Part shown: in pieces, positions 1 through 64,000 of the stretch | How positions within the stretch are numbered: the first letter of the stretch is position 1 | How the letters are laid out: every line of letters starts with the position of its first letter | From: Patescibacteria group bacterium | GTDB lineage: Bacteria > Patescibacteriota > Minisyncoccia > Phycocordibacterales > UBA9973 | DNA: 64,000 nt | Reading direction: 5' to 3' | Assembly (NCBI GenBank): GCA_028865035.1 | Contig: JAGWLB010000001.1 | Span: 99,668-163,667 of the forward strand | The notes under the pieces: generated by a model | What the model saw: the letters and a program-made list of their open reading frames with translations, nothing else | Database searches by the model: none | What the model was told of the DNA's origin: nothing | Translations under genes and position numbers: made by a program

Positions 1-1541
1 AATCTATAAAGTACGGAGAGCTTTTTGCAACTTCACATGGTCTTCGCCTTGGAAGATTCGGTCATGAAAAGATTCCATCTGGAATCATTGTTTCCGGGAA
101 AATAGAAAAGGAAGATGAATTAGTTAAATTTCTAAAAGATTTGGCTAAACGTGAACATCTGCGATTTGTGCGTATCTCTTTACCAGAGGAGCAAATGTAT
201 CTTTTTACGATCGAACTTCCCAATGCTGCTGGGTCAGATTTACGTGAGACTATACTTTTCCAGCTCGAAGAGCATATACCACTCAAAGCCTCAGATACAA
301 CTTTCGACTACGATATAATATCTGAAAATCCTAAAACTATTTTTGTAGAAGTTTTAGCTGTATCAAATACCGTCATAAATAGTTATTTGTCTATTTTTAA
401 AAGATCTAATCTTGTACCATTATCTTTCGAACTAGAAGCTCAAGCTATAGCAAGGTCAGTCATACCACGTAATGATAAAAGTGCCTTAATGATTGTCGAT
501 TTTGGAGAAGCTCGCACTGGTGCCTCGATTGCTAATAACGGGCGTGTGTTATTCACAACAACTTTAGATATCGGAGGCAGTGCTCTGACAAATATGATTG
601 CTAAGAATTTCTCATTATCATTTGAAGAAGCTGAGAAGATGAAGCTATCTTATGGTTTAAGTAGCACTTCAAATATTGAAGATATTTTTCCGTCAATACT
701 AAGTGGCATATCAGTTCTTCGTGATGAATTAAATAGACATTATATATATTGGAAAACACACGAGGATGATGGTACGAAGCATGAAAAGCTTGATCGCATT
801 ATTCTTTGTGGTGGTGAAGCAAATCTAACTGGACTTTCAAATTATCTTCAGGCTAGTATGATGATCAAAGTAGAAAATGCAAATGCGTGGGTAAATATTA
901 CCGAGATGACTACATCTATCCCCGATATGTCATTTGAAGAATCTTTCGGATACACCACTGTTTTAGGACTTGCTCTTGCTGACTACATGAAAGATCCACA
1001 GAAAATGATGAATGTATTACCAGATAATGAAAAGAAATGGTTACGTCGTGAATATTGGATGAGGTTTGCAAGTGTATTATTTTACTTCTTAGCACTTTCC
1101 GGAGTTATTGCTACTTTTCTTCTTTTCCCTTTATATTTCTTTTCTGTTTCTAAATTAAATATTGCTACAAGTAAACTTGAAGCATTCAATGCAGCTAATC
1201 CGCAAATTGCAACCCAAGATTTGAATAAATCCATAAATGATATTAATTCAAAGTTAAATTTGTTGTCATCAAAAGAGCCTAGTTCATCAGCAAGCGATAT
1301 TATCTTGAAAGATTTATTATCTAACTTACCTAAAGGAATCACTATATTCCAAATACTTTATAACGAGACTGCAAATGAGAAAGAACTTGAAATCCACGGC
1401 AAAGCAGCTGATCGTGTAACCTTACGTGACTTTAAATCCAGCTTGGATAATAACCCTCATATTGCTAAAACTGATTTGCCAATCTCTAGCTTCCTTGAAA
1501 AGTCGAATATTGATTTTACTATTTCCATAACAATGAAATAA
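1..1541 (+). CDS. pilM: Type IV pilus assembly protein PilM fused to a PilN-like TM/C-terminal domain; 5' end lies outside the window (frame is open to position 1; the ORF track starts at a TTG at 141)
   Basis: Actin-like PilM motifs (GIIVSGKIEKEDELVKFLKDLAKREHLRFVRISLPEEQMYLFTIELP; DFGEARTGASI; LDIGGSALT; ILCGGEANLTGL). A TM segment near residue 330 is followed by a PilN-like domain. Confidence 0.75.
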   Translation, partial: SIKYGELFATSHGLRLGRFGHEKIPSGIIVSGKIEKEDELVKFLKDLAKREHLRFVRISLPEEQMYLFTIELPNAAGSDLRETILFQLEEHIPLKASDTTFDYDIISENPKTIFVEVLAVSNTVINSYLSIFKRSNLVPLSFELEAQAIARSVIPRNDKSALMIVDFGEARTGASIANNGRVLFTTTLDIGGSALTNMIAKNFSLSFEEAEKMKLSYGLSSTSNIEDIFPSILSGISVLRDELNRHYIYWKTHEDDGTKHEKLDRIILCGGEANLTGLSNYLQASMMIKVENANAWVNITEMTTSIPDMSFEESFGYTTVLGLALADYMKDPQKMMNVLPDNEKKWLRREYWMRFASVLFYFLALSGVIATFLLFPLYFFSVSKLNIATSKLEAFNAANPQIATQDLNKSINDINSKLNLLSSKEPSSSASDIILKDLLSNLPKGITIFQILYNETANEKELEIHGKAADRVTLRDFKSSLDNNPHIAKTDLPISSFLEKSNIDFTISITMK

Positions 1542-1542
1542 T

Positions 1543-2106
1543 ATGAATAAAAATCACACAACTTTAACTCTTGTTATATCAGCCATTGTTATGGTTGTAT
1601 CTATTGGTACACTAATCTTCTTCTTTAGAATTATTGAAAATAAAAACAAGCATACTTCAGCAGTTTTAACTACGCTTGCTAATAAAATTGCAGACAAAAA
1701 TGATTCGCAAATCGCTGAAAGCAAAATGAGTGAAATTAATTCTGCTCAAAATTCTATTAATAATTATTTTGTAGATTTAACTAAAATAGATTCCTTCGTG
1801 AACTATCTAGAAGGCCTGGGCTCAAAGAGTGGGGCAGTAGTAAAAGTAGATAGTTTTGAAACTTCAGACAAAGAAAAGAATGTCTTATCTGTAAGACTTT
1901 CCAGTAAAGGTTCTTTTGAAGATATTATTCGCACTATATTACTCCTCGAAAATTCTCCATACAATATACATATAACTAATATTTCACTAGGAGAAGAACA
2001 AATACCACAAGATACGAATACAAACACTAAAACAAATAATAAATCCTCGGTTAATAAGACTCAATGGCAAAATACTATATCATTCACTGTTATAACTTTA
2101 CCCTAA
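1543..2106 (+). CDS. PilO-like type IV pilus assembly protein (N-terminal TM, coiled coil, C-terminal alpha/beta domain)
   Basis: Immediately downstream of pilM/N. N-terminal TM helix and ~180 aa size typical of PilO; no strong motif. Confidence 0.45.
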   Translation: MNKNHTTLTLVISAIVMVVSIGTLIFFFRIIENKNKHTSAVLTTLANKIADKNDSQIAESKMSEINSAQNSINNYFVDLTKIDSFVNYLEGLGSKSGAVVKVDSFETSDKEKNVLSVRLSSKGSFEDIIRTILLLENSPYNIHITNISLGEEQIPQDTNTNTKTNNKSSVNKTQWQNTISFTVITLP

Positions 2107-2110
2107 TATT

Positions 2111-2434
2111 ATGCAAAATATAACTAACAAAATTAAAAATCTTTTTAACAAGAAAAACATCCAAAAGCAAAGTGTGATTAATCCGCATAAACACTGGATC
2201 ATACTGCTTAAAGTTTTCTTTGTGATATTATTTTGTCTTGTACTATTAAGTATTTATCTTTTATATAAAATAAAAAATGATGAAATTTTTCAAGTCACAC
2301 CTACCATTCAAAGGAATAGTACTGTTTTAAAATATAATCTACTCAAAAATGTAACATCTGCTTTCGATCAAAAAGCTCAAAATGAAGAAGATTTATTATC
2401 AAACCCTCCAACATTTAAAGATCCTAGCAAGTAA
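2111..2434 (+). CDS. Small single-TM hypothetical protein
   Basis: 107-aa ORF with one hydrophobic helix, sits in the pilus operon. Confidence 0.35.
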   Translation: MQNITNKIKNLFNKKNIQKQSVINPHKHWIILLKVFFVILFCLVLLSIYLLYKIKNDEIFQVTPTIQRNSTVLKYNLLKNVTSAFDQKAQNEEDLLSNPPTFKDPSK

Positions 2435-2451
2435 GATAATTAAATAATTTT

Positions 2452-2524
2452 GTGCCCCTGGTAGGAATCGAACCTACATCGACGGCTTAGAAGTCCGCAG
2501 TTCTATCCATTGAACTACAAGGGC
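2452..2524 (-). tRNA. tRNA-Arg (anticodon TCT)
   Basis: Reverse complement folds as a cloverleaf: acceptor GCCCTTG/CAGGGGC, D stem GTTC/GAAC, anticodon loop CTTCTAA, T arm GTAGG-TTCGATT-CCTAC. One mismatch at the base of the anticodon stem. Confidence 0.7.
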
Positions 2525-2552
2525 ATATTGTCTACTTGTTCTGTGGTGACGG

Positions 2553-2625
2553 TGCGCGATGCAAGACTCGAACTTGCGACCTTCCCGGTGTAAACGGGTT
2601 GCTCTACCAACTGAGCTAATCGCGC
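2553..2625 (-). tRNA. tRNA-Val (anticodon TAC)
   Basis: Reverse complement GCGCGATTAGCTCAGTTGGTAGAGCAACCCGTTTACACCGGGAAGGTCGCAAGTTCGAGTCTTGCATCGCGCA: acceptor GCGCGAT/ATCGCGC, anticodon loop TTTACAC, T loop TTCGAGT. Confidence 0.85.
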
Positions 2626-2750
2626 ATATTATTTTATACTTAAGCTTAACTCACCATAACTTACCTGGGTTTCATACCTACCAAGACAGCTAACAGCGCA
2701 TAAGTCGAATAATATCATATTTTCGGTATATTTCAATCCCGTGCTAATAT

Positions 2751-3542
2751 ATGCATATGAAAGTCCCTATACTTTTCGAAGATAAGAATATATTAGTGTT
2801 GAATAAACCAGCTGGGCTTGCTGTGCATGCAGATGCTAAAAGTACTGACGAAGAAACAATTTCTGATTTTATAATTGCACACGATAAATCAATTGCTAAA
2901 GTCGGTGAACCAATGATGATAGAGTACAAAGGGGAAAAAGTAAAAATAATACGCCCAGGTATTGTTCATCGTCTAGACAAAGAAACATCAGGAGTATTAC
3001 TAGTAGCAAAGAACCAAAAAACTTTTGAATTGTTAAAAGAGCAATTTCAAAATCATACAATTAAAAAAGTTTACAGAGCTTTTGTTTATGGACCAGTTAC
3101 TGACCCAAAAGCTTCACTTGCCACTGGTAAAAGAGGAATCATAAACGTACCCATTGGTCGTAGTCCAAAAGATATTCGTATGTGGACTGCAGGACGCGGA
3201 GCAAGGCCACCTTTGAGGGAAGCAGTGACAGAATATATTATTCTTAATAAATTCAGCGATATAGTGAATAGTAAATCAACAGTAGAACATCAGTTTACAT
3301 ACATAGAGGCATATCCAAAAACTGGTAGAACTCATCAGATTCGTGTACATATGCGTTATATAAATCACCCCGTTGTTTCAGATCCACTTTATAGAGGGTC
3401 AAAAGATATGGCTCTAGGTATGAAACGACTTGCTCTTCACGCCTTTTCAATAACCTTTCGTTTACCAAATGGAGATACTAAAACAGTTGAAGCTCCATTA
3501 CCTCCCGATTTTAAAAAAGTAATAAAGACATATATACAATAA
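2751..3542 (+). CDS. RluA-family pseudouridine synthase
   Basis: Motifs ILVLNKPAGLAVH and GIVHRLDKETSGVLLVAK (catalytic Asp motif HRLD). Confidence 0.85.
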   Translation: MHMKVPILFEDKNILVLNKPAGLAVHADAKSTDEETISDFIIAHDKSIAKVGEPMMIEYKGEKVKIIRPGIVHRLDKETSGVLLVAKNQKTFELLKEQFQNHTIKKVYRAFVYGPVTDPKASLATGKRGIINVPIGRSPKDIRMWTAGRGARPPLREAVTEYIILNKFSDIVNSKSTVEHQFTYIEAYPKTGRTHQIRVHMRYINHPVVSDPLYRGSKDMALGMKRLALHAFSITFRLPNGDTKTVEAPLPPDFKKVIKTYIQ

Positions 3543-3588
3543 AACCTAATTCTTGCGTAAAATACCCATATGTGATAAAGTAGGCCCT

Positions 3589-4011
3589 ATGACAGCAGCA
3601 GAATTAACAAAGAAAACATTCACTTCAGTTGACCAAGACAGCCGTAAAAATCTTAATTTTAAGGCTGGTGATACTGTTCGTGTCTGGAATAAAATTACAG
3701 AAAAAGGCAAGATTCGTCTTCAGGCATTTGAAGGACTAGTTCTTTCACGAAAACACGGCACTGAGAGTGGAGCAACTTTTACCATACGTAAAGTATCTTC
3801 CGGTGTAGGTGTAGAACGTATTTTCCCACTTTACTCTCCAAATGTAGATAAAATAGAAATTCTCAGGCAATCTAAAACTCGCCGAAGTAAGCTATATTAT
3901 ATCCGTACTAAGGCAGTCAAAGAAGTTAAGAAGCGTCTAAAAAGTGTTACTCTTTCAAAAGAAGAATCAGAAGAAGCATCTTCACAGCCATCAGCTACAA
4001 CCGAAGAATAA
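3589..4011 (+). CDS. rplS: 50S ribosomal protein L19, with an acidic C-terminal tail
   Basis: FKAGDTVRV...KGKIRLQAFEGLVLSRKHG...FTIRKVSSGVGVERIFPLYSPNVDKIEI matches L19. ATG at 3589 chosen over the upstream TTG at 3553. Confidence 0.9.
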   Translation: MTAAELTKKTFTSVDQDSRKNLNFKAGDTVRVWNKITEKGKIRLQAFEGLVLSRKHGTESGATFTIRKVSSGVGVERIFPLYSPNVDKIEILRQSKTRRSKLYYIRTKAVKEVKKRLKSVTLSKEESEEASSQPSATTEE

Positions 4012-4015
4012 AAAA

Positions 4016-4038
4016 TCTCGCAACAGCGAGTTTTTTTA
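4016..4038 (+). terminator. Rho-independent terminator after rplS
   Basis: Stem CTCGC / GCGAG, loop AACA, followed by T7. Confidence 0.7.
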
Positions 4039-4085
4039 TTGAAAAAATACTATAAATCATATATACTCCAAGCGTTGTTACTTAT

Positions 4086-4169
4086 GCCCAGGTGTTGAAA
4101 TTGGTAGACATTTATCCTTGAGGTGGATAAGCCAGCAATGGCGTGGAGGTTCGAGTCCTCTCCTGGGCA
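4086..4169 (+). tRNA. tRNA-Leu (anticodon GAG), long variable arm
   Basis: Acceptor GCCCAGG/CCTGGGC, anticodon stem TATCC/GGATA with loop TTGAGGT, variable hairpin GCCA-GCAA-TGGC, T loop TTCGAGT. Confidence 0.8.
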
Positions 4170-4251
4170 CAAATATAAAAATATGAAAGATATACTGAAC
4201 CTATAGGTATCGAGGTTCTTATATTGTCATCATTTCCTGTATAATATCCAT

Positions 4252-4824
4252 ATGTCATTATTTTTATTGTATGCACTTAATTGGTTTCTTGTAATTATTC
4301 TTTTTATTGTCCTAGTCTTACTTGTTATTTGGATGGTTACTGGCTATCGCGCCAAGGTTCCATTTGTCCCAGTCCCGAATTCTATTTTGAAAGATATATA
4401 TCAGTTAATGAAAGTTCGAGAAGATAGTGTTGTGTATGATCTTGGGTGTGGAGATGGAAGAGTTCTCTTTTATATATCACATTTTGTACCTAAAGCTCGA
4501 TACATAGGTATCGAGAATGTTACATTTCCTCTGATCCTAGCCCACCTAAGAGCTTGGTGGCATCGCAAGATAACAGGAACACAAATAGAAATTCTCAATC
4601 AAGATTTTTTTAAACAAGATTTATCAAATGCAACTCATATTTTTACTTATCTTTATCCTAATGTTATGGATGATTTACTTCCGAAATTGGAAAAAGAACT
4701 TAAACCAGGTACTAAACTTGTATCCGTAACTTTTAAATTTACTTTGAAACAACCTTCACAAGAATTTGATCTAAAAAGATCCAAATACAAGCTCGCACGC
4801 AAAATATATATCTATGAATTTTAA
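4252..4824 (+). CDS. Membrane-anchored class I SAM-dependent methyltransferase
   Basis: N-terminal TM helix; motif I VYDLGCGDGRVL. Confidence 0.6.
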   Translation: MSLFLLYALNWFLVIILFIVLVLLVIWMVTGYRAKVPFVPVPNSILKDIYQLMKVREDSVVYDLGCGDGRVLFYISHFVPKARYIGIENVTFPLILAHLRAWWHRKITGTQIEILNQDFFKQDLSNATHIFTYLYPNVMDDLLPKLEKELKPGTKLVSVTFKFTLKQPSQEFDLKRSKYKLARKIYIYEF

Positions 4825-4850
4825 ACCCAGATGATATAATAAAGTGATAT

Positions 4851-7388
4851 ATGATCACTGAGGATTTGATTGTCTACATACAGACACAGCTTAGAAAAAA
4901 TACTCCTAAAGATATAATTATATCTCGTCTTCTATCTGCTGGGTGGCATAGAGATGATGTAGATGAAGCGTTCGCAAAAATTAACCCACCCACTCCAAGC
5001 GTTGTTCAACAACCTACACAACCAAAATCTTTTTATGTATCTACGTTATCTTCCATAGATAGCTTTTCTAAAAATCCAGATCCATATCGTGAGAAAATCT
5101 CACCGAATGAACCCGAGCCTAAAATTGAAGAAATAAAAGATACAATCAAGGTTGAACCAAAAATTGAATTAAAACCAGAACCAGTATCAGAACCAAAAAC
5201 AGTAACTACAGCTCAACCGGTTGAAAAACAAGAACCAGTTATTTCTAATACTAAACCTAATCCCGAGACAGATAGAGTAAAACCTATCTTTGCAAAAAGC
5301 TTCAGTGAAGCTAATCCAAAAATCCAAGTTGAGCCTATAAAAAATAATACTGAATCTAAAACACAAACAACATCACAAGTACATCCAGAAGTTGAGCCGC
5401 TTATTCCGCCACTATCTAAAAAAGCAGCAGAACCCATCATTACTACGGCATCTATCTTAAATCAAAAAAGTGATGAGACAAAAATAGAGATACGCAATGA
5501 AGAAATAGCACCAGTGTTGCCTAAAAAGGAAGAGATAGAAAATAAAATATGGACACCCATTAAAGTTCCTCCCAAGGTAGAATCTATTATTCCTCCTGAG
5601 CCAAAGAAAGTTTTTGAACCGGTTACTGTTAATACACCCATATCGCCTAATGTCGAACCAGTTATTTATGTAATTCCAGAAAATATAGAAAGAAAAGTTA
5701 CACAACCTATACAACCAAGTGTAATAAATAAAAAAGCGAATATTGAAGTCCGTAACGAAGAGCTTATCCCACCAATTAAACCCAAGACAAGTATCTCCGA
5801 TATCAAAAAGAATATTAAGCCAGTAACTCCTACTTCAGCGGTATTATCTGGACTTAAGATGACTTCCAGTACGAAGGTGCCAGAAAAGCCCACTGTACCT
5901 ACTATTGATAGCTTGGCAAGTAGTGCGATGATATATTCATATAAAAAAACATTACAACAAGCAATTAAAAATAATGAGAAAAAATTTGTTTATAAAAAAC
6001 ATAAATTATTTAAATGGTTACCAGTAATATTAATAATTATTGTTGCTCTAACTACAGCCGTTTTCTTGGTTAGTGGAAATTACATAAAGTTACCTTCATT
6101 TATAAAGAAAGATCCAAAAACTCTGCTTATTAATGCTCCTGTATCTCTTGGTAAATTAAAATATTATAAAATTGAAACAAACGCCACTATTTCTCTACCA
6201 CCGCTTGCAAATATTACTTCTGGCTTGGTTAGTGGACAAGCTGTGGTATCGAACGATAAAGATTATCTATCTCTTTCAGCTAAAGGTGTTGTTAACCACG
6301 AGAATGAATCTATGCCAGTATATGATTACAACGCCATCTTCAGTAGCTCATTGTTTAAGGATAATATTGTAGCAAACCTTAAATATAATAGTCTTATTTC
6401 TCTTGTTACAACTCCTGATTTAAGCCAGTTGCTAGGATCTAATGCACCAAAAGTGACTAATGTCTTAGTACCCAAAGGTCAGTTAGATGCTTTCATTCCT
6501 TTACTTCCTGGCAAGCTTCAAGATATTGCTTCTAAAGTTAATATTGAACAATTATTCTCTATAGGAGTGCCATCGTATGCAAACGATGAGACAAATTCTA
6601 TCTTCAGAGATTTTGTAAATAATAGTACTGTTATTGAAAAAAGCCCAGAAGTCGTGCGCGGAGTATTGTCGTATCATTATGAATTAAATGCAAACAAAAC
6701 AGATACAAATAAATTCATTACACAGTTCATAGATACTTTTACTTTTGGATTATCAGATGCTGAAAAAAATACTTTGAACGAAAGACTGGGCGCTATTTCT
6801 CTCGATTCATTTGAAGTCTGGGTAGGTGAACAAGATAACAGAATACATCAATATGAATTCAAACTCACAACACCATTATCTAGATTGATAGGATTAGACG
6901 ATAAAGGTATTGCCGGTAATCAAGTAAGCTTGGATTTTAAAACTACTTACTATGATTTTGATGTTAAGAATACTATTTCTATACCTACAGATGCAGTGAG
7001 TGTTTCCGATTTTATGAAAAGTATTAGTGATATGAAAATAAAAGATAAAATTTCTTCATTTAAAGTCCTGGCAACAAATTTCCATAATGCTACAGGTAAC
7101 TACGGTAGTCGTAGTAATCCAAATGGTAGCTGTACTAACCCTAATCCTGGCTCTATGTTCTCTCCAGTTGGTAATCCTAGTGGAGCAAGTAATGCTGTAA
7201 GTTATATTTCAAGTTTGATGAATGATATTTTAAACACGACAAATGGTGCTCTGTATTGTTACTCTACTCCGAGCGCTTGGGCCCTTGCTGCACCACTTGC
7301 TGTTGATCCTGCCACTCTATACTGTTCTGATAACACTGGTAAAGATATTATCCTTAATAAGCCACCAACCGGTGCGTCTTGTAAATAA
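4851..7388 (+). CDS. Large bitopic membrane protein: cytoplasmic N-domain, ~330-aa Pro/Glu/Lys-rich degenerate-repeat linker, one TM helix, and a Cys-containing C-terminal extracytoplasmic domain
   Basis: Repeated IE(V/I)RNEE(L/I)xP and PEPK-like units; TM helix LPVILIIIVALTTAVFLV; no recognised catalytic motif. Confidence 0.4.
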   Translation: MITEDLIVYIQTQLRKNTPKDIIISRLLSAGWHRDDVDEAFAKINPPTPSVVQQPTQPKSFYVSTLSSIDSFSKNPDPYREKISPNEPEPKIEEIKDTIKVEPKIELKPEPVSEPKTVTTAQPVEKQEPVISNTKPNPETDRVKPIFAKSFSEANPKIQVEPIKNNTESKTQTTSQVHPEVEPLIPPLSKKAAEPIITTASILNQKSDETKIEIRNEEIAPVLPKKEEIENKIWTPIKVPPKVESIIPPEPKKVFEPVTVNTPISPNVEPVIYVIPENIERKVTQPIQPSVINKKANIEVRNEELIPPIKPKTSISDIKKNIKPVTPTSAVLSGLKMTSSTKVPEKPTVPTIDSLASSAMIYSYKKTLQQAIKNNEKKFVYKKHKLFKWLPVILIIIVALTTAVFLVSGNYIKLPSFIKKDPKTLLINAPVSLGKLKYYKIETNATISLPPLANITSGLVSGQAVVSNDKDYLSLSAKGVVNHENESMPVYDYNAIFSSSLFKDNIVANLKYNSLISLVTTPDLSQLLGSNAPKVTNVLVPKGQLDAFIPLLPGKLQDIASKVNIEQLFSIGVPSYANDETNSIFRDFVNNSTVIEKSPEVVRGVLSYHYELNANKTDTNKFITQFIDTFTFGLSDAEKNTLNERLGAISLDSFEVWVGEQDNRIHQYEFKLTTPLSRLIGLDDKGIAGNQVSLDFKTTYYDFDVKNTISIPTDAVSVSDFMKSISDMKIKDKISSFKVLATNFHNATGNYGSRSNPNGSCTNPNPGSMFSPVGNPSGASNAVSYISSLMNDILNTTNGALYCYSTPSAWALAAPLAVDPATLYCSDNTGKDIILNKPPTGASCK

Positions 7389-7391
7389 AAT

Positions 7392-7814
7392 ATGAAAAAT
7401 ATAATCATTATAGAATCAATAAGTATTCTTGGCTTAATAGGTTTTTTGATTTCTTCGTATATATATAAAAAAAAGAAATCAAAGAAAAAGTTGATATGTC
7501 CTAGACGCTCAAACTGCGATACCGTTATACACTCCGATCACTCAAAGATTATGGGTATCCCTGTTGAAGTCCTAGGAATGACTTATTATTTTATAATCAG
7601 TTGTTCATATAGTCTTTTGTTGTCTCTTAATATTTGGTCTTTCTCTGTGGCTGTAGTACTTCTCGGAGCTACCTTATCCGCTACCTTGTTCTCGATATAT
7701 CTCGTTTCTATTCAAGCATTTGTTGTTAAACATTGGTGCATCTGGTGTTTATCTTCAGCGATTATTTCTATCTCTATAGCTTCATTAGCTTATATTCTTA
7801 CACTCGCATTTTAA
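7392..7814 (+). CDS. Vitamin K epoxide reductase (VKOR) family disulfide-generating membrane protein
   Basis: Loop cysteine pair CPRRSNC followed by SDHSKIMGIPVEVLGMTYY, and the TM active-site CIWC (CxxC) motif. Confidence 0.65.
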   Translation: MKNIIIIESISILGLIGFLISSYIYKKKKSKKKLICPRRSNCDTVIHSDHSKIMGIPVEVLGMTYYFIISCSYSLLLSLNIWSFSVAVVLLGATLSATLFSIYLVSIQAFVVKHWCIWCLSSAIISISIASLAYILTLAF

Positions 7815-7896
7815 ATAACACAGTCTATAACTAGATTTATAGGCTGTTTTCTGGTATAACAGGATAGTCGCTCCAGCCACTTGTGGAGCATATTAT

Positions 7897-7969
7897 GGTG
7901 CCTATAGTGTAATGGTTAGCACTAGAGTTTGTGGAACTCTCAGTCTGGGTTCAAATCCCAGTAGGCACC
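7897..7969 (+). tRNA. tRNA-His (anticodon GTG) with encoded G-1
   Basis: G-1 then acceptor GTGCCTA/TAGGCAC, discriminator C, anticodon stem AGAGT/ACTCT with loop TTGTGGA, T arm CTGGG-TTCAAAT-CCCAG. Confidence 0.85.
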
Positions 7970-7976
7970 CAAGCAA

Positions 7977-8003
7977 CAAATTCCCCTTCGGGGGATTTTT
8001 GTT
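7977..8003 (+). terminator. Rho-independent terminator after tRNA-His
   Basis: AAATTCCCC-TTCG-GGGGATTT hairpin followed by T5. Confidence 0.75.
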
Positions 8004-8004
8004 T

Positions 8005-8138
8005 GGGTGCTTAAACAAGCAAACTGCTTTGCTTATGTCTGGGATTTGAAAACCTTTTCCGTTTGAGCATCGCGAATGGAAAAGGTATACAGATCCTGTA
8101 AGGATCAAAAAGCGTACTCGCGGTCCCGGTAGGCACCC
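8005..8138 (+). repeat. tRNA-His-like terminal duplication: a GGGTGCTTA 5' segment and a TCCCGGTAGGCACCC 3' segment flank ~115 nt of structured, hairpin-rich non-coding sequence
   Basis: 8124-8138 matches the tRNA-His 3' end 7956-7970 at 14 of 15 positions. 8005-8013 matches the tRNA 5' end GGTGCCTA with one mismatch. The two ends can pair (GGGTGCT/GGCACCC). Confidence 0.5.
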
Positions 8139-8197
8139 GTACATTCTGAGTCTTATTTTACAAAGGTTATTTTTGATACCCATAATGGGATTCAAAC

Positions 8198-8206
8198 TGG
8201 TATAAT
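8198..8206 (+). promoter_or_regulatory. Extended -10 promoter (TGGTATAAT) 6 nt upstream of the ATG at 8213, implying a leaderless or near-leaderless transcript
   Basis: TGnTATAAT match at 8198-8206; no room for an SD sequence. Confidence 0.5.
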
Positions 8207-8212
8207 AAAACT

Positions 8213-9973
8213 ATGAACTCTGAAACCAGAAACTGTCAAAACTGCAAGCAAGACTTCACTATTGAGCCAGATGATTTCTCTTTCTATGAGAAAATCAAAG
8301 TTCCTCCACCTACATTTTGCCCAGAGTGTAGATTTGAAAGAAGAGCTGCTTTTCGTAATGAAAATAAACTTTTCCTTGTTAAAGATGCTTTTACCAAAAA
8401 AGATATTTTTTCATTGTATCCACCAGAGGCAAATCGCAAGGTTGTAACCCAAGAAGAATGGCATAGCGACACATGGAGTGCTTTTGATTATGGAAAAGAT
8501 ATTGATTGGTCTCGACCATTTATGACTCAGGTTTTAGAACTTGAAAAAGAAGTCCCAATTTACAATCTTAATGTGCAAAGAATGTTTAATAGTCCATATT
8601 CAGGCAATGCCACAGGCTTAAAAAATTGTTATTTACTCTTCGGATCAAATGACTCAGAGAATTGTTTATATGGTAATGAGGTAGATGCTTCTAGGGATTG
8701 TGTGGATAATTCTCATATTAATAAGTCTGAGCGTTGTTATGATTGTTTTTGGATTCAGAACTGTTATCAATGTTATGGAAGTATAATGTCTGTCGATTGT
8801 AGTAATGTGTGGTTTTCTCGCGATTGCCTTAGCTGTCACGATTGTATTGGCTGTACTAATTTACGTAAATCATCATATTGTATTTTTAATAAACAATATA
8901 CTAAGGAAGAATATACAAAATTAATAAGTGACATGAACCTCAATAGTATTCTTGACTATAAGAATATGTATGAGAAATCTATAAAATTTTGGAAAACTCA
9001 GATAAATAAATACCATCAAGGTTTGAGGAATTTAGATTCAACTGGGTCGTATGTAACGGATTCAAAAAATGTTAAATATGGATATGCAATACGTGGTAGT
9101 GAAAATTTAAAATATTGCCAGCTGATGTTAGTTCCAGACAATAAAGACTGTTATGACTGTTGTATATGGGGTCAACATACTGAATTATCATACGAGACTA
9201 GTATATGCGGTGAAAATTCATATAATCTTAAATTCTGTTTTAATAGTTGGCCTTCATGTCGTGATAGTGAGTACTGTATGAATAATTTTAGCTCTGGAAA
9301 TTGTTTTGGGTGTGTTGGTTTAAAAAGTGCACAATATTGTATTTTGAATAAGCAGTATTCTAAAGAAGAATATACTAGTTTAGTTTCAAAAATAAAAAAA
9401 CATATGGATGAAGTTCCATATATTGATTCACAAGGTTTAATCTATAAATATGGTGAATTTTTCCCAATAGAATTTTCTCCGTTTGGCTATAATAATTCTT
9501 TAGCAATTCAACAATTTTCTATGAATAAAGAAGAAGCTATAAAACATGGATATCCATGGATAGAAAAAGAAAAAAATGAATATGATATATCATTAAAGTA
9601 TTCAGATTTACCACAATCTATTTCTGAAGTAGATAATAGTATTTTGAAAGAAATTATTGAATGTGAAAAATGCCATAAGGCTTATCGTATTATGCCAGAT
9701 GAACTGACTTTTTTAAAAAAAGAAAATATACCTCTTCCGACTAAGTGTGTTGAGTGCCGTTATCAGGAGCGAATATTTCACAGGTTGTCTTTTAGGCTTT
9801 ACAATAGTAGCTGCATGTGTAATGGGGTAAATGATAAAACTAATCAGTACTCCAATACAAGAATGCATACTCATGGAAGTAATGCTTGTCAAGAAATATT
9901 TATGACTGGTTATAACCCTAAGGGTGACGATATAGTTTACTGTGAAAAATGTTATCAACAAGAAGTAGTATAA
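8213..9973 (+). CDS. Cysteine-rich (about 45 Cys) internally duplicated protein with N- and C-terminal CxxC...CxxC zinc-ribbon-like modules; unknown function
   Basis: N-term CQNCKQDF..FCPECRFERR and C-term CEKCHKAY..CVECRYQER are paralogous modules. Two ~170-aa internal repeats each end in CI(F/L)NKQY(T/S)KEEYT. Cys spacing of 9-12 residues is solenoid-like. Confidence 0.5.
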   Translation: MNSETRNCQNCKQDFTIEPDDFSFYEKIKVPPPTFCPECRFERRAAFRNENKLFLVKDAFTKKDIFSLYPPEANRKVVTQEEWHSDTWSAFDYGKDIDWSRPFMTQVLELEKEVPIYNLNVQRMFNSPYSGNATGLKNCYLLFGSNDSENCLYGNEVDASRDCVDNSHINKSERCYDCFWIQNCYQCYGSIMSVDCSNVWFSRDCLSCHDCIGCTNLRKSSYCIFNKQYTKEEYTKLISDMNLNSILDYKNMYEKSIKFWKTQINKYHQGLRNLDSTGSYVTDSKNVKYGYAIRGSENLKYCQLMLVPDNKDCYDCCIWGQHTELSYETSICGENSYNLKFCFNSWPSCRDSEYCMNNFSSGNCFGCVGLKSAQYCILNKQYSKEEYTSLVSKIKKHMDEVPYIDSQGLIYKYGEFFPIEFSPFGYNNSLAIQQFSMNKEEAIKHGYPWIEKEKNEYDISLKYSDLPQSISEVDNSILKEIIECEKCHKAYRIMPDELTFLKKENIPLPTKCVECRYQERIFHRLSFRLYNSSCMCNGVNDKTNQYSNTRMHTHGSNACQEIFMTGYNPKGDDIVYCEKCYQQEVV

Positions 9974-9979
9974 TAAATT

Positions 9980-10468
9980 ATGGAAAAAATCATGACTTCA
10001 GATTTAGTTTTAGAGATTTACAGTTCTTTAGATAATATTGGAATACCTATTTGGATTGATGGTGGTTGGGCAAAGGATGCTCTTATAGGTAGACAAACAA
10101 GAGAACATAGGGATTTAGATATTGCTGTTGAAAGGAAAAACTTAGATAAATTAATTAACTATTTTGAATCTCTAAAATACAAAGAAATTCCTAGATCAGA
10201 AGAAAATAAATGGGATATTGTTTTAGGTGATGACGATAGTGAAATAGATATTCATGCTTTTGAATTTGATGATAATAGCAAGATTATAGACAAACCATAT
10301 TGGGATGCATATTCAGAGGATGCACTCAATGGTATAGGTCATATTAATGGTATTAGAGTACGGTGTGTAAATATTAATCATCTTTTGAAAACTCTCGACG
10401 AGAAGAAACGTGAATTACGTGAAAAAGATAGGCATGATTTGTCTTTACTGCTTAATTTAAAAAAGTGA
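9980..10468 (+). CDS. Small nucleotidyltransferase of the ANT(2'')/AadB-like family
   Basis: IPIWIDGGWAKDALIGRQTREHRDLDI closely parallels the ANT(2'')-Ia motif LPLWIGGGWAIDARLGRVTRKHDDIDL; ~160 aa, like AadB. Confidence 0.6.
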   Translation: MEKIMTSDLVLEIYSSLDNIGIPIWIDGGWAKDALIGRQTREHRDLDIAVERKNLDKLINYFESLKYKEIPRSEENKWDIVLGDDDSEIDIHAFEFDDNSKIIDKPYWDAYSEDALNGIGHINGIRVRCVNINHLLKTLDEKKRELREKDRHDLSLLLNLKK

Positions 10469-10524
10469 TATCTTTATTCTTATTTAATATTTTTTCAACA
10501 TAATAGCCGAAGTTCTTGTAGTAT

Positions 10525-10920
10525 ATGGGTCCTAAAAATGATTTAAATTGGTATAATACCATTATGAATAAACTAACCGATGAAGAAAAGAAAGTTATAA
10601 TCGATAAAGGAACCGAGGCTCCTTTTGTCGGTGAATATGTAAATAATAAAGAGACAGGGGTTTATGTCTGTAAACAATGTGGATCACCTTTATATAATTC
10701 AAAAGATAAATTTGAATCTACTTGTGGTTGGCCAAGCTTTGATGATGAGATTAGTGGCGCTGTGAATAAAAGTCTAGATGCCGATGGAATAAGGACTGAA
10801 ATAACTTGCGCTAAATGTGGTGGACACCTAGGGCACTTGTTCAAAGGAGAACATTATACAGACAAAGATGTTAGACATTGTGTGAACTCTATATCATTAA
10901 AATTTATCCCGGGAAAATAA
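10525..10920 (+). CDS. msrB: Peptide methionine sulfoxide reductase MsrB
   Basis: [10 protein letters not shown]; CxxC pairs CKQCGSPL and [12 protein letters not shown]; RHCVNS catalytic Cys region. Confidence 0.85.
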
Positions 10921-10923
10921 TAT

Positions 10924-11409
10924 ATGATTAAAAAGGCAATATTTGCAGGTGGCTGTTTCTGGGGATTACAAGATTTAATACGTAAAGAACCAGGTGTAGT
11001 CAAAACACAAGTCGGCTACACTGGTGGTGTCGTAGATAATCCTACTTATGAGAATCATACAGGTCACGCCGAGGCTGTAGAGATAGAGTATGACACAGAG
11101 AAAACATCTTATAAGCAACTTCTAAATTTCTTTTTCCAGATTCATAATCCGACAACTTTAAATCAACAGGGGAATGATCGGGGTACTTCATATAGATCAG
11201 CAATATTTTATAGTAATGAAGAAGAAAAAAAAGAAGCCGAAGATTTTATTGATATTGTAAATAAATCTAAAAGATGGAAGGATCCAGTAGTCACAAGCCT
11301 TGAGCGATTTACAAAATTCTGGCCAGCAGAAGACTACCATCAAGATTATCTTCAGAAAAATCCAGGAGGATATACTTGTCACGCCATATGGTTTGATAGT
11401 TATATATAA
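10924..11409 (+). CDS. msrA: Peptide methionine sulfoxide reductase MsrA
   Basis: GCFWG active-site motif near the N-terminus; downstream YHQDYL. Confidence 0.85.
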
Positions 11410-11456
11410 GTTTATTTATAATGTTGATAATTTTCTTGCAAAAATATTAATCCAAG

Positions 11457-11894
11457 ATGTACAATGAATATATGAATAATAAAAATACACATTTTATAAG
11501 AGAATTATCAAAATTCTTTTCTGGGTTAGTCGTAGCTGATATACTAGTAGGTATTTGGGTCGGTTCAGGCCAGGGTTATGGAAGTATCTTCCTGGGTATG
11601 CCTCTAACTCAGCCACTCATAAATATCTGGATTGTTATAGATGTTGCCCTACTACTGCTTCTTCTTCATTATGCTTGGCATATTGATTTACCACCTTCAC
11701 GTATACACAAAGTTTTCTACACCACAGTCGGAGTTCTTCTTGCGATTGTAGCTTTACTACACTTCCTTCGCGTTGCATTTTCTGTGCCTTTGATTATAGG
11801 AGGTATCTCGATGCCTCAATGGCTTAGTGTTATCGGTGCTATTATTACAGGATTCCTTGCTTATGCAAGTTTCCATTTCGCAAACAGAAAGTAG
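11457..11894 (+). CDS. Polytopic membrane protein, unknown function
   Basis: 4 predicted TM helices, no motif. Confidence 0.4.
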   Translation: MYNEYMNNKNTHFIRELSKFFSGLVVADILVGIWVGSGQGYGSIFLGMPLTQPLINIWIVIDVALLLLLLHYAWHIDLPPSRIHKVFYTTVGVLLAIVALLHFLRVAFSVPLIIGGISMPQWLSVIGAIITGFLAYASFHFANRK

Positions 11895-11897
11895 CAT

Positions 11898-13001
11898 ATG
11901 AAATTCCTTAAACTTACAGCTTTATCACTCTTAGGTTTTTTAGCTGTATTTTTCAGCGCATCTGCACACGAAGCATATGTTCTTCCATATAATGATTTCT
12001 GGAGTGGATTGCATAAACCGTTTAGCGGTCACGCTTTTGATGCTCTAAAGAATCCAAATAATATTCGCATAACTATCATAATTGTTTTATCTGTCTGGAT
12101 ACTCTTAGGTTTGAACTTTCTTTTTCTTCGAAGTTCTGCTGGTAGGAAAGCACAGGCTTTTCTTGAAAGATATTCTCACTTTGGTCCACACTTTGTGCGT
12201 ATCACTATAGCTATCGCTTTTCTTTTTTCTGCATTAAGCAATAGTTTCCTAGGGCCTGAATTACATGGAAATTTATTCCCATATCCACATTTACTACAGA
12301 TAGCTCTAATTGCTATCAGTATTATGATTGCAATCGGTTTTATGACAGAGCTCGCAGCTTTAGCTGGCATTATAATATTCATTATGAGTTTTTTTATATT
12401 TGGTCCATATGTATTTACTTACTTGAATTACTTAGGAGAACTCATCGTCTTATTCCTTTTTGGAATGCGTGTCTTTTCTTTAGATAAATATATTTTTGGA
12501 CCTTTGCACCGTTTTAAAAATTTTGAAAAATATGAGACCGTGATCGTACGAATACTATACGGTATAGCCCTTATCTATGCGGCCATTACAGTAAAGCTTC
12601 TTCATCCCGATCTAACAGTAAGTGTCGTAAATGCTTGGCATCTAACAAAGTTCCACTGGCTTTTCCCCTCAGATCCACTCTTGGTTACTTTTGGCGCGGG
12701 AATAGTAGAATCTATAATAGGACTATTTATAATATTTGGTTTTGAGATGCGTTTGACTATACTCATAAGTCTTTTTTATATTACACTTTCGCTTTTATAT
12801 TTCAGAGAATTAGTCTGGCCTCATTTACTTCTATACGGTATATCTATAAGCTTACTCGTCCAGCCAGAAATCTTTACACTTGATCACTTAATTTCTAAAG
12901 AACATCGTAAAACAAAAGCATGGTGGAAAAGGCCATTTTCTCCATATCATCAAGTTGGTAAAAGTAGTGTGTCAATTAAAGATATCAGCACAAATAAATA
13001 G
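11898..13001 (+). CDS. Polytopic membrane protein, possibly DoxX/HTTM-like; unknown function
   Basis: Signal-like N-terminus plus about 8 TM helices; starts 4 nt after the previous gene's stop. Confidence 0.4.
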   Translation: MKFLKLTALSLLGFLAVFFSASAHEAYVLPYNDFWSGLHKPFSGHAFDALKNPNNIRITIIIVLSVWILLGLNFLFLRSSAGRKAQAFLERYSHFGPHFVRITIAIAFLFSALSNSFLGPELHGNLFPYPHLLQIALIAISIMIAIGFMTELAALAGIIIFIMSFFIFGPYVFTYLNYLGELIVLFLFGMRVFSLDKYIFGPLHRFKNFEKYETVIVRILYGIALIYAAITVKLLHPDLTVSVVNAWHLTKFHWLFPSDPLLVTFGAGIVESIIGLFIIFGFEMRLTILISLFYITLSLLYFRELVWPHLLLYGISISLLVQPEIFTLDHLISKEHRKTKAWWKRPFSPYHQVGKSSVSIKDISTNK

Positions 13002-13083
13002 ACAGATAATTTTTGTAAATTTTTTGTAAAGAATTGTCTCGTTTTTGTTGTGTACATATATTCTGTGTGATAGCATATACCAT

Positions 13084-13578
13084 ATGAATAAAAAGATAAT
13101 TATTGGTAGTGTTTTGGGGATTATTATTATAATATTATTTATTAACCATCGTTCTAAAGTAAATACAACACCAACACCTGCTGTTGCAACTACAACTCAA
13201 GCAAGTACTAATCCGCAAGTCGCTTCTTCAAGTGCCTCATCTAGTAGTGTTCCACCCCTTATGCAAAGTACGAATCAATTGTTTTCTAAGTATAAATACA
13301 AAGCTCAATCATATGAACTTTTCCCATTATTAAGTCCAAATGCAAAGAAAGCCCTAGGTGCTTTTACTTACACAAAAACAGATTTGGGTAATGATATGTA
13401 TAAGTTCACTCTCGTAAATAAAGCAGAAGGATACAAAGGTCAAAGTGTGACAGTGAGTGGTGATCAATTTGTATATTTCGTAGAGCCATCTAAGGCTGAT
13501 GATAGTGTTTATGAAGATTCAGTCACGACTGATGATGTATTAATAGCTGTTGATGCGCAAGACTATATTCTAAAATAA
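13084..13578 (+). CDS. Signal-anchored hypothetical protein with a Thr/Ser-rich linker
   Basis: ATG at 13084 (MNKKIIIGSVLG...) preferred over the TTG at 13045. Confidence 0.4.
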   Translation: MNKKIIIGSVLGIIIIILFINHRSKVNTTPTPAVATTTQASTNPQVASSSASSSSVPPLMQSTNQLFSKYKYKAQSYELFPLLSPNAKKALGAFTYTKTDLGNDMYKFTLVNKAEGYKGQSVTVSGDQFVYFVEPSKADDSVYEDSVTTDDVLIAVDAQDYILK

Positions 13579-13585
13579 TAAATTT

Positions 13586-13975
13586 ATGAAGTCTATTTTA
13601 CGTCTTGTAATGAGTCCAGAGAACATACTGAGTTATGCTATCGGTTTTGTTGTTGTCTGGTTTGGATTGCACGAGATGTTTAACCCTCAAGATTGGGTGA
13701 CTTTTGCTCCTCCTTTTTTAGGCGATGGTGCACTTGCCAATAATCTTGTCGTTCTTCACGGTATCATACTTACAAGTTGTGGAATACTTCTTTTTATTAA
13801 TTCTTATAGGCATGTTGTATCAATAATTCTTTCCCTAGTATTTATAGAAATTATTTTAACTCTTGTGACTCAGACTGGGCTCTCTGATATAGCTGTACGC
13901 GATATTGGGTTATTCGGAATGGCTATAAGTTTATTCTTTGTGGTTTTCGAAAGAAGGAAAGTGTTACCTAAATAA
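13586..13975 (+). CDS. Small DoxX-like membrane protein
   Basis: 3-4 TM helices, GLHEMFNPQDW; weak resemblance to DoxX. Confidence 0.35.
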   Translation: MKSILRLVMSPENILSYAIGFVVVWFGLHEMFNPQDWVTFAPPFLGDGALANNLVVLHGIILTSCGILLFINSYRHVVSIILSLVFIEIILTLVTQTGLSDIAVRDIGLFGMAISLFFVVFERRKVLPK

Positions 13976-14006
13976 AAAAATGGAAGAACAAAGTCTTCCA
14001 TTTGGT
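13974..14006. terminator. Bidirectional terminator hairpin between convergent genes
   Basis: AAATGGAAGA-ACAAAG-TCTTCCATTT, a 10-bp stem flanked by an A-run and a T-rich tract. Confidence 0.65.
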
Positions 14007-14020
14007 TAGTTATTTGGTTT

Positions 14021-14542
14021 TTATTTAAGATTAAATTTAATTAACCTTTCAATCTCCTTTACAACATAATGGTTTTCGATAGATTTAAATCTATTATCAC
14101 CAAGAGTGTCTTCAAGTTCATTTAAATCTCTTTCTACACAATTTAATATTAACCATGACAAATATTCGTCCTGGAGTTCGTTTTTCAATCCAGCAGTAGC
14201 TATAACAACCACGTTTGAACGAAGAGCCCCGCCTAAGGATTTCTCACCATCATTGTCGTTATTTAGAAATATTGAACGGCATATATTGTGAGGTGCTTTT
14301 ATAAGCTTTATTGCTTTAGCCTCAGCTTTACGAACTGTTTCAAAACTTTTACCTTTTTTCCCAAAATAGTGAGATCTAACAAAGTCACCATTTATACATA
14401 AAGCTATACCTATTGTTACATCTTGGTATATAAGATTCTTAGCATAATGAGTTTTTTCTTTGTTGATATTATTAATTGCTTTCTGGATTAAATTACCACC
14501 ATTTATTGAATGGAGGATATTATTAATAATTTTAACGTTCAT
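14021..14542 (-). CDS. GlcG/HbpS-like (DUF336) protein with a C-terminal extension
   Basis: GGALRSNVVVIATAGLKNELQDEYLS parallels the GlcG GGxPVVVDGQVVGAVGVSG..QDAQVA region; DVTIGIALCINGDFV parallels SVSIAVADDGGHLL. Confidence 0.45.
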   Translation of the reverse strand: MNVKIINNILHSINGGNLIQKAINNINKEKTHYAKNLIYQDVTIGIALCINGDFVRSHYFGKKGKSFETVRKAEAKAIKLIKAPHNICRSIFLNNDNDGEKSLGGALRSNVVVIATAGLKNELQDEYLSWLILNCVERDLNELEDTLGDNRFKSIENHYVVKEIERLIKFNLK

Positions 14543-14685
14543 TTTCTTAATGGGTTTATTTGTTTTTGAATTTTATTATTTACTGCATTATAATTCATAA
14601 ATATGATTATGTCAAATCAATATACAAAAAAACATATAGTTGATATAATAAATGCACAACTGTTTTTAATTAATTTAAATATAAA

Positions 14686-15084
14686 ATGAAAGGTTTTAAA
14701 CAATTTATTCTTCGAGGTAACATGGTCGATCTAGCCGTTGGTGTGGTCGTCGGGGCTGCTTTTGGGGCTGTGGTGAAATCATTGGTCGAGAATATTATTA
14801 CTCCATTTATAGGAGCAATTGTTAAGGCTCCAGATTTTTCAGCTCTTACTTTTACTATCAATGGCAGTAAATTTAACTATGGAAATTTCTTAAATGCACT
14901 TATATCATTTTTAATAATATCGACTGTGATATATTTCTTTGTGATCCTACCAATAAATACTCTTGTGGCTAGAGCTAAGAAAGAAAATAATATTGATCCA
15001 ACTACAAAGAAATGCAAAGAGTGTATGAGTGATATACCTATTGGTGCTCATAGGTGTCTTTATTGTACATCGGTTGTAGATTAA
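14686..15084 (+). CDS. mscL: Large-conductance mechanosensitive channel MscL with a C-terminal Cys4 zinc-ribbon tail
   Basis: FKQFILRGNMVDLAVGVVVGAAFG...NIITPFIG is the MscL signature; the tail CKECMSDIPIGAHRCLYC replaces the usual C-terminal helix. Confidence 0.85.
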   Translation: MKGFKQFILRGNMVDLAVGVVVGAAFGAVVKSLVENIITPFIGAIVKAPDFSALTFTINGSKFNYGNFLNALISFLIISTVIYFFVILPINTLVARAKKENNIDPTTKKCKECMSDIPIGAHRCLYCTSVVD

Positions 15085-15096
15085 TCTTTTATATTA

Positions 15097-15588
15097 ATGA
15101 AAAAAATTAAGAAAAAAAAAGGACAAGTCTCTAAAATTTCTAAAAATAAAAAACCTAAAATTGTAATGGTTAGCGGAGGTTTTGATCCTATACACATAGG
15201 ACACATACGATATTTTCAGGCCGCCAAGAAACTAGGTGATAAATTAATTGTCGTTCTAAACAATGACAACTGGTTTAAGGTTAAAGGGAAGCATGTATTT
15301 ATGCATGACAAAGAGCGCAAAGAAATAATAGAATCACTTTCCTGTGTTGATAAGGTTGTCATATCTTCTCATCCTAAAAATACAAAAGATATAAGTGTTT
15401 GCAAAGAAATATCGAAAATTAAACCAGACATTTTTGCAAATGGGGGAGACCGTTTCGCACACAATATTCCAGAATTTAAATTGTGTAATGATCTAGATAT
15501 TAAAATGGTTTTTAATGTAGGAAAAGGAGGGAAGATCAGAAGCTCATCAGAATTATTGAAAGCTTATTCTAAGCATATTAAAAAATAA
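15097..15588 (+). CDS. Cytidylyltransferase-fold nucleotidyltransferase, HldE domain II / RfaE-like (heptose-1-phosphate adenylyltransferase-like)
   Basis: SGGFDPIHIGHIRYFQAAKKLGDKLIVVLNND parallels HldE GCFDILHAGHVSYL..LGDRLIVAVNSD. Confidence 0.65.
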   Translation: MKKIKKKKGQVSKISKNKKPKIVMVSGGFDPIHIGHIRYFQAAKKLGDKLIVVLNNDNWFKVKGKHVFMHDKERKEIIESLSCVDKVVISSHPKNTKDISVCKEISKIKPDIFANGGDRFAHNIPEFKLCNDLDIKMVFNVGKGGKIRSSSELLKAYSKHIKK

Positions 15589-15598
15589 TTTATATATT

Positions 15599-16261
15599 AT
15601 GGATATCAAACACATTTATTTCCCAAAGCAAATACTAATACTACTTCTGTTAGCTGTAATCTTAAATATTGGCCGCGTTCTTATATTTCACTCAAATTAC
15701 TTTATCTATCTTATCTGGAATATATTCTTGGCAGTCATACCTTTTATCTTAAGCTCAGTACTTCTTTGGTATGCTAATAACAAAAAGTTAAATAAAACAT
15801 TATTGATTATCGGTGGTGTATTCTGGTTATTATTAATACCAAATGCTCCTTATATTATTACTGACATTATCCACCTAAATCATAACCATATACCATCCTT
15901 GCTTTATGATACATTTTTAGTATTTTCTTCGGCTTGGGTTGGTTTGCTTTTAGGAATGTATTCGATTTCACATATAGAGAAGATTATACATATTAAATAT
16001 AATAATAAGACGACATCATTGATTATTGCCTTTATTATGTTAACTACATCTTTTGGAATGTATTTAGGTAGATTTATGAGATTTAATAGTTGGGATATTT
16101 TCTCAAATACATCGTATTTCTTTACAAATATATTTCGTATTATCCTGAAACCATATAATTATGTCGATGCTTATTTATACACCTTATTATTCTTTGTATT
16201 TATATATGTATCTTATAAAGCATGGAAATACTCTCTAATAGAACAGAAAAGTAACACTTAA
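15599..16261 (+). CDS. Polytopic membrane protein, unknown function
   Basis: 6 predicted TM helices. Confidence 0.4.
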   Translation: MDIKHIYFPKQILILLLLAVILNIGRVLIFHSNYFIYLIWNIFLAVIPFILSSVLLWYANNKKLNKTLLIIGGVFWLLLIPNAPYIITDIIHLNHNHIPSLLYDTFLVFSSAWVGLLLGMYSISHIEKIIHIKYNNKTTSLIIAFIMLTTSFGMYLGRFMRFNSWDIFSNTSYFFTNIFRIILKPYNYVDAYLYTLLFFVFIYVSYKAWKYSLIEQKSNT

Positions 16262-16314
16262 TTCATATTGTTTGTGTTATAATATAATCATTATTAGTTC
16301 TAATATTTTTATAT

Positions 16315-16866
16315 ATGAATCATATTCAATACGAAGAGGCTCCAGTAGCAAAATTTATTTTTGGTAATACAAAAATGTCTTGGCTATGGTTAATCGCTAG
16401 GCTATACGTTGGTTGGGAATGGCTCCAAGCTGGTCTAAGTAAATTCAATGGTCAAGGTTGGATAGGGGACGGTGCTGGTAATGCACTTTCTGGTTTTATT
16501 AAAGGTGCTTTGTCTAAAACTGTCGGCGAACACCCAGATGTTTCTGGTTGGTATGGATCATTTCTTGAAAATGTAGTTCTTCCACACGCTTCTCTATGGT
16601 CTCATTTAGTGACTTACGGCGAAATTCTAGTAGGAGTTGCCCTTATCTTGGGTGTCTTCACGGGTATTGCTGCATTTTTTGGATTATTTATGAATTTAAA
16701 TTTTATGCTAGCTGGGTCACTTAGTGTAAATCCTATTTTATTTACACTTAGCATCGGACTAGTTCTTGCTTGGAAAATCGCCGGTGAAATAGGTATAGAT
16801 AGATACTTACTTCCAGCCCTTGGGACATATTGGCAACCTGGGAAAATATTCCAGCCAAAAGTATAA
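16315..16866 (+). CDS. DoxX-family membrane protein
   Basis: WLIARLYVGWEWLQAGLSKF... with a 4-TM DoxX-like layout. Confidence 0.5.
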   Translation: MNHIQYEEAPVAKFIFGNTKMSWLWLIARLYVGWEWLQAGLSKFNGQGWIGDGAGNALSGFIKGALSKTVGEHPDVSGWYGSFLENVVLPHASLWSHLVTYGEILVGVALILGVFTGIAAFFGLFMNLNFMLAGSLSVNPILFTLSIGLVLAWKIAGEIGIDRYLLPALGTYWQPGKIFQPKV

Positions 16867-16920
16867 TAGCATTTTCCTTGTTAACAATTCGAAAATAATA
16901 TTCTATGTTATAATCTACGC

Positions 16921-17274
16921 ATGGAATATAAAATAGACATCTATCAAGAAGAAAGACCTTGGGGTAATTTTCGAAGATTCACTAATAATACTCCATCCAC
17001 AGTGAAAATAATTACCATAAACCCCGGTGAATCCTTGAGTTTACAGAGCCACAAAGAAAGATCAGAATTCTGGAAAGTGACAGGCGGAGGTGGTGTGTGT
17101 GAAGTAAATGGTGAAAAGCATAATTTTAATATTGGAGATGAAAAGCTAATACCAGTAGGTGCCAAACATAGAATAATAGCAGGAGATAAAGGTATTGAAG
17201 TTCTTGAAATAGCTTTAGGGAATTTCAATGAAGAAGACATTGTTAGATATGAAGATAAATATGGGCGTGTATAA
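16921..17274 (+). CDS. Cupin-domain protein resembling the C-terminal domain of type II mannose-6-phosphate isomerase
   Basis: ERPWGNF...VKIITINPGESLSLQSHKERSEFWKV...IPVGAKHRI...DIVRYEDKYGR. Confidence 0.65.
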   Translation: MEYKIDIYQEERPWGNFRRFTNNTPSTVKIITINPGESLSLQSHKERSEFWKVTGGGGVCEVNGEKHNFNIGDEKLIPVGAKHRIIAGDKGIEVLEIALGNFNEEDIVRYEDKYGRV

Positions 17275-17279
17275 AAATT

Positions 17280-18473
17280 ATGGTTAAAGCAGTCAGAAAA
17301 CAAAAAATAAAAACCAAAACAAAAATTAAATCTAAACCCAAGATTAAGGCTAAGACTAAAGTTAAGGCTAAAGCCAAAACCAAAAAGAAAATAATTAAAA
17401 AAATTATTGTAAAAAGAAAAATAAAAAAAGTTGTCACAAAAAAAAGAAAAATTCTCAAAAAAGAAGAACAACTTACTAAACTAAAAAAACATTCGAATAA
17501 TCCCATTATTAAACCAAGTTATTATCAATGGGAATCTAAAGCTACTTTTAATCCTAGTGCTTTTGAAGCAAACGGTAAAGTTTACATTCTTTATCGTGCT
17601 GTTGGAGATAATGATTTATCTGTCCTAGGTTACGCGTCAAGCTATGATGGCCTCAACATAGAAGATAGGCCAACGTACGCTGTCTATCAAAGAAAAAATG
17701 AAATTGAAAATTTTGGATTATCAATAGATTATATCTCAGGAGGAGGAGGAAATGGTGGCTGTGAAGATCCAAGGTTAACGAGGATAGGTGATACTATATA
17801 TATGCTCTACACAGCTTTCGATGGCTGGAGTTCTGTACGTATAGCACTTACTTCAATAAAGTTAGACGATTTCAAAAAGAAAAAATGGAATTGGGAAAAA
17901 CCAATATTGCTTTCTCCACCAGGAGAAATACAAAAAAGCTGGGTACTCTTTCCAGAAAAGATTAATGGAAAATTTGCAATACTACATAGTATTTCACCTC
18001 AAATATTGATTGATTATATAGATGATTGGAATGATTTCAGAAATAATAAATTTATAGAAAGCATTTCTCATGAAGATAGAGAAAGGAATGTTTTAGAGAC
18101 TGGAATTAGAGGAGTAGGTCCAAGCCCTATAAAAACCAAACTAGGTTGGTTAGTACTGTATCACGCAATAGAGAAAAATGATCCAGGAAGATATAAATTA
18201 TTTGCTTTAGTTTTAGATTATAAAAATCCTAAAAATGTTATCTATCGTTCTGCTTATCCGATACTTGAACCAGAAAAAGCATACGAGAATGAAGGTCTTA
18301 AGTGGGGAGTGATTTATTCTTGTGGCGCGGTTGTTAAAGATGGAACTCTTTTTGTTTATTATGGTGGATCTGATCAATTTGTCTGTGTTGCTTCAATCGA
18401 GCTCGATAAATTATTAGATTCCCTTAAGAGAGAAAAAAAGGTTACACTTAAGAATAATAAAATATTAAAATAA
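17280..18473 (+). CDS. GH130 family glycoside phosphorylase (beta-mannoside phosphorylase-like) with a ~70-aa Lys-rich N-terminal extension
   Basis: NPIIKPSYYQWESKATFNPSAFEANGKVYILYRAVGDNDLSVLGYASSYDGLNIEDR and CEDPRLTRIGDTIYMLYTA are GH130 signatures. The first ~70 residues are KxK repeats. Confidence 0.75.
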   Translation: MVKAVRKQKIKTKTKIKSKPKIKAKTKVKAKAKTKKKIIKKIIVKRKIKKVVTKKRKILKKEEQLTKLKKHSNNPIIKPSYYQWESKATFNPSAFEANGKVYILYRAVGDNDLSVLGYASSYDGLNIEDRPTYAVYQRKNEIENFGLSIDYISGGGGNGGCEDPRLTRIGDTIYMLYTAFDGWSSVRIALTSIKLDDFKKKKWNWEKPILLSPPGEIQKSWVLFPEKINGKFAILHSISPQILIDYIDDWNDFRNNKFIESISHEDRERNVLETGIRGVGPSPIKTKLGWLVLYHAIEKNDPGRYKLFALVLDYKNPKNVIYRSAYPILEPEKAYENEGLKWGVIYSCGAVVKDGTLFVYYGGSDQFVCVASIELDKLLDSLKREKKVTLKNNKILK

Positions 18474-18483
18474 ATATAAACAT

Positions 18484-20424
18484 ATGTACGTAGTTAAAAG
18501 ATCTGTCCATAATCCAATACTTATACCTAATCGTGATCATTACTGGGAAGCGTTTGCGACTTTTAATATGTGTCCAATAAAAATTGGTAAAGTTACTTAC
18601 GGATTATATAGAGCAATTTCAGCTGTAGATCAAATGGCAATTCAGAAACAAATATCTACCATAGGTATAGGTAAGAGTCGTGATGGTATTCATTTTGAAG
18701 ATAGAGAGCCATTTATTGTTCCGGTTGAAGAATGGGAAGCTCATGGATGTGAAGACCCTCGTATTACATACTTCGAAGGAAAATATTACATATTTTATAC
18801 AGCCCTTTCGAGATATCCATTTGGACCAGAAGGAATAAAAGTTGCTGTTGCAGTCTCTAATGATTTAAAGAAAGTAAATGAACGTCATTTTGTGACACCT
18901 TTTAACGCAAAGGCTATGACATTGTTTCCAAAACGCATAAATGGCAAAATAACTGTCATTTTTTCAGCACATACAGATAGTCCTCCAGCTAAAATGTCTA
19001 TTGCTCAAGTAGACCATATGGAACAACTTTGGGATATAGATTTCTGGGAAGAATGGATAAAAAATATAGATGAACACACTATCAGTTTTCGTCGTACACA
19101 ATACGACCATCTAGAAGTTGGAGCACCACCAATACTTACTAAATATGGATGGTTACTTGTATATTCACATATACAAAATTATTTTCCATCACCAGAGAAA
19201 CTTGATCGTATTTTTGGTATTGAAGCGCTTCTGTTAGATAAAAATGATTTAACAAAAGTAATAGGTAGAACGAAAGGACCAATACTAGCACCGAACGAGC
19301 CATACGAGTTGTCTGGGTATGTGAATGATGTAGTATTCCCAACTGGAGCATTAGTGAATAAAGATATACTTACTATTTACTATGGAGCAGCTGATACTAC
19401 AACTTGTACTGCACACGTAAACTTAAATGATTTGATATTCAGTATGTGTCCAGATAAATTTCCAGATTTTCAATTTAAACGCTCAGCAAAAAATCCTATA
19501 ATCTCTCCCAAAAGTGAAAATGATTGGGAATCAAAAGCGACTTTCAATCCAGCCGCAATATATCTCGGAGGCAAAACACACATCTTATACAGAACTCTTT
19601 CTGGTGATAACACTTCATATATAGGTTATGCTTCAAGTAAAGATGGAATTAATTTAATTGAAAGATTAAATTCTCCTATATATGTACCACGCGAGGATTT
19701 TGAAAAGAAAAAAATTTCTGGAGGTAACTCAGGTTGTGAAGATCCAAGAATAACTCAAATAGGGAAAAATCTTTATATCTGTTACACCGCTTACGACAGT
19801 ATCGGCCCACCACACGTTGCTATCTCTTCTATAACAGTTAAAGATTTTTTAGCTCACAAATGGAACTGGACTAAACCAGCACTTGTGACGCCTCCTGCTT
19901 TTGATGATAAAGATACTTGTTTGTTTCCAGAGAAATTAAAAAATGGATACTTTATTCTACATCGTGTGGGGAATGATATTTGTGGTGATTATCTTAAATC
20001 ACTTGATTTTGAGAAGAATATGGTTCACAAATGCATTCGAGTTCTTGCTCCACGCTTAAATTCTTGGGACAGTGCTAAAGTTGGTATCACAGCTCCACCG
20101 ATAAAAACAAAATATGGTTGGTTGTTGCTTTATCATGGAGTATCAAAGAGTCACGGTACCTATCGTGTCGGAGCGGTACTTCTTGATCTGAAAGATCCAG
20201 GTATTATCCTTTCGCAAAGCACGGATCCTATTTTTGAACCGATTGAATCTTACGAGAAGGTTGGTATTGTTAATAATGTTGTATTTCCTTGCGGAATGGT
20301 CCGCAAAGGGGACTTGCTATATATATATTACGGCGGAGGAGATAAGGTTGTAGGTGTTGCTACGATGAAATTTTCAACAATTCTCTCTGCCCTTGTTCAC
20401 GGGAAACGTTTTAATGATAAATAA
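18484..20424 (+). CDS. Tandem-duplicated GH130 glycoside phosphorylase (two complete GH130 domains in one 646-aa protein)
   Basis: Domain 1: HNPILIPNRDHYWEAFATFN...GCEDPRITYFEGKYYIFYTA. Domain 2: KNPIISPKSENDWESKATFNPAAIYLGGKTHILYR...GCEDPRITQIGKNLYICYTA. Confidence 0.75.
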   Translation: MYVVKRSVHNPILIPNRDHYWEAFATFNMCPIKIGKVTYGLYRAISAVDQMAIQKQISTIGIGKSRDGIHFEDREPFIVPVEEWEAHGCEDPRITYFEGKYYIFYTALSRYPFGPEGIKVAVAVSNDLKKVNERHFVTPFNAKAMTLFPKRINGKITVIFSAHTDSPPAKMSIAQVDHMEQLWDIDFWEEWIKNIDEHTISFRRTQYDHLEVGAPPILTKYGWLLVYSHIQNYFPSPEKLDRIFGIEALLLDKNDLTKVIGRTKGPILAPNEPYELSGYVNDVVFPTGALVNKDILTIYYGAADTTTCTAHVNLNDLIFSMCPDKFPDFQFKRSAKNPIISPKSENDWESKATFNPAAIYLGGKTHILYRTLSGDNTSYIGYASSKDGINLIERLNSPIYVPREDFEKKKISGGNSGCEDPRITQIGKNLYICYTAYDSIGPPHVAISSITVKDFLAHKWNWTKPALVTPPAFDDKDTCLFPEKLKNGYFILHRVGNDICGDYLKSLDFEKNMVHKCIRVLAPRLNSWDSAKVGITAPPIKTKYGWLLLYHGVSKSHGTYRVGAVLLDLKDPGIILSQSTDPIFEPIESYEKVGIVNNVVFPCGMVRKGDLLYIYYGGGDKVVGVATMKFSTILSALVHGKRFNDK

Positions 20425-20450
20425 AATATAATACTATGTATTATTAAGTT

Positions 20451-21575
20451 TTAAATAATTTTCAAAACTACTATTTCAGAATGTGTTCCTATTCTCATAG
20501 GGATAAATGTCATACCTGTACCACTAGTTGTGATAGCAACATTTTCTTTTGTATATGTAACTCCGTATGATTGTGATTTGTAAATACTTTTAAGAATAAG
20601 ATTAAATGGGAAAAATTGTCCATCGTGTGTATGCCCAGATGCTATAAGAGATATACCCAGATCAGCTAAAGATATATTATTCTTAGGGTAGTGCAGAAGT
20701 AAAATGGAAGGTATGTTAGTATCATATCCTAAATCTTTAATTCTATTTTTTATTTCTTCTGCGGATTCATTTTGATTAAAAGAAGCACCGATTATTTGAG
20801 TGTCGTTTATTATTTTTATTGAGTTGGTCATATCTACAATATTTTTCGGAAATGCTTTACGGAATGAATCATAGTCTTGGCTATATCGTTCATGATTACC
20901 TTCAACATAAAAGAATCCAAGAGGTGGATTTAATGTTTCAAAATATTTGAAACTTTTTTCGTAATTAAAAATTGGTCCGTCAATAATATCACCGACATGG
21001 AGCACTATGTCAGGATTTTCTTTTTTAATTAATTGAATCATCTTTTTTGAAAATCTAGATCTTTGCATATGCCCTAGATGAGTATCTGATATTAAAACTA
21101 TTTTTTTATCAACCCAATTTTTCTTGAGTGAATTTGACTTAATCTCTTTGTTTATTATTTTTATATTAAAAGCATTCCAAACACCATATACAACTAAAAT
21201 GCTGGCAATAGCAAAAATAGCTACACTTACAGTATTAGTAGATACTTGTATATGTAGGTAATAGTTCATCCATATATAAAGTGTCATCAATAAACTACCT
21301 ATAAATAGATAAATCAAAAGAGAAAACCAAATGGCACTCAATATATACAAGAATGATCCTAATTTTGAAAAGTGCTTAAAGCCAATTAAAGTAGTAATTA
21401 TGAGAAGTAGCGGAAATATAAATAGACAAATAGTAAATATATGAGAAAGTACTACATTTGAATTATATAATGCTTCTCTGAATGAAGAATAAATACTATA
21501 TTCCCAAATAACAACGACCCCTAATATAACTAGTATTATTAATAATATCTTAAAGTTTTTTCTGATAATTTGCAT
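20451..21575 (-). CDS. Membrane-anchored calcineurin-like metallophosphoesterase
   Basis: N-terminal TM helices then ISDTHLGH, GDIIDG, GNHE, GHTHDGQ. Confidence 0.75.
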   Translation of the reverse strand: MQIIRKNFKILLIILVILGVVVIWEYSIYSSFREALYNSNVVLSHIFTICLFIFPLLLIITTLIGFKHFSKLGSFLYILSAIWFSLLIYLFIGSLLMTLYIWMNYYLHIQVSTNTVSVAIFAIASILVVYGVWNAFNIKIINKEIKSNSLKKNWVDKKIVLISDTHLGHMQRSRFSKKMIQLIKKENPDIVLHVGDIIDGPIFNYEKSFKYFETLNPPLGFFYVEGNHERYSQDYDSFRKAFPKNIVDMTNSIKIINDTQIIGASFNQNESAEEIKNRIKDLGYDTNIPSILLLHYPKNNISLADLGISLIASGHTHDGQFFPFNLILKSIYKSQSYGVTYTKENVAITTSGTGMTFIPMRIGTHSEIVVLKII

Positions 21576-21800
21576 ATTTTTATGTACATAAAGGTACTTA
21601 ATTGTTGCAGAACCTGCCTATAGTATACTCTAAAACAACAATAAAAATTATAATTTTTTGTCTATCTCGAAATTATTAAAATCATGTCCTGTTTTACTGC
21701 CTGAAAGCTATTTATAGAACGATTTTTCGCTCGTTGTGTATTTTTAGGGTTGACGTAATTAGCGAGGTAGTACATACTTGTGCTTTTTGTCACTATACAC

Positions 21801-21830
21801 TTGTTATCAAACTTGATATGAGAGTATAAT
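21801..21830 (+). promoter_or_regulatory. Putative sigma-70 promoter for nrdJ (-35 TTGTTA, 18-nt spacer, -10 TATAAT), overlapped by two ACTTGT-containing direct repeats
   Basis: TATAAT at 21825-21830; repeats TACATACTTGTGC and TATACACTTGTTA 21 bp apart. Confidence 0.35.
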
Positions 21831-21878
21831 ATATTCCCAAGGTCATCGGTAACAAATTATCAGTTAAAATTTAATAAT

Positions 21879-24212
21879 ATGCCTTCAAAAAAAAGAGTTG
21901 TAAGTACAAAAAAAGTCGACACTAAAAAAGTTTCCTCGCAAACTACAAAAATTTCTAACAAGAATTATTTTATTAAAAGCATTCAAAAAAGAGATGGTAC
22001 AAATGTTCCTTTTGACATCGAAAAGATAGTTAATGCTATTAATAAAGCAATGCTTGCAGCGAATGAAGGGTCTATCAAAGAAGCAGAAGCTGTCGCTAAG
22101 AAAGTTTTGGCTGAAATTGAATTTTTCGCCAAGAAAAATAAGGATTTTATCCCTACAGTTGAGATTATTCAAGATACTGTAGAGAAGCATTTAATGCTCT
22201 CCGACTATGTTAAGACATCGAAGAACTACATTCTTTTCCGAGAAGAAAGAGCTCGCTTACGTTCTCATGGTGTTTCTGTTCCTGAGCACGTAAAAAAGTT
22301 AACCGATGAAAGTAAAAAATATTTTAGAAACCCACTTTCTGAATTTGTTTATTATCGAACTTACGCCAAATGGATTGAAGAAGAGGGTAGAAGAGAAACT
22401 TGGATAGAGACAGTTGATCGTTATATAAATTTTATGAAAGGGAAGCTTGGAAATACTTTGAAAGATTCTGAATACAAAGAAGTGCGTGAAGCTATCTTAA
22501 AACAAGAAGCAATGCCTTCAATGCGTCTAATGCAATTTGCAGGTGCAGCTGCAGAGAAAACAAATGTCTGCGCTTATAACTGTTCTTTTGTTGCTCCATC
22601 ATCGTTTCAAGATTTTGGCGACATAGTTTATATCTCAATGTGTGGCACAGGAGTTGGTTTCTCTGTTGAAAGTAAGAATATACAATCTCTTCCTCAAATA
22701 AAAATTCAAAATGGTAAAAAAATACCTACTTATGTAGTGCCTGATACCAAAGAAGGCTGGGCAGACGCTTTGGTTTTTGGTATGAAGACTTGGTTTGATG
22801 GCAACGATGTGGATTTTGATTTCTCTCTACTTCGTCCTGCAGGAGCAAGACTTAAAATAATGGGTGGTAAAAGTTCAGGTCCTCAACCACTGATAGATTT
22901 GTTAGGTTTTACTAGAGAGCGTATTTTACGTCGTCAAGGAAGGCACTTAAGGAATATCGATGCTCATGACATTATATGTAAAATAGGTGAATGTGTCGTT
23001 TCGGGTGGTGTTCGCCGAAGCGCCCTTATTTCACTGTCTGATTTAGATGACCAAGATATGCGTGATGCTAAAAACGGCCAATTCTGGCTTAACGAAGGTC
23101 AAAGAATGCTTGCTAATAATTCAGCTGTTTATAATACCAAGCCAACTGAAACTGAATTTTTGAAAGAATGGATTTCTCTTATGGAATCAGGAACTGGAGA
23201 AAGAGGAATCTTTAATCGTGGGTCACTATATAACTCATTGCCAAAGCGACGCTTAGAGGTATCAAAGAATTATATTGGTGAAATGGGTACTAATCCTTGT
23301 GGAGAAATAATTTTACGATCAAGGCAATTCTGTAACCTTTCTGAAGTAGTTGCTCGTACAGATGATACCGAGGAGTCTCTTATGAGAAAAATCCGAGTTG
23401 CAACTATCCTTGGTACTTACCAGTCTACTCTTACAAAATTAGGTTATCTTTCTAAAGCTTGGAAAGATAATTGCGAAGAAGAACGCTTGCTAGGCGTATC
23501 TATTACTGGTCAATGGGATTCAAAAGTTGCTCGCGATCCAGATGTTCTAAAGAGATTAAAGAATGAAACAATTCGTCTTAACAAGATTTACGCCAAGAAG
23601 TTCGGCATAAACGAATCAACTTGTATTACTTGTATTAAACCATCAGGTACTGTTTCTCAAACTGTCGATTGTGCTTCGGGTATGCATCCTCGTCACGCTC
23701 CTTACTATATACGCCGAGTTCGTATCTCAGCCAATGATGCTCTATTTAAAATGCTAAAAGATCAAGGAGTACCATTCCACCCAGAAGTAGGACAGACTCT
23801 TGAGAATGCTACTACCTTTGTTCTCGAGTTTCCTATGAAGTCACCAGAAGGAGCAATTTGTAAAGACGATATATCTGCTATTGAGCAATTAGAACACTGG
23901 AAAATAGTGAAAGTAAATTACACTGAACATAATCCATCAGTAACTGTCTCGGTAGGTGAGAATGAATGGATACAAGTAGCACATTGGTTATATCAAAATT
24001 GGGATATTGTCGGAGGCCTTTCTTTCTTGCCTAGGAATAATCATATCTACCAACTAGCTCCATATGAAACAATCGATGAGAAAAAATACAATGAATTAAT
24101 GAAAAAAATGCCAGATTTTGATTTCTCAAAAATTATTAAATACGAAATCAAAGACGAGACTGAAGTTAAAAGAGAGCTTGCCTGTGTTGCCGGAGTTTGT
24201 GATATAGTTTAA
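21879..24212 (+). CDS. nrdJ: Class II (adenosylcobalamin-dependent) ribonucleotide reductase with an N-terminal ATP-cone
   Basis: ATP-cone (IQKRDGTNVPFDIEKIVNAINKA); NPCGEIILRSRQFCNLSEV active-site region; C-terminal CVAGVCDIV redox cysteines. Confidence 0.8.
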   Translation: MPSKKRVVSTKKVDTKKVSSQTTKISNKNYFIKSIQKRDGTNVPFDIEKIVNAINKAMLAANEGSIKEAEAVAKKVLAEIEFFAKKNKDFIPTVEIIQDTVEKHLMLSDYVKTSKNYILFREERARLRSHGVSVPEHVKKLTDESKKYFRNPLSEFVYYRTYAKWIEEEGRRETWIETVDRYINFMKGKLGNTLKDSEYKEVREAILKQEAMPSMRLMQFAGAAAEKTNVCAYNCSFVAPSSFQDFGDIVYISMCGTGVGFSVESKNIQSLPQIKIQNGKKIPTYVVPDTKEGWADALVFGMKTWFDGNDVDFDFSLLRPAGARLKIMGGKSSGPQPLIDLLGFTRERILRRQGRHLRNIDAHDIICKIGECVVSGGVRRSALISLSDLDDQDMRDAKNGQFWLNEGQRMLANNSAVYNTKPTETEFLKEWISLMESGTGERGIFNRGSLYNSLPKRRLEVSKNYIGEMGTNPCGEIILRSRQFCNLSEVVARTDDTEESLMRKIRVATILGTYQSTLTKLGYLSKAWKDNCEEERLLGVSITGQWDSKVARDPDVLKRLKNETIRLNKIYAKKFGINESTCITCIKPSGTVSQTVDCASGMHPRHAPYYIRRVRISANDALFKMLKDQGVPFHPEVGQTLENATTFVLEFPMKSPEGAICKDDISAIEQLEHWKIVKVNYTEHNPSVTVSVGENEWIQVAHWLYQNWDIVGGLSFLPRNNHIYQLAPYETIDEKKYNELMKKMPDFDFSKIIKYEIKDETEVKRELACVAGVCDIV

Positions 24213-24223
24213 TCTATAAATAT

Positions 24224-24745
24224 ATGAAAAAAAATTGGTTTAAATATACATTTACTTTTATAATGGTTCTTGCTCTGCGATTAATACCGTTTCGTACTCC
24301 AAACGTCGAACCGATAATGGCTGCTCAAATGCCATTCGGTAAGGTTTATGGTAAATTATCCGCTTTCCTATTTGGGGCGCTTAGTATCGTTGTCTATGAT
24401 AGTTTAACTTCAGGTATAGGTATGTGGACAGTAATTACAGCGTTAGCTTATGGATTAGTTGGTTTAGGGGCGGGTGTTTACTTCAAGAACAGAGGGGGTT
24501 GGAAGAGCTATGCTACTTACGCCGTAATTGCTACGATTCTTTATGATGCTGCAACCGGCTTAACTCTAGGTCCATTATTTTTCGGTCAATCATTGAGCGG
24601 TGCTTTAATAGGACAGATTCCATTCACAGCTCTTCACTTGCTTGGCAACGTTTCATTTGCTATTATACTTTCACCAGTAATAGAAACGTGGTCAGCAAAG
24701 AAAAGAGAAGTTGCTGTTCAAGTTTTAAACCCAGTAGTGTTGTAG
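24224..24745 (+). CDS. Small 5-6-TM membrane protein, possibly an ECF-transporter S-component-like substrate-capture protein
   Basis: 173 aa, Gly-rich TM helices; function inferred only from its position between the B12-dependent RNR and the B12-binding-type genes. Confidence 0.25.
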   Translation: MKKNWFKYTFTFIMVLALRLIPFRTPNVEPIMAAQMPFGKVYGKLSAFLFGALSIVVYDSLTSGIGMWTVITALAYGLVGLGAGVYFKNRGGWKSYATYAVIATILYDAATGLTLGPLFFGQSLSGALIGQIPFTALHLLGNVSFAIILSPVIETWSAKKREVAVQVLNPVVL

Positions 24746-24774
24746 TGTTTCTTTAAAATTTAAACCCATTATAT

Positions 24775-24942
24775 TTGGAAGTGAGGTTCTTGATTTATTA
24801 AATCAAAATTCCTCCACTGTGCCGCAACGGTAATGCCTTATGAAAAGGACAAGTCCGATCTTAATATAGTGATGTATCCCGAGCAGGAGATAGATGCTTT
24901 TATGCATTTACTTTAACTTCTGTCTTGGCAGAAGTTTTTTTG
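24775..24942 (+). promoter_or_regulatory. Candidate cobalamin riboswitch: aptamer about 24775-24900 plus an intrinsic terminator expression platform at 24915-24942, upstream of the DUF4430 gene
   Basis: GGAAgtgaGGTTc[hairpin]AAATTCC tccACtGtGCCGCAACGGTAA matches the conserved core GGGAAnnnGGUGnAAnUCC nnnRCnGnCCCGCAACUGUAA. GAAAAGGAC is GGAAAGGUG-like. CAGGAGA is a partial B12 box. A terminator hairpin lies 20 nt before the ATG. Confidence 0.4.
24915..24942 (+). terminator. Intrinsic terminator hairpin (AACTTCTG-TCTTGG-CAGAAGTT plus T7) 170 nt after the previous stop and 20 nt before the next start; likely a riboswitch attenuator
   Basis: 8-bp stem followed by a T-run. Confidence 0.6.
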
Positions 24943-24961
24943 TTATTAATTTTATTTTATT

Positions 24962-25483
24962 ATGAAAAATAGAAAATATATTTATCTTATAGTTTTATCC
25001 TTATGTCTTTTAGCAATAAGCTTATTTTTACATAATAATTCTCATAAAAAAATACAAACTAAGTTAGCTAGTGTACCAAAATCAGAATCTGTATTACCTG
25101 TAAAAACATCATCAAACGAAACACAGAAAATTGTAAATGAAAATATTCCTAAAGTTACATCTGAAACTCAAACCACACAAGCGTTAAAAAATACAGAAGT
25201 TACTCTTAGCGTATTAGGTAATACATATACTACAAATCTAAAGAACGGAGCAACGGTCTATGATGCAATGCTTAGTATTGAAAATACCAAAGATGATAAT
25301 TTCTCATTTGTAGCTAATAATTATTCAGGTCTAGGTTATTTTGTAGATGAGATTGATGGAGTCAAAGGTTCTCCAGGTAAATATTGGATTTATTATGTTA
25401 ATAATAAGAAAGCATCTGTCGGTGTTTCAAAATATATTCTCAAATCAGGAGATGTAATAAATTGGAAACAAGAAGGTATGTAA
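24962..25483 (+). CDS. Signal-anchored DUF4430-type protein (transcobalamin-like beta-domain; predicted cobalamin-binding)
   Basis: C-terminal ~90 aa ATVYDAML...YSGLGYFVDEIDGVKGSPGKYWIYYVNNKKASVGVSKYILKSGDVINW fits the DUF4430 pattern (G.FV..I.G....YWMYYVNG....GA....L.DGD.I.W). Confidence 0.55.
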   Translation: MKNRKYIYLIVLSLCLLAISLFLHNNSHKKIQTKLASVPKSESVLPVKTSSNETQKIVNENIPKVTSETQTTQALKNTEVTLSVLGNTYTTNLKNGATVYDAMLSIENTKDDNFSFVANNYSGLGYFVDEIDGVKGSPGKYWIYYVNNKKASVGVSKYILKSGDVINWKQEGM

Positions 25484-25490
25484 AATAATT

Positions 25491-28196
25491 ATGAAAAAAA
25501 ATACATTTAAAAAATTAATCGTTTTATCCATTTTTAGCTTTATATTACTCGGGCAAAATTTTGTATTTGCTAGCACTACTACTGATACACAACCATCAAC
25601 ACCTGTAGTTACCGACACCACCGCTCCAGTCATCACTCTTGTGGGAAATGCAAATGTTACTATCAACGTCGGTGATACTTATAAAGATGCAGGAGCAACA
25701 GCATTAGACGATACTGATGGAGACATAACATCGTCTATTGTCACAAAAAATAATGTTGATACAACAAAAGCTGGAACTTATACTGTTACTTACGATGTAA
25801 AAGACAAGGCGGGGAATAGTGCTACTACTGTGATTCGTAATGTTAACGTCGTTAATATTCCAACATTAAAAAGTATTGCAATAACTACTCCTGCTACAAA
25901 ACTATCTTTTGTAATTGGTGATCCACTTAATATTGATGGATTGGTAGTGACAGGAACATATGATGACGGTAGTGCTAAGGTTGAAACTATCACAACTAAT
26001 AACATTACTGGTTTTGATAGTTCAAAAATCGCTACCAATCAAGTTTTAACCATTACTATTGGGGGAGAAACAACAACGTATGCAGTGAATATTATTCCAG
26101 CTCCGGTGACTATCAATTTAAAGATTTATGCGGGGAATACTGTGCTATTCGATGGACCTGAGACGGTTACAGCATGCGTAGAATCACCTGCAGTTGATGC
26201 TCCTATTACAGTGAACGGTAAATGTGCCATAGAACAATCCAAATTATCAAATACTTGGACATGGAAATATTCACCAAGTGGATGGTTAGATGAACTCGGT
26301 GGCTATACAACAACTTCTGACTTCTCAAAATACTGGAGCTGGTTTAATAATCTTACACCAGGCACAACTGGTCTTAACCAACACTTACTTTCTACCGGAG
26401 AGGAACTTCTTCTAACTTACAATTCTTACCCACTTCGTATATCAGCCTCAAAAAATTCTGGAGCAATAGGGGATACAGTAGTGTTTACAGCTGAAGAAGA
26501 AAGTACTTTTGATTCAAACTATAATCTGGTTTGGACAAAATCAAAAGGAGTGACTGTTACATTAGGAACTCAATCTTGCGCAACTATCGCTGATGGGACT
26601 TGTTCAATTATTTTAAATACATCTGGTTCACTAAACGCAATCGGGACTAAAGATTTATATGTCCCGACTGACCCTGTTAAAATAGAAGTTTCAAATGCTG
26701 ACACCACCGCTCCAGTCATCACTCTTGTGGGAAATGTAAATGTTACTATCAATGTCGGTGATACTTATAAAGATGCAGGATCAACAGCATTAGACGATAC
26801 TGATGGAGACATAACATCGTCTATTGTCACAAAAAATAATGTTGATACCACAAAAGCTGGAACTTATACTGTTACTTACGATGTGAAAGACAAGGCGGGG
26901 AATAGTGCTAAAGAAGTGGTACGATCTGTAACCACTATAAATCCTGTAATAAGTAGTGGTGGCGGTGGAGTAATCGTTGTATCAAAATCATTCTCTATCC
27001 CAAATGCAATTTCTTTCCTTGCCAAGAATGAAAAGCCAGATGGTTCATTCGGTAACATCCTTTATACTGACTGGGTAGCTTTAGCTGTTGCGACGTCACC
27101 AGAAGGAGCAAGTATTAAATCAAAAGTCTCAGATTTCTTAAAAAATAACCCTCTGACTTCAACTATAGCAACCGATAACGAACGTCATGCTATGGCACTT
27201 ATGTCTCTTGGTATTAATCCATATTCTGGAACAAGCGTAGACTATATTAAGAAAATTACTGATAGTTTTGATGGCACACAGATAGGTGATAGTACTCTGC
27301 TCAATGATGATATTTTTGCTTTAATTGTCCTTTCAAAAGCTGGATACACTAGCAGCGATAGTATTATCTCAAAAGATGTAAATTATTTAATTTCTAAACA
27401 GTCACCAGATGGTTCATGGAGTGATACTGATTTAACTTCAGCTGCTGTTCAAGCATTAAATAATTTTAAAGATATAGACGGAGTGCAGTCTTCTGTCTCA
27501 AATGCTTTAAATTATTTGTCAAAAGCCCAAGGGTCTGATGGTGGGTTTGGGAACTCATTTTCTACTAGCTGGGCGCTGCAAGCTTTTTCTACAAATACTT
27601 CTGCTTATAACTCAGAAATTGTTAAAGCAGACAAATATCTAGCATTACAGCAGCAAAGTGATGGTGGAGTTGATGACGTTACTAATCTTGTGGATAGCCG
27701 TGTTTGGTCTACCTCATATGCCATACCAGCAGCCCTTCATTTGTCATGGAATAATATTTTACAGTCTTTTAGTAAGCCTGTAGTAACATCACAAGTATTC
27801 AGTGGGAATATTTCATCGACTATCAGTAATAACAGTATGCCAATTGTCAGTACATCTATTATACCTGCTAGCGTTAATACACCTTTACCTGTTGCAAATA
27901 ATATTAAAACTGATAGTAATACTCCAATAGCATCTAAAGAAAAAACAAATAATAATAGTGTTATTAAAGTTTCTCCAGAAAAACCGATCATAATATCTAA
28001 AATAACAAAAATTGCAATTAAAAAACCAACCAATCTTATAATTGCAAAACAACCCGTAAAAGATAATAATACAGCCCTTACGGCAAGTGCTGCTAATGCT
28101 TCTTCTTCTGAAAGTTTACCTTATAGAGTTATAAAAAATATTATCTATACTATCGAAGCTCCCTTTATATGGCTTTTCGTACACTTAGGATTTTGA
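25491..28196 (+). CDS. 901-aa surface protein: signal peptide, two DUF5011-like Ig domains, central prenyltransferase/terpene-cyclase-like alpha-alpha toroid repeats, Ser/Thr-rich stalk, C-terminal hydrophobic anchor
   Basis: Ig: DAGATALDDTDGDITSSIVTKNNVDTTKAGTYTVTYDVKDKAGNSA, present twice. Toroid repeats: DGSFGNILYTDWVALAV, DGSWSDTDLTSAAVQAL, DGGFGNSFSTSWALQAF, DGGVDD... Confidence 0.55.
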   Translation: MKKNTFKKLIVLSIFSFILLGQNFVFASTTTDTQPSTPVVTDTTAPVITLVGNANVTINVGDTYKDAGATALDDTDGDITSSIVTKNNVDTTKAGTYTVTYDVKDKAGNSATTVIRNVNVVNIPTLKSIAITTPATKLSFVIGDPLNIDGLVVTGTYDDGSAKVETITTNNITGFDSSKIATNQVLTITIGGETTTYAVNIIPAPVTINLKIYAGNTVLFDGPETVTACVESPAVDAPITVNGKCAIEQSKLSNTWTWKYSPSGWLDELGGYTTTSDFSKYWSWFNNLTPGTTGLNQHLLSTGEELLLTYNSYPLRISASKNSGAIGDTVVFTAEEESTFDSNYNLVWTKSKGVTVTLGTQSCATIADGTCSIILNTSGSLNAIGTKDLYVPTDPVKIEVSNADTTAPVITLVGNVNVTINVGDTYKDAGSTALDDTDGDITSSIVTKNNVDTTKAGTYTVTYDVKDKAGNSAKEVVRSVTTINPVISSGGGGVIVVSKSFSIPNAISFLAKNEKPDGSFGNILYTDWVALAVATSPEGASIKSKVSDFLKNNPLTSTIATDNERHAMALMSLGINPYSGTSVDYIKKITDSFDGTQIGDSTLLNDDIFALIVLSKAGYTSSDSIISKDVNYLISKQSPDGSWSDTDLTSAAVQALNNFKDIDGVQSSVSNALNYLSKAQGSDGGFGNSFSTSWALQAFSTNTSAYNSEIVKADKYLALQQQSDGGVDDVTNLVDSRVWSTSYAIPAALHLSWNNILQSFSKPVVTSQVFSGNISSTISNNSMPIVSTSIIPASVNTPLPVANNIKTDSNTPIASKEKTNNNSVIKVSPEKPIIISKITKIAIKKPTNLIIAKQPVKDNNTALTASAANASSSESLPYRVIKNIIYTIEAPFIWLFVHLGF
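25611..25850 (+). repeat. Intragenic near-identical ~235-bp duplication, copy 1 (encodes DUF5011-like domain 1)
   Basis: About 98% identical to 26700-26935; the differences are C>T, G>T, A>C, A>G. Confidence 0.8.
26700..26935 (+). repeat. Intragenic near-identical ~235-bp duplication, copy 2
   Basis: See copy 1. Confidence 0.8.
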
Positions 28197-28209
28197 TATA
28201 ATATGGGCT

Positions 28210-28773
28210 ATGAAAACAAAATTTATAATCTTTGTAATTGCCGTTATTTTGCTCATTGGTGGTCTAGGTTTTTTAGTCAACAAGAGCCAAGGTCCTGGAA
28301 AGTTAGATGATTTTGCAAAAGCTCTCAAGTCTAACGACGCTGTATTTTATGGCGCTTTTTGGTGTCCACATTGTATGGAACAAAAAACATTATTTAGTAA
28401 TTCAAAAAAATATTTGCCTTATGTTGAATGTTCTAACCCTGATCAATCAATGAATAAAACTTGTACAGATGCAAAAGTTGAAAGTTATCCTACTTGGATG
28501 TTCAAAGATGGCATAACTATTACATCAAAAGATAATCCTACTGTATGTCAGGTAAAACCTGGAGTTGCAGGTGAACCAGCTATATGTGCTCAAGTCTCGT
28601 CGCAGTATTATAAAACGTGGCTTTTCCCAGGATATCAATTCTCTATAAAAAGCCCCACCGATCCAGTGAAAACTGGTGATGTTTGGAAATTTGAAAAAGG
28701 AGCTCAGACTCAAGGGGTGCTACCGCTTGAATTCTTAGCTCAAGAGATAGGTTATACCAATCTACCAAAATAA
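28210..28773 (+). CDS. Membrane-anchored thioredoxin-fold thiol:disulfide oxidoreductase (DsbA/BdbD-like)
   Basis: FYGAFWCPHCMEQK CxxC motif after an N-terminal TM helix. Confidence 0.65.
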   Translation: MKTKFIIFVIAVILLIGGLGFLVNKSQGPGKLDDFAKALKSNDAVFYGAFWCPHCMEQKTLFSNSKKYLPYVECSNPDQSMNKTCTDAKVESYPTWMFKDGITITSKDNPTVCQVKPGVAGEPAICAQVSSQYYKTWLFPGYQFSIKSPTDPVKTGDVWKFEKGAQTQGVLPLEFLAQEIGYTNLPK

Positions 28774-28774
28774 T

Positions 28775-29320
28775 ATGCCCGCATACATTGAAACATTTAA
28801 TCAAATTCTTTCACTAGGAACGATATTTCTACAAATTATTGTTTTGATTATAGTTATAAATTTGATTTTTTTCCGTACCAAAGAAAATCCTATTCTTATC
28901 TCTTTTAAAAAATATACTTTTTACTTAGGTTTCATTATTGCCTTAGGTGGAGTTGCTCTGAGTCTTTTTTATTCGCAAGTGATAGGTTTTCCTCCCTGTG
29001 AGCTTTGTTGGATAGAACGTATATTCATATACCCACAAGCTATCTTGTTTGGTATGGAGCTATACAAGCGCGATCAGACTATGGTGGATTTCAGTATTGC
29101 TCTTGCTATCTTCGGGTCATTTGTATCTTTGTATCATATATATATAGAGCACGGAGGATCTTCTTCTCTTGCTTGCGCTGTCGGTGGTAGCGCTTCAGTA
29201 TCGTGTGCTACTTTATATGTTTATGAATTCACATATGTCACCATACCTGTAATGGCTCTAACAGTTTCTGTATTTATTTTGTCACTACTTATAAATTATA
29301 AATATATATCAAAGAAATAA
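28775..29320 (+). CDS. Disulfide bond formation protein B (DsbB/BdbC family)
   Basis: PPCELCWIERIFIYPQAIL parallels BdbC PCELCWYQRI; 4 TM helices; second Cys pair CAVGGSASVSC. Confidence 0.65.
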   Translation: MPAYIETFNQILSLGTIFLQIIVLIIVINLIFFRTKENPILISFKKYTFYLGFIIALGGVALSLFYSQVIGFPPCELCWIERIFIYPQAILFGMELYKRDQTMVDFSIALAIFGSFVSLYHIYIEHGGSSSLACAVGGSASVSCATLYVYEFTYVTIPVMALTVSVFILSLLINYKYISKK

Positions 29321-29380
29321 TTTTCTTGAAGAAGAATATAATTATTTAACCTAATAACTTGTTATTAACAGGAAGTGATG

Positions 29381-29389
29381 TGATATAAT
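29381..29389 (+). promoter_or_regulatory. Extended -10 promoter (TGaTATAAT) 6 nt upstream of the pilB ATG, implying a leaderless transcript
   Basis: TATAAT at 29384-29389, ATG at 29396. Confidence 0.45.
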
Positions 29390-29395
29390 ATCTTT

Positions 29396-31153
29396 ATGCA
29401 TCTCGATGAGAAAAGTATCATAGATCTATTAAATAGTTCAGGGCTAGTCAGTAAAACTGATGTAGCTATGGCTCAAAAGAAAGCTAAAGAAAAAGGTCAA
29501 TCTATTGGCCTAGTTTTAGTTAGTGAAGGTAAGCTTACAGAAAAAGATTGGAACAGTATGCAAGCCGTTTCACTAGGTATTCCATTTGTTAGCTTGAAGG
29601 GTGAGAAGATTGATCCTAGTGTCCTATCTCTGATACCAGAACCGATTGCTCGTAACAGTAATATAATTGCTTATAAAAAAAGCAAAGCAGGCCTAGAAGT
29701 TGCGATGCTCGACGTAGATAATTTATCGGTTATAGATTTTATAAAGAAAAAAGTTGGGCTTAAGATTTTACCGCGCCTAACAAGCTCAGATTCAATAAAG
29801 GAAGCCTTAACACAATACAAGAAAAGTTTGCAAGCTGACTTTGAAGATATCATCAAAAAAGAAAGCGCTTCGATAAAAACTATTTTAAAAAATGATAACT
29901 CTAGTGAAGAAAAGTCAGAAAAAGAACTTAAAGAATTAGCAGAAGATTTACCAATAGTAAAGATAGTAGATACTCTTATCTCTCATGCCATTTCTCAAGG
30001 AGCATCTGATGTACATATAGAGCCTGAAGAGGATTCACTAATTGTTCGTTATCGCATTGATGGTATTTTGCACGATGCGATGGTTTTACCCAAAGACACT
30101 GCACCAGGAATAGTGGCTCGTATAAAAGTTTTGTCAAATCTAAAATTAGACGAAAAACGTCTCCCTCAAGACGGACGTTTCAAAATTGAAGGAGAAGACG
30201 GTAATGTATCATTTCGTGTTTCGACTCTGCCTACGTATTATGGAGAAAAAACAGTGATACGTATTTTAAGAGAAAACTCTAAAGGTTTTTCCCTAGAGAC
30301 TCTAGGCTTTCACGGTAATGCACTAGAACTTATACATGAAGGTATGAAGCAAAGAAGTGGTATGTTGCTTTGTGCGGGTCCTACGGGTTCGGGTAAAACT
30401 ACAACTTTGTATACAATGCTCGATATTTTAAATACTCCAGAAGTAAATATTTCCACTGTTGAAGACCCTATAGAATATCAAATGGCACGTATAAACCAAA
30501 CACAAACAAAAGCAGAAATAGGTTTAACTTTTGCAAATGGTTTGCGTACACTGCTTCGTCAAGATCCGGATATTATAATGGTAGGGGAGATTCGTGACGG
30601 GGAGACAGCTTCACTTGCAGTCAACGCTAGTCTTACTGGCCACTTAGTACTATCAACCATCCACACGAATTCCGCTGCTGGAGCTATTCCCCGTATGATA
30701 GATATGGGAGTCGAACCATTTTTAATTGTTTCTACAGTTAAAACCATTATTGCTCAGCGCTTAGTTAGAATTCTTGATGATAATAAGGAAAAATATTTCT
30801 TAGACGATGCTGAAAAAAAAGCTCTAGAAAAAGTTGCAAATCTCGATCTTGTTCTTGAAAGATTGAAAAGTGAAAAGATTGTTGATCCAAATGCTACTTG
30901 GAAAACTATACCATTATACAAACCTGTAACAAGTAAAGAATCAGAGAGTGGTTATAAAGGACGGTTAGGTATTCACGAAGTTTTAAAAGTTACACCGACT
31001 CTTAAAGATATGATTCTAAAAGGATCATCAACGGATGAGATTGAAGCCAGAGCAAAAGAAGAGGGTATGATGACAATGCTCGAAGATGGTATTTTCTTTG
31101 CCTGCAAGGGTTTGACTTCGACAGAAGAGGTTCTTCGTGTTGTTTCTGAATAA
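29396..31153 (+). CDS. pilB: Type IV pilus assembly ATPase PilB (GspE family)
   Basis: N-terminal GSPII_E_N-like domain; Walker A LLCAGPTGSGKTTTLY; GspE His box. Confidence 0.85.
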   Translation: MHLDEKSIIDLLNSSGLVSKTDVAMAQKKAKEKGQSIGLVLVSEGKLTEKDWNSMQAVSLGIPFVSLKGEKIDPSVLSLIPEPIARNSNIIAYKKSKAGLEVAMLDVDNLSVIDFIKKKVGLKILPRLTSSDSIKEALTQYKKSLQADFEDIIKKESASIKTILKNDNSSEEKSEKELKELAEDLPIVKIVDTLISHAISQGASDVHIEPEEDSLIVRYRIDGILHDAMVLPKDTAPGIVARIKVLSNLKLDEKRLPQDGRFKIEGEDGNVSFRVSTLPTYYGEKTVIRILRENSKGFSLETLGFHGNALELIHEGMKQRSGMLLCAGPTGSGKTTTLYTMLDILNTPEVNISTVEDPIEYQMARINQTQTKAEIGLTFANGLRTLLRQDPDIIMVGEIRDGETASLAVNASLTGHLVLSTIHTNSAAGAIPRMIDMGVEPFLIVSTVKTIIAQRLVRILDDNKEKYFLDDAEKKALEKVANLDLVLERLKSEKIVDPNATWKTIPLYKPVTSKESESGYKGRLGIHEVLKVTPTLKDMILKGSSTDEIEARAKEEGMMTMLEDGIFFACKGLTSTEEVLRVVSE

Positions 31154-31177
31154 ATTTAGCAAAACATATGATTTTAA

Positions 31178-32392
31178 ATGAAATTTAAATACAAAGTACA
31201 AAAAAATGGTGGCGGGGTTCTTGAAGGTTATAAAGAAGCCCCAGATAAGTTTTCACTAGCTCGTGATCTAAGAGAGCAAGGTGATACTCCTATATATATT
31301 GAGGAATCTGGAACTAAAGAAAAAACCTCCATTTTAAAAATGAATTTTTTTGGAAGGGTTTCACTCTCAGAGAAAATAATATTTACAAACAATTTGAGTG
31401 GAATGCTAACTGCAGGTTTGCCGCTCACAAGAGCATTGTTAGTTCTTCAAAAACAAAACAAAAATCAGACTTTTAATAAAATTCTGAATAGCCTTATAGA
31501 TGATATTAATAGTGGAAATACTCTATCAGATGGTATGAGTAAGTATCCGAAGGTATTCTCTAGTCTTTTTGTTTCTATGGTTCATGCAGGTGAAGAATCA
31601 GGAAGTTTACCAAAATCTTTATCAGAAGTCGGTCTTAATTTAAAGAAGGCATATGATTTGAGTAAAAAGGTTAAAAGTGCATTAATCTACCCAGTAATAA
31701 TTCTCTGCGCAATTATTTTGATTGGTGTTTTAATGATGATCTTCGTTGTCCCTACTCTTACTAAAACATTCAAAGATATGGGAGCTGATTTACCAGCTTC
31801 AACTAAATTCATTATTTGGTTGTCAGATACTGTTAGTAACCATACAATATTATTTTTATTATTCTTACTATCGATTGCTGCCGCTATCATTCTATTTGTA
31901 AAGTTACGGGCAACACAAAAATATCTTGATTATTTGATCTTACGAGTACCTGTTGTAAATAATATATCTAAGGAAGTGAATACCGCCCGCACCGCTCGCA
32001 CGTTATCCTCACTGCTATCATCAGGAGTAGATATGTCTAGAGCTTTGACCATCACAAAAGAAGTTGTGCAAAATATTTATTACAAAAAATTAATTTCACA
32101 AGCCATTACTTCCATAGAAAAAGGTAGCCCTCTGTCTGCTTCCTTTAAAGACAATACACAACTTTATCCTGTTATGATGGGAGAAATGATCGAAGTAGGC
32201 GAAGAAACAGGTAATCTATCTAAAATGTTATTAGATATCGCTAACTTCTATGAATCCGAAGTTGATAATAAAACAAAAGACTTATCGGTTATTATCGAGC
32301 CAGTCTTAATGCTTTTAATAGGCGGAGCCGTCGGATTTTTTGCTGTATCTATGATTTCCCCGATATACTCTGTGATGAGTAATATTAAATAG
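31178..32392 (+). CDS. pilC: Type IV pilus platform protein PilC (GspF family)
   Basis: Two T2SS-F repeats, 3 TM helices, ~400 aa, directly after pilB. Confidence 0.8.
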   Translation: MKFKYKVQKNGGGVLEGYKEAPDKFSLARDLREQGDTPIYIEESGTKEKTSILKMNFFGRVSLSEKIIFTNNLSGMLTAGLPLTRALLVLQKQNKNQTFNKILNSLIDDINSGNTLSDGMSKYPKVFSSLFVSMVHAGEESGSLPKSLSEVGLNLKKAYDLSKKVKSALIYPVIILCAIILIGVLMMIFVVPTLTKTFKDMGADLPASTKFIIWLSDTVSNHTILFLLFLLSIAAAIILFVKLRATQKYLDYLILRVPVVNNISKEVNTARTARTLSSLLSSGVDMSRALTITKEVVQNIYYKKLISQAITSIEKGSPLSASFKDNTQLYPVMMGEMIEVGEETGNLSKMLLDIANFYESEVDNKTKDLSVIIEPVLMLLIGGAVGFFAVSMISPIYSVMSNIK

Positions 32393-32743
32393 TTATATAT
32401 TTTTCCTTTTTTTATAATAAATTGTAAAAATTATTGTAATTAAGAGAAAACCAATTACAAACCATTTTATATAGAAAGATGTTTTATTTTGGGTTTGATT
32501 TGTTGTTTTGTCTACAACGGTTAAAGGTACTTCTTCGCTTTGAGGTTGGCTGACATCTATCGGTAGGTTCGTATTCACACTTGAATTTATATTTCCAGAT
32601 AAATTTGGATGTGCATTCTCTGGTATCGGCTGTGACGACTTACTGTTTGGGAAAATTGCTTTTTTGAGCGCATAGGCAGGAGAAGCATAAATAGAAATTA
32701 TGGCTATTAGTATTACTATTGGAATGTATATTTTATTTTTCAT
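32393..32743 (-). CDS. Small bitopic protein at the distal end of the pilin operon
   Basis: Signal/TM helix at the N-terminus and TM helix at the C-terminus; 116 aa. Confidence 0.35.
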   Translation of the reverse strand: MKNKIYIPIVILIAIISIYASPAYALKKAIFPNSKSSQPIPENAHPNLSGNINSSVNTNLPIDVSQPQSEEVPLTVVDKTTNQTQNKTSFYIKWFVIGFLLITIIFTIYYKKRKNI

Positions 32744-32745
32744 AT

Positions 32746-34146
32746 TTATTTATCACTAGTCCAGCTTAATTGTCTATACCCCATAGAAGAAAGAGGGAAG
32801 CTGGGAGGCGGGGCAAACATAAGATTTATATCATAGGTGTCTGTAGTGGTTGTGTACCCAGAAATATTGTTGTTGTAATTATCTACCCAAGTCCAAGTCC
32901 ATTGCCCAAAAGTCATAATAGATCCATATATGGATATATTATTTTTAATTGGAGGGTTGTTTTTGTAGTAGAAAAATTGTGCACTACCATTTTGAGCAAT
33001 TAAGGCAGCGTCTATTTCTAGGTTAGACGGTGCTCCGTAAGTAACAACAATATCTTTCTGAGATAAAAGCCCTAAAACGTCTGAACCATCTTTCGCTTTA
33101 TATAATATATTATTAGGAATATATATAGTTGGAGCAGTAGATGATGAGTAAGGTAGTTTCGCAGCTGCTAACATCACCCTGCCACTAACAGTGCCTTCTA
33201 CCCATACTTTATCCTCAATATATATTATTCCGTTGCTTGGAATAGGTACGGTGTACTGTAAACTTCTGTTTTTATAATCTATATATTCATTATGAGCTAC
33301 ATCATTAACATCCCATCCAGTAGGAGTTCTGTTTAAGGATGTAACTTTATAAACCGAAACAGTTCCGTCGCTATTAAATACCAAAGAGTAACCATTAGTA
33401 TTTGAAGGGGGCAAATAAATACCACCAGAAAGAGCGAGAGTTTTCATATTTGCAAGATTAGAAGTTAAAGATGAGAAATCAACTGCTGGCACAGGGAATT
33501 GCCAAAAATTCTTAACTGCCTGACTTGCGTTGCCCCAGACTCCATTCTCGGTATGCGGACAGGGATTACCTTGAGAGGTTGGGCAAGTATAAGTTGATTT
33601 TGCCGAACCAATAGGAGCATTACCAGTGCCATCAAAACGAATACCGCCATTTGATTGCATCTGACCATTAATAGTTTCATCGGGACCAATCCAGATAACA
33701 TCATTACTTAAGAATGAATATAAGGCGAGTGATGGTATGCCGTATCTTGCGGTAATTGTTCTTTTCACTGTTGGATTCGCGGTTGTCCAACCCGTTGACT
33801 GTATTGTGACAATAGTTGATCCATTAGTTGGAGGAGTTATAACTAGACTGTATTGACCTATTATTTTTTGACTGTCAAAGTCAGTGTAATCGTGAATATA
33901 CGGACCACTAGTATTTGTGCCGTCTTGATAATCTGTCGGGAAGTGAGCTAGATGCCATTGATAATAATTAATACCTGCTTCAGCGATCTGCAATGCTTGC
34001 TCTCTGTTTACTGTTGATCCTATAACTTTAGTTTCTATAACAGCCCAATTAATTATAGGCATCATTGTAACTGAAAAAATAAAAATAATAAAAAGCAATA
34101 GCAATATTATGTCACCCTTATTCGTTTTTCTATTTTTTAAAATCAT
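32746..34146 (-). CDS. Large pilus-associated protein (PilX/minor-pilin-like N-terminal helix), 466 aa
   Basis: N-terminal hydrophobic helix then a Ser/Thr/Asn-rich beta domain; translationally coupled (TAATG overlap) to the upstream pseudopilin. Confidence 0.4.
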   Translation of the reverse strand: MILKNRKTNKGDIILLLLFIIFIFSVTMMPIINWAVIETKVIGSTVNREQALQIAEAGINYYQWHLAHFPTDYQDGTNTSGPYIHDYTDFDSQKIIGQYSLVITPPTNGSTIVTIQSTGWTTANPTVKRTITARYGIPSLALYSFLSNDVIWIGPDETINGQMQSNGGIRFDGTGNAPIGSAKSTYTCPTSQGNPCPHTENGVWGNASQAVKNFWQFPVPAVDFSSLTSNLANMKTLALSGGIYLPPSNTNGYSLVFNSDGTVSVYKVTSLNRTPTGWDVNDVAHNEYIDYKNRSLQYTVPIPSNGIIYIEDKVWVEGTVSGRVMLAAAKLPYSSSTAPTIYIPNNILYKAKDGSDVLGLLSQKDIVVTYGAPSNLEIDAALIAQNGSAQFFYYKNNPPIKNNISIYGSIMTFGQWTWTWVDNYNNNISGYTTTTDTYDINLMFAPPPSFPLSSMGYRQLSWTSDK

Positions 34147-34781
34147 TAATTTCCTAAATTTGTTTTTAAATTTCTCATAGCAGCACCAGCATTTATAGTA
34201 GTAGTATTAGTCGAGTTTAATGTATCTTGTTTTAATACTATAAGATTAATTTTAACGAATTTTATTTGATTTATGTTAACAGGTTGAGCAAGTGGATTAG
34301 TACTTCCATCATAGTTGCCATCATAGTAATAAAATAATGGATTAGTACCCAAAGATAAACTTGAGAAAATCGGTGTAATTATTTCATTGTTTGTATTATA
34401 TGACAGAGGACTACCTGTTGGGTCTGTAATACCTTTATATAGTATACCATTCGACATATAGTATCGAACTCTTGATACTGTACCATTACCATCAGGTGCT
34501 GTTGAGAAGAATACGATCTGAGTATCATCTGCTTGATTAATAGGATATGCACCGTTTACTCCGTATTCACAGTTACGGATTTCATTTACAAAGTTAGCAG
34601 CAATTCTTCTGGCTTGGTCTGTGTTACTGATACCTTTAGATTGCTGTCTACTATTCGTAAGAATATCTTTAAGCATTAGCGTAGTGCCTAACATAAGAAT
34701 TCCAAAAATAAAGATTGTTACTATTGTCTCAATAAGAGTAAAGCCAGATTTATTATTTTTTATTTTTATAAAATAATTCAT
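34146..34781 (-). CDS. Type IV pilin / pseudopilin with a prepilin-type N-terminal cleavage-methylation domain
   Basis: KSG|FTLIETIVTIFIFGILML class III signal (G-F cleavage site, E at +5). Confidence 0.75.
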   Translation of the reverse strand: MNYFIKIKNNKSGFTLIETIVTIFIFGILMLGTTLMLKDILTNSRQQSKGISNTDQARRIAANFVNEIRNCEYGVNGAYPINQADDTQIVFFSTAPDGNGTVSRVRYYMSNGILYKGITDPTGSPLSYNTNNEIITPIFSSLSLGTNPLFYYYDGNYDGSTNPLAQPVNINQIKFVKINLIVLKQDTLNSTNTTTINAGAAMRNLKTNLGN

Positions 34782-34792
34782 TATATTTTGAT

Positions 34793-36613
34793 TTATTGTG
34801 ATAGTGATACTTCTTTGACGACATATCCATTGATTTGCAAACCGGTAATAGTATTTGTTAAGTATCCGGGCATACTAACTGATAATTGATATGTGTCAGA
34901 AGCTGTAAGCCCTGGGAAAAATACTTGCCCCGGAGTGAAACAGCCAGAAACATAGTTTATGCCTACACTGGTTATTGTCGGGTTTTTTGTCGGGTCATTT
35001 GTTGAAAGATAAGCCTTATACCTTATATATCTATTGTTATTATTAGTAGTACTAATTGTTGTATCAGGAGTTGTGTAATAGGTATTGCTTGTACCATCTG
35101 GTCCGACAAAGTTCCAGGTAGTATTATCATTGTTTGTAGCAATTTGGAATTTTACACTAGTACTAGGATCTTGCGATGTTGGTTGCCAACCAAGTGTGGT
35201 GTAAGAGGTCGTATCACTCCCAGTATCAAAAGTTGAAGATATAAGCCAACCAGAATTAGTAAGAGTATTACCTCCACTATTTGCTAGTCTTATTGCTAAA
35301 GGAATACCTGTTGTACTGACACCTCCATCATCTTGAAAATATTTTGTTGTGTCTGTCCAAGTCGTTTGACCCGATCCACCATTCCAATATAATTGACTCC
35401 AAAGACTACCTCCAGTTATTAGAGTATTGTTATACGAAGGACTTGTGTTCGTTAAGTTAACACTTGCGCCTTCGATAGGATTTCCTGTCGCACCATCTTT
35501 AACAATAGTAAGCAAGCTATTTGTTGTTTTATTTCCTAAGATTAAATTAAACGTCTGAGATGTATTCGGCATAACATTAATCTGTTGTATTGGAGAAGAC
35601 CCGTAAATCATATATGTACTACCAAGTAATGCAGGAATATAATTATCCCATTCAATATTATTTAATTGTATTTTTCCATTTGAGTCAGATGTGTATGAAT
35701 TATTAAATTTAAATACATCTGGTGATGTACCTATTAACTTTGAACCTTCAATGCCAACACCTACTCCTCCAATCGCACCACACGTTTGATTAAGAGTATT
35801 AAAAACAAGATTGCTTGTCTGATCTATCGCAAAGCTGACTTGTGTAACTTGGCCATTAGAAATAGTTGCATCTGGTTTTGTTGGATTAGGGTTGTTTGTT
35901 GTTATTGCATATGTTTGGTCCGTCGAGTAACCATTTTTAGTAACAACTATATGATAACTATTTGAACTATCAGGAAGACCAACTTCGGCCCATGTGCCTA
36001 CGCTATTACTTGTTCGAGTAAGGTTTATTGTAGGGTTAAGTGCATTGTTGGTTATATTTATTGTAGCTCCTGGTACTGGTTGGCCAACTGCATTTATGAC
36101 ACTTATAAATAGAGCACCACCAGAAGTTAGATTTTCAAGACCCGTAGGAACAATATTTGTAGAGAAATTTGTAACAGTATTAGCTGCAACATCTTTTATT
36201 GATAATTTAACTTGTTTGTAATCATTTGGAGCCGGGTCTGTCCCTTGAGCTATAGTCCCATCTGCTGGATCGTCAATATAAGTTACTTCATAATATATTT
36301 GGTATGTTTTTCCATTTGTAACTACAGTAGTCGGATTTGTTAAATCAGGTAAATTCCCATGAGGGTTACCTTGCACAGTACCTATTTGCGAGTACGGAAG
36401 ATTACGTGCTATTTCTAAGTATTGATCTGCTAGGCTAGAGATAGCAGTATTACTCCAGTTAAAAGATGCTTCTTTAGATATAATAAAAAATGTTTGATAG
36501 ACTGCACCTGCTAATATAACAAAAATAGCAATGCCAATAATACTCTCTACTAGAGTAAATCCTGACCGTTTGCTATTTTGATCTCTCCAATATTTTTCGA
36601 TTAGATTAACCAT
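34793..36613 (-). CDS. Giant (606 aa) type IV pilin-like protein with a prepilin-type N-terminal domain
   Basis: RSG|FTLVESIIGIAIFVILAGAV class III signal; Thr/Asn/Gly-rich beta-rich remainder. Confidence 0.7.
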   Translation of the reverse strand: MVNLIEKYWRDQNSKRSGFTLVESIIGIAIFVILAGAVYQTFFIISKEASFNWSNTAISSLADQYLEIARNLPYSQIGTVQGNPHGNLPDLTNPTTVVTNGKTYQIYYEVTYIDDPADGTIAQGTDPAPNDYKQVKLSIKDVAANTVTNFSTNIVPTGLENLTSGGALFISVINAVGQPVPGATINITNNALNPTINLTRTSNSVGTWAEVGLPDSSNSYHIVVTKNGYSTDQTYAITTNNPNPTKPDATISNGQVTQVSFAIDQTSNLVFNTLNQTCGAIGGVGVGIEGSKLIGTSPDVFKFNNSYTSDSNGKIQLNNIEWDNYIPALLGSTYMIYGSSPIQQINVMPNTSQTFNLILGNKTTNSLLTIVKDGATGNPIEGASVNLTNTSPSYNNTLITGGSLWSQLYWNGGSGQTTWTDTTKYFQDDGGVSTTGIPLAIRLANSGGNTLTNSGWLISSTFDTGSDTTSYTTLGWQPTSQDPSTSVKFQIATNNDNTTWNFVGPDGTSNTYYTTPDTTISTTNNNNRYIRYKAYLSTNDPTKNPTITSVGINYVSGCFTPGQVFFPGLTASDTYQLSVSMPGYLTNTITGLQINGYVVKEVSLSQ

Positions 36614-36658
36614 ATAAACTCATATTAATTCTATCATATTTTATGGTATACTTACCAT

Positions 36659-37405
36659 ATGAAAAAGCTCATTATAGGTAACTGGAAAATGAATCCGCAA
36701 TCAAAAAAAGAGGCGGAAATTATTTTTAAAGGTATAGTTTCTACCGCCCAAAAACAAAAAAATGCAGATGTTGTTATCTGTCCACCATATCCATTCTTAT
36801 CAATTTTTCAAAAAACAAAATTTTCAAAAATCAGTATTGGAGCGCAAGATGTATCAGTAGAGCAGAGTGGCCCATACACAGGGGAAGTATCTACTAAAAT
36901 GCTCACTAGTGTCGGTGTTAGTTATGTGATCGTGGGTCATAGCGAACGCAGAGCTATGGGTGATACGAATCAAATTGTTAATAAGAAAATTATTAATGCA
37001 CTAAAAGCAAAAATAATACCAATCCTTTGTATAGGTGAAAGACATAGAGACAGTAGTGGTGAATATCTTAAATTTATTAAACACCAACTTCATGAATGTT
37101 TAGCAAATATTCCTAAGCCACAAGTAAGTAAAATTATTATTGCTTATGAGCCAATATGGGCAATAGGTGAAAAAGCACAGAGGGAAGCTACGCCAGAAGA
37201 ATTTACAGAAATTAAAATTTTCATTAGAAAAATCATATTTGATATTTATAATTCTAAACTAGCGCATAATGTTATGGTACTTTATGGAGGCTCTGTTCAC
37301 CCAGAAAACTCTGCAGAGTTCTTGGTTGATGCTGATGGTTTACTAGTTGGTCGTGATAGTCTTATTCCAAAGAAATTTGATTTAATTATCAAATCCGTTA
37401 AATAA
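36659..37405 (+). CDS. tpiA: Triosephosphate isomerase
   Basis: GNWKMN, VIVGHSERR, CIGE, YEPIWAIG. Confidence 0.9.
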   Translation: MKKLIIGNWKMNPQSKKEAEIIFKGIVSTAQKQKNADVVICPPYPFLSIFQKTKFSKISIGAQDVSVEQSGPYTGEVSTKMLTSVGVSYVIVGHSERRAMGDTNQIVNKKIINALKAKIIPILCIGERHRDSSGEYLKFIKHQLHECLANIPKPQVSKIIIAYEPIWAIGEKAQREATPEEFTEIKIFIRKIIFDIYNSKLAHNVMVLYGGSVHPENSAEFLVDADGLLVGRDSLIPKKFDLIIKSVK

Positions 37406-37408
37406 TAT

Positions 37409-38530
37409 ATGAAATATCTAAAAGACATTGAAAACCTTTCTGGGAAAAAAGTATTAGTGCGTGTTGATTTTAATGTTCCATTGAAAGATGGGAAAGTTCT
37501 TGATGATTTTCGTATTAAAAAAGCTGTTCCGACTATATTGTATCTACACAAGAAAGGCGCCATTGTTATACTTCTTTCTCATATTGGAGAAGATGGCAAA
37601 GAAAGCCTTAGTCCCGTAGTCCCAAAACTTAAAAAGTATGTTCCAAGTGTAAAATTTATTCCAACATCAATCTTTTCAGATGAGACTGAGAAAATAATTA
37701 AAGATTCTAAAAAAGGTGACATCTTATTACTTGAGAATCTTCGTAGTGAAACTGGAGAAAAGAATAATTCTCCATCATTTGCTAGGGCTCTTTCACGTTA
37801 TGGTGATATTTATGTTAATGATGCCTTTTCTGTATCGCACAGACAGCATGCCTCTATCGTAGGTATTACAAAGCATTTGGAAGGATACGCTGGAATACAA
37901 TTTGCCAAAGAGATTGAAAATCTTTCAAGTGCTTTTAATCCAGAGCATCCGTTCCTTTTTATCCTCGGTGGAGCAAAATTCGAAACAAAAATACCATTAA
38001 TCAAGAAATTCCTTCGAGATGCAGATAATGTATTTATAGGAGGCGCTATAGCTAATGATTTCTTTAAAGCCAGAGGCTATGAAGTAGGCACATCTCTCGT
38101 TGGAGATAGTAATTTCCAAATCCAATCTTTAATGAAACACAAGAATTTATTAATTCCTTCGGATGTCGAAACTGCGAAAGGTTCAAAGCATAACTTTGTC
38201 AAAGCAGATGAAGTCTCACCAGATGAAGATATTGTAGATATAGGTCCTAAATCTATAGAAACTCTGAAAAATTTAATCGAAAAATCTAAATTCATTCTTT
38301 GGAATGGTCCACTTGGTAAATATGAGACTGGTTTTGGAGGAGCAACTGAAACAATTTTAAAGATTATTTCTAAAACCAAAGTTAAAAGTATTATAGGTGG
38401 AGGGGATACCGTGGCTCTTATATCGAAATTAAAACTTGAAGATAAGCTTGGTTTTGTCTCGACTGGCGGAGGTGCTACTCTAGACTTCTTGGTAAAAGGT
38501 ACTCTTCCTGGTATTAAAGCATTAAAATAA
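37409..38530 (+). CDS. pgk: Phosphoglycerate kinase
   Basis: VLVRVDFNVP; hinge and C-domain GGGDT motif. Confidence 0.9.
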   Translation: MKYLKDIENLSGKKVLVRVDFNVPLKDGKVLDDFRIKKAVPTILYLHKKGAIVILLSHIGEDGKESLSPVVPKLKKYVPSVKFIPTSIFSDETEKIIKDSKKGDILLLENLRSETGEKNNSPSFARALSRYGDIYVNDAFSVSHRQHASIVGITKHLEGYAGIQFAKEIENLSSAFNPEHPFLFILGGAKFETKIPLIKKFLRDADNVFIGGAIANDFFKARGYEVGTSLVGDSNFQIQSLMKHKNLLIPSDVETAKGSKHNFVKADEVSPDEDIVDIGPKSIETLKNLIEKSKFILWNGPLGKYETGFGGATETILKIISKTKVKSIIGGGDTVALISKLKLEDKLGFVSTGGGATLDFLVKGTLPGIKALK

Positions 38531-38559
38531 AATACCTAGTTTATGTTACAATCTTCTGT

Positions 38560-40233
38560 ATGCCGAATCATACTGAGCTTTTAGAGCTTTTACTTACAAA
38601 TCGTGGAATTAAACCAAAAGATAGAGAGAAATTTTTAAATCCTTTGTACGAAGAACATCTATATGATCCATTCTTAATGAAAGATATGGAGCGTGCCGTC
38701 GTGCGTATTTTTGAAAGTATCGAGGCAAAAGAAAAAATTGTTATCTATAGTGATTACGATTGCGACGGTATACCTGCAGCAGTTATAATGAATGATTTTT
38801 TTACTAAAATAGGTTACAAAAATTTCTCTATATATATTCCTGATAGACACGACGAAGGATATGGACTTCACTCAGATGCTGTAAAACAATTTATTGATGA
38901 TGAAGTAAAACTTTTAATAACTTTTGATTTGGGTATTACTGCAGTTAATGAAGTCGCTCAAGCTCAAGCAGCTGGTGTAGATATTATTATTACAGATCAT
39001 CATTTACCTCAAGAAACTATTCCAAGAGCTTTTGCGGTTATTGATCCGAAGCAGGATGGATGTGAATATCCAGACAAAATGCTTTGTGGTGCCGGACTTG
39101 CCTTCAAACTTGTTCAAGCTATGCTTATAAAATATGGAGAATATTTTAAGATAAGTAATGGTTGGGAAAAATGGCTTCTTGATATGGCTGGGCTCGCAAC
39201 ACTTGCTGACCAAGTGCCACTTGTAGATGAGAATCGCGTTTTTGCTTACTATGGGTTGAAAGTTTTACAAAAAGCTCGAAGGCCAGGGCTCGCTGAGATT
39301 TTCAGAAAAGCTGGTGTTGATGCTAGTAAACTAAACGAAGAAGACATAACTTTCACTCTTGCTCCAAGATTAAATGCAGCATCTAGAATGGGAGATCCAA
39401 TGAGGGCATTTGAAGTCTTAGCAACTACTAATGGCTTAGAAGCACGTACTCTAGCTGATCATTTGGTCAAACTAAACGATGAAAGGAAACAAACAGTAGC
39501 TCGTATAATGAAAGATGTAAAAAAGACTTTATCTAAAAGAGAAGACAAATCAATTATAGTTATTGGTAATCCTAGCTGGAGGGTAGGTATTCTTGGGCTT
39601 GTAGCTTCAAAAATCGCAGAAGAGTATAAACGCTCAGTTTTTGTATGGGGTTCAGAAGGTAGCGACCTGCCTGCGCAGGCAGGTATTATACGTGGTTCGT
39701 GCAGAGGGTGGGGTAATGTGAATCTTGTGGATATTATGAATAGTTTACCAGAGAATAGTCTACTTGCATTCGGTGGACATAAAAGTGCTGGCGGTTTCTC
39801 TGTATCCCATACAGAAATTCATTTCTTAGAAGAAAGATTGTTAACTGTTTTTGATGGTATTAATAATACAAAAGAAGAAAATCCATTAATAAATATTGAT
39901 GCATCGATTAGTATCGATGATTTAACGATAGATAACTATAATGTTATAGAACGTCTTGCTCCTTTTGGAATTGGTAATCCAAAACCAACATTTTTGTTTG
40001 AAGATTTACCCATCACATCTGTTAAAGAATTTGGTAAAGATAAAAATCATTTAGAACTTATGTTTACGAATAAATACGGACGACCAGCGAAGGCTATAGT
40101 ATTTTTTAAGAATCGGCAAAGTTTTGGTAGGTCTATCTCTGCAGGAGAGCGTATTAATTTGACTGCTACATTTGAGAAAAGTACTTTTGGTGGACGAACA
40201 GAGTTACGTTTACGAATTGTTGATATAATATAA
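38560..40233 (+). CDS. recJ: Single-stranded-DNA-specific exonuclease RecJ (DHH/DHHA1)
   Basis: YSDYDCDGI, ITDHH, DHHA1 region GGHKSAGG. Confidence 0.85.
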   Translation: MPNHTELLELLLTNRGIKPKDREKFLNPLYEEHLYDPFLMKDMERAVVRIFESIEAKEKIVIYSDYDCDGIPAAVIMNDFFTKIGYKNFSIYIPDRHDEGYGLHSDAVKQFIDDEVKLLITFDLGITAVNEVAQAQAAGVDIIITDHHLPQETIPRAFAVIDPKQDGCEYPDKMLCGAGLAFKLVQAMLIKYGEYFKISNGWEKWLLDMAGLATLADQVPLVDENRVFAYYGLKVLQKARRPGLAEIFRKAGVDASKLNEEDITFTLAPRLNAASRMGDPMRAFEVLATTNGLEARTLADHLVKLNDERKQTVARIMKDVKKTLSKREDKSIIVIGNPSWRVGILGLVASKIAEEYKRSVFVWGSEGSDLPAQAGIIRGSCRGWGNVNLVDIMNSLPENSLLAFGGHKSAGGFSVSHTEIHFLEERLLTVFDGINNTKEENPLINIDASISIDDLTIDNYNVIERLAPFGIGNPKPTFLFEDLPITSVKEFGKDKNHLELMFTNKYGRPAKAIVFFKNRQSFGRSISAGERINLTATFEKSTFGGRTELRLRIVDII

Positions 40234-40238
40234 ACATT

Positions 40239-40703
40239 ATGCAAAAGACAATTGAAATATATACGGATGGCTCATCTCTTGGTAACCCTGGTCCAGGCGG
40301 GTGGGGAATAGTTGTAATAAATGACTCTGATTCTTTAGAAATTGGTGGAAGTGAAAAGAACACAACTAATAATCGTATGGAGCTAGTAGCTGTCATTGAA
40401 TCATTAAAGTACGTAATTAAAAAACATCCAAAGGAAAATGTTGTTATATATGCTGACTCTTCTTATGTCTTAGGCGGAATCACGACGTGGATTCATAATT
40501 GGGAGAAGAATGGCTGGCGGACAGCCAATAAAAAACCGGTCTTAAACCAAGATTTATGGCAAGAATTAATTGCTCTTGTTCGAGAATTCAAAGGGACGCT
40601 TTCATGGCAGAAAGTTAAAGGCCACGCTGGACATATTCATAATGAACGTGCAGATCAGATAGCGACAGAATATTCATCATTACAAAAAAACCATATTTTC
40701 TAA
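40239..40703 (+). CDS. rnhA: Ribonuclease HI
   Basis: IYTDGSSLGNPGPGGWG...NNRMEL...YADSSYV; 6 nt after the recJ stop. Confidence 0.85.
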   Translation: MQKTIEIYTDGSSLGNPGPGGWGIVVINDSDSLEIGGSEKNTTNNRMELVAVIESLKYVIKKHPKENVVIYADSSYVLGGITTWIHNWEKNGWRTANKKPVLNQDLWQELIALVREFKGTLSWQKVKGHAGHIHNERADQIATEYSSLQKNHIF

Positions 40704-40746
40704 AATAGTAATAAAGATCATTGTTAGCTAGAAGTAATTCTTAAAA

Positions 40747-41571
40747 TTACTTATTTAAAACAACGGGTAGATCTGTCTCAAAATCTATGTAGATACTATA
40801 AGCAGTGTTCTCAATCCCATACCAGCATAAATCCGTTTTTGTTATTTCTGGCATGGTTTCCATACCAACTCTTGATTTAAAATTATTTTTTAAATCACTG
40901 TAATATTTATCTGTAAGATTGCGTTGCAGTAGTATTAAGGACTCACTCGAACACACTGTTCTAACTGAAACATTTACAGGTTCTGTTTTTGAAGGATCAA
41001 CAGTTATTGCTACTGATTTGTTTATATAGTTTTCAGGGTTATTTAATAATCCTATATCTTTTGCATTTAAAACTTTTAGTACAAAATATCCATTCTTATT
41101 TAGTATAAGTATGCGATCTCCTTGAACATCTTTTATTACAACATTAGTACCTATATAATATTCAAAGTCTTGTGTTTTAATATTATTAAACTCTTGAGTA
41201 TTAATTTCTTGTCTATCTTTTTTATTTAATACATCTTTTATGTGTACTAAATTACCGAGTTTTTCAGTAAGAGATATTGCGGGGAAAATAGTAATGTATA
41301 GTAATCCAAAGATACCTAAAATGATTGAAAAGATTGTCCATTTCCTATCTTCAAATCTAAGGCCAATTGATCTAATTAAACTAAGGAGACCCAAAAAGAA
41401 ATATATGGGTATGGCAATTATATATATAAATCCTTCCCTATGGCCTTGATCATATCCTTTCCATGCAAAGTAAATAGTGGTGCATGCTATTATAATAACT
41501 AGTATTTTATCAACAAGCTTCATTCTTTTCTCCTGAACATTATATTGTTGTTCCATAGTAGTATCATACAA
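40747..41571 (-). CDS. Hypothetical membrane-anchored protein (3 N-terminal TM helices plus a soluble domain)
   Basis: No recognised motif. Confidence 0.4.
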   Translation of the reverse strand: MYDTTMEQQYNVQEKRMKLVDKILVIIIACTTIYFAWKGYDQGHREGFIYIIAIPIYFFLGLLSLIRSIGLRFEDRKWTIFSIILGIFGLLYITIFPAISLTEKLGNLVHIKDVLNKKDRQEINTQEFNNIKTQDFEYYIGTNVVIKDVQGDRILILNKNGYFVLKVLNAKDIGLLNNPENYINKSVAITVDPSKTEPVNVSVRTVCSSESLILLQRNLTDKYYSDLKNNFKSRVGMETMPEITKTDLCWYGIENTAYSIYIDFETDLPVVLNK

Positions 41572-41669
41572 TAAATATAATTAGTTGCAATTTACTAGCT
41601 TGTAATACAGACAGACATTCCATTTTTAAAATACATACAATCTTAAAAAGTTGTTATACTTACAAAAGA

Positions 41670-42962
41670 ATGAGTAAAAAGGAAATTAGTATAATAATTT
41701 TATTGATAATTATTGCACTCGTGAGATTTTTCTTTTTCTTACCGAAAGCTCCACCTTACGCAAGTGCAGTAGGGAAAAATATAATTTTTGAGGGCATAGT
41801 TGTTGATCCTCCAGATGTGCGTTTGAATAATCAGAGGCTTACAGTTGAACCCAAAAATCAAAAAGCGAATGTTTTAGTTGTAGTTCCCCGAACAGAAGAA
41901 GTGTCGTATGGAGATAAAATACAAGTCAGTGGAATATTAGAAACGCCAGAAAATTTCACCACCTCCACCGGTAAAGAATTTAATTATATGAGATATCTAG
42001 CAAATCAAGATATCTACTTTACTGTAAAAAATGCACAGATTAAAATAATATCTCATAATAATGGAAACAAGCTGAAAGCTATATTATTTAAGTTACGGGA
42101 TTTGTTCACAAATAATATTAATAATGTTATAGACCCCCCAGAAAGTGATCTGGCTTTAGGGTTAGTCATAGGTGCTCGCGGAGGTTTTGATTCTGGTATA
42201 AAGAATGAATTTATCAGCACAGGTACGATTCATATTGTTGCATTGTCTGGATATAACGTGACTGTTGTCGCAGAAGGTGTTATGAAAGTTTTCGGTTTGA
42301 TTCTTGCCCAGACATTTTCAATTATTTTTGGGATACTAATTATTTTTTTGTTTATTATAATGGCCGGCTCTTCTTCTACAGCAATCAGGGCGGGGGTTAT
42401 GGCTACTATTGCACTATTTGCTCGTATGACTGGTCGTACATATTCTGCTGGTAGAGCTCTTGTGATCGCAGGGTTGATAATGGTTGCATACGATCCTCGT
42501 GTACTCTCCGATATATCTTTTCAGTTATCTTTTATAGCAACCTTTGGTGTATTATTCTTAACACCGAAAGTTATGATTTGGGTTAGATTTTTACCACTGC
42601 GTTTTGGTTTGCGTGAGCTTGTGGCCACAACTCTCGGAGCCACTATCGCTGTGCTTCCTATTCTTCTTTATGTTACCGGAGTTCTTTCTATCGTGTCACT
42701 GCCAGCAAATATTTTAATTTTACCTTTTATACCGCTAACAATGTTAATGATTTTTATTACTGGTGTGATTGGATTTATCTCCCCAACATTCTCTTTACCA
42801 TTTGCTTATCTATCACATTTATTACTTGCATATATTTTATCGGTTATTCACTTCTTTGCTTCACTATCATTTGCTAGTGTAACTATTACATCATTCCCAT
42901 TAATTATCACTATTATCATATATATCACTATGGTCTGGTGGTTATTACGCAAAAAAGAATAA
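41670..42962 (+). CDS. comEC: ComEC/Rec2 N-terminal part: DUF4131 OB-fold plus the competence membrane-channel domain
   Basis: OB region GKNIIFEGIVVD...; IHIVALSGYNVTVV competence-domain motif; polytopic. Confidence 0.7.
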   Translation: MSKKEISIIILLIIIALVRFFFFLPKAPPYASAVGKNIIFEGIVVDPPDVRLNNQRLTVEPKNQKANVLVVVPRTEEVSYGDKIQVSGILETPENFTTSTGKEFNYMRYLANQDIYFTVKNAQIKIISHNNGNKLKAILFKLRDLFTNNINNVIDPPESDLALGLVIGARGGFDSGIKNEFISTGTIHIVALSGYNVTVVAEGVMKVFGLILAQTFSIIFGILIIFLFIIMAGSSSTAIRAGVMATIALFARMTGRTYSAGRALVIAGLIMVAYDPRVLSDISFQLSFIATFGVLFLTPKVMIWVRFLPLRFGLRELVATTLGATIAVLPILLYVTGVLSIVSLPANILILPFIPLTMLMIFITGVIGFISPTFSLPFAYLSHLLLAYILSVIHFFASLSFASVTITSFPLIITIIIYITMVWWLLRKKE

Positions 42963-42965
42963 AAA

Positions 42966-43000
42966 TAATCCTAGATATATATCTAGGATTATTTTTATTT
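42966..43000. terminator. Bidirectional terminator: perfect 14-bp palindrome AATAATCCTAGATAT/ATATCTAGGATTATT
   Basis: Between convergent comEC and sodA; flanked by A and T runs. Confidence 0.65.
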
Positions 43001-43011
43001 AATCTTAATAA

Positions 43012-43611
43012 TTATTGAGCTTTTTTAAAATTATCTTCTATAACTTCCCAGTTCAGATTCGCAAAGAATGCTTCAATATATTTTTTCTTTTCACTTGTTG
43101 AATAATCATATACAAATGCATGTTCCCACATATCTAAAGCCAATATCATTTCACATCCATTTAATTGACCTAAATGTTGTTCATCTACCCAAGAGGTAAG
43201 AAGCATATTGTCTTTTCTGTCGTACCAAAGTACGGCCCATCCGATACCACGAGTCGCAGCCAAAGTTTTAAAATTAGAAAGAAAATCATCGAAAGAACCA
43301 AAAGTTTTCTCTATGGCAGATTTTAAATCTCCGTCCGAAATAGGAGTTGCTTTTCCTTCTAGCGAAGAGAAATAAATCTCATGGTTTCGCATACCGTTAT
43401 ATTCAAAAGAGAAACGACGACCAAGCTCACTTACGACATACGGTGCAAAAATATCTTCTTTTTCATAACCTCGATATTCAGGTATTTTTTCTAAAATAGA
43501 ATTTGCGTTTTTCACATAGCCTGCATATAGCTTCAAATGTTCCTCAATGTTTTTTGCGCTAATACCAGCTAATTCTGGAATGTTAAATGTTTTAGGTGTA
43601 AATTTATCCAT
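43012..43611 (-). CDS. sodA: Fe/Mn superoxide dismutase
   Basis: HHxKHH-type N-domain; ALDMWEHAFVYDY metal-ligand motif. Confidence 0.85.
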   Translation of the reverse strand: MDKFTPKTFNIPELAGISAKNIEEHLKLYAGYVKNANSILEKIPEYRGYEKEDIFAPYVVSELGRRFSFEYNGMRNHEIYFSSLEGKATPISDGDLKSAIEKTFGSFDDFLSNFKTLAATRGIGWAVLWYDRKDNMLLTSWVDEQHLGQLNGCEMILALDMWEHAFVYDYSTSEKKKYIEAFFANLNWEVIEDNFKKAQ

Positions 43612-43650
43612 ATTATTTTATTGCTTAAATGCTAATATGTATATTATAGC

Positions 43651-44520
43651 ATGAAAAATTTTCGTAGATATTTACCCTATATTTTATTTATATTTCTGAT
43701 AATTTTTCTGTCACTTATCTGGTATGTTGTATATCTAAAAGATACTCACAGTAATATATTAAAAGTTGCCTATTTAGATGTTGGTCAAGGAGATGCTATC
43801 TACATAGAAGCACCTAATGGTAGGCAGATGCTTATCGATGGTGGTCCTGGAGCGTCTGTCTTGTCGAGCCTAGGACAAGTTATGCCTTTTGCTGATCGAT
43901 CTATCGACTTAGTTCTCGCTACTCATACCGACGCTGATCATATCGGAGGTTTTCCTTTTGTTCTAGATAAGTACAAAGTAGGGCATATTATCGAGAATGG
44001 TGCTTCATCAGATACTCGGACATTTAGAGATCTTGAGAGTAGAGTAAATAAATATAAAATTGATAAAATTATTGCTACTAGAGGTACTCGCATAATACTA
44101 GATAAAAATCTAAATATTTATTTTGATATTTTATTTCCAGACAGAGATATTTCTAATTTTGAATCAAACGATGGATCCATAGTAGGACGATTAGTTTATG
44201 GTAATGAATCTTTTATGTTTACAGGTGATGCTACAAAATACACTGAACATCTAATTATGACAAATGAAAATTCTTCTACTCTTCACTCGCAAGTTTTAAA
44301 GCTTGGTCATCATGGTTCACGATATTCATCTAGTGAGCTTTGGCTTCTAAGTGTTCACCCAGATGTAGCTATTATTTCTGCTGGCCTCAACAATCGCTAC
44401 GGTCACCCTCATCAGGAAGTTCTTGATTTACTAAAGAAGCTTTCTATCCCATACTTAACGACTTATCAAAAAGGAACAATCATTTTTAAAACTGATGGAG
44501 TAACTTTGACCCATAACTAA
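43651..44520 (+). CDS. ComEC-type metallo-beta-lactamase-fold nuclease domain protein with an N-terminal TM anchor (the separated C-terminal part of ComEC)
   Basis: VAYLDVGQGDAIYIEAPNGRQMLIDGGPG; HTDADHIGG; GHHGS. Confidence 0.7.
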   Translation: MKNFRRYLPYILFIFLIIFLSLIWYVVYLKDTHSNILKVAYLDVGQGDAIYIEAPNGRQMLIDGGPGASVLSSLGQVMPFADRSIDLVLATHTDADHIGGFPFVLDKYKVGHIIENGASSDTRTFRDLESRVNKYKIDKIIATRGTRIILDKNLNIYFDILFPDRDISNFESNDGSIVGRLVYGNESFMFTGDATKYTEHLIMTNENSSTLHSQVLKLGHHGSRYSSSELWLLSVHPDVAIISAGLNNRYGHPHQEVLDLLKKLSIPYLTTYQKGTIIFKTDGVTLTHN

Positions 44521-44557
44521 TTGGAACGCTCCATTTAAAAATAGATTTGAAAGCGAA

Positions 44558-44625
44558 ATCAGAAAAAGCAATTTGAAATGGTCTGGTGACTTACCCCGAG
44601 GACCTTTCAAATTGCTTTTTCTGAT
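44558..44625. terminator. Bidirectional terminator: perfect 21-nt inverted repeat ATCAGAAAAAGCAATTTGAAA ... TTTCAAATTGCTTTTTCTGAT
   Basis: Between the convergent MBL gene and rpmB. Confidence 0.6.
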
Positions 44626-44633
44626 GAAGCTTG

Positions 44634-44879
44634 TTATTTAATTATTCCAGCTTTCTTTAGTACTGCGTACGCACCGTTTTTGTTAATAGTTTTTATGGCA
44701 GTAGTAGATAGCGTAAGAGGGAAGTACTTTTTAAGCTCTGGTACGTATATACGTTTCTTTTGAAGGTTGGGATATTTACGAACCATACCAGTAGGGTTGA
44801 ATTTGGTAGCACGAACAACGTTGGAGTAGCCTCCAGCCATCTTTGAACCTTTTTTAGTTATTGCACAAACTTTTGCCAT
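44634..44879 (-). CDS. rpmB: 50S ribosomal protein L28
   Basis: MAKVCAITKKGSKMAGGYSNVVRATKFNPTGMVRKYPNLQKKRIYV parallels L28 MSRVCQVTGKRP..GNN.SHA.N.TKRRF.PNL; internal ATG chosen over the longer ORF. Confidence 0.8.
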   Translation of the reverse strand: MAKVCAITKKGSKMAGGYSNVVRATKFNPTGMVRKYPNLQKKRIYVPELKKYFPLTLSTTAIKTINKNGAYAVLKKAGIIK

Positions 44880-44906
44880 AGATGGGATTATGCTATCATA
44901 TAAAAC

Positions 44907-45557
44907 ATGCCTATGCAAGCTGTCGATGGAATATTCTATGTAATTATACTTATAATGTCGGTAATCATCCATGAATTTGCTCATGGTTATGTAGCGTATC
45001 TTTTAGGTGATGACACTGCTCGTCTTGAAGGAAGACTTACTCTAAACCCTCTAAAACATCTAGATCCATTCGGTTCAGTTGTTTTACCTTTACTTCTAAT
45101 ATTGATGCAAGCAGGTTTTGTTGTCGGATGGGCTCGCCCTGTGCCTTACAATCCGAATAATCTTAGAAATAGGAAAAGAGGAACTCTGATGGTTGCTTTT
45201 GCGGGTATTCTCGCCAATATTTTTATTGCTATTTTATTTGGTTTATTTATTAGGTTTGCGCCGTATTTTGGTTTGCCACCATACACTTCTAATCCATTAT
45301 TAATGGATCCTTTTTATAAAATAGCTAGTATTATTGTTCTCCTTAATCTTGTTTTGGCTTTGTTTAATCTTATCCCCATTCCACCATTAGATGGATCAAA
45401 AATATTATTCTCATTTATGCCGTATAAATTCCGTAAAATTGAAAATTTTTTAGAACGATGGGGAATGTTTATTTTACTTTTCTTCATTATCTTTCTTTGG
45501 AGTCAGGTTTCACCGATTATTTACGGAGCTTTCTCTTTAATTACAGGTATACATTAA
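44907..45557 (+). CDS. Site-2 protease family (M50) membrane metalloprotease
   Basis: HEFAHG HExxH in a TM helix; downstream NLIPIPPLDGSK. Confidence 0.75.
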   Translation: MPMQAVDGIFYVIILIMSVIIHEFAHGYVAYLLGDDTARLEGRLTLNPLKHLDPFGSVVLPLLLILMQAGFVVGWARPVPYNPNNLRNRKRGTLMVAFAGILANIFIAILFGLFIRFAPYFGLPPYTSNPLLMDPFYKIASIIVLLNLVLALFNLIPIPPLDGSKILFSFMPYKFRKIENFLERWGMFILLFFIIFLWSQVSPIIYGAFSLITGIH

Positions 45558-45616
45558 TAACTTATATTTAATTCACTAGTTTTTACTCCTAATTTTATAT
45601 ATAATACACATATAAA

Positions 45617-48600
45617 ATGAGTGAAAAAAAATATTTCTTCAGATTTTTCAAATTATCTCACCTGGTAATAGTATCAGTGTTGTTGCTCGTATTATCTGTC
45701 GGTATTTACACTAAAGCTTATGCCATTGCCTCACCATATAATCCAGGAGATACCTTAGATCCTGCTTGTGCACCAGGGGATGTAAACTGTATTGTGCAGA
45801 TAGTTCCTTCACCGTGGACTACTGTTGCTGGTGGTATTAGTTACACTGGAGGAAACGTAAATATTAATTCTGGTTCTGCCTATCAATATGGTGGAGTAAA
45901 TGTTATCACTGCACAGACAAGTAAAAATAATTATTTCTTTGGTAATGCTGGAAATTTGACTGGAACTGGCATTAAAAATACGGCTGTGGGGGCTGGGGCA
46001 CTTTCGTCAACTACGACAAGTGCATGGAATACTGCAGTGGGGTATGACGCTCTACAGCTCAATACAACAGGGAACAGTGATGTCGCTTTCGGATACTGCG
46101 CTCTTTTAAATAATACGACTGGTTATTTCAACGCCGCGCTGGGAACATGTGCACTTCTTCACAATACAACTGGGTACGATAATACTGCTACTGGTTTTGA
46201 TTCGCTTTATTACAATACCACTGGTTATGCTAATACTTCTACTGGCTCAGTAGCTCTTTATGGTAATACTACTGGTAATAATAATGTGGCTATGGGATAT
46301 TACTCTCTTTTTAAAAATACTACCGGGTCAAATAACACAGCCATAGGAATGCAATCTCTTTATGACCTAAATATTATTGCTAATGATGGTTCTGGTAACA
46401 ACACTGCTATCGGTTACAATACCGGTCGTGGTATCACAACCGGTATCAACAACACCATCATCGGTGCCAATGTCACTGGTCTTGCGACAGGACTTTCAAA
46501 CAATATCATCATCGCCGATGGAGCAGGGAATCAGAGAATTAATATTGATAACACAGGATTATTAAAACTCGGTACTTATGGTGTAGGTACTCACACTGGT
46601 ACCGCAGCTTATACATTACAGGTTGATGCAAGCGGTAATGTGATTGAAGGACCTGCAGTTTTTTCTCCGTGGACTACTGTTGCTGGTGGTATTAGTTACA
46701 CCGGAGGAAACGTAAATATTAATTCTGGTTCTGCGTATCAATATGGCGGGGTAAATGTTATTACTGCTCAGACAGCTAGTAATAATTATTTCTTTGGTAA
46801 TGCCGGGAATTTGACGGGGACGGGTGTTAAGAATACAGCAGTAGGAGGTAGTGCTTTGATTGCTACCACTACTGGAGGTTATAATACTGCTCTAGGAGAG
46901 GAAGCTTTAAAAGTTAATGATGCTGGTGCACAAAACACTGCAGTAGGTACTTATTCTTTAACCGCTAATACTTCTGGTTCATATAATACTGGACTTGGAG
47001 TAACTACTTTATCTAGAAATACGACAGGAAAGGATAATTTAGCTGTTGGGCACAGCGCCCAGTATTACAATACTACTGGTAATTATAATACTGCTATTGG
47101 TATGTATGCTTTGCATAACAATACTACAGGTTCATATAATACTGCTATTGGTATGCAAGCCCTATATGATATTAATAGCATTACGGCCAATGATTCCGGC
47201 AACAACACCGCTCTCGGTTACAACACCGGTCGTGGTATCACTACTGGTATCAACAACACTATCATCGGTGCCAATGTCACTGGTCTTGCGCCAGGACTTT
47301 CAAACAACATCATTATTGCCGATGGAGCAGGGAATCAGAGAATTAATATTGATAACACAGGATTATTAAAACTTGGTACTTATGGTGTTGGTACTCATAC
47401 TGGTACTGCAGCTAAAACCCTCCAAGTAGATGCAAGTGGAAATGTGATAGAGGGAGCTTCACTTATTGGTTCTACTTCAACAGGCACAGGCACTGAAACA
47501 TGGCTCGGTACAAGTGCTGCGGGGTTGGGAACGGCGTCGACAGATCATACAGTTTTTATTGGTGTTGATACAGGAACAAATTCAACTTTTGGAAATCATT
47601 CAAATTTTATAGGATCAAGTGCTGGTTATAATGCAACAAATGCCACTAATTCTAATTTCGTAGGATTCAATGCTGGTGGTTATGCTACTAATGCTAACCA
47701 ATCAACTTTTTTTGGCGAAAATGCCGGAAGTTCTGCTTCTAATGCCGCATATTCTATTTTTATTGGAATGAATTCTGGTAAAAATGACACTGTTAATAAC
47801 ACTGCTACATTTGACAATACAACCACTTTTGCTAACACATCTATACTACTAGGTTACAACACTTCCACCGGTGGTTTCTCCAACTCTATAGCTATTGGTG
47901 CTTATGCCACTAACACTGCCACTAATCAATTTATGATTGGTTCAGCAAATCGTCCAATAGATAGTACCCGTATCAACGGTACCGGAGGTACACAATGTAC
48001 TATCACTACAGGTACAGGTATAGCTTGTACATCCGATGAAAGATTAAAAACAAACATTGTCGATCTATCAGATGATACACTCGCTAAACTTGCTGGAGTT
48101 CGTACTGTAACTTTCAACTGGTTAGCTACTCCTAATGTTAACCCCCAAATAGGTTTCATCGCTCAAAACCTAGAACCAATCTTCCCAGAACTAGTAGCTA
48201 CAGATTCAAATGGATACAAGTCAGTCTACTACTCTCACATAACCCCAATTCTTGTTAAAGCCATCCAAGAGATGAATCTAAAAGTTGATAAGTTATCATC
48301 ATTAGATATTTCGCAATCCAATTCACTCGGTTCACTTATTACAAGCTTCTTAGGTTCTGTTGGTAATGGTATAAAAGATTTGTATGCGAGTGTAGTGCAT
48401 ACCAACAAACTTTGTATTAATAAATCTGATGGTAATGAAGTTTGTCTTACTGGAGATCAATTACAACAATTAATGGTCAACCAAAGTTCTCCTCAGAATT
48501 TCTCTACAGTAATATACGTACCTACTACACCTACTACCACCACTACTGCACCTACAACACCTACAGATACTAAGAATACCGATACAACTTCTACTCCTAC

Positions 48601-48946
48601 TCCTACAAATACAAGTAGTACCACTTCAACCACTCCAACCACCACCACAACAACTTCTACTTCTTCAACCACATCAACCTCAGACACAACTACACCATCT
48701 ACCAATACCACCACCACAACACCTACAGATATTAAGAATACCGATACAACTCCTACTCCTACAAATACAAGTAGTACCACTTCAACTACACCTACCACCA
48801 CAACAACTTCTACTTCTTCAACCACACCAACTCCTACCACTACTACACCCGCACCTACAACACCTACAACAACAGCAACATCAACCCCAACTCCTAGCAC
48901 TACACCCACACCTACAACAACAGATACCCCAACACCGGTAAATTAA
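45617..48946 (+). CDS. 1109-aa trimeric-fibre-like surface protein: signal/anchor, YadA-head-like 16-residue NTA(V/I)G...NTTG repeats (two ~280-aa copies), peptidase-S74 intramolecular chaperone domain, Thr/Pro-rich repeat tail
   Basis: S74-like SDERLKTNIVDLSDDTLAKLAGVRTVTFNW...PQIGFIAQNLEPIFPELV...YKSVYYSHITPILVKAIQE; duplicated PWTTVAGGISYTGGNVNINSGSAYQYGGVNVITAQT. Confidence 0.65.
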   Translation: MSEKKYFFRFFKLSHLVIVSVLLLVLSVGIYTKAYAIASPYNPGDTLDPACAPGDVNCIVQIVPSPWTTVAGGISYTGGNVNINSGSAYQYGGVNVITAQTSKNNYFFGNAGNLTGTGIKNTAVGAGALSSTTTSAWNTAVGYDALQLNTTGNSDVAFGYCALLNNTTGYFNAALGTCALLHNTTGYDNTATGFDSLYYNTTGYANTSTGSVALYGNTTGNNNVAMGYYSLFKNTTGSNNTAIGMQSLYDLNIIANDGSGNNTAIGYNTGRGITTGINNTIIGANVTGLATGLSNNIIIADGAGNQRINIDNTGLLKLGTYGVGTHTGTAAYTLQVDASGNVIEGPAVFSPWTTVAGGISYTGGNVNINSGSAYQYGGVNVITAQTASNNYFFGNAGNLTGTGVKNTAVGGSALIATTTGGYNTALGEEALKVNDAGAQNTAVGTYSLTANTSGSYNTGLGVTTLSRNTTGKDNLAVGHSAQYYNTTGNYNTAIGMYALHNNTTGSYNTAIGMQALYDINSITANDSGNNTALGYNTGRGITTGINNTIIGANVTGLAPGLSNNIIIADGAGNQRINIDNTGLLKLGTYGVGTHTGTAAKTLQVDASGNVIEGASLIGSTSTGTGTETWLGTSAAGLGTASTDHTVFIGVDTGTNSTFGNHSNFIGSSAGYNATNATNSNFVGFNAGGYATNANQSTFFGENAGSSASNAAYSIFIGMNSGKNDTVNNTATFDNTTTFANTSILLGYNTSTGGFSNSIAIGAYATNTATNQFMIGSANRPIDSTRINGTGGTQCTITTGTGIACTSDERLKTNIVDLSDDTLAKLAGVRTVTFNWLATPNVNPQIGFIAQNLEPIFPELVATDSNGYKSVYYSHITPILVKAIQEMNLKVDKLSSLDISQSNSLGSLITSFLGSVGNGIKDLYASVVHTNKLCINKSDGNEVCLTGDQLQQLMVNQSSPQNFSTVIYVPTTPTTTTTAPTTPTDTKNTDTTSTPTPTNTSSTTSTTPTTTTTTSTSSTTSTSDTTTPSTNTTTTTPTDIKNTDTTPTPTNTSSTTSTTPTTTTTSTSSTTPTPTTTTPAPTTPTTTATSTPTPSTTPTPTTTDTPTPVN
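45806..46650 (+). repeat. Intragenic ~0.8-kb duplication, copy 1 (about 90% identity to copy 2)
   Basis: Shared blocks such as CCGTGGACTACTGTTGCTGGTGGTATTAGTTACAC...; offset about 855 bp. Confidence 0.75.
46661..47455 (+). repeat. Intragenic ~0.8-kb duplication, copy 2
   Basis: See copy 1. Confidence 0.75.
48500..48940 (+). repeat. Tandem Thr/Pro-rich coding repeats (PTTPTDTKNTDTT(S)TPTPTNTSSTTSTTPTTTTT units) forming the C-terminal tail of the fibre protein
   Basis: A ~150-bp unit repeated with variation; it also creates a spurious poly-Val ORF on the minus strand. Confidence 0.7.
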
Positions 48947-48955
48947 TTTATCTAA

Positions 48956-51900
48956 ATGAAAATTACAATTAAAAGATTTATAAAATATATCTTATTAATA
49001 ATATTATTTAGTATAGCTTTCCAAGCTAATGCTTCTATTATTAATGGAAGTATCAGTACTTCACATTACACGGCTCAAGTTTGCGAGACAGCTTCGTGTG
49101 CTGTGTCTACTACATCTCCAGTAAATTTTGGTAATTTCTCAACTACTCCAGCGTCTGATGTTGTCGTAACAGATACTGCACTGAAAGGATATATTTGGGG
49201 AGAATCATTTGGCTGGGCTGTACTTAACTGTATCAACACTGCAAGTGGGTGCACCTCTACGAACAATAATTTTAAAGTTGCCAACGATAGCAACGGACAT
49301 CTCTCTGGTTATGCTTGGGGACAGAATGCTGGATGGATTAACTTTGGACCTTTTGTAAACAGTACAACTTCCCCTGTAGTTATAAATAGTTCTGGACAGT
49401 TTAACGGTTATGCTTGGAGTCAGAATTATGGTTGGATAAAATTCGATTGTTCTAATCCAAGTTATTGTGTTCAGACTGATTGGCGTCCACAAAATACTAG
49501 ACCTCAGTGTAGTGATGGTATAGATAATGATAACGATGGCCTCATTGATAGTGCTGACCCTGGTTGTCATACGGATCTTAATGCAAACAACTCTAGTTCA
49601 TATGATCCGACTCTCAACAGTGAATATAATCGAACAGGTGGTGGAGGTTTTCCAAGTGGCGGCGGTAATGATATGTGTCCCAATATTGCTGGAGTACAAT
49701 CTACTGTTCCTGATGGTAAAATCTTAGATGCATCAGGACAGTGTGTAGATAATATATGTCCCAACACTGTAAACTATAACTCTGTACCACTATCTTCTTC
49801 TGGGCCGTTTACTGTAAATGTAAAAAATACAACGAAAATCGGTTTTGCTATTAAAGTATTTGATACGATAAATCCTGCTCATACAGAAGGGGATATTGCT
49901 ACAGAAAATGCCTTAAATAAAAATTCAAGTGATCAGGTTGTTGTTTACGATACTTCATTGAACAAATATGTTTTAGGTTTTGAAGATGTTGTCGGTGGAG
50001 ATTACGATTATAATGATCTTGTCGTTGGTGTTGGTTTATCTTGCGATCCTCTCTCGGGTAACACTTGCCCTAACCCTTCTTCTCTTTCAGATACAACTTC
50101 AGAAATTATAAATCACGCGCCGTCAGGTGAACTAGACCTCCAAACAATTTTAAATAATGCAGGATATAACATAAATACAATACTTGATCAGAAGCAATAT
50201 CAAGTATGGGACATTCCACAAAATACTACTGTTACCGTCAGCACAAAATTCATAAATAAATTTGCTGGCAATAGTTTTGTCTTTGGTTATTATACGAATG
50301 GCTCACTAGCAAATTTTGTTCCAATATTTAAAACTGCGAATATAGCAGGGTCTACTACAGTTCCTACTATGTGTACTCCTAATCCTAGTGATTATTGTCC
50401 AAATATTAATGGAGTACAGACTTCGCTTCCACCTGGTATGGCTTTAAACACCACAGGTCAATGTGTATATATAGTACCAGATGTATGTTCAAACATTCCT
50501 GGATCACAGCTTACAGTACCAGATGGTTATGGTTATAACTCTTTAGGTCAGTGTGTTCCTGTGGCGGCGATAGATCAATGTCCAAATATTGTAGGAAATC
50601 AGATGACAGTTCCAAGTGGTATGTCATTAAATACACAAGGGCAATGTGTCTCTTTATCTGTACCTGATGCGTGTCCGAATATACCAGGGTCTCAGTCTTC
50701 TATCCCAACAGGGGATATGTATGATTCATCTGGTAATTGTGTACCTCATACTACTATTGATCTATGCTCAAATATTGCAGGAAATCAGACAACGATTCCA
50801 AGTGGTATGGTTGTGAATACTGGAGGACAGTGTGTGCCACCAGCAGTACCCGACGCCTGTCCAAATATTGATGGAACACAGTTAAGAATACCTAGTGATA
50901 TGACTTATGATACACAAGGTAATTGCGTACCATTAATGAAGATAGATGCTTGTCCAAATATTGCTGGAACACAAACTACTTTACCTAAAGGAATGTCTTA
51001 TGACTCTCAAGGTAATTGTGTTGCTAGTCTTTGTCTTACAAATCCGAAACTTTGTGCTCCTCCAGCTGATGCTTGTTCTGTTGATCCAGCTTCGTGTGTT
51101 TCTCCGGCTAGTTTCTGTACTACTCACCCCGAGCTATGTGTTCCACCACCTACTTGCAAAGGATTGCAATGCCTTTCTCCTGGTTATATAAAAAGCATAA
51201 TTAATAATCTGACTATGCTTACTCCTATTCCTTTTGCTAAAAGAGCTAGTTCTATTATGATTACTGCTGGTATTATTTCAGGTATAGCTCTGAGTTTAGT
51301 TACATCTGTATTTACAACGCCAACTTCATTATCCGATATTTTTAATCTCCCTGTCCGTCTTTGGAGTTTGTTATTATCAGCACTTGGATTTAAAAAACGC
51401 AGAAGACCTTGGGGAACTGTATATGATAGTGTCACCAAAGAACCTCTTGATCCAGCATATGTTGCACTTTTAGATTTACAAGGTAAGGAAGTAGCTACTT
51501 CTATAACGGATATTGATGGTAGATATGGATTCTTAGCCCCAGCTGGTCAGTACAGAATGGTAGCTCACAAGACTAATTATTTATTCCCATCAGATAAGAT
51601 GAAAGATAAAAGCAGTGATGAGTTATATGAAGATTTGTATTTTGGAGATATTATTAACGTGAATGAAGACGAAGGAGTAATTATCAAAAATATTCCTATG
51701 GATGCAATTAATTTTGACTGGAATGAATTTGCAAAACAAGACCAAAGATTAATGAAGTTCTACTCAAGGCGCGACATCTGGATTGTTCGTATTTCAAGCG
51801 CTCTTTTCTATTTTGGACTTTTGCTTACCATCATTGCAGTTGTAGGATTACCAAATGTTTACAATATAGCGACTCTAGTTGCTTATATGGTATTGCTGGT

Positions 51901-52186
51901 GTTTAAGAATGTAACCATCAGTCCTAGTTCCCTTGGTACTGTAGTTTTCAGTGAGAACGGTAATCCTGTGTCATTTGCTATTATGAGAATATTCAGAGCA
52001 GATGATAATTATGAAGTTGCACATAAGATTGTAAATAAAACTGGTAAGTACTACTGTATTGTGCCAAATGGAACATATTATGTTGAAATTGAAAAGAAAA
52101 ATCTAGATGCTACTTATAGCCTAATCTATACATCTGGTCCTATTATTGTTAAAAAGGGTCATATAAATAATAAGTTTAAAGTATAA
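48956..52186 (+). CDS. 1076-aa surface protein: signal peptide, Ca-binding-like DGIDNDNDGLID motif, DUF4114-like segment, nine ~40-aa CPNI(A/P)G(x)Q..P.G...GQCV repeats, Cys-rich stalk, TM segments, and a C-terminal carboxypeptidase-regulatory-like beta domain
   Basis: VVVYDTSLNKYVLGFEDVVGGDYDYNDLVVGV (DUF4114-like); repeats visible 49676-51000; GRYGFLAPAGQYRMVAHKTNYLFP. Confidence 0.5.
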   Translation: MKITIKRFIKYILLIILFSIAFQANASIINGSISTSHYTAQVCETASCAVSTTSPVNFGNFSTTPASDVVVTDTALKGYIWGESFGWAVLNCINTASGCTSTNNNFKVANDSNGHLSGYAWGQNAGWINFGPFVNSTTSPVVINSSGQFNGYAWSQNYGWIKFDCSNPSYCVQTDWRPQNTRPQCSDGIDNDNDGLIDSADPGCHTDLNANNSSSYDPTLNSEYNRTGGGGFPSGGGNDMCPNIAGVQSTVPDGKILDASGQCVDNICPNTVNYNSVPLSSSGPFTVNVKNTTKIGFAIKVFDTINPAHTEGDIATENALNKNSSDQVVVYDTSLNKYVLGFEDVVGGDYDYNDLVVGVGLSCDPLSGNTCPNPSSLSDTTSEIINHAPSGELDLQTILNNAGYNINTILDQKQYQVWDIPQNTTVTVSTKFINKFAGNSFVFGYYTNGSLANFVPIFKTANIAGSTTVPTMCTPNPSDYCPNINGVQTSLPPGMALNTTGQCVYIVPDVCSNIPGSQLTVPDGYGYNSLGQCVPVAAIDQCPNIVGNQMTVPSGMSLNTQGQCVSLSVPDACPNIPGSQSSIPTGDMYDSSGNCVPHTTIDLCSNIAGNQTTIPSGMVVNTGGQCVPPAVPDACPNIDGTQLRIPSDMTYDTQGNCVPLMKIDACPNIAGTQTTLPKGMSYDSQGNCVASLCLTNPKLCAPPADACSVDPASCVSPASFCTTHPELCVPPPTCKGLQCLSPGYIKSIINNLTMLTPIPFAKRASSIMITAGIISGIALSLVTSVFTTPTSLSDIFNLPVRLWSLLLSALGFKKRRRPWGTVYDSVTKEPLDPAYVALLDLQGKEVATSITDIDGRYGFLAPAGQYRMVAHKTNYLFPSDKMKDKSSDELYEDLYFGDIINVNEDEGVIIKNIPMDAINFDWNEFAKQDQRLMKFYSRRDIWIVRISSALFYFGLLLTIIAVVGLPNVYNIATLVAYMVLLVFKNVTISPSSLGTVVFSENGNPVSFAIMRIFRADDNYEVAHKIVNKTGKYYCIVPNGTYYVEIEKKNLDATYSLIYTSGPIIVKKGHINNKFKV

Positions 52187-52294
52187 ATCTATAATTTATA
52201 GATTTATACAAGACAGCTTGCATTTTTACTTACCTTATAGTAAAGTGTTGTGACTAGTCCAAGAGCGACTATTTTTGTTTTATTCAGTTATATT

Positions 52295-52720
52295 ATGCCT
52301 ACAATCAATCAACTAGTTCGAAAGAACCGAAAAATAACGAAAAGAAAATCCAAAGCGGTAGCTTTGGCTCGTGGTTTTAATTCAATTAAGAACAAACCAG
52401 TTTTTTACCCTGCACCATTTAAGCGTGGCGTGTGTACTAAAGTTTCTACTACTACTCCTAAAAAGCCTAACTCAGCTCTTCGTAAGATTGCTCGTGTGAG
52501 ACTCACAAATGGTATGGAAGTTACTGCCTACATACCAGGTGAAGGGCATAACCTACAAGAACACTCAGTGGTTATGATTCGTGGTGGACGTGTGAAAGAC
52601 TTAATCGGTGTACGTTATCACATAGTTCGTGGAAGACTTGATGCTACTGGAGTTGATAAGCGTAGAGTATCAAGAAGTCTATACGGTACGAAAACTCCTA
52701 AAGAAAGTACAAAGAAATAA
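52295..52720 (+). CDS. rpsL: 30S ribosomal protein S12
   Basis: [10 protein letters not shown]...[16 protein letters not shown]...; internal ATG at 52295 chosen. Confidence 0.9.
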
Positions 52721-52747
52721 TTAAGAATTAACTAATACAAATTACGA

Positions 52748-53218
52748 ATGAGACGAAAAATAAAAAATAGAAATATAGTAGAAGCTGATATTATGTATAA
52801 TTCGCAAAAGTTAGCGAAGTTTATAAATAATATTATGATTCACGGAAAGAAAGAGACTGCACGAAAAGCTGTCTATATGGCCTTTGATATTATCAAAGAA
52901 AAGACTGGTAACCCAAATCCTCTTGAAGTTTTCGATACTGCTATCAAGAATGCAAGTCCTATGGTTGAAGTTCGTTCACGTCGTATTGGTGGTGCAAACT
53001 ATCAGGTTCCACGTGAAGTTCGCCCAGAGCGACGTACTGCACTTGCTATGCGTTGGATCATCCTCGCTGCTCGTGGTAAGAAAGGCGCACCTATTCACCA
53101 GAAGCTTGCCGAAGAACTTATCCTTGCTTCAAAGAATGAAGGTAGTGCTATTAAAAAGCGTGAAGATACTCACAAAATGGCAGAATCCAACAAAGCTTTC
53201 GCTCACTTCGCTTGGTAA
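52748..53218 (+). CDS. rpsG: 30S ribosomal protein S7
   Basis: KFINNIMIHGKKETARKAVY...MVEVRSRRIGGANYQVP. Confidence 0.9.
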   Translation: MRRKIKNRNIVEADIMYNSQKLAKFINNIMIHGKKETARKAVYMAFDIIKEKTGNPNPLEVFDTAIKNASPMVEVRSRRIGGANYQVPREVRPERRTALAMRWIILAARGKKGAPIHQKLAEELILASKNEGSAIKKREDTHKMAESNKAFAHFAW

Positions 53219-53238
53219 TACAATTTATATACGCTCAC

Positions 53239-53270
53239 AAAACTCACCCAAAGGGGTGAGTTTTGTTTTG
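53239..53270 (+). terminator. Rho-independent terminator directly after rpsG; a second weak hairpin plus T7 sits at about 53290-53307
   Basis: CTCACCC-AAAG-GGGTGAG followed by TTTTGTTTT. Confidence 0.7.
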
Positions 53271-53380
53271 GGACCCAAAAGATGTACTGCTCCTGTAAGG
53301 AGTTTTTTTGTTGACAAAATATCAAAAAAGAGTAGTTTAAAAGTAAATAAACCTAATTTCAAAAATTTAAAATTATAGCA

Positions 53381-53989
53381 ATGAAGAAAGTAACACTTAT
53401 TTTTCCTGCCACTATAGGTTTGAAAAAAGAAAAAATACTTAAAAATCAGGTAAAGGATTTTTGTGTAAAAAATATTTATGATTTTGAAGTTGTTAAAGAC
53501 AATTCAAATTCGATAAAACAAACGCAAATGAAAATCGAACATGATCCGCAGCTTTTGGCTATTGCTCAAAGTATAACAAGTGGATTATCTGCAATGCAGC
53601 TCAAAGATCTCGGGGATTTATCTGAGACAATTGTAGGTGAAAAGAAAATTAGACAATATATTATGGGCAATAGGAAAACAAATCAGCACTCATATTTTGT
53701 TGATGATACACGTCAAATTGGAGACATAGGTAATGTGAACAATTGGGCGAGAAAGAAAACCGTTGACCCGGATAATGTTACAAGAAATACTTCTGGTTTC
53801 GTTATTTTAACTGAGGGGGTGCACTTAAATCAAAATTTCAGTTGTTTAAATCCAGAAAAGTCAGAAAGAGAAAGGATTTACTTAGTAAAAGACAGCCCTA
53901 AACCTTATCGTAAATTTGATGGGAATTACAATAGACATTGTAGTAAATGTCCGTTTACTGAAGGATGTGTTGTGTGTACTTTACCTTAA
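53381..53989 (+). CDS. Orphan 202-aa hypothetical protein with a C-terminal CxxC-x5-CxxC knuckle, inserted between rpsG and fusA
   Basis: No recognisable family; own putative promoter (TTGACA at about 53300) and flanking terminators. Confidence 0.45.
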   Translation: MKKVTLIFPATIGLKKEKILKNQVKDFCVKNIYDFEVVKDNSNSIKQTQMKIEHDPQLLAIAQSITSGLSAMQLKDLGDLSETIVGEKKIRQYIMGNRKTNQHSYFVDDTRQIGDIGNVNNWARKKTVDPDNVTRNTSGFVILTEGVHLNQNFSCLNPEKSERERIYLVKDSPKPYRKFDGNYNRHCSKCPFTEGCVVCTLP

Positions 53990-54012
53990 TGTTAATGTTT
54001 CATTCTAATGTT

Positions 54013-54043
54013 AAAGCCGTCGTAATAAGACGGCTTTTTTTAT
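54013..54043 (+). terminator. Rho-independent terminator after the orphan gene
   Basis: AAGCCGTC-GTAATAA-GACGGCTT followed by T7. Confidence 0.75.
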
Positions 54044-54124
54044 TTGCAAATTTAGCATATATATTGTATATTCTAGGGACATAGACATCCGTGTCTTTTT
54101 ATTTTTATCAAGTAATTTATATAT

Positions 54125-56266
54125 ATGGAAAGAGATTATCCTTTAGAGAAAGTTAGAAATTTTGGAATTATTGCCCACATTGATGCAGGTAAGACTACAA
54201 CTACCGAGCGTGTTCTTTACTATACTGGTGTGTCACACAAGATAGGTGAAGTTCACGATGGTGAGACTACGACAGACTGGATGGAGCAAGAAAAAGAGCG
54301 TGGCATCACTATTACTTCAGCTGCAGTAACTTGTTTCTGGACACCTACATATGCTCTCGCAGATAAAAATAAAAAAAATCGTTTTAATATTATTGACACC
54401 CCTGGTCACATCGACTTTACGGTAGAAGTAAAAAGATCACTTCGTGTTCTTGATGGCGCTGTGGTTGTATTTGATGGTGTTGCTGGTGTAGAACCACAAT
54501 CAGAGACGAACTGGCGCTATGCCGATGAAGCTCAAGTTCCTCGTATATGTTTTATCAACAAACTTGATCGTACAGGTGCTTCTTTTGAGCATTCATATAA
54601 AACTATTCTTGACCGTTTAAATAAAAATGCTGTTCGTATGCAGATACCTATTGGGTTGGAAGAGAACCACGAAGGAGTTATCGATCTGCTTCGTATGAAA
54701 GCTTACTATTTTGAAGGTACTATGGGTAACTTAGTCGTTGAAAAAGACATACCTGAGAATCTATTAGCTGATGCAGAAAAGTATCATGCTGAGCTTATTG
54801 AGAAAATCGTTGAACAAGATGATCAAGTGATGAGTGATTACTTAGAAGGTAAGACTCCAGACTTAGATACACTAAAGAAGCTAATGCGTAAAGCTGTTAT
54901 TGCGAATAAGCTTTTCCCGGTTTTTGCTGGTAGTGCTCTGAAGAACAAAGGTGTACAGCTTGTACTTGATGCAGTTGTTGATTATCTTCCAAGTCCTCTC
55001 GATATTCCTGCTATTCAAGGTATAAATCCTGATACAGATGAAGTTATGGAGCGTCATGCATCTGACAGCGAACCATTCTCTGCATTAGCATTTAAAGTTG
55101 CTACCGATCCATTCGTTGGCCAAATAATATTCTTCCGTGTGTACTCTGGTACTGTTTCTGCTGGAAGTTATGTTTACAACCCTCGTACTCGTAACAAAGA
55201 ACGCATTGGACGTATTTTAAGAATGCATGCCAACGAACGTGAAGAAGTGAAGAAAGTTTATGCTGGAGAAATAGCTGCCGCAGTAGGTCTAAAAGATACT
55301 GTAACTTCAGATACTCTTTGTGATGAAGAGCATCCTATTGAGTTGTATCGTATTGTTTTCCCTGAACCAGTTATCTCTCTTCGCATCGAACCAAAAACAA
55401 AAGCTGATCAAGAAAAAATGGGTATGGCACTTTCTCGTCTTGTGCAAGAAGATCCTACTTTTCGTGTTACTACTGACCCAGAAACAAATGAGACAATCAT
55501 CGCAGGAATGGGCGAACTACATCTTGAAATCATTGTTGATCGTCTAAAGCGTGAGTTTGCTGTAGAAGCAAATGTCGGTAATCCACAAGTTGCTTATCGT
55601 GAGACTATTACTGGTACATCAAGTGTTGAAGGTAAATACATCAAACAGTCAGGAGGTAGAGGTAACTATGGTCACGTTAAGATCAAAGTTAAACCTATGG
55701 ATCTGTCTGTGAAAGAAGAAGATCTTCCAAAGAATACCAAACGCGAAAAAGGTTTTGAATTTATCAATACTATTAAAGGTGGAGCTATTCCTCAGGAGTA
55801 TATTCCAGCTTGTGAAAAAGGATTTAAAGAAGGTCTCGACAGGGGAGTATTAGCTGGATTCAAGCTTGTGAATGTATCGGTTGAGTTATGGGATGGTTCA
55901 TTCCACGATGTGGACTCAAATGAAATGGCTTTCAAGATAGCGTCTTCTATGGCAGTTCAGGATGCTTGTAAAATAGCAAAGCCAGTTATCTTAGAGCCAA
56001 TGATGAATGTTGAAGTTGTTACTCCAGACAAATTTATGGGTGATGTCACTGGTAGTCTTTCATCAAAGCGTGGTCTTATAGAAGGTATGGAAGATCGCGG
56101 TATGAATCAAGTAGTTAAAGCCATCGTTCCTTTATCTGAAATGTTCGGGTATATGACCACTCTCCGTTCTATGACTGAGGGCCGAGCTGGTTTCACAATG
56201 GAATTCTTGCGTTACGATATTGTTCCACAGAACGTCGCTACTGCTATCATTGAATCTCGCAAATAA
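54125..56266 (+). CDS. fusA: Elongation factor G
   Basis: [32 protein letters not shown]; ~713 aa. Confidence 0.95.
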
Positions 56267-56281
56267 CATTATAAATAAAAT

Positions 56282-56313
56282 AACCTCAGACTTAGTCTGA
56301 GGTTATTTTATTT
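56282..56313 (+). terminator. Rho-independent terminator after fusA
   Basis: AACCTCAGAC-TTA-GTCTGAGGTT followed by ATTTTATTT. Confidence 0.75.
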
Positions 56314-56334
56314 ATATATAATTTAATATACAAT

Positions 56335-58212
56335 ATGTATATGTTATCAAAATTACAAAAAATATTTCACAAATGGACACCGATTATTGTTGGTCTGACT
56401 ATTTTTTGTTCTATTTTCTTATATTTTTATCACCAGATCATTATTATGAACAAGCTTCTGTTTGTTGTACTTGTCGTTTTTTCTATTCCTATATGGATAG
56501 ATATCATTGTAAATATTATAAAGCGTAAGTTCGGCATTGATCTTATCGCCGGTCTTGCTCTTGCTTGTTCTGCTTTACTCGGTCAGTATATTCCTGGAGT
56601 AATTGTTCTTCTGATGCTCTCAGGGGGAGAAGCTCTAGAGACATATGCAATGCTTCGTGCTCGTAAATCTTTATCTTCACTACTATCTTTAATACCATCC
56701 AAAGCACACGTTAAAAAAGATGGCGGTATAGTCGAAGTTGAAAGTCGTGAAGTAACTACAGGGACTGTTATCTTAGTTAAAGCAGGTGAAGTAATACCTG
56801 TCGATGGGGTAGTTGAAGGTGGAGAATCTTTTGTAGATGAATCTATTATGACAGGTGAATCTATGCCAGTGAAGAAAAGTAAAGGATCAAATGTTCTAGC
56901 TGGTACTGTAAATACAGACGCGATTTTAGAAATCAGGACAGTTAAAGCTCTTTCTGATAGTAGACTTGAAGGTATCATTAAAATGGTTCGGCAAGCAGAA
57001 GAGAATAAAGCTCCCTTTGTACGTTTAGCTGACAGATACAGTGTGTACTTTACGATTTCCACTCTTGTCATCGCTTTTCTTGCTTGGCTTATATCTGGTG
57101 ATGTTGTGCGCCTGCTAGCCGTTCTTGTGGTTGCTACACCTTGCCCCTTAATACTTGCTACACCGATTGCTTTTATGTCGGGTATGAGCTCGGCTTCGCG
57201 TCGAGGTATTATTGTAAAGAATGGCGGAGCCCTCGAAACGTTAGACAGAGCACGAACTTTTGTTTTCGATAAGACTGGAACCGTGACTCTAGGTACTCCC
57301 AATATCCATACTGTTCATAGTTTCTCATCTTTATCAGATAAAGATGTTATGCGATTATCAGCATCTGTCGACCAGCCATCAGTTCATATCTTAGCTCGTG
57401 CTTTGGTTGAACATATCCAGAAAGACGACAAAGTCCATCTTTCATACCCTGAAAAATTTAAAGAAACATTTGGAGATGGAGTCAGTGGTGAGATAGATGG
57501 AGTAAAATATTTATTTGGCAAGTTGTCTTTCTTGAGAAACTTAGGAGTGAAAATACCTGATGAAGTTTTAAAGAATTATGAAGAAGAAAGAACTGAAGGT
57601 ATAATCCCTGTTTATTTAGCAAAAGACACCGAGCTACTTGGAGCCGTATTTTTCCGTGATGAAGTTCGTAAGGATGCAAAAACACTTTTCACTGGTTTGA
57701 AAAAAAGTGGAGCTAAACGTATTGTTTTGCTATCTGGCGACAAAGAGTTCGTTGCGAAATCTATTGCTGATTCTTTAAACATTAGTGAATACAAAGCTGA
57801 ATGTTTACCAGACGAGAAATTAGACTTCATAAAAAACATTCAAACTAAAGATAAAGAAATAGTAGCGATGGTCGGCGACGGTGTGAATGATTCACCAGCA
57901 ATTGCTCAAGCTGATGTCGGTATTGCTTTAGGTACACACGGGGCTACAGCTGCGAGTGATAGTGCAGATATTGTTATTATTTCTGGCTCCGTAGGACTTG
58001 TTCACGATGCTTATCTGATAGCAAAGCGTTCGCTTGGAGTTGCTCGTGAAGGTATATTTATAGGTATTGGATTATCTTCTGTGTTTATGATTATTGCCCT
58101 TTTCGGTTACCTGGCTCCATTCCTAGGAGCTTTAATACAAGAAGGTATAGATGTTGCTGTTATTCTATATGCTTTACGTGCAGGTATCCCTGTGAAAATA
58201 GATAATAATTAG
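56335..58212 (+). CDS. P1B-type heavy-metal-translocating P-type ATPase with a PCP TM6 motif (P1B-5-like) and no N-terminal metal-binding domain
   Basis: ATPCPLILATP in the TM; DKTGTVT phosphorylation site; MVGDGVNDSPA. Confidence 0.75.
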   Translation: MYMLSKLQKIFHKWTPIIVGLTIFCSIFLYFYHQIIIMNKLLFVVLVVFSIPIWIDIIVNIIKRKFGIDLIAGLALACSALLGQYIPGVIVLLMLSGGEALETYAMLRARKSLSSLLSLIPSKAHVKKDGGIVEVESREVTTGTVILVKAGEVIPVDGVVEGGESFVDESIMTGESMPVKKSKGSNVLAGTVNTDAILEIRTVKALSDSRLEGIIKMVRQAEENKAPFVRLADRYSVYFTISTLVIAFLAWLISGDVVRLLAVLVVATPCPLILATPIAFMSGMSSASRRGIIVKNGGALETLDRARTFVFDKTGTVTLGTPNIHTVHSFSSLSDKDVMRLSASVDQPSVHILARALVEHIQKDDKVHLSYPEKFKETFGDGVSGEIDGVKYLFGKLSFLRNLGVKIPDEVLKNYEEERTEGIIPVYLAKDTELLGAVFFRDEVRKDAKTLFTGLKKSGAKRIVLLSGDKEFVAKSIADSLNISEYKAECLPDEKLDFIKNIQTKDKEIVAMVGDGVNDSPAIAQADVGIALGTHGATAASDSADIVIISGSVGLVHDAYLIAKRSLGVAREGIFIGIGLSSVFMIIALFGYLAPFLGALIQEGIDVAVILYALRAGIPVKIDNN

Positions 58213-58235
58213 ATATTCTCTAATCCTCAGAAAAA

Positions 58236-58244
58236 TGCTATAAT
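58236..58244 (+). promoter_or_regulatory. Extended -10 promoter (TGcTATAAT) for the FKBP gene
   Basis: 28 nt upstream of the ATG at 58273. Confidence 0.4.
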
Positions 58245-58272
58245 ACAAGGTATATTAGTTAACTTTTTAAAT

Positions 58273-58854
58273 ATGCAAAACGAAAAAGGAAATATAAGTG
58301 TTATAGTTTCTTTAGTTATTGTTGTGGCTTTCGTGGGTTTCATTATTTTTATGCTTTTAAACAATAAGCTAAATGTTACTCCTACTGATAATACAACAAT
58401 AAATAAGACAACACAGCAAGACAATATTAATACTAACCAGACTGATACCACTCAGTCAAAACCAATTGAAAAACCTATGGATACAAATAAAAGATTATTA
58501 CAAAACTTTACCCCAGTTTCAAAAGTAGATTCCCTACAGAAAACTGATTTAGTAGTTGGTACCGGTGCTGAAGTTAAGCCAGGAGACACAGTAAGTGTCC
58601 AATACACAGGAGCCGTGGCTGCGACTGGAGAGATATTCCAAAGTTCAAAAGATTTTGGTACAGCCCCTGTTACATTCCCACTATCAGGAGTTATTAAAGG
58701 TTGGACCGATGGTATTCCAGGTATGAAAGTTGGTGGTACACGTAGACTTTTAATCCCAGCAGCTGAAGCTTACGGAGCTACACCACCACCAGGCTCAGGT
58801 ATACCTGCTAATGCAGATCTAGTCTTTGATGTTGAGTTAGTCGGAATAAAATAA
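58273..58854 (+). CDS. Membrane-anchored FKBP-type peptidyl-prolyl cis-trans isomerase
   Basis: C-terminal FKBP domain DLVVGTGAEVKPGDTVSVQYTG...GVIKGWTDGIPGMKVGGTRRLLIP...LVFDVELV. Confidence 0.8.
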   Translation: MQNEKGNISVIVSLVIVVAFVGFIIFMLLNNKLNVTPTDNTTINKTTQQDNINTNQTDTTQSKPIEKPMDTNKRLLQNFTPVSKVDSLQKTDLVVGTGAEVKPGDTVSVQYTGAVAATGEIFQSSKDFGTAPVTFPLSGVIKGWTDGIPGMKVGGTRRLLIPAAEAYGATPPPGSGIPANADLVFDVELVGIK

Positions 58855-58863
58855 ATAAAATTT

Positions 58864-60366
58864 ATGGACAAGAAAAAATTACCATACCTAAAGAGAATAT
58901 TTAAAAAAAAGCGTACTTGGATTATTCTCGGTATTGTAGTAATTCTTCTTTCTTATTTCATTTTTAGACCTAAAGACAATTCTAAGAATATTGTTAGTGA
59001 TTTTGTTAAGTACGCCAATCTTAGCCAGACCGTATTAGCGACAGGCCAAGTAACCTCTGATACAGATTTAAATTTATCTTTTAATTCGAGTGGAATTGTT
59101 AGAACGTTGAATGTATCTGTTGGGGACAAAGTTTACGCTGGACAAGTATTAGCTACCATAGATCAAGGGGCTCAACTTGCTGCTCTTACTCAGGCTCGTG
59201 GCGCATTGGCTGCTGCTCAAGCCCGACTTCAGAAAACTCTAGACGGTGCTTCAAATGAAGACATAAGACTTGCTCAAGTTAACCTCGACCAAACAAAATT
59301 AACTCAAGATATTTTAGTTAAAAATGCTTACAAGAATTTATTAAACTCTACTCCTCAGGCAGTTCCTGAAGGTGGAGTCAGTGACTACACTGCTCCTACT
59401 ATAAGTGGTACATATAATGGTGATCAAGAAGGTACTATTAAGGTAAATGTCTATGCCACTGGTAGTGGCTCTAGTTTTTCCGTCTCGGGTCTTGCTTCTG
59501 GATCTGGTGTAGTGACAACTACAACCCCACAACCTTTAGGGAATTCAGGTTTATACATTAAGTTTCCATCATTAACCAACAACAATGTTTCAAGTTGGGT
59601 TATTATTTTGCCCAACAAACAAGCACCTGACTATTTGGTGAATAAAAATGCTTACGAGACAGCCCTTTCACAAGCGCAGTTATCTATAAGCCAACTTCAA
59701 GCAACTCTCGATCTAAAGAAAGCTCAAGCTAGACAGCCTGATATTGATTTAGCAAAAGCAGATATTGTTACAGCCGAAGGTCAAGTTCAAGCGGCTCAAG
59801 CTAAATACGATGACACTATTATAAGAGCACCTGTAAGTGGCACTATCACAAGTGTTGATATCAAGCTCGGAGAGTTAGCTACTGCTTTGAATGAAGCTAT
59901 TGTTCTTCAAGATGTATCGAATATGTATCTCGAGACGAATATTAATGAAGCAAATATTGCTAGTGTAAAAGTAGGAATGCCTGTAGATGTGAATTTCGAT
60001 GCATTCGGAACTGATAAAAACTTTAAGGGGACAGTAGTGAAGATTGACCCATCATCGACTCTCATATCAGGAGTTGTAAATTATAAATTAGATGCAAGTA
60101 TTGAGAAAATACCAGGTTTGAAACCCGGTATGACAGCTAATATGACTATCAAGGTTCAAAGTAAAGATCATGTCTTAGTCGTACCTTCTCGAGCAATTCT
60201 GACTGATAAGAATAACAAAGAGACTGTTCGTCTGATAACAAATACAAAAACAAAAGCATACAAAGAAGTTCCTGTTACTACTGGTCTTGTTGGTGATGGT
60301 GGTATGGTTGAAGTAACTAGTGGTTTATCTGATGGTGAGGAGATTGTTGTTCTTGTGAAATCATAA
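58864..60366 (+). CDS. HlyD/MacA-family periplasmic adaptor (membrane fusion protein)
   Basis: N-terminal TM helix; biotinyl-lipoyl-like VSVGDKVYAGQVLATID...IRAPVSGTIT; coiled-coil segment. Confidence 0.7.
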   Translation: MDKKKLPYLKRIFKKKRTWIILGIVVILLSYFIFRPKDNSKNIVSDFVKYANLSQTVLATGQVTSDTDLNLSFNSSGIVRTLNVSVGDKVYAGQVLATIDQGAQLAALTQARGALAAAQARLQKTLDGASNEDIRLAQVNLDQTKLTQDILVKNAYKNLLNSTPQAVPEGGVSDYTAPTISGTYNGDQEGTIKVNVYATGSGSSFSVSGLASGSGVVTTTTPQPLGNSGLYIKFPSLTNNNVSSWVIILPNKQAPDYLVNKNAYETALSQAQLSISQLQATLDLKKAQARQPDIDLAKADIVTAEGQVQAAQAKYDDTIIRAPVSGTITSVDIKLGELATALNEAIVLQDVSNMYLETNINEANIASVKVGMPVDVNFDAFGTDKNFKGTVVKIDPSSTLISGVVNYKLDASIEKIPGLKPGMTANMTIKVQSKDHVLVVPSRAILTDKNNKETVRLITNTKTKAYKEVPVTTGLVGDGGMVEVTSGLSDGEEIVVLVKS

Positions 60367-60368
60367 TT

Positions 60369-61082
60369 ATGTTAATAGATCTCAAAGATATTGTTAAAGA
60401 CTACGACAATGGTGGTATCATCACTCACGTTTTGAAAGGTGTTAATTTGTCGATTGATGAAGGTGAGTTTGTGGCTATTATGGGTCCCTCTGGATCTGGT
60501 AAATCCACTCTTATGCACACCATAGGATTTCTTGATAGGCCAACCAGCGGAGAATATTTCTTTGATGGACAAAATACAAAAGATTTCGACGACGACGACT
60601 TGGCTCATATTCGGAATGAACGTATCGGATTTGTTTTTCAATCGTTCAATCTTTTACCCAGAACAACTGTTATAGATAATGTTATGTTGCCACTTCTTTA
60701 TAGCAATATTAAAACAGGGCATAGACATAAAGCCAAAGTTGCCCTAGAAGCGGTAGGGCTTGGCGACCGTATAGATTTTATGAGTAATCAGATATCTGGT
60801 GGACAGAAGCAACGTGTCGCTATTGCTCGCGCACTTGTCTGTAATCCGAAAGTTTTATTTGCTGATGAGCCGACTGGTAACCTTGATTCAAAAAGTGGTT
60901 CGACTGTTATGAGTATTCTAGAACAACTAAACAAAGAAGGTCGCACTGTTATACTCGTGACTCACGATATGAATGTAGCCCTTCACGCTCATAGGATAGT
61001 GACTATCAAAGATGGAGAAATAATTTCTGATAAGAAAGTAGACGCCAAAGACCGTATCCATTCAAAAATAATTTCGGATTAG
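60369..61082 (+). CDS. ABC transporter ATP-binding protein (MacB/LolD-type)
   Basis: Walker [10 protein letters not shown]; signature [15 protein letters not shown]; Walker [12 protein letters not shown]. Confidence 0.9.
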
Positions 61083-61084
61083 CT

Positions 61085-62350
61085 ATGAATAGTTTCTTTT
61101 TAAATATTGAAAGAACAATTAAAAACCTTCTCTCCAGGAAAGGCAGGTCATTCTTAACAGTTCTAGGAATTGTTATTGGAGTCTCTGGTGTAATTATTAT
61201 TATTTCTTTAGGGGCTGGTGCTCAGACACTTGTCTTAGGGCAGATCACTAAGCTTGGTTCAAATATTGTCGGAGTCCTTCCAGGTAAAAGTAACGAGAAA
61301 GGTCCACCCGCAGCAGTCTTTGGTGTTCAAGTGAAGACTCTTGTGCTTGCTGATGCTAATGCGATTAAAGATAAGAATAAAGTACCTCACGCGACGGCAG
61401 TAGCTTCTTTTGTTAGAGGGAATGTCACTGTTATCTCTGGTCGTCAGAGTGTCGACACGAGTTTTACTGCTACCGATGGTAGTTATCCTCAAGTCCAAAA
61501 TGTAGAAATGGATCACGGTTCATTTTTTACAAATGAAGAAAGCCAAGCCGGAGCAAATGTTATAGTTTTAGGTTATGATGTTTACCAAGCATTATTTCCA
61601 AATGGGGGAGATATGGGTGCGATAGTGAAGTTGAAGTCACCGAACAACGATATTGGCAGTATTCCATTTAGAGTTATCGGAGTTCAGAAGAAGTTGGGTA
61701 CTGTCGCATTCCAGAATCAAGATGATCAAGTTTTCATACCGTTCTCGATAGGTCAGCGTCAATTACTTGGAATAAATTATATCCAGTTCATCCGTATCAA
61801 AGTTGATAACGCCGATAATTTACCATCAACGATGGAAGATATTAAGAATGTTCTTCGTTCACAGCATCGTATTACTGATCCGAATAATGACGATTTCTCT
61901 GTTCGCGATTTGGCTGATGCGATAAAAATTCTGACAAGTATTACCGATGCCTTGCGTATGTTCTTGGGTCTTATGGCTGGTATCTCACTTGTTGTCGGAG
62001 GTATTGGTATTATGAATATTATGCTTGTGACTGTCTCTGAAAGAACACGGGAGATAGGTCTACGTAAATCCATAGGTGCTACTAGTAAGCAGATCAGGAA
62101 TCAATTCTTGCTTGAAGCTGTTGTCCTAACTTTCGCCGGTGGCATCATCGGTATCGTTGTCGGAGTACTTATCTCTTATATCCTTGCTTTAGGTGTGAGG
62201 TATTTTGGTTATGATTGGTCGTTCATTATCTCACCATTGTCCATTATTCTAGCTGTTCTTTTTTCTGTTATTACTGGAGTTATCTTTGGATTATATCCAG
62301 CCTTAAAGGCCGCCAAGTTAGACCCTATTGTTGCACTACGTTATGAATAA
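61085..62350 (+). CDS. ABC transporter permease, FtsX/MacB family
   Basis: MacB_PCD-like periplasmic domain plus a C-terminal FtsX 3-TM bundle. Confidence 0.75.
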   Translation: MNSFFLNIERTIKNLLSRKGRSFLTVLGIVIGVSGVIIIISLGAGAQTLVLGQITKLGSNIVGVLPGKSNEKGPPAAVFGVQVKTLVLADANAIKDKNKVPHATAVASFVRGNVTVISGRQSVDTSFTATDGSYPQVQNVEMDHGSFFTNEESQAGANVIVLGYDVYQALFPNGGDMGAIVKLKSPNNDIGSIPFRVIGVQKKLGTVAFQNQDDQVFIPFSIGQRQLLGINYIQFIRIKVDNADNLPSTMEDIKNVLRSQHRITDPNNDDFSVRDLADAIKILTSITDALRMFLGLMAGISLVVGGIGIMNIMLVTVSERTREIGLRKSIGATSKQIRNQFLLEAVVLTFAGGIIGIVVGVLISYILALGVRYFGYDWSFIISPLSIILAVLFSVITGVIFGLYPALKAAKLDPIVALRYE

Positions 62351-63602
62351 ATATTTTCAACAAGCCCTAAAAGGTATAAAAGCAAGTCCATCAAGAACTT
62401 TTCTGACGACTCTTGGTATTATGATCGGTATTGGTACTGTCATCCTTGTTCTCTCAGCCGGAGAAGGTTTTAAAAGTTATATCAATGCTCAGATTGATGC
62501 TTTCGGTTCGAACACAGTTATTATCGAGACCTCTGTTCCTCCATCTACCAAAGATCGTTCGAGTGGTCAGTCTTCTAGCACAGCAAATAGTTCTGCGGTG
62601 AATGCGGTACCTATTACGACTCTTAAGAACAGAGACGTAGAAGACATCAAGCAGTTACCAAATGTAAAGAATGCATACGGCGCATCGATTGGTCAGCAGA
62701 TTGCGACTTATGGTAATGTCTCCAAGAATATTTTTGTTTTTGGTGCTGATGCTTCACGTTTTGATATTGATAAAGGTGTCATTGCCAGAGGCCGACCGTA
62801 CACAACAGAAGAAGATAAATCATTATCTCAAGTAGCAGTACTTGGTCACGATATCGCTATAGATTTGTTCGGTGATTCAGATCCTTTAGGTAAATTTGTT
62901 CGCATAGGTAATTATAATTTTGAAGTTATCGGTGTGTATGAGCGACGTGGAAGTTTTGGTTTCTCGAACGATGATGAGCAGATTTTTATACCTATTAGTA
63001 CTCTCCAAAAGAAAATACTAGGTACAGATTATTTATTATACTCAGTAGTAGAGTTAGTCGATAATAACAAAGCAGATACTACTGCACTAGATATATCAGA
63101 TATCTTGCGACGCAATCATTACATTACAAATCCAGCGCAAGACGATTTTAAGGTTTCTACTCAAGCTGAAAGCTTAGCTACTTTTAATACTATTCTGCAA
63201 GCTATAACATACTTACTGATAGCCATCGCTTGCATCTCTCTTGTTGTTGGTGGGGTAGGAGTGATGAATATTATGTACGTTGTTGTCACTGAGCGTATCG
63301 GCGAGATAGGTTTGAAGAAAGCTCTAGGTGCTCGACATAAAGATATTTTATATGAATTTCTTATCGAAGCCATTCTTCTTACTCTCATCGGTGGTGTTAT
63401 CGGTATCATCGGGGGGATATTCTTATCTTTTATAGTTTCTAAGATTGCTCAGAGTTTCGGCCTCACTTGGAAGTTAATAGTTCCTATCTCTAGTATTATT
63501 ATTTCTGTTTCTGTTTCGATGATTATTGGCGTTGTTTTTGGAGTTTTCCCAGCGCGTAATGCTGCAAAGTTAAACCCGATCGAAGCTCTAAATAAGGAAT
63601 AA
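62343..63602 (+). CDS. Second FtsX/MacB-family ABC permease; start overlaps the previous stop (ATGAATAA)
   Basis: Same architecture as the preceding permease. Confidence 0.75.
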   Translation: MNKYFQQALKGIKASPSRTFLTTLGIMIGIGTVILVLSAGEGFKSYINAQIDAFGSNTVIIETSVPPSTKDRSSGQSSSTANSSAVNAVPITTLKNRDVEDIKQLPNVKNAYGASIGQQIATYGNVSKNIFVFGADASRFDIDKGVIARGRPYTTEEDKSLSQVAVLGHDIAIDLFGDSDPLGKFVRIGNYNFEVIGVYERRGSFGFSNDDEQIFIPISTLQKKILGTDYLLYSVVELVDNNKADTTALDISDILRRNHYITNPAQDDFKVSTQAESLATFNTILQAITYLLIAIACISLVVGGVGVMNIMYVVVTERIGEIGLKKALGARHKDILYEFLIEAILLTLIGGVIGIIGGIFLSFIVSKIAQSFGLTWKLIVPISSIIISVSVSMIIGVVFGVFPARNAAKLNPIEALNKE

Positions 63603-63658
63603 AAAATACCCTCACTATTTATATAGCAAGGGTAATCTGCTTTTTGCTTTCCAACTTT

Positions 63659-64000
63659 TCAATTATAAATTCGAGCACTTTTGTCAATTTGCTCAATCTT
63701 GTCTCGGTGAAACAGATTAGGGTTACTCGATACCCATTCCCTCACTGATGCATGGTGCTGGAAATCATATGTATCCACGAGTGGTCGTTCTGTTACTTTA
63801 CTATTCTGTTCTCTTAATTTGTAGTTAAAAAAACCATAATGGAATGCGCTAAAGATATCCGTACAGCGAATATTAGCATTTCCAAGTTTGTAAAGAGACT
63901 CAACCATCCGGTTACCGGTATTAACAACATCCATTATGAGTGCCACTTGTTCGTGTTCCCTTAAGTGGATATTTTTGTATCCACCATGAATTTCTGGCAG
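63659..64000 (-). CDS. Phosphoribosyltransferase-domain protein, C-terminal part (the frame is open to the window edge, so the 5' end is outside)
   Basis: PRPP-binding-like VALIMDVVNTGNRMVESL motif; the GTG at 63946 is internal. Confidence 0.35.
   Translation of the reverse strand: MPEIHGGYKNIHLREHEQVALIMDVVNTGNRMVESLYKLGNANIRCTDIFSAFHYGFFNYKLREQNSKVTERPLVDTYDFQHHASVREWVSSNPNLFHRDKIEQIDKSARIYN

What the first reader, a model, noticed from the sequence alone, without database searches (positions are those of the whole stretch)
45617..48946. Giant trimeric-fibre adhesin: YadA-head-like repeats plus a phage-type S74 intramolecular chaperone domain plus a TP-rich tail
The 16-residue NTA(V/I)GxxAL..NTTG.. 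periodicity matches left-handed beta-roll head repeats of trimeric adhesins. A ~0.8-kb segment is duplicated in tandem at about 90% identity. The C-terminal SDERLKTNI...PQIGFIAQNLEPIFPELV...ILVKAIQE block is the peptidase S74 (endosialidase chaperone) auto-cleaving trimerisation domain typical of phage tail fibres. After it comes a 140-aa Thr/Pro-rich tandem-repeat tail that would remain only if cleavage does not occur. For a putative episymbiont this is a prime host-attachment candidate, and the recent duplication suggests rapid evolution.
Basis: partly seen in the sequence, partly recalled or inferred. Interest (0 to 1): 0.55.

Follow-up and report, generated by a model that had tools for sequence, protein, structure and literature searches.

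The report
Phage-like self-cleaving cell-surface fibre
A gene in a small Patescibacteria (CPR) genome encodes a secreted, probably three-chain surface fibre built like a phage tail fibre, with a folding domain that should cut itself off; it is a reasonable host-attachment candidate but belongs to a very large, already recognised family.

Summary
The ORF at 45617-48946 (1109 aa) is real. Its C-terminal block is a Peptidase_S74 intramolecular chaperone domain (Pfam E=3e-15). The Ser806/Lys811 dyad (SDERLK) is invariant in 13 aligned relatives, and the fold matches MyRF, GA-1 and endoNF chaperone domains.

Two numbers in the finding are wrong. The repeat period is 17 residues, not 16. The tandem duplication is 72-73% identical overall, not about 90%; only the module ends reach 90-98%, and the core is saturated at synonymous sites.

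The gene is chromosomal, lying between an M50 protease gene and rpsL. A syntenic Paceibacteria genome keeps the flanking genes at 57-94% identity but the fibre at 33%.

The Thr/Pro tail belongs to a post-chaperone extension (helix, disulfide hairpin, disordered tail) seen here only in Patescibacteria loci and found in more than 1100 sequence clusters.

The closest characterised analogues are the Bdellovibrio MAT fibres. Verdict: a new member of a known kind. Cleavage, trimer formation and adhesion are inferred, not shown.

The parts
45617..45724 (+). Probable Sec signal peptide (aa 1-36): basic n-region, the protein's only hydrophobic segment, and an AYA|IA site
   Evidence: A Kyte-Doolittle scan finds one hydrophobic segment only, at about aa 10-35. 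Relatives carry xFA|(V/I) at the same position. No signal-peptide predictor was available, so cleavage versus a retained membrane anchor is inferred.
45725..45808 (+). Conserved N-terminal Cys-loop 'handle' (aa 37-64, YNPGDTLDPACAPGDVNC)
   Evidence: The motif [YF]xPGxT[LI]xPxCxP recurs right after the signal peptide in Patescibacteria fibres whose central regions differ. It is present in 30 of 80 full-length representatives that carry the C-terminal extension.
45809..46651 (+). Fibre module 1 (aa 65-345), with eight 17-aa NTAxGxxALxxNTTGxx repeats at nt 45977-46384
   Evidence: PHROG tail-spike and virion-structural families hit at E about 1e-38.
46664..47455 (+). Fibre module 2 (aa 350-613), a tandem copy of module 1 with seven 17-aa repeats at nt 46832-47188
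47456..48031 (+). Distal shaft and tip (aa 614-805): about five 17-aa NSNFxGxxAGxxATNAx repeats (nt 47546-47800), then the tip with Cys794/Cys804 just before the cleavage site
   Evidence: Best relatives are P0001/P0003 and L001/L002, which differ from those of modules 1 and 2. PDB 8jov, 'putative tail fiber protein', aligns to aa 748-894 at E=8e-8.
48032..48301 (+). Peptidase_S74 intramolecular chaperone domain (aa 806-895). Ser806 codon is 48032-48034 and Lys811 codon is 48047-48049. Predicted self-cleavage is at Ser806.
   Evidence: PF13884 E=3e-15. S, D and K are invariant in 13 aligned sequences. Foldseek gives MyRF ICA 7dc3 at E=3.5e-4, followed by GA-1 3gud and endoNF 3gw6.
48302..48511 (+). 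Post-chaperone extension (aa 896-965): amphipathic helix, Cys933-Cys943 beta-hairpin and a short helix
   Evidence: AF2 pLDDT is about 77-79 over the hairpin and helix. Both Cys are invariant. The profile finds 2357 sequence clusters at E<=1e-3 and 1131 at E<=1e-10. In the genome loci it occurs only in Patescibacteria-labelled or unlabelled MAGs.
48512..48943 (+). Thr/Pro-rich low-complexity tail (aa 966-1109) with two ~54-aa units
   Evidence: Among locus ORFs a 38-132 aa low-complexity tail follows the Cys hairpin in every case. Among 145 cluster representatives the median is 73 aa and 4 tails are shorter than 20 aa. Fibres with S74 only end 1-14 aa after the chaperone helix.
48956..52186 (+). 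Possible partner gene: a 1076-aa membrane and surface protein starting 9 nt after the fibre stop
   Evidence: Pfam finds CarboxypepD_reg and DUF4114. It has hydrophobic segments, Trp repeats and eight C[PS]NIxGxQ repeats. A homologue lies directly downstream of the S74 fibre in L004, L014, L023 and L025. A functional link is inferred only.

Best explanation
The gene encodes a Sec-exported cell-surface fibre of a Patescibacteria (Paceibacteria-like) bacterium, built on the plan of a phage tail fibre.

Proposed steps:
- Export through the N-terminal signal sequence (inferred).
- The C-terminal S74 domains of three chains associate and nucleate folding of the upstream beta-structure into a homotrimer (inferred from the family).
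- Ser806, activated by Lys811, cleaves the chain. This releases a 304-aa fragment made of chaperone, disulfide hairpin and Thr/Pro tail, and exposes the tip at about aa 761-805 (inferred from the intact, invariant dyad).
- The mature fibre (about aa 37-805) has two tandem beta-roll modules of 17-residue turns and a distal shaft. It stays on the cell through the conserved N-terminal Cys-loop handle or an uncleaved signal anchor, possibly with the adjacent membrane protein (speculative).

The most likely role is adhesion to a partner or host cell, or to its surface glycans. This follows from analogy with the Bdellovibrio MAT fibres and phage receptor-binding fibres.

The gene is mosaic and evolves fast within a conserved chromosomal slot.
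For: - S74 domain above Pfam threshold. The SDxxxK dyad is invariant in 13 sequences. The fold matches solved ICA/CIMCD structures, and PDB tail fibre 8jov aligns across the cleavage site.
- The repeats hit PHROG tail-spike and virion-protein families at E about 1e-38, 259 phage records and 43 viral predicted structures, including phage and giant-virus S74 proteins.
- The module model has one strand per 17 aa and resembles autotransporter heads and left-handed beta-helices.
- There is a single N-terminal hydrophobic segment, and all 8 Cys fall in four local pairs, which fits an extracellular protein.
- The setting is chromosomal and housekeeping: RecJ, ComEC, SOD, L28 and M50, then the fibre, then rpsL-rpsG-fusA. 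It is syntenic with L004, where flanking genes are 57-94% identical and the fibre 33%.
- Different segments have different best relatives, so the protein is mosaic.
- A profile of the module family hits Bdellovibrio MAT fibre Bd2133 (8OND) at E=2.6e-7.
- Self-cleavage at the SDxxxK serine and a role in prey handling are shown experimentally for cellular MAT fibres (PMC10769870).
Against: - Nothing here shows expression, export, trimer formation, cleavage or binding.
- Both AF2 models are monomers of moderate confidence (mean pLDDT 59.7 and 60.1). No multimer prediction could be run.
- How the mature fibre is held on the cell is unknown.
- The conserved hairpin and tail downstream of the cleavage site have no role in this model beyond leaving with the chaperone. 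That may mean the model is incomplete.
- The adhesin and host-recognition role rests on analogy alone.
- The window protein's own inter-module motif is a divergent version of the MAT capping-loop consensus.
Confidence: 0.75

Rival explanations
1. It is a tail-fibre gene of a prophage, tailocin or other phage-derived particle, not a cellular surface protein.
For: The strongest named similarities are to phage proteins: PHROGs, 259 phage records, BFVD and PDB 8jov.
Against: No phage genes flank it. Its neighbours are housekeeping genes in an order shared with L004. It has an N-terminal export signal and paired cysteines; from general knowledge, cytoplasmically assembled phage fibres do not. No paralogue or phage-like cluster was seen in the 64-kb window.
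Confidence: 0.05
2. It is a classical type Vc trimeric autotransporter adhesin of the YadA/Hia class.
For: JGI labels several homologues 'trimeric autotransporter adhesin'. The module model resembles YadA-like heads.
Against: There is no YadA_anchor, Hep_Hag or YadA_head hit at E<=1. The C-terminus is an S74 domain plus a disordered tail, not a beta-barrel. From general knowledge, Patescibacteria lack an outer membrane to hold such an anchor.
Confidence: 0.01
3. The S74 domain folds the trimer but does not release the C-terminal part, or the fragment stays bound. The disulfide hairpin and Thr/Pro tail would then act as a wall-spanning stalk that tethers the fibre by its C-terminus, with the N-terminus distal.
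For: The hairpin and low-complexity tail are conserved in more than 1100 clusters, which suggests a function beyond being discarded. From general knowledge, Pro/Thr-rich stretches are typical wall-spanning spacers in monoderm surface proteins. MyRF shows that an ICA domain can be followed by a retained anchoring region.
Against: The Ser/Asp/Lys motif is invariant, as expected for active cleavage. There is no C-terminal membrane segment or sortase signal. The tail varies widely in sequence and composition between relatives, as a spacer without specific contacts would.
Confidence: 0.12
4. The fibre is not an adhesin. It could be an enzymatic tailspike-like depolymerase, or a structural envelope or matrix component.
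Against: No catalytic domain is detected by Pfam or NCBIfam. The repeat modules match adhesin heads with the highest sequence identity, 19-29%, against 7-12% for enzymes and tailspikes.
Confidence: 0.1

Closest known systems
Bdellovibrio bacteriovorus MAT (mosaic adhesive trimer) fibres, S74 subgroup, e.g. Bd3182 (PMC10769870)
   Same: Both are cellular rather than phage proteins of about 1000 aa. Both have a signal peptide, a conserved N-terminal element, a beta-helical mosaic shaft and a C-terminal S74 domain with an SDxxxK motif. The family profile of the window's module hits MAT fibre Bd2133 (8OND) at E=2.6e-7 through the GNvGIGTxxPxxKLxV inter-module motif. The organism in both cases lives on other bacteria.
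   Different: The N-terminal element here is a 28-aa Cys-loop motif, not the ~130-aa beta-rich MAT domain; homology between them was not tested. The shaft is made of 17-aa beta-roll repeats. The S74 domain is followed by a helix, a disulfide hairpin and a 144-aa Thr/Pro tail. From general knowledge, the host organism is a monoderm CPR bacterium. No experimental data exist for this protein.
Phage tail fibres and tailspikes with a C-terminal intramolecular chaperone domain (K1F endosialidase endoNF 3GW6, GA-1 neck appendage 3GUD, T5 pb1; Pfam PF13884, MEROPS S74)
   Same: They share the S74 HMM match, the Ser-Lys dyad with 5-residue spacing and the fold. The 17-aa repeat head itself occurs in Pelagibacter, Roseobacter and cyanophage fibres at 34-40% identity.
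   Different: This protein is chromosomal, has an export signal and paired cysteines, and has no virion genes nearby. It also carries the extra post-chaperone extension. Phage-type and Bacteroidota-type relatives end 1-14 aa after the chaperone helix.
Trimeric autotransporter adhesin heads (YadA 1P9H, UspA1 3PR7, BpaC 7O23, EibD 2XQH, CbpF 9GH4, BoaA 3S6L)
   Different: The repeat is 17 residues (from general knowledge, YadA's is 14). There is no Hep_Hag or YadA_head HMM hit and no membrane anchor barrel. Trimerisation would be driven by a removable S74 chaperone instead.
Eukaryotic MyRF ICA domain (7DC3)
   Same: It is the best structural match to the chaperone region (E=3.5e-4). It is also an S74-type domain that is not at the extreme C-terminus.
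   Different: From general knowledge, a membrane anchor follows the domain in MyRF and cleavage frees a transcription factor. Here only a small disulfide hairpin and a disordered tail follow.

Membership tests
Peptidase_S74 / C-terminal intramolecular chaperone domain (PF13884) | HMM match above the curated threshold | tested here: met
   56.7 bits against a cut-off of 22, E=3e-15, aa 806-860, covering profile positions 1-57 of 58.
Peptidase_S74 / C-terminal intramolecular chaperone domain (PF13884) | Catalytic Ser-Lys dyad in an SDxxxK motif at the start of the domain | tested here: met
   S806-D-E-R-L-K811. S, D and K are invariant in the 13-sequence alignment A1. The same motif is defined for MAT fibres in PMC10769870.
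Peptidase_S74 / C-terminal intramolecular chaperone domain (PF13884) | Fold of solved ICA/CIMCD structures | tested here: met
   Foldseek gives 7dc3 at E=3.5e-4, then 3gud and 3gw6. The model is of moderate confidence only (pLDDT 59.7 overall, 66-78 over the domain).
Peptidase_S74 / C-terminal intramolecular chaperone domain (PF13884) | Trimerisation-dependent autoproteolysis and release of the domain | not testable with these tools
   This needs a multimer prediction and biochemistry with the wild type and an S806A mutant.
Trimeric autotransporter adhesins (type Vc) | C-terminal YadA-type membrane anchor beta-barrel (PF03895) | tested here: not met
   No Pfam hit at E<=1. The C-terminus is an S74 domain plus a low-complexity tail, with no hydrophobic or beta-barrel region.
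Trimeric autotransporter adhesins (type Vc) | Hep_Hag / YadA_head repeat HMMs | tested here: not met
   No hit at E<=1. The family profile A2 finds no autotransporter head in PDB sequences at E<=1.
Trimeric autotransporter adhesins (type Vc) | Left-handed parallel beta-roll head fold | tested here: inconclusive
Bdellovibrio-type MAT fibres (S74 subgroup) | Signal peptide followed by a conserved N-terminal surface-proximal domain | tested here: inconclusive
   Signal-like segment and AxA site. The N-terminal motif is conserved among Patescibacteria fibres. Its homology to the ~130-aa MAT domain was not tested because no MAT N-terminal sequence was at hand.
Bdellovibrio-type MAT fibres (S74 subgroup) | Beta-helical shaft with the capping-loop / inter-module motif | tested here: inconclusive
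   Family profile A2 hits Bd2133 (8OND) at E=2.6e-7. The window's own copies (…LGTYGVGTHTGTAAYTLQV…) are divergent, and the window protein alone does not hit 8OND.
Bdellovibrio-type MAT fibres (S74 subgroup) | Mosaic make-up: conserved ends with exchangeable shaft and tip segments | tested here: met
   Best relatives differ by segment. The syntenic counterpart carries different modules and a different tip.
Prophage / tailocin tail fibre | Location within a cluster of phage structural genes | tested here: not met
   Neighbours are RecJ, ComEC, SOD, L28, M50, rpsL, rpsG and fusA. The same order is found in L004.

The most novel reading that the evidence does not exclude
Patescibacteria may carry their own large family of S74 fibres, with more than 1100 sequence clusters. 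It would be defined by an N-terminal Cys-loop handle and a post-chaperone module (helix, disulfide hairpin, disordered Pro/Thr/acidic tail) that phage and Bacteroidota relatives lack. These fibres would sit in fast-turnover chromosomal slots, sometimes paired with a large membrane protein, and act as the host-range determinants of these episymbionts. The conserved extension would then have a function of its own, for example holding the nascent trimer at the envelope or controlling when the tip is exposed.
Probability: 0.25. Interest if true: 0.6.

Novelty: new member of a known kind. Interest (0 to 1): 0.4.

Why it matters
How CPR/Patescibacteria episymbionts recognise and hold on to their hosts is largely unknown; type IV pili are the only well-supported factor so far. 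This locus provides a concrete, testable candidate: a phage-style receptor-binding fibre that is exported, mosaic and far more divergent than its neighbours. It has a clear biochemical read-out, self-cleavage at Ser806. The lineage-specific C-terminal extension is a small open question about how S74 chaperones work in exported proteins. The protein family and its working principle are already known, so the advance is incremental.

Tried and rejected
- Exact look-up of the protein in the assembly collection found nothing on record.
- NCBIfam gave nothing meaningful.
- A word-index homology search with the post-S74 extension alone found no candidates and wasted one search. It was replaced by a profile search of the representative library.
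- Strain-level comparison of repeat or module copy number was not possible. Neither the genome nor the metagenome collection holds a near-identical fibre; the best were 49% and 55% over part of the protein.
- The promoter and terminator scan gave counts at or below the shuffle expectation and was uninformative. No terminator-like site lies between the fibre and the next gene.
- 'Recent duplication' was rejected. Synonymous divergence is saturated in the repeat core and about 0.45 in the flanks, with short near-identical blocks. This fits an old duplication with local gene conversion, or a swap of the core cassette.
- The antisense 138-aa ORF at 48493-48909 was rejected as a mirror image of the Thr/Pro codons.
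- A diversity-generating retroelement was considered as the cause of the variable repeat core. It was not pursued because the variable region is not a C-terminal lectin-type target. The window was not screened for a reverse transcriptase: Pfam was run on about 20 of its roughly 60 ORFs of 120 aa or more.
- The first C-terminal model gave only non-significant hits for its beta-solenoid part (E 0.4-3), so the head question was settled with a separate module model.
Full report
**1. What is in the sequence**

- A single ORF runs from 45617 to 48946 on the + strand and encodes 1109 aa. It is the largest ORF in the window.
- The window has about 34% G+C. The fibre region is slightly richer, and it has a strongly negative GC skew over the Thr/Pro-coding 3' end.
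- The protein is 19% Thr, 12% Gly and 11% Asn.
- It has one hydrophobic segment, at about aa 10-35. A basic stretch precedes it and AYA|IA follows it.
- All eight cysteines fall in four local pairs: 51/58, 161/178, 794/804 and 933/943. I read this as a Sec signal and an extracellular, disulfide-bonded protein. That is an inference, since no signal-peptide predictor was available.

**2. Repeats and the duplication**

  - Residue autocorrelation is 0.43-0.52 at lag 17 and 0.04-0.12 at lag 16. The maximum over 1000 shuffles was 0.19-0.22.
  - TRF reports period 51 twice.
  - In register, module 1 has eight NTAxGxxALxxNTTGxx turns (aa 121-256) and module 2 has seven (aa 406-524).
  - A second repeat type, NSNFxGxxAGxxATNAx, runs for about five turns at aa 644-728.
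- The tandem duplication is aa 65-345 against aa 350-613 (nt 45809-46651 and 46664-47455).
  - Overall identity is 72% at protein level and 73% at DNA level, with one 17-aa repeat missing from copy 2.
  - Identity is mosaic. The first ~60 nt and a ~180-nt stretch near the end of the module are 90-98% identical, while the repeat core is 37-70% identical.
  - Nei-Gojobori estimates give dS 0.43-0.46 and dN 0.04 in the flanks, with sub-blocks at pS 0.07-0.19. In the core dS is saturated at about 2.8 and dN is 0.43.
  - So this is not a recent 90% duplication. It is an old one with local homogenisation, or a replacement of the core cassette.

**3. The S74 domain**

- Pfam gives one hit only: PF13884 Peptidase_S74, E=3e-15, aa 806-860.
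- The domain begins S806-D-E-R-L-K811. In an alignment with 12 relatives, Ser, Asp and Lys are invariant. This is the SDxxxK motif described for phage and Bdellovibrio S74 proteins (PMC10769870).
- A solved tail fibre, 8jov, aligns across the site at E=8e-8.
- An AF2 monomer model of aa 600-965 has modest confidence (pLDDT 59.7). Its best PDB matches are still the MyRF ICA domain (E=3.5e-4), the GA-1 chaperone and the endoNF chaperone.
Cleavage itself remains inferred.

**4. The head repeats**

- No Hep_Hag or YadA_head HMM hits at E<=1.
- A profile of 21 module sequences finds no autotransporter head in the PDB. It does find Bdellovibrio MAT fibre Bd2133 (8OND, E=2.6e-7), through the inter-module motif GNvGIGTxxPxxKLxV.
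- At sequence level the repeats belong with phage proteins:
  - PHROG tail-spike and virion-structural families at E about 1e-38.
  - 259 phage records at 34-40% identity, including Pelagibacter, Roseobacter and Prochlorococcus phage tail fibres.
- An AF2 model of module 2 (pLDDT 60.1, pTM 0.64) places one short strand every 17 residues.
- Against predicted viral structures there are 43 hits at E<=1e-3. They include phage 'intramolecular chaperone auto-processing' proteins, giant-virus S74 proteins and one phage protein labelled 'YadA-like head'.
- 'YadA-head-like' therefore holds as a fold-level resemblance of moderate confidence. It is not family membership, and the protein is not an autotransporter because it has no anchor barrel.

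**5. Genomic setting**

- The neighbours are housekeeping genes. Upstream are RecJ, ComEC (split in two), Fe/Mn SOD, L28 and an M50 protease. Downstream are a 1076-aa membrane and surface protein, then rpsL, rpsG, fusA and a P-type ATPase.
- The window also holds PilM, PilB and PilC, an Ig-domain surface protein, two GH130 genes and a ribonucleotide reductase.
- The window is not itself in the searched collections.
- One locus, L004 (Ca. Paceibacteria MAG JBBQGX01), is syntenic. Identities are RecJ 69%, ComEC 64%, SOD 57%, MBL 65%, L28 84%, M50 73%, S12 94%, S7 90% and EF-G 88%.
- Its 975-aa fibre in the same slot is only 33% identical. It has different modules and a different tip.
- This argues against a prophage origin. 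It also shows that the fibre, and the gene after it, turn over much faster than their surroundings.
- Segment by segment the window's fibre has different best relatives. They are the N-terminus (P0029/P0117), module flanks (P0004/P0053, up to 84%), tip and S74 (P0001/P0003, 62-76%) and extension (P0005/P0064). It is therefore a mosaic.

**6. The part after the chaperone**

- The Thr/Pro tail is 144 aa, 56% Thr and 16% Pro, with two ~54-aa units. It is not an oddity of this gene.
- Between the S74 helix and the tail lie an amphipathic helix, a hairpin closed by two invariant cysteines (933/943) and a short helix.
- In the fetched loci, 42 ORFs (some of them duplicate sequences) carry this extension, and each continues into a 38-132 aa low-complexity tail rich in P, T, S, E, D or V. 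Most fibres without the extension stop 1-14 aa after the S74 helix.
- In the genome collection the extension was found in 16 loci. Fifteen are labelled as Patescibacteria lineages and one as 'uncultured bacterium'. It was found in none of the 11 Bacteroidota loci. Some of those loci may not include the fibre's end.
- A profile of the extension finds 2357 clusters at E<=1e-3 and 1131 at E<=1e-10 among 1.84 billion representatives.
- Of the top 145, 109 of the 114 with enough upstream sequence have an S..K motif upstream. The tail after the hairpin has a median of 73 aa and a range of 8-184 aa.
- The window's tail is near the long end of these samples, and no other tail shown is as Thr-rich.
- Its function is unknown. 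Under the cleavage model it leaves with the chaperone.

**7. Mechanism**

- Shown by computation: S74 membership, the intact dyad, repeat geometry, mosaicism and chromosomal synteny.
- Inferred from established knowledge of S74 proteins (Schulz et al. 2010, as cited in PMC10769870, and the Bd3182 S782A experiment in that paper): trimerisation nucleated at the C-terminus, self-cleavage at the serine, release of the chaperone and exposure of the tip.
- Inferred by analogy: surface display through the conserved N-terminal handle, and binding to a partner cell.
- Speculative: a link to the downstream membrane protein. A homologue follows the fibre in four other distinct Paceibacteria loci.

**8. 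Comparison and novelty**

- More than 7000 homologues scored E<=1e-5. Sources name them 'tail fiber domain-containing protein' or 'trimeric autotransporter adhesin'.
- Cellular S74 fibres have been characterised in Bdellovibrio (PMC10769870).
- I found no paper in the held library dealing with S74 fibres in Patescibacteria.
- I therefore rate this a new member of a known kind. The lineage-specific C-terminal extension and N-terminal handle are a possible variant worth a closer look.

**9. What did not work**

See the 'tried and rejected' field. In particular, repeat copy number among strains could not be compared, because no near-identical sequence exists in the collections. No multimer prediction was available.

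Noticed in passing
window 48956-52186 (+): A 1076-aa protein starts 9 nt after the fibre stop. It has an N-terminal hydrophobic segment, three Trp repeats (GYxWGxxxGWIxF), DUF4114 and eight C[PS]NIxGxQ Cys repeats, seven of them at ~31-aa spacing. It also has hydrophobic segments at about aa 764-787 and 941-990, and a CarboxypepD_reg domain. A homologue lies directly downstream of S74 fibres in L004, L014, L023 and L025; in L004 it is cut down to 348 aa. It may be a partner or anchor of the fibre.
   Followed up: partly
window 48493-48909 (-): A 138-aa Gly/Val-rich antisense ORF mirrors the Thr/Pro codons of the fibre tail. It is an artefact of low-complexity sequence, not a gene.
   Followed up: yes
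window 141-1541, 29396-31153, 31178-32392: Type IV pilus machinery genes (PilM, PilB/T2SSE, PilC/T2SSF) lie in the same window. Pili are the one established attachment device of cultivated Patescibacteria, so this genome has both candidate systems.
   Followed up: no
window 25491-28196 (+): A second large surface protein (901 aa) has Bact_surface_Ig-like, Big_3 and HYR domains and a squalene-hopene-cyclase-like C-terminal repeat region.
   Followed up: no
window 41670-44520: ComEC is split. DUF4131 plus the Competence domain (41670-42962) and the metallo-beta-lactamase part (43651-44520) are separate ORFs, with a superoxide dismutase gene on the opposite strand between them. The same arrangement is present in L004.
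   Followed up: partly
window 46097-46150 (aa 161 and 178): Two cysteines occupy the same position in consecutive 17-aa repeats of module 1 only, so they would stack on neighbouring turns of the beta-roll and could form a disulfide. Module 2 has no equivalent.
   Followed up: no
P0001, P0003, P0022, P0079; L015 8001-12488: Some Patescibacteria S74 fibres carry a different post-chaperone Cys module (GIxMKDxxTGExYCVxIxNGExxKxKGxC) in place of the KLCx(5-10)CxTxxQL hairpin. A low-complexity tail follows it as well.
   Followed up: partly
window 17280-20424: Two tandem GH130 (beta-1,4-mannooligosaccharide phosphorylase family) genes; the second has an N-terminal extension of about 350 aa.
   Followed up: no
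window 44634-44984 (-) vs 44907-45557 (+): The mechanical L28 ORF overlaps the start of the M50 protease ORF. The L004 alignment begins at residue 23, and an internal MAKVCAITKKG start is likely, so the overlap is probably an ORF-calling artefact.
   Followed up: partly

Follow-up and report, generated by a model that had tools for sequence, protein, structure and literature searches.

A predicted modular surface protein of Patescibacteria with a conserved head, a cysteine-paired stalk and a duplicated C-terminal module

The locus and the N-terminal head

Within the window, i.e. the entire 64-kb stretch of Patescibacteria DNA that was analysed, a single ORF on the + strand encodes a protein of 1076 residues (Table 1), with exactly the boundaries given in the preliminary description. 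At NCBI, its product has a counterpart of 100 % identity from a MAG, annotated as 'carboxypeptidase regulatory-like domain-containing protein [Patescibacteria group bacterium]'. The ORF starts 9 nt past the stop codon of a gene for a tail-fibre-like protein, and the two genes are probably co-transcribed. This pairing, which had been pointed out before, was seen again in relatives, where a fibre-like gene was located at most 8 kb away in ∼28/83 related loci (about a third), on either side of the target gene. The tail-fibre-like gene is a recurrent but not an obligate neighbour. As judged from its sequence, the ORF product of this ultra-small member of the Patescibacteria is a secreted, membrane-anchored surface protein, rich in Cys pairs. 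Overall, it is built along the lines of an ordinary modular surface or adhesin-type protein of bacteria and overturns no current ideas; the head, the 31-residue stalk repeat and the C-terminal anchor module each lack a curated family.

Table 1. Features of the surface-protein ORF and its upstream neighbour (positions refer to the window)
Feature	Residues	Position	Strand	Remarks
Tail-fibre-like protein, upstream	1109 aa	45617..48946	+	Peptidase_S74 aa 806-860; PHROG tail fibre / tail spike matches
Whole ORF	1076 aa	48956..52186	+	ATG start; surface protein of the Patescibacteria 'GW-head / C-terminal anchor' family
Predicted signal peptide	1-26	48956..49033	+	MKITIKRFIKYILLIILFSIAFQANA followed by S; hydrophobic segment aa 8-31, AxA-type site
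N-terminal all-beta head, conserved	27-182	49034..49501	+	Three GYxWxxxxGW[IA]x[FL] hairpin motifs, three local Cys pairs
Acidic double-disulfide (Ca-binding-type) motif	182-207	49499..49576	+	NCBIfam NF033662
Isolated CPNI unit	237-267	49664..49756	+	
Beta-rich insert with DUF4114	268-473	49757..50374	+	Pfam PF13448 match aa 318-359
Seven tandem 31-aa CPNI units	477-692	50384..51031	+	xxDxCPNIxGxQxxxPxGxxxxxxGxCV
Cys/Pro mini-repeat stalk	693-739	51032..51172	+	Eight Cys, 5-7 residues apart
Helix H1	759-786	51230..51313	+	Best candidate stop-transfer membrane span (hydrophobicity, AlphaFold model)
Helix H2	789-809	51320..51382	+	Conserved P-x-R-L-W, then KKRRR (aa 813-817); interfacial or second span
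Beta-sandwich 1, transthyretin-like / CarboxypepD_reg	818-917	51407..51706	+	PF13620; pLDDT >90
Helical hairpin H3 + H4	938-964 + 968-985	51767..51910	+	3-residue uncharged loop
Beta-sandwich 2, transthyretin-like	993-1076	51932..52183	+	Single conserved unpaired Cys aa 1034

The signal peptide that had been recognised earlier is of the Sec type, with a basic n-region ahead of the hydrophobic core, and cleavage would occur between ANA and S. The N-terminus is equivalent throughout the family, and a signal peptide is present in the complete members. The Cys-rich N-domain was likewise recovered, its three local Cys pairs being 43/48, 92/99 and 165/171. In the structural model, this head is probably an 8-stranded barrel-like domain rich in aromatic residues, and its identity between species amounts to ∼36-65 %. 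Residues 27-182 gave no Pfam match at E ≤ 1, and none was precomputed in 120 homologues. An identity of the head as a choline- or cell-wall-binding repeat (CW_binding_1) or a GW module was rejected, as the profile match was absent. Soluble 8-stranded meander beta-barrels (hemophilin, the fHbp / TbpB barrel, YceI) and OmpA-like small barrels compared with low scores, the matched part maybe lying outside the head; sequence similarity to these barrels was absent, and the Foldseek search returned no matches.

The stalk and its 31-residue repeat

Behind the head, the block DGIDNDNDGLID had been proposed to be of a Ca-binding type. Indeed, it matches the 'acidic double-disulfide repeat' NF033662 at 42.2 bits versus a cut-off of 41. 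The unit is present as a single copy in which Cys185 and Cys204 flank DGIDNDNDGLIDSADPG, with an acidic D/N-rich core; a match to a teneurin-4 Cys-rich motif was weak (E 0.5). The DUF4114-like block was confirmed marginally, with 27.9 bits versus a PF13448 gathering score of 27 and a match that spans profile positions 36-82 of 85 only, and the homologues closest to the target (P0002, P0003, P0007 and P0009) have the same precomputed match. The insert that contains it has nine predicted strands (pLDDT 55-80) and could be aligned in only ∼9-20/119 homologues. The poly-Cys/Pro stalk, also part of the preliminary description, was found with its eight regularly spaced Cys and had a pLDDT below 50; related repeats of the FCTLNPTDPSC type occupy its position in many homologues. 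The complete ectodomain contains 36 Cys, equal to 18 sequence-adjacent pairs, and these presumably form local disulfides. A family of MdbA-like thiol-disulfide oxidoreductases is enriched in CPR (PMC6744442).

The preliminary description had counted nine CPNI units of ∼40 residues. The repeat proved to be real, but its period is 31 aa and the canonical CxNxxGxQ units number eight, with their first Cys at aa 241, 481, 511, 542, 573, 604, 635 and 666. 'CPNT' at aa 268 and 'CPNP' at aa 371 were rejected as units because the G-x-Q part is missing. Within a unit the two Cys are 22 residues apart, and ten columns are invariant across all eight (D3, C5, N7, I8, G10, Q12, P16, G25, C27 and V28). The tandem units belong to two alternating subtypes, VPDxC... 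and xIDxC..., and structure prediction yielded for each unit a short beta-hairpin with one closing disulfide (pLDDT 70-84). In a six-frame translation of the window, the motif C.[ND]..G.Q...P was present eight times in the ORF and nowhere else. No tandem repeat was detectable at the DNA level, which suggests that the units, with 39-61 % amino acid identity, are old and diverged.

A repeat profile, which matched the window protein at E = 4e-99, retrieved 2,549 protein clusters, which represent three phyla or more. The carriers mostly possess a signal peptide and a C-terminal anchor, and the repeat occurs alongside VWA, DUF11, pseudopilin N-termini and the sensor regions of histidine kinases. 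Since it is also found in the latter, the units may bind ligands and not merely serve as spacers. Only about one-third of the members of the target's own family have CPNI units. As a locus-specific hallmark the repeat did not hold up; it is an accessory stalk module that other phyla, too, use widely in secreted proteins unrelated to the target. The earlier statement that it cannot be assigned to a named family did stand, as searches of Pfam, NCBIfam, PHROGs and the PDB, the last by sequence and by fold, were all negative. An identity as EGF, cEGF or TSP repeat was rejected: the window protein has no such Pfam match at E ≤ 1, each unit holds one Cys pair, and the sole EGF-type match was to cEGF in a relative with 10 copies, at 15.8 bits versus 26.6. 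Like the Ca-binding EGF repeats, the TSP repeats and NF033662, the CPNI units are tandem, Cys-stapled and within the range of 25-45 residues, they are predicted to build extracellular rods, and they share an invariant D/N/Q near the start of the unit. However, a CPNI unit has one disulfide, whereas those modules have two or three, its consensus (D-x-C-P-N-[IL]-x-G-x-Q-x3-P-x-G-x6-G-x-C-V) is unlike theirs, and none of their models matches it.

The duplicated C-terminal module and its membrane topology

For the C-terminal part, transmembrane segments and a carboxypeptidase-regulatory-like module had been described. Hydrophobic helices are indeed present in this part, and PF13620 matches two stretches embedded among them with 44.6 bits versus 32.3 (E 1.8e-11; best stretch aa 820-875). 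The AlphaFold model of the C-terminal module had a pLDDT of 86.7, with both sandwiches above 90, and together with Foldseek it identified the seven-stranded prealbumin / transthyretin-like fold. Foldseek matches of the sandwiches included SdrD B, CnaB, TIE, transthyretin and a carboxypeptidase D domain. Within the family, conservation is highest in sandwich 1, to which sandwich 2 is homologous (hhalign E 1.3e-14). The internal similarity is collinear across helices and sandwich (hhalign probability 98.5 %, E 1.7e-15). This profile comparison shows the module to have originated through duplication of a unit of two helices plus a transthyretin-like sandwich. The module has a constant length of ∼330 aa. 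In nearly all members, 257-260 aa separate its PWG motif from the C-terminus; the window protein has PWG at aa 818-820, with 259 aa remaining to the end. Paralogues in the same genomes carry this module on NHL, FG-GAP, fn3, propeller or VWA ectodomains, which suggests that it is a modular, general surface-protein anchor of the lineage. Since any protein that ends in it is a candidate surface protein, the module would flag the surface proteome.

With regard to topology, we consider it fairly probable that H1 spans the membrane, H2 is interfacial and H3-H4 form a hairpin, with both sandwiches in the cytoplasm. H1 has a crude Hessa-scale sum of 0.4 kcal/mol (family median 1.9), while the weakly hydrophobic H2, with 8.2 kcal/mol (family median 4.2), is the least favourable of the four helices. 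Clusters of K+R follow H2 (+3.7), precede H3 (+3.5) and follow H4 (+1.9), and positive charge is absent from the H1-H2 and H3-H4 loops. Furthermore, the ectodomain Cys count is even in 83 % of the members (mean 13.5), and the C-terminal module has one conserved unpaired Cys column. The charge bias and the Cys pattern thus favour a cytoplasmic location of both sandwiches. Alternatively, H1-H2 and H3-H4 could be two true transmembrane hairpins, giving four spans and nothing in the cytoplasm; if H1 and H2 both span the membrane, both sandwiches must lie outside, where they would form a pedestal or wall-binding base on the external face of the membrane, like the B-repeats of Gram-positive adhesins. 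We regard this arrangement as possible but doubtful. AlphaFold does pack H2, a helix of 21 residues, directly after H1 in a tight 21+28-residue hairpin, the collinear homology of the two units makes H1-H2 the counterpart of H3-H4, and the sandwiches match the extracellular CnaB, SdrD-B and TIE domains. To our knowledge, CarboxypepD_reg / CnaB-like domains are almost always extracytoplasmic. However, every K/R cluster would then be outside and the uncharged 2-4-residue loops inside, which inverts the positive-inside rule. Moreover, H2 has a conserved Pro and Arg besides the worst insertion score, and the conserved Cys of the module is unpaired, whereas all 36 external Cys are paired.

The closest overall parallel is provided by the MSCRAMM / Sdr adhesins (S. 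aureus SdrD with its CnaB B repeats; B. anthracis TIE), which have in common with the target a signal peptide, a distal head, a repetitive stalk, a low-complexity wall-spanning segment ahead of the anchor and prealbumin / transthyretin-like sandwiches (Foldseek E 8e-6 to 1e-3). In contrast to these adhesins, the target would be anchored by helices, an LPXTG / sortase signal is absent, the sandwiches come after the first membrane helix instead of in the stalk, and the stalk is built from 31-aa single-disulfide units. The ligand-binding DEv-IgG domains of MSCRAMMs, which bind by a dock-lock-latch mechanism, are unrelated to the target head. An LPXTG / sortase adhesin identity was accordingly rejected, the C-terminus being a beta-sandwich that ends in ...INNKFKV and LPXTG not being visible in the translation. 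The same applied to the identity as an SdrD_B / CnaB repeat, which would have intramolecular isopeptide residues, as SdrD_B scored 17.7 bits versus 29.7 in Pfam and strand 1 of sandwich 1 (WGTVYD) is devoid of Lys. As a constant end on many ectodomains within one lineage, the C-terminal module is comparable to LPXTG-sortase, PEP-CTERM and PGF-CTERM signals and to the T9SS C-terminal beta-sandwich. With four helices and two sandwiches, however, it greatly exceeds all known sorting tags in size, an associated processing enzyme was not identified and evidence for cleavage is absent. Sandwiches beside membrane helices also occur in NOMO of the BOS complex and other CarboxypepD_reg / transthyretin-like arrays (Foldseek 9c7u_B, E 6e-4), and faint precomputed NOMO1-like Pfam matches were seen in homologues. 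NOMO, however, belongs to the eukaryotic ER, its array is long and luminal, it has a single C-terminal span and no helix-pair duplication, and there is no homology with the target beyond the fold.

A more far-reaching interpretation, to which we assign a tentative status only, is that the C-terminal module represents an undescribed Paceibacteria-type anchor class with both sandwiches in the cytoplasm, acting as a sorting or outside-in coupling device and not as a passive anchor, and that CPNI is a new, widespread, Ca-stabilised disulfide rod module. If this were true, many heads (GW-head, NHL, FG-GAP, fn3, VWA) would be coupled to a common intracellular partner.

Family, gene order and proposed function

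We identified at least 587 homologous protein clusters, all from Patescibacteria wherever the source was named, and, in the genomes of GTDB species, at least 495 loci. The 80 loci that were kept carried Patescibacteria-lineage or unnamed-bacterium labels, barring one probably mis-binned contig of 1.6 kb. By these sequence searches, the family is large, confined to Patescibacteria and lineage-specific (Paceibacteria-type). N-domain and C-terminal module were aligned in 119/119 homologues and the middle in only 9-60, and orthologues differ in the length of the stalk, from ∼100 to more than 900 residues. The middle is hypervariable. What the preliminary description had overlooked is that the family is defined by head and C-terminal module and not by the CPNI repeat. 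For a proposed, as yet uncurated family, 'GW-head + duplicated helix/transthyretin C-module', we took as diagnostic an N-terminal signal, a head with three GW hairpins and a PWGxVYD C-terminal module with 257-260 aa to the end, all of which the window protein has.

Little is known about the way in which Patescibacteria outside the Saccharibacteria recognise partner cells and stay attached to them, and published work centres on type IV pili. Parcubacteria-enriched families are mostly hypothetical membrane proteins (PMC6744442). The present analysis defines a syntenic and conserved family of surface proteins that occurs in hundreds of Paceibacteria-type species, a shared C-terminal anchor module flagging the surface proteome, and an uncurated 31-residue disulfide repeat contained in ∼2,500 protein clusters from three or more phyla; each of these is a target for family models, structural work and surface proteomics.

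On balance, we think that the target is probably a modular cell-surface protein of Paceibacteria-type Patescibacteria with an exported head, a variable stalk, a C-terminal membrane anchor and a role in contact. The Sec signal peptide would export the first ∼750 residues, and the head would be the constant extracellular element and likely the binding part. Between head and membrane, a hypervariable stalk would be assembled from interchangeable modules, in the window protein the acidic Ca-type motif, the DUF4114-containing beta domain, the eight CPNI units and the Cys/Pro mini-repeat. The CPNI units most likely serve as a rigid spacer, resistant to proteases, which keeps the head off the membrane, through wall or S-layer, while the constant C-terminal module would retain the protein in the membrane. 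Together with the frequently adjacent tail-fibre-like protein, it probably brings about contact with surfaces or other cells, a role in adhesion or attachment that is suggested by the architecture of the protein. The fibre gene adjoins in only ∼1/3 of the loci.

Given its strong conservation, the head is at least as likely to have a self-ligand (wall, S-layer or fibre) as to be that of a host-specific adhesin. Conceivably, then, the protein is structural: its head would bind the cell's own wall, S-layer or the neighbouring trimeric fibre, and the protein would tether or space envelope layers or anchor the fibre to the membrane. This is consistent with the usual presence of one syntenic copy in a fixed housekeeping position by the str operon, with variation being restricted to the stalk, with the recurrence of a fibre gene on either side, and with the aromatic GW hairpins of the head, which presumably recall wall-binding repeats, albeit with no Pfam match. 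We nevertheless hold an envelope-structural function to be somewhat unlikely, as such variation in stalk length would be strange in a fixed-distance tether, two-thirds of the loci lack the fibre, and VWA and DUF4114, which occur as inserted modules, are typically found in binding proteins.

The conserved gene order at these loci comprises an M50 protease gene, the optional tail-fibre-like gene, the target gene and rpsL-rpsG-fusA, with rpsL directly downstream in 35/69 loci and M50 upstream in 32/53. A conserved M50 neighbour would be expected if the target were a trans-membrane receptor that relays the binding of an external ligand to cytoplasmic sandwiches, or a substrate from which the site-2-type protease releases a cytoplasmic fragment by regulated intramembrane proteolysis. 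H1 is indeed rich in small residues, H2 contains helix-breaking N/P, and the favoured topology places sandwich 1, with its high conservation, in the cytoplasm. This possibility appears improbable, however: a recognisable signalling domain is absent, and paralogues with the C-terminal module sit elsewhere in the genome without M50. The adjacency may simply reflect conserved gene order, since the block also includes ComEC, L28 and the str operon.

The upstream gene matches PHROG tail fibre / tail spike families and has a Peptidase_S74 chaperone, as would be the case in a prophage or tailocin remnant with the target as phage receptor-binding or structural protein. We judge such an origin to be very improbable. 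The target itself has zero PHROG matches, both genes lie amid housekeeping genes with synteny kept across many species, and a compositional break is absent save for a slightly higher GC content. An identity of the target as phage tail fibre or receptor-binding protein was rejected, since it matches no PHROG tail family and only the upstream neighbour qualifies. Instead, the target carries a predicted signal peptide and a multi-helix membrane anchor.

Conserved head and variable stalk

A single ORF was found at exactly the coordinates proposed in the preliminary description, starting 9 nt past the stop of the upstream 1109-aa gene (see table). Its product, the target, is 100 % identical to the NCBI MAG protein 'carboxypeptidase regulatory-like domain-containing protein [Patescibacteria group bacterium]'. 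The target carries the predicted marks of an exported protein, namely a Sec-type signal peptide (hydrophobic core aa 8-31, ANA/S site) and paired cysteines: each of the 36 ectodomain cysteines belongs to a sequence-adjacent pair, with local pairs in the N-domain, and the C-terminal 300 residues contain one cysteine. Most of the other features first described were likewise recovered. The DGIDNDNDGLID block matched one unit of NCBIfam NF033662, 'acidic double-disulfide repeat' (42.2 bits versus a cut-off of 41), and the DUF4114 assignment is marginal, barely above the Pfam threshold (27.9 versus 27 bits). Membership of PF13620 is genuine, and CarboxypepD_reg was matched in two stretches (44.6 versus 32.3 bits). 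The Cys/Pro stalk is present at aa 693-739, and the hydrophobic helices were seen in the sequence as well as in the AlphaFold model.

Features of the target protein and its upstream neighbour (nt, window positions; aa, target residues unless stated)
Feature	Position	Strand	Remarks
Upstream tail-fibre-like protein	45617-48946	+	1109 aa; Peptidase_S74 at aa 806-860 of this protein; PHROG matches
Target ORF	48956..52186	+	1076 aa
Helix H1	aa 759-786		AlphaFold
Helix H2	aa 789-809		AlphaFold
Beta-sandwich 1	aa 820-917		AlphaFold; followed by a short helix
Helix H3	aa 938-964		AlphaFold
Helix H4	aa 968-985		AlphaFold
Beta-sandwich 2	aa 993-1076		AlphaFold

A whole-protein search returned 587 homologous clusters (90 % identity clustering), and those named by source were all Patescibacteria, Paceibacterota or Nomurabacteria. 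Residues ~26-200 and 750-1076 aligned in all 119 homologues mapped onto the target, aa 275-475 in just 9-20 and the repeat region in 27-56. By these alignments, the family is defined by the N-terminal head and the constant C-terminal ~330 aa, the C-module. The 31-aa CPNI units, single-Cys-pair repeats, range from 0 to 9, and any copy is present in only about one third of the members; the position is taken elsewhere by VWA domains, by Pro-, Thr- or Gly-rich linkers or by FCTLNPTDPSC-type mini-repeats. Since about two thirds of the members have other modules in place of the CPNI units, these units represent an accessory stalk module.

In an AlphaFold model of the ectodomain, built from a 26-sequence alignment of trimmed ectodomains, the head (aa 28-177) is all-beta and confidently predicted (pLDDT mostly 88-96). 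A nine-strand domain around DUF4114 was modelled with moderate confidence, and the Cys/Pro stalk was disordered. The head contains three hairpin motifs of the form GYxWxxxxGW[IA]x[FL]. Pfam models gave no match to the head in any of 120 members, Foldseek comparison of the ectodomain model with the PDB returned chance Fab matches only, and PDB sequence searches with the single sequence and with repeat and ectodomain profiles gave nothing significant. In addition, we found no published literature on the family, the head, the CPNI repeat or the duplicated C-module. No curated family or solved structure exists for any of these three parts, the head, the CPNI unit or the duplicated C-module.

The CPNI array had been described as nine units of ~40 aa; the canonical units number eight (first Cys at aa 241, 481, 511, 542, 573, 604, 635 and 666), and the period is 31 aa. 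The eight units share ten invariant columns (D3, C5, N7, I8, G10, Q12, P16, G25, C27 and V28). Outside the target, a six-frame translation of the window contained no CPNI motif. Tandem Repeats Finder detected no repeat at the DNA level, which argues that the units are old. The unit alignment showed two alternating subtypes, VPDxC... and xIDxC..., suggesting an underlying 62-aa super-repeat. AlphaFold modelled each unit as a short beta-hairpin (pLDDT 70-84) with the closing Cys in the second strand. A second uncurated Cys mini-repeat, C-x2-[NH]-P-x4-C (e.g. FCTLNPTDPSC or TNPELCVPPPD), was also noticed. Its 11-14-aa units hold two Cys apiece and form long stalk arrays in many family members, including P0002, P0003, P0021 and P0024; a short form is present in the target (51032-51172).

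A modular and duplicated C-terminal anchor

The AlphaFold model of the C-module was based on a 120-sequence alignment (mean pLDDT 86.7). Profile-profile comparison identified H1-H2-sandwich 1 and H3-H4-sandwich 2 as collinear homologues (probability 98.5 %, E 1.7e-15), and the same comparison of the helices alone was not significant. Foldseek against the PDB matched the sandwiches only, to B. anthracis TIE, SdrD B and CnaB pilin domains, transthyretin and a carboxypeptidase D domain, and found no solved structure with the helix arrangement of the C-module. No stretch of the target is more conserved than sandwich 1, in which many positions reach ≥80 % identity among the 120 sequences. An invariant PWGxVYD lies 257-260 aa from the C-terminus in nearly all ~70 motif-bearing members, ectodomains of C-module members span ~300 to 1750 aa, and all complete members (not cut at a contig end) have a signal-peptide-like N-terminus. 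A lipoprotein was rejected because the signal peptide lacks a Cys, and a sortase substrate because LPXTG is absent. A CnaB isopeptide domain was also considered; strand 1 has no Lys, which speaks against it.

When one genome of each GTDB species was scanned by pattern, 495 C-module loci were located. With one exception, the 80 loci kept are labelled either as Patescibacteria lineages or as unnamed bacteria: Paceibacterota, Nomurabacteria, Parcubacteria, Taylorbacteria, Minisyncoccia, 'Saccharibacteria' as a generic label of co-assembly bins, and in a few cases just 'uncultured bacterium' or 'bacterium'. The exception, L046 (CAZEYK010000100.1, 1630 bp), was binned as 'uncultured Gammaproteobacteria' and encodes a typical C-module with CPNI units; mis-binning of a Patescibacteria contig is the almost certain explanation. 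Roughly one locus in four is a second copy located elsewhere in the same genome; these copies lack the GW head and carry NHL propellers, FG-GAP propellers, fibronectin type III domains or Rax2-like propellers as ectodomains. Single MAGs with at least two C-module genes (L004/L053, L007/L048, L042/L073 and L040/L063) have one syntenic GW-head copy adjoining rpsL and others elsewhere with different ectodomains; of the two such copies scanned, L053 has fn3 and L048 a region without Pfam match. The same C-module on different ectodomains within one MAG implies domain shuffling onto a fixed anchor, and its presence on so many ectodomains indicates that it serves the surface proteins of this lineage as a general C-terminal anchor.

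The preliminary description had left it to topology prediction whether the C-terminal domain is cytoplasmic or external, and the evidence pointed in both directions. Across the family, clusters of K and R follow H2 (net +3.7), precede H3 (+3.5) and follow H4 (+1.9), and the H1-H2 (-0.95) and H3-H4 (+0.15) loops are without positive charge. By the positive-inside rule, these clusters place both sandwiches in the cytoplasm, so that just one of H1 and H2 would span the membrane. Of the four helices, H2 is the least suited to insertion, with a crude Hessa-scale sum of 8.2 kcal/mol in the target and a family median of 4.2 (medians for H1, H3 and H4: 1.9, 0.5 and 2.9), and it contains a conserved P-x-R-L-W. 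In 83 % of members the ectodomain contains an even number of Cys; in the C-module a single unpaired Cys column is conserved (87/120 members), and 73/120 members have just one Cys beyond aa 812. This pattern fits a reducing compartment for the C-module. On the grounds of charge, hydrophobicity and cysteine pattern, we somewhat favour a cytoplasmic location of both sandwiches. An all-outside topology appears rather unlikely, but is suggested by the tight H1-H2 hairpin in the AlphaFold model, by the duplication, which makes H1-H2 homologous to the H3-H4 hairpin, and by the fact that transthyretin-like or CnaB-type sandwiches are normally extracytoplasmic. Mixed topologies make up the small remainder and are improbable.

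The CPNI repeat beyond the family

A profile of 113 units (consensus xxDxCPNIxGxQxxxPxGxxxxxxGxCV), scored against 1.84 billion representative proteins, matched 2,549 proteins at E ≤ 1e-3; of these, 956 reached E ≤ 1e-10 and 241 reached E ≤ 1e-30, and a single 2,410-aa protein contained as many as 34 matched stretches. This exhaustive search was required because word-indexed searching is ill-suited to a short degenerate repeat, returning 5 proteins with the repeat region and 2 with a two-unit profile. The CPNI-repeat proteins differ widely in amino-acid composition; most have an N-terminal signal peptide, and many end in a hydrophobic segment plus basic tail. The repeat was found together with VWA, DUF11, pseudopilin N-termini and the extracytoplasmic part of histidine kinases. 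Named carriers include Gaiellaceae (Actinomycetota) and Acutalibacteraceae (Bacillota), so that the repeat occurs in at least three phyla. No Pfam or NCBIfam model covered it, even in ten-copy proteins, and the best PDB match of the profile had an E-value of 0.35, with no solved structure containing the repeat. This agrees with the first impression that it could not be assigned to a named family, and no well-known domain was recognised in it. Judged from this spread over proteins and phyla and from the missing curated model or structure, the CPNI repeat is a widespread, uncurated, predicted extracytoplasmic module.

In seven multi-pass proteins (P0216, P0227, P0229, P0241, P0245, P0263 and P0266), 3-4 CPNI units begin the N-terminal extracytoplasmic region. 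P0216, the sole multi-pass CPNI protein scanned, is a sensor histidine kinase with HisKA and HATPase_c. This position raises the idea that the repeat may take part in ligand sensing, beyond a role as spacer. Furthermore, in many CPNI proteins of high-GC-type composition, among them a cluster with the name Gaiellaceae, a basic stretch is followed by ...LPFTP, ...PPVTG, ...PQFTG or ...PNLTG as the very last residues (P0121, P0127, P0153, P0155, P0162, P0164, P0179, P0188, P0195, P0252, P0258 and P0260). Such ends may represent an unrecognised C-terminal sorting signal or a systematic truncation of LPXTG-like motifs.

Conserved synteny and proposed role

The AT-rich window (GC ~34-40 %) surrounds the target with housekeeping genes, namely ComEC, a metallo-beta-lactamase domain gene, an M50 protease, rpsL, rpsG, fusA and a P-type ATPase. 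Among 83 related loci, rpsL is the next gene downstream, in the same orientation, in 35 of the 69 that have enough flank, and an M50 protease is encoded upstream in 32 of 53; ~28 of the 83 have a fibre-like gene within 8 kb, either upstream or between the family gene and rpsL. A PHROG search with the target gave no match. Together with the conserved housekeeping synteny, this led us to reject a prophage origin, and a phage remnant is unlikely. The upstream gene has PHROG tail fibre and tail spike matches (E as low as 6e-38); with housekeeping genes on both sides and recurrence in relatives, its product looks like a domesticated phage-type fibre. This fibre protein is internally duplicated, nt 46658-47410 encoding a 70 % identical copy of its aa 1-330, and has a Thr/Pro/Ser-rich tail of ~150 aa C-terminal to the Peptidase_S74 chaperone.

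We propose that the head would act as a constant binding element, and that CPNI units and Cys/Pro mini-repeats would form disulfide-stapled spacers projecting it through the wall or S-layer. Specificity could be added by inserted modules, DUF4114 in the target and VWA elsewhere. Conceivably, Ca2+ is bound between CPNI units via the invariant D, N and Q at the unit start, as in calcium-binding EGF arrays. Extracellular disulfide formation is plausible, since CPR genomes are enriched in an MdbA-like oxidoreductase family and lack a Gram-negative envelope (PMC6744442). In this way the target, often with the neighbouring fibre, probably mediates contact with other cells or surfaces. Alternatively, it could have an envelope-structural or fibre-anchor role, or be a receptor or a substrate of intramembrane proteolysis. 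As a candidate contact protein, the target is a modular bacterial surface protein of a known overall kind, closest in design to the Gram-positive Sdr/MSCRAMM-type adhesins, with which it has in common a head, a repeat stalk, a wall-spanning linker and prealbumin-like domains. Unlike these adhesins, it lacks LPXTG and its SdrD_B score is below threshold. The family provides a handle on the surface proteome, and on the possible host-contact apparatus, of Paceibacteria-type Patescibacteria.

Two further features of the neighbourhood were noted. A 202-aa ORF without Pfam match (53381-53989, +), with a Cys-rich C-terminus ending ...HCSKCPFTEGCVVCTLP, lies between rpsG and fusA, and in the related locus L001 the same spacer is occupied by a GIY-YIG gene of opposite orientation. 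Small mobile genes may therefore insert preferentially in this spacer. ComEC is split (41670-44520) into a DUF4131+Competence ORF (41670-42962) and a metallo-beta-lactamase ORF (43651-44520), parted by a minus-strand ORF (43012-43611). The split recurs in L001, and the minus-strand gene at this position is a Fe/Mn superoxide dismutase in L001 and L002.

Follow-up and report, generated by a model that had tools for sequence, protein, structure and literature searches.

The genomes of CPR/Patescibacteria are reduced and their ribosomes unusual, and few of the proteins specific to their lineages have been characterised. In the ribosomal proteins bL32, bL36 and C+ uS14/bL31/bL33, which carry paired cysteine knuckles, the inter-knuckle spacing is longer than five residues. 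Classical zinc ribbons have more than five residues between their CxxC pairs as a rule, and so short a gap would also fit an Fe-S site; the WhiB-like Fe-S motif is CxxCPVxxxC and the SPASM cluster motif is CxxCx5C. FusB is a protein of ~200 aa with two domains, a four-helix-bundle N-domain and a C4-zinc C-terminal domain that binds EF-G, and its CXXC-X23-CX5C treble-clef site lies within an alpha/beta domain (PMC3352095).

In the window (the whole 64-kb stretch of DNA that was analysed), a 202-aa orphan gene whose product has a four-cysteine tail lies between rpsG and fusA. The two flanking genes are 906 bp apart, and rpsL, rpsG, the 202-aa ORF and fusA are all on the + strand. Giant surface-protein genes precede rpsL, and the gene after the fusA terminator encodes a P-type ATPase, and is neither tuf nor rpsJ. 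The flanking genes were compared with those of related lineages (L numbers): S12 of the window is 67-83% identical to S12 of L010, L026 and L038, S7 is 65-72% identical to S7 of L005, L010, L026 and L038 (the L005 homologue carries a recorded Pfam Ribosomal_S7 domain), and EF-G is 79-98% identical to EF-G of L002, L004, L006, L007, L010, L018, L033 and L038. The EF-G translation of the window has two stretches of ~12 aa that may be insertions when set against typical EF-G.

Signals and gene order in the rpsG-fusA gap

The features of the region are as follows (positions in the window).

about 52295-52720, + strand: rpsL (ribosomal protein S12; translation), with an internal ATG as the likely start
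52748-53218, + strand: rpsG (ribosomal protein S7, 156 aa; translation)
53237-53266, + strand: first putative intrinsic-terminator hairpin 3' of rpsG, an inverted repeat with a 13-bp perfect stem and a T-rich 3' side
53289-53310, + strand: second putative terminator 3' of rpsG, a 6-bp hairpin (53289-53303) followed by T7
53311-53338, + strand: candidate orphan-gene promoter, -35 TTGACA (53311-53316), 16-nt spacer, -10 TAGTTT (53333-53338)
53381-53989, + strand: orphan gene of 202 codons and a stop, annotated in a Patescibacteria group bacterium MAG only as "hypothetical protein" (NCBI KGI58_00815)
53381-53665, + strand: N-terminal domain, residues 1-95, predicted thioredoxin-like alpha/beta fold without a CxxC active site, fast-evolving
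53666-53785, + strand: linker, residues 96-135, with invariant columns, predicted disordered (pLDDT <50)
53786-53986, + strand: C-terminal module of ~67 aa, the conserved head of the family, without a Pfam match
53939-53977, + strand: Cys4 knuckle C187-x2-C190-x5-C196-x2-C199, with three further residues before the C-terminus
54013-54043, + strand: putative orphan-gene terminator, a 9-bp GC-rich hairpin (54013-54037) followed by T7, z = -2.95
54044-54072, + strand: candidate fusA promoter, TTGCAA-N17-TATATT
54075-54106, + strand: small terminator-like hairpin with a U-tract where the fusA leader begins, a possible attenuator
54125-56266, + strand: fusA (elongation factor G, 713 aa; translation)
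56272-56314: strong bidirectional terminator 3' of fusA, from the terminator scan

A sequence-only reading of this DNA had placed one or more terminators, a TTGACA element, the 202-aa ORF and a further terminator in the gap, and had proposed that fusA restarts from its own promoter-like region. Every one of these elements was recovered at its position, and the fusA promoter candidate lies at the expected place. The 102-nt stretch after rpsG has a folding energy of -30.7 kcal/mol (z = -3.76), a stability that none of 200 shuffles reached, and 10 terminator-like sites were observed in 52000-56500, against 2.1 +/- 1.4 in shuffles. A simple promoter scan was overall not above chance (14 found, 16.5 expected) and did not call the orphan-gene promoter because its -10 is weak; this putative promoter is supported by conservation in relatives rather than by the scan. 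The pattern TTGACA-N16/17-TAnnnT is found 5' of the family gene, in differing genomic contexts, in L003, L005, L008, L010, L018, L033, L036 and L038. The family gene of L001 lacks it, and L002 and L041 have a weaker form. It accompanies the gene behind rpsG, Peptidase_C15, priA, a metallo-beta-lactamase gene and other upstream neighbours alike. A hairpin and T-run like the second rpsG terminator precede the family gene in L003, L005, L008, L010, L018 and L033, and the orphan-gene terminator has a counterpart at the same place in L002, L004, L009, L010, L018 and L033. The description of the gene as self-contained is supported: relatives have kept its predicted promoter and the putative terminators on either side.

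The signals of fusA are also conserved. In six aligned lineages, ATTTGCAA and GTATA[GT]T with a 17-nt spacer are invariant in the fusA promoters; the promoter is near-identical in L033, L038 and L041, and every lineage read has its own conserved candidate fusA promoter. Co-transcription in a str operon supposes that neighbouring genes are separated by neither a terminator nor a promoter, and here putative signals of this kind are conserved on both sides of the orphan gene. We infer that it forms its own transcription unit, in an operon with neither rpsG nor fusA.

Directly after the fusA promoter, the leaders of six lineages carry, at one and the same position, a 4-8-bp hairpin with U5-7 immediately behind it. 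The stem sequences differ; the element was seen in leaders folded individually, is also visible in L033, L038 and L041, and is weak in the window alone (z = -0.23). No Rfam match came near any gathering score in the spacers. Regulators are often encoded beside their targets, and the orphan protein, a basic protein in most members (pI about 9), might bind the fusA promoter or the leader hairpin and U-tract through its putative zinc knuckle and set EF-G expression, thereby taking the place of the translational coupling through S7 that disappeared once fusA and rpsG were no longer coupled. The presence of the leader hairpin and U-run in all lineages read would fit such a regulator. However, L038 and L041 retain the fusA promoter and leader without having the family gene next to fusA. 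The homologue in L010 has an acidic pI of 5.5, the domain searches revealed no known DNA- or RNA-binding domain, and members with the same C-terminal module occur in many unrelated contexts. We regard both the regulatory role and the replacement of S7 coupling as very improbable.

The orphan family and the slot upstream of fusA

Sequence searches against Pfam, NCBIfam, PHROG, PADLOC and PDB gave no match for the orphan protein. Close relatives numbered seven among 5.77e9 proteins, and 22 matches were found among 1.84e9 cluster representatives. The 185,579 species genomes contained six loci, five in CPR and one in a MAG labelled Gammaproteobacteria, and JGI metagenomes contributed 15 family loci. 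Taxonomically labelled matches are nearly all CPR. The gene, proposed earlier to be an orphan, is indeed one by these searches, which turned up no more than a few dozen relatives although they covered billions of proteins.

Relatives keep both the start (MKxxxL) and the length. Family DNA is identical in near-identical contigs, so a codon-position test was used in place of dN/dS. Over the last 32 codons in 8 lineages, differences per codon position were 0.23, 0.12 and 0.57, and 375 synonymous codon differences were counted against 202 non-synonymous ones. These figures mark the 202-aa ORF as a real gene on which purifying selection acts. The sequence-only reading had considered that it might be decaying, or be a known ribosomal protein present universally at this position in relatives; the selection argues against the former, and the family is neither universal at this position nor annotated as a ribosomal protein.

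We then examined where the family gene lies. Among the 11 full-length lineages, it is directly 5' of fusA and on the same strand in seven, with a variable upstream neighbour, and within 1.4 kb of fusA in an eighth; in the full-length lineages L001, L003 and L036, and for P0011 (L038), it is located elsewhere. The content of the slot before fusA also varies. It holds the ORF alone in the window and L004, Peptidase_C15 and the ORF in L008/L009, a weak 2OG-oxygenase-like gene, a small ORF and the family ORF in L010, a 119-aa gene and the ORF in L033, and the ORF, a membrane protein gene and a Mur-ligase-like gene in L041. Only about 190 nt of structured non-coding sequence occupy it in L038. This syntenic lineage has a 340-nt rpsG-fusA spacer without an ORF, its family gene lies 2 kb away, and hmmsearch with filters off found no remnant of the ORF in the spacer. 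Peptidase_C15 adjoins the family gene in L011 as well as in L008/L009, and the 64-kb window has no copy of it.

The ORF-less L038 spacer bears out the earlier view that the ORF is an addition to the rpsG-fusA junction. The stronger claim of an insertion into a conserved operon is weakened: the junction is not part of an intact conserved operon in the clade, since in the window surface-protein genes stand before rpsL and a P-type ATPase gene, in place of tuf, after fusA, and fusA has its own putative promoter in every lineage read. The insertion is less remarkable because of this promoter and because several unrelated genes fill the same slot in relatives. Judged from sequence, the gap before fusA is a plastic slot that separate transcription units enclose, and the orphan gene is a stand-alone, lineage-specific gene within it, since the upstream neighbour varies, other genes land there and the L038 spacer has no ORF.

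Free-standing homing endonucleases sit between highly conserved genes, and the sequence-only reading had offered a small selfish or cargo gene as one explanation. A homing endonuclease, toxin or defence gene targeting the rpsG-fusA junction would agree with the location between two highly conserved genes, with fast evolution (the family protein is 41-48% identical where EF-G is 79-98% identical), with a gene position that differs among relatives and with one weak RnlA_toxin_N match (E = 0.039). The last was taken as chance because it is not reproduced in any other family member, and this identity was rejected. No nuclease domain (HNH, GIY-YIG, LAGLIDADG or similar) and no toxin or defence domain was found in the Pfam, PHROG and PADLOC searches, and there were no homologues in 2.9 M viral contigs (IMG/VR), 50,697 phage records (INPHARED) or 72,556 plasmids (PLSDB); a defence or phage origin was discarded on these negative results. 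The locus has no terminal repeats, integrase or other mobility genes, and a transposon-like insertion was dismissed as no flanking direct or inverted repeats exist beyond the repeated terminator/-35 junction. Composition is native (gene GC 0.31-0.35 against 0.35 for the window), and the C-terminal module is under strong purifying selection. The selfish or cargo explanation gains no support from these observations, and we consider it hardly credible.

The sequence-only reading had offered a lineage-specific translation-associated factor as the alternative. The position of the gene bears on an explanation of this kind, in which the protein, by binding to EF-G or to the ribosome close to the EF-G site, would modulate translocation or recycling, as a CPR-specific functional analogue of FusB, and the linkage to fusA is kept since the products work together. 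The adjacency to fusA found in most full-length lineages despite a changing upstream neighbour favours it. So do a distant 77-aa family member just 3' of rpoC-rpsL-rpsG in L026, other members neighbouring rpsO-pnp, rpmB, rpsT, and ruvX with a tRNA-binding-domain gene, and FusB itself, likewise a two-domain, C4-zinc EF-G binder of ~200 aa (PMC3352095). The fusA-adjacent lineages span GC 30-57% and their S7 identity is only 66-72%; together with the L026 member after rpsG, this adjacency could reflect a functional tie to EF-G. However, a putative terminator and promoter separate the gene from fusA everywhere, so the two are probably not co-transcribed. The members located elsewhere and the unrelated genes collected by the slot also speak against a partner of EF-G, and neighbouring translation genes are expected by chance because CPR genomes are dense in them. 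With EF-G 79-98% identical, all fusA-adjacent lineages fall in a single broad clade; they cannot count as independent observations for or against the tie, and inheritance is enough to account for the adjacency. Similarity to FusB in sequence or architecture is lacking, and the Pfam and PDB profile searches were empty. We therefore find both the partner role and a linkage kept by joint function unlikely, although adjacency to fusA alone makes some link of the gene with translation or EF-G possible.

Domains of the orphan protein and the four-cysteine module

The orphan protein consists of three parts: a predicted thioredoxin-like N-domain, a conserved linker and a C-terminal module of ~67 aa. 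In an AF2 model built from 38 sequences, which resolved only the N-domain, pLDDT of this domain reached 98, and the predicted structure matches a thioredoxin-type alpha/beta fold. Top Foldseek matches of this domain include mitoribosome chains with a thioredoxin-like fold, a weak similarity (E about 0.01) that would also fit a partner of EF-G or the ribosome. The CxxC/CxxS active site is absent: strand 1 is followed by the loop PATIGLKKE, and none of the 7 aligned full-length members has a Cys there. The N-domain has no invariant Cys, and the Pfam Thioredoxin and Glutaredoxin HMMs gave no match at E <= 10 in any of 7 members. The linker is basic and aromatic (K-x-N-Q..YF ... NWARK..DPD), with K99, N101, Y105, F106, N121, W122, R124 and K125 invariant, and P0011 has the same linker after a different N-terminus.

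The C-terminal module follows the pattern GxVI..PVHL..CLN..ERERxY.V..S.KPYRKFDG...RHCSKCPFxEGCVxCTLP and ends in HC-x2-CPF-x-EGC-x2-C-TLP. The terminal CSKCPFTEGCVVC knuckle noticed in the first reading is confirmed, and conservation within the protein is highest there, with C187, C190, G195, C196 and C199 invariant in all sequences aligned (38-44). AF2 gave the module, which is probably beta-rich, a pLDDT of 57-82, and below 50 for the last residues. It is also found by itself (67-101 aa), in fusions with DUF7178 of about 415 aa and joined to a UVR motif, and most family members carry it without any thioredoxin-like domain. No Pfam family matched 30 module sequences (2025 copy), and this Cys4 module has not been described before. 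A literature search on DUF7178 and on rpsG/fusA in Saccharibacteria found nothing useful.

The four cysteines might bind an Fe-S cluster or form reversible disulfides and, together with the thioredoxin-like domain, sense redox state or carry electrons, with no relation to translation. The predicted thioredoxin-like fold and the resemblance of C-x2-C-P-[FY]-x3-C to the WhiB and SPASM motifs are consistent with this, as are a superoxide dismutase gene near the family gene in L038 and the 2OG-oxygenase-like gene beside the L010 homologue. Against a redox role, the thioredoxin-like domain lacks both the active site and invariant cysteines, and most copies of the module are not joined to such a domain at all. 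Pfam Whib, thioredoxin, glutaredoxin and Fe-S families gave no match at E <= 10 (for Whib, in 30 module sequences and 7 full-length members). WhiB-like proteins have Cys-xn-CxxC-x5-C with a helix-turn and a basic tail behind it, and the likeness is confined to the sub-motif CxxCP.xxxC. We hold this role to be improbable.

Proposed function and comparison with known systems

The explanation we favour, with moderate confidence, is a genuine, independently transcribed, vertically inherited and non-mobile clade gene in a plastic slot, with a metal-stabilised docking head. The 202-aa gene would be specific to a Saccharibacteria-related CPR clade and inherited vertically within it. rpsL-rpsG and fusA would be separate transcription units in this clade, and the boundary before the fusA promoter would gather lineage-specific genes, of which the orphan gene would be the most persistent occupant. 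The fast-evolving, non-catalytic N-domain may be an adaptor, swapped for other N-terminal regions in paralogues. The four C-terminal cysteines would hold one structural metal ion, most likely Zn2+, which is somewhat preferred to Fe-S. The ion would rigidify the C-terminal module, which we infer to be the functional head, docking onto a conserved macromolecular partner, while the variable N-terminal part would tune or localise docking. That the protein is a component of the translation or RNA-processing machinery is a tentative proposal, less likely than not. A combined reading, in which the Cys4 module is a new CPR-restricted metal-binding domain and the full-length form is a dedicated factor binding EF-G or the ribosome or a regulator acting on the fusA leader hairpin, appears quite unlikely. 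Under this reading the protein would have joined the core translation apparatus of ultra-small episymbiotic bacteria in this lineage, matching FusB-type proteins in function without being related to them.

If the fusA linkage is functional, the protein would be a new accessory elongation factor in hard-to-study organisms. If it is not, the locus would show the supposedly invariant rpsL-rpsG-fusA-tuf order broken into separately promoted units, the breakpoints being landing sites for new genes. The Cys4 module, found almost only in CPR save for the one MAG labelled Gammaproteobacteria and joined to at least three different N-terminal regions, lends itself well to studies of structure and metal binding. 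CPR genomes contain many other unannotated families, and the immediate significance of this one is moderate.

Several known systems resemble the orphan protein in part. Like FusB/FusC/FBP, it has about 200 aa, two predicted domains and four invariant cysteines in the C-terminal domain, and its gene adjoins fusA; the likeness is purely one of analogy. In contrast to FusB, its N-domain is predicted to be thioredoxin-like and not a four-helix bundle, and its CxxC-x5-CxxC site lies at the extreme C-terminus. Neither single-sequence nor profile queries matched FusB/FusC chains in Pfam or PDB at E <= 10, and homology to FusB was rejected on architecture, motif and the absence of sequence matches. 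The resemblance to bL32, bL36 and C+ uS14/bL31/bL33 lies in short basic proteins with paired CxxC encoded among ribosomal genes, but the orphan family is confined to a few CPR lineages and is not universal. No curated Pfam or NCBIfam model of known ribosomal proteins or translation factors matches the family. One member, P0014, gave a weak match to NCBIfam aIF-1A (E = 0.0035), and visual inspection had pointed the same way, but an S1-like OB fold of the IF1/aIF-1A type was rejected after hhalign of the C-module profile with E. coli IF1 gave a probability of 0.5%. Non-catalytic thioredoxin-fold proteins are among the closest systems for the N-domain, namely the KaiB/SasA N-domain, PDI b' and thioredoxin-like subunits of complex I and the mitoribosome. 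For the C-terminal module, they include the ~415-aa DUF7178 proteins of Paceibacterota. Their first 330 residues, matched by Pfam DUF7178, have no relationship with the thioredoxin-like N-domain, and their genomic context has no link to fusA, but they carry the same Cys4 module of ~70 aa at their C-terminus.

The rpsG-fusA region and its transcription units

The sequence-only reading described an orphan gene of 202 codons between rpsG and fusA, and the genes, terminators, TTGACA element, ORF and fusA promoter that it listed were all found in the window.

Features of the window around the orphan gene
43651-44520, metallo-beta-lactamase gene
44637-44882, - strand, rpmB
44907-45557, Peptidase_M50 gene
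45617-48946, giant putative surface protein 1 (1109 aa)
48956-52186, giant putative surface protein 2 (1076 aa)
about 52295-52720, + strand, rpsL
52748-53218, + strand, rpsG
53237-53266, hairpin 1 after rpsG, perfect 13-bp
53289-53303, hairpin 2 after rpsG, then T7
53311-53316, orphan-gene -35 TTGACA, with TAGTTT 16 nt downstream
53381-53989, + strand, orphan ORF (202 aa)
54013-54043, post-ORF terminator, GC-rich hairpin and T7 (z = -2.95 against shuffles)
54044-54072, fusA promoter TTGCAA-N17-TATATT, directly after the post-ORF terminator
54125-56266, + strand, fusA
56272-56314, strong bidirectional 20-bp terminator 3' of fusA
56335-58212, P-type (E1-E2) ATPase gene (625 aa)

Folding showed that the two-hairpin stretch 3' of rpsG is far more stable than shuffled sequences (z = -3.76), and positions 52000-56500 contain 10 terminator-like sites compared with 2.1 ± 1.4 in shuffles, about five times the expectation. 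Promoter-like sites were not in excess in the window scan (14 found, 16.5 expected by chance), and promoters were therefore judged by conservation. Ahead of the family gene, a terminator hairpin and its T-run come first, then TTGACA, 16-17 nt of spacer and TAnnnT (TAGTTT, TAGGGT, TAATTT, TATGGT, TAGATT, TATTCT or TACAGT). This pattern was observed in the window and in eight loci from other genomes or metagenomes (L003, L005, L008, L010, L018, L033, L036 and L038), regardless of which gene precedes. Downstream, all fusA-adjacent lineages have a terminator and then an almost invariant fusA promoter (ATTTGCAA, 17-nt spacer, GTATA[GT]T). The fusA leader starts with a hairpin of 4-8 bp whose sequence varies, and a U5-7 tract adjoins its 3' side. 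Promoter and leader hairpin are present at 54044-54106 of the window and in L002, L004, L009, L010, L018, L033, L038 and L041. The hairpin and U-tract have the appearance of a conserved terminator-like element or attenuator, and they have no match in Rfam. Conserved terminators and promoters on either side suggest that the ORF is monocistronic and that fusA in this clade has a promoter of its own, in line with the earlier description of the gene as self-contained.

Two putative surface proteins of about 1,100 aa precede the window rpsL, and the syntenic relative L038 lacks both. In the first, a Peptidase_S74 (endosialidase chaperone) domain is accompanied by a Thr/Pro-rich tail, the source of an extreme GC skew (-0.7 to -0.83) at 48450-48900; the second carries repeated Cys-containing CPNI.G.Q motifs, CarboxypepD_reg and DUF4114. 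Downstream of the P-type ATPase gene are FKBP and then a MacAB-like efflux system. Neither tuf nor rpsJ was found 3' of the window fusA; the classical str/S10 order is thus lost on the fusA side as well.

The rpsG-fusA junction in relatives

The family gene is directly 5' of fusA in seven full-length lineages (the window, L002, L004-L007, L008/L009, L010, L018 and L033-L035), and two genes separate it from fusA in an eighth, L041. It is away from fusA in three others: L001, where it is flanked by an NYN-domain gene and pnp-NYN-rpsO, L003, and L036/L037, where it is placed after priA. The gene just upstream of it is rpsG in the window and in L004/L005/L007; in L008/L009 a Peptidase_C15 gene takes that place, and in L033 a 119-aa unknown gene. 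In L010, a GC-rich Saccharibacteria MAG, a small ORF and a weak 2OG-Fe(II)-oxygenase-like gene (728-1552; E = 0.002, under the Pfam cutoff) lie between rpsG and the family gene. The genomes vary a great deal: GC content spans 30 to 57%, and identity to the window proteins is 66-72% for S7, 79-98% for EF-G and only 41-48% for the orphan protein. The gene recurs here in several relatives, and its position is not universal. On a 2.9-kb metagenome contig (L018), the homologue (296-814) and fusA (930-2900) both appear frameshifted, for which assembly error is more likely than pseudogenisation.

The most informative relative is L038/L039, whose wider neighbourhood is common to the window (metallo-beta-lactamase gene, rpmB on the opposite strand, Peptidase_M50, rpsL, rpsG, fusA). 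Its 340-nt rpsG-fusA spacer shows no trace of the orphan ORF, and its family member, P0011 (260 aa, other N-terminal region, same linker and C-terminal module), is encoded between the beta-lactamase gene and rpmB. Judging from this gene order, the orphan gene is an addition to the junction and not a universal component. The junction is a slot with turnover of different genes, and it is well supported that rpsL-rpsG and fusA are units with promoters of their own that meet at this plastic boundary. The interpretation in the sequence-only reading is supported in part: the insertion holds for the junction, and the conserved classical operon around it is absent in the window.

The L038 spacer (6709-7047) contains a terminator, a promoter-like site (TTGACA-N17-TATAGA), about 190 nt of highly structured non-coding sequence and a terminator. 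It folds at -62.9 kcal/mol over 200 nt, has no Rfam match and is a candidate small RNA.

The persistent adjacency to fusA could reflect a role of the orphan protein with EF-G or the ribosome. We consider this unlikely. The adjacency may be inherited, given the terminator-promoter barrier between the two genes, the lineages with the family gene elsewhere, and the restriction of fusA adjacency to one clade.

A rare family under coding constraint

The orphan protein is identical to NCBI KGI58_00815, a "hypothetical protein" on a 203-kb contig of a Patescibacteria-group MAG, and has no match in Pfam, PHROG, NCBIfam, PADLOC or PDB sequences. Only 7 matches at E <= 0.01 were obtained among 5.77 billion proteins, and a profile search with filters off gave 22 among 1.84 billion cluster representatives. 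A pattern search through 185,579 species, each represented by one genome, gave six loci (three Saccharibacteria, one Wolfebacteria, one Giovannonibacteria and one MAG labelled Gammaproteobacteria), and JGI metagenomes gave 15.

The ORF is clearly constrained as coding sequence: its last 32 codons, compared across eight lineages, show 0.23, 0.12 and 0.57 nucleotide differences at the first, second and third codon positions, and 375 synonymous against 202 non-synonymous codon changes. It is not decaying. The suggestion of a selfish or cargo gene found no support: gene GC (0.31-0.35) is in line with the window mean (0.35), no flanking repeats were found, and IMG/VR, GenBank phages and PLSDB plasmids contain no homologue. 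The well-supported reading is a genuine, lineage-specific gene with its own transcription unit, and not a mobile element.

Protein architecture, neighbours and functional analogy

In the full-length alignment, the first half is variable and the second highly conserved. AlphaFold2 (38 sequences) modelled residues 1-95 confidently (pLDDT up to 98), the linker with low confidence and the C-terminal region moderately (57-82). For the N-domain, Foldseek ranked chains of the mitoribosome and of complex I, and thioredoxins, highest (E about 1e-2); viral thioredoxins match it at E = 4e-3. The model points to a thioredoxin-like scaffold, and the lack of CxxC and of any invariant cysteine in this domain marks it as non-catalytic. 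The linker, predicted to be disordered, has invariant K99, N101, Y105, F106, N121, W122, R124 and K125.

The C-module (last ~67 residues) reads GxVI..PVHL.D..V.CLN..KPERERxY.V..S.KPYRKFDG...RHCSKCPFPEGCVMCTLP. All 44 sequences compared keep C187, C190, G195, C196 and C199, and nearly all keep R177, F179, G181 and L201; no Pfam model matches it in 30 members, even at E <= 10. It also stands alone in 67-101-aa proteins, follows a UVR motif in family protein P0015 (Pfam UVR E = 7e-6) and is C-terminal in ~415-aa Paceibacterota proteins with DUF7178. The orphan gene defines a new small domain family in CPR bacteria.

Information-processing genes are frequent beside family members, in genomes generally rich in such genes. 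A 77-aa member in L026 is convergent, just 3' of rpoC-rpsL-rpsG. Short members adjoin ruvX, a tRNA-binding-domain gene and dedA in L014 (5863-7671), L024 (600-2543) and L020 (3278-5248), neighbours being read by eye from translations. Two short subfamilies (MPxYTQKEV... and ...NPEYAxALxKGExWA...) occupy this one position, which suggests divergent orthologues. In two settings that are unrelated, members are flanked by NYN-domain (predicted RNase) genes: L001 (1145-1642 and 4792-5301, with pnp and rpsO) and L019 (1462-2016, by eye). Peptidase_C15 (pyroglutamyl peptidase) genes adjoin members in two distant lineages, the fusA-adjacent L008 (1-681)/L009 (3-389) and the Wolfebacteria locus L011 (5193-5804); no copy lies within the 64-kb window. 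Remaining members lie among transporters, restriction-modification genes or unknowns.

The Cys4 knuckle would bind a structural metal, Zn more likely than Fe-S; the conserved C-module would act as a docking head and the N-terminal domain as an interchangeable adaptor. Interest in the family is moderate and would grow if a link to EF-G or the ribosome were true. The nearest functional analogy is FusB, a two-domain C4-zinc protein of ~200 aa that binds EF-G (PMC3352095). FusB shows no detectable sequence relation to the orphan protein, has a different N-domain fold, and spaces its cysteines as CXXC-X23-CX5C (PMC3352095), compared with CxxC-x5-CxxC here.
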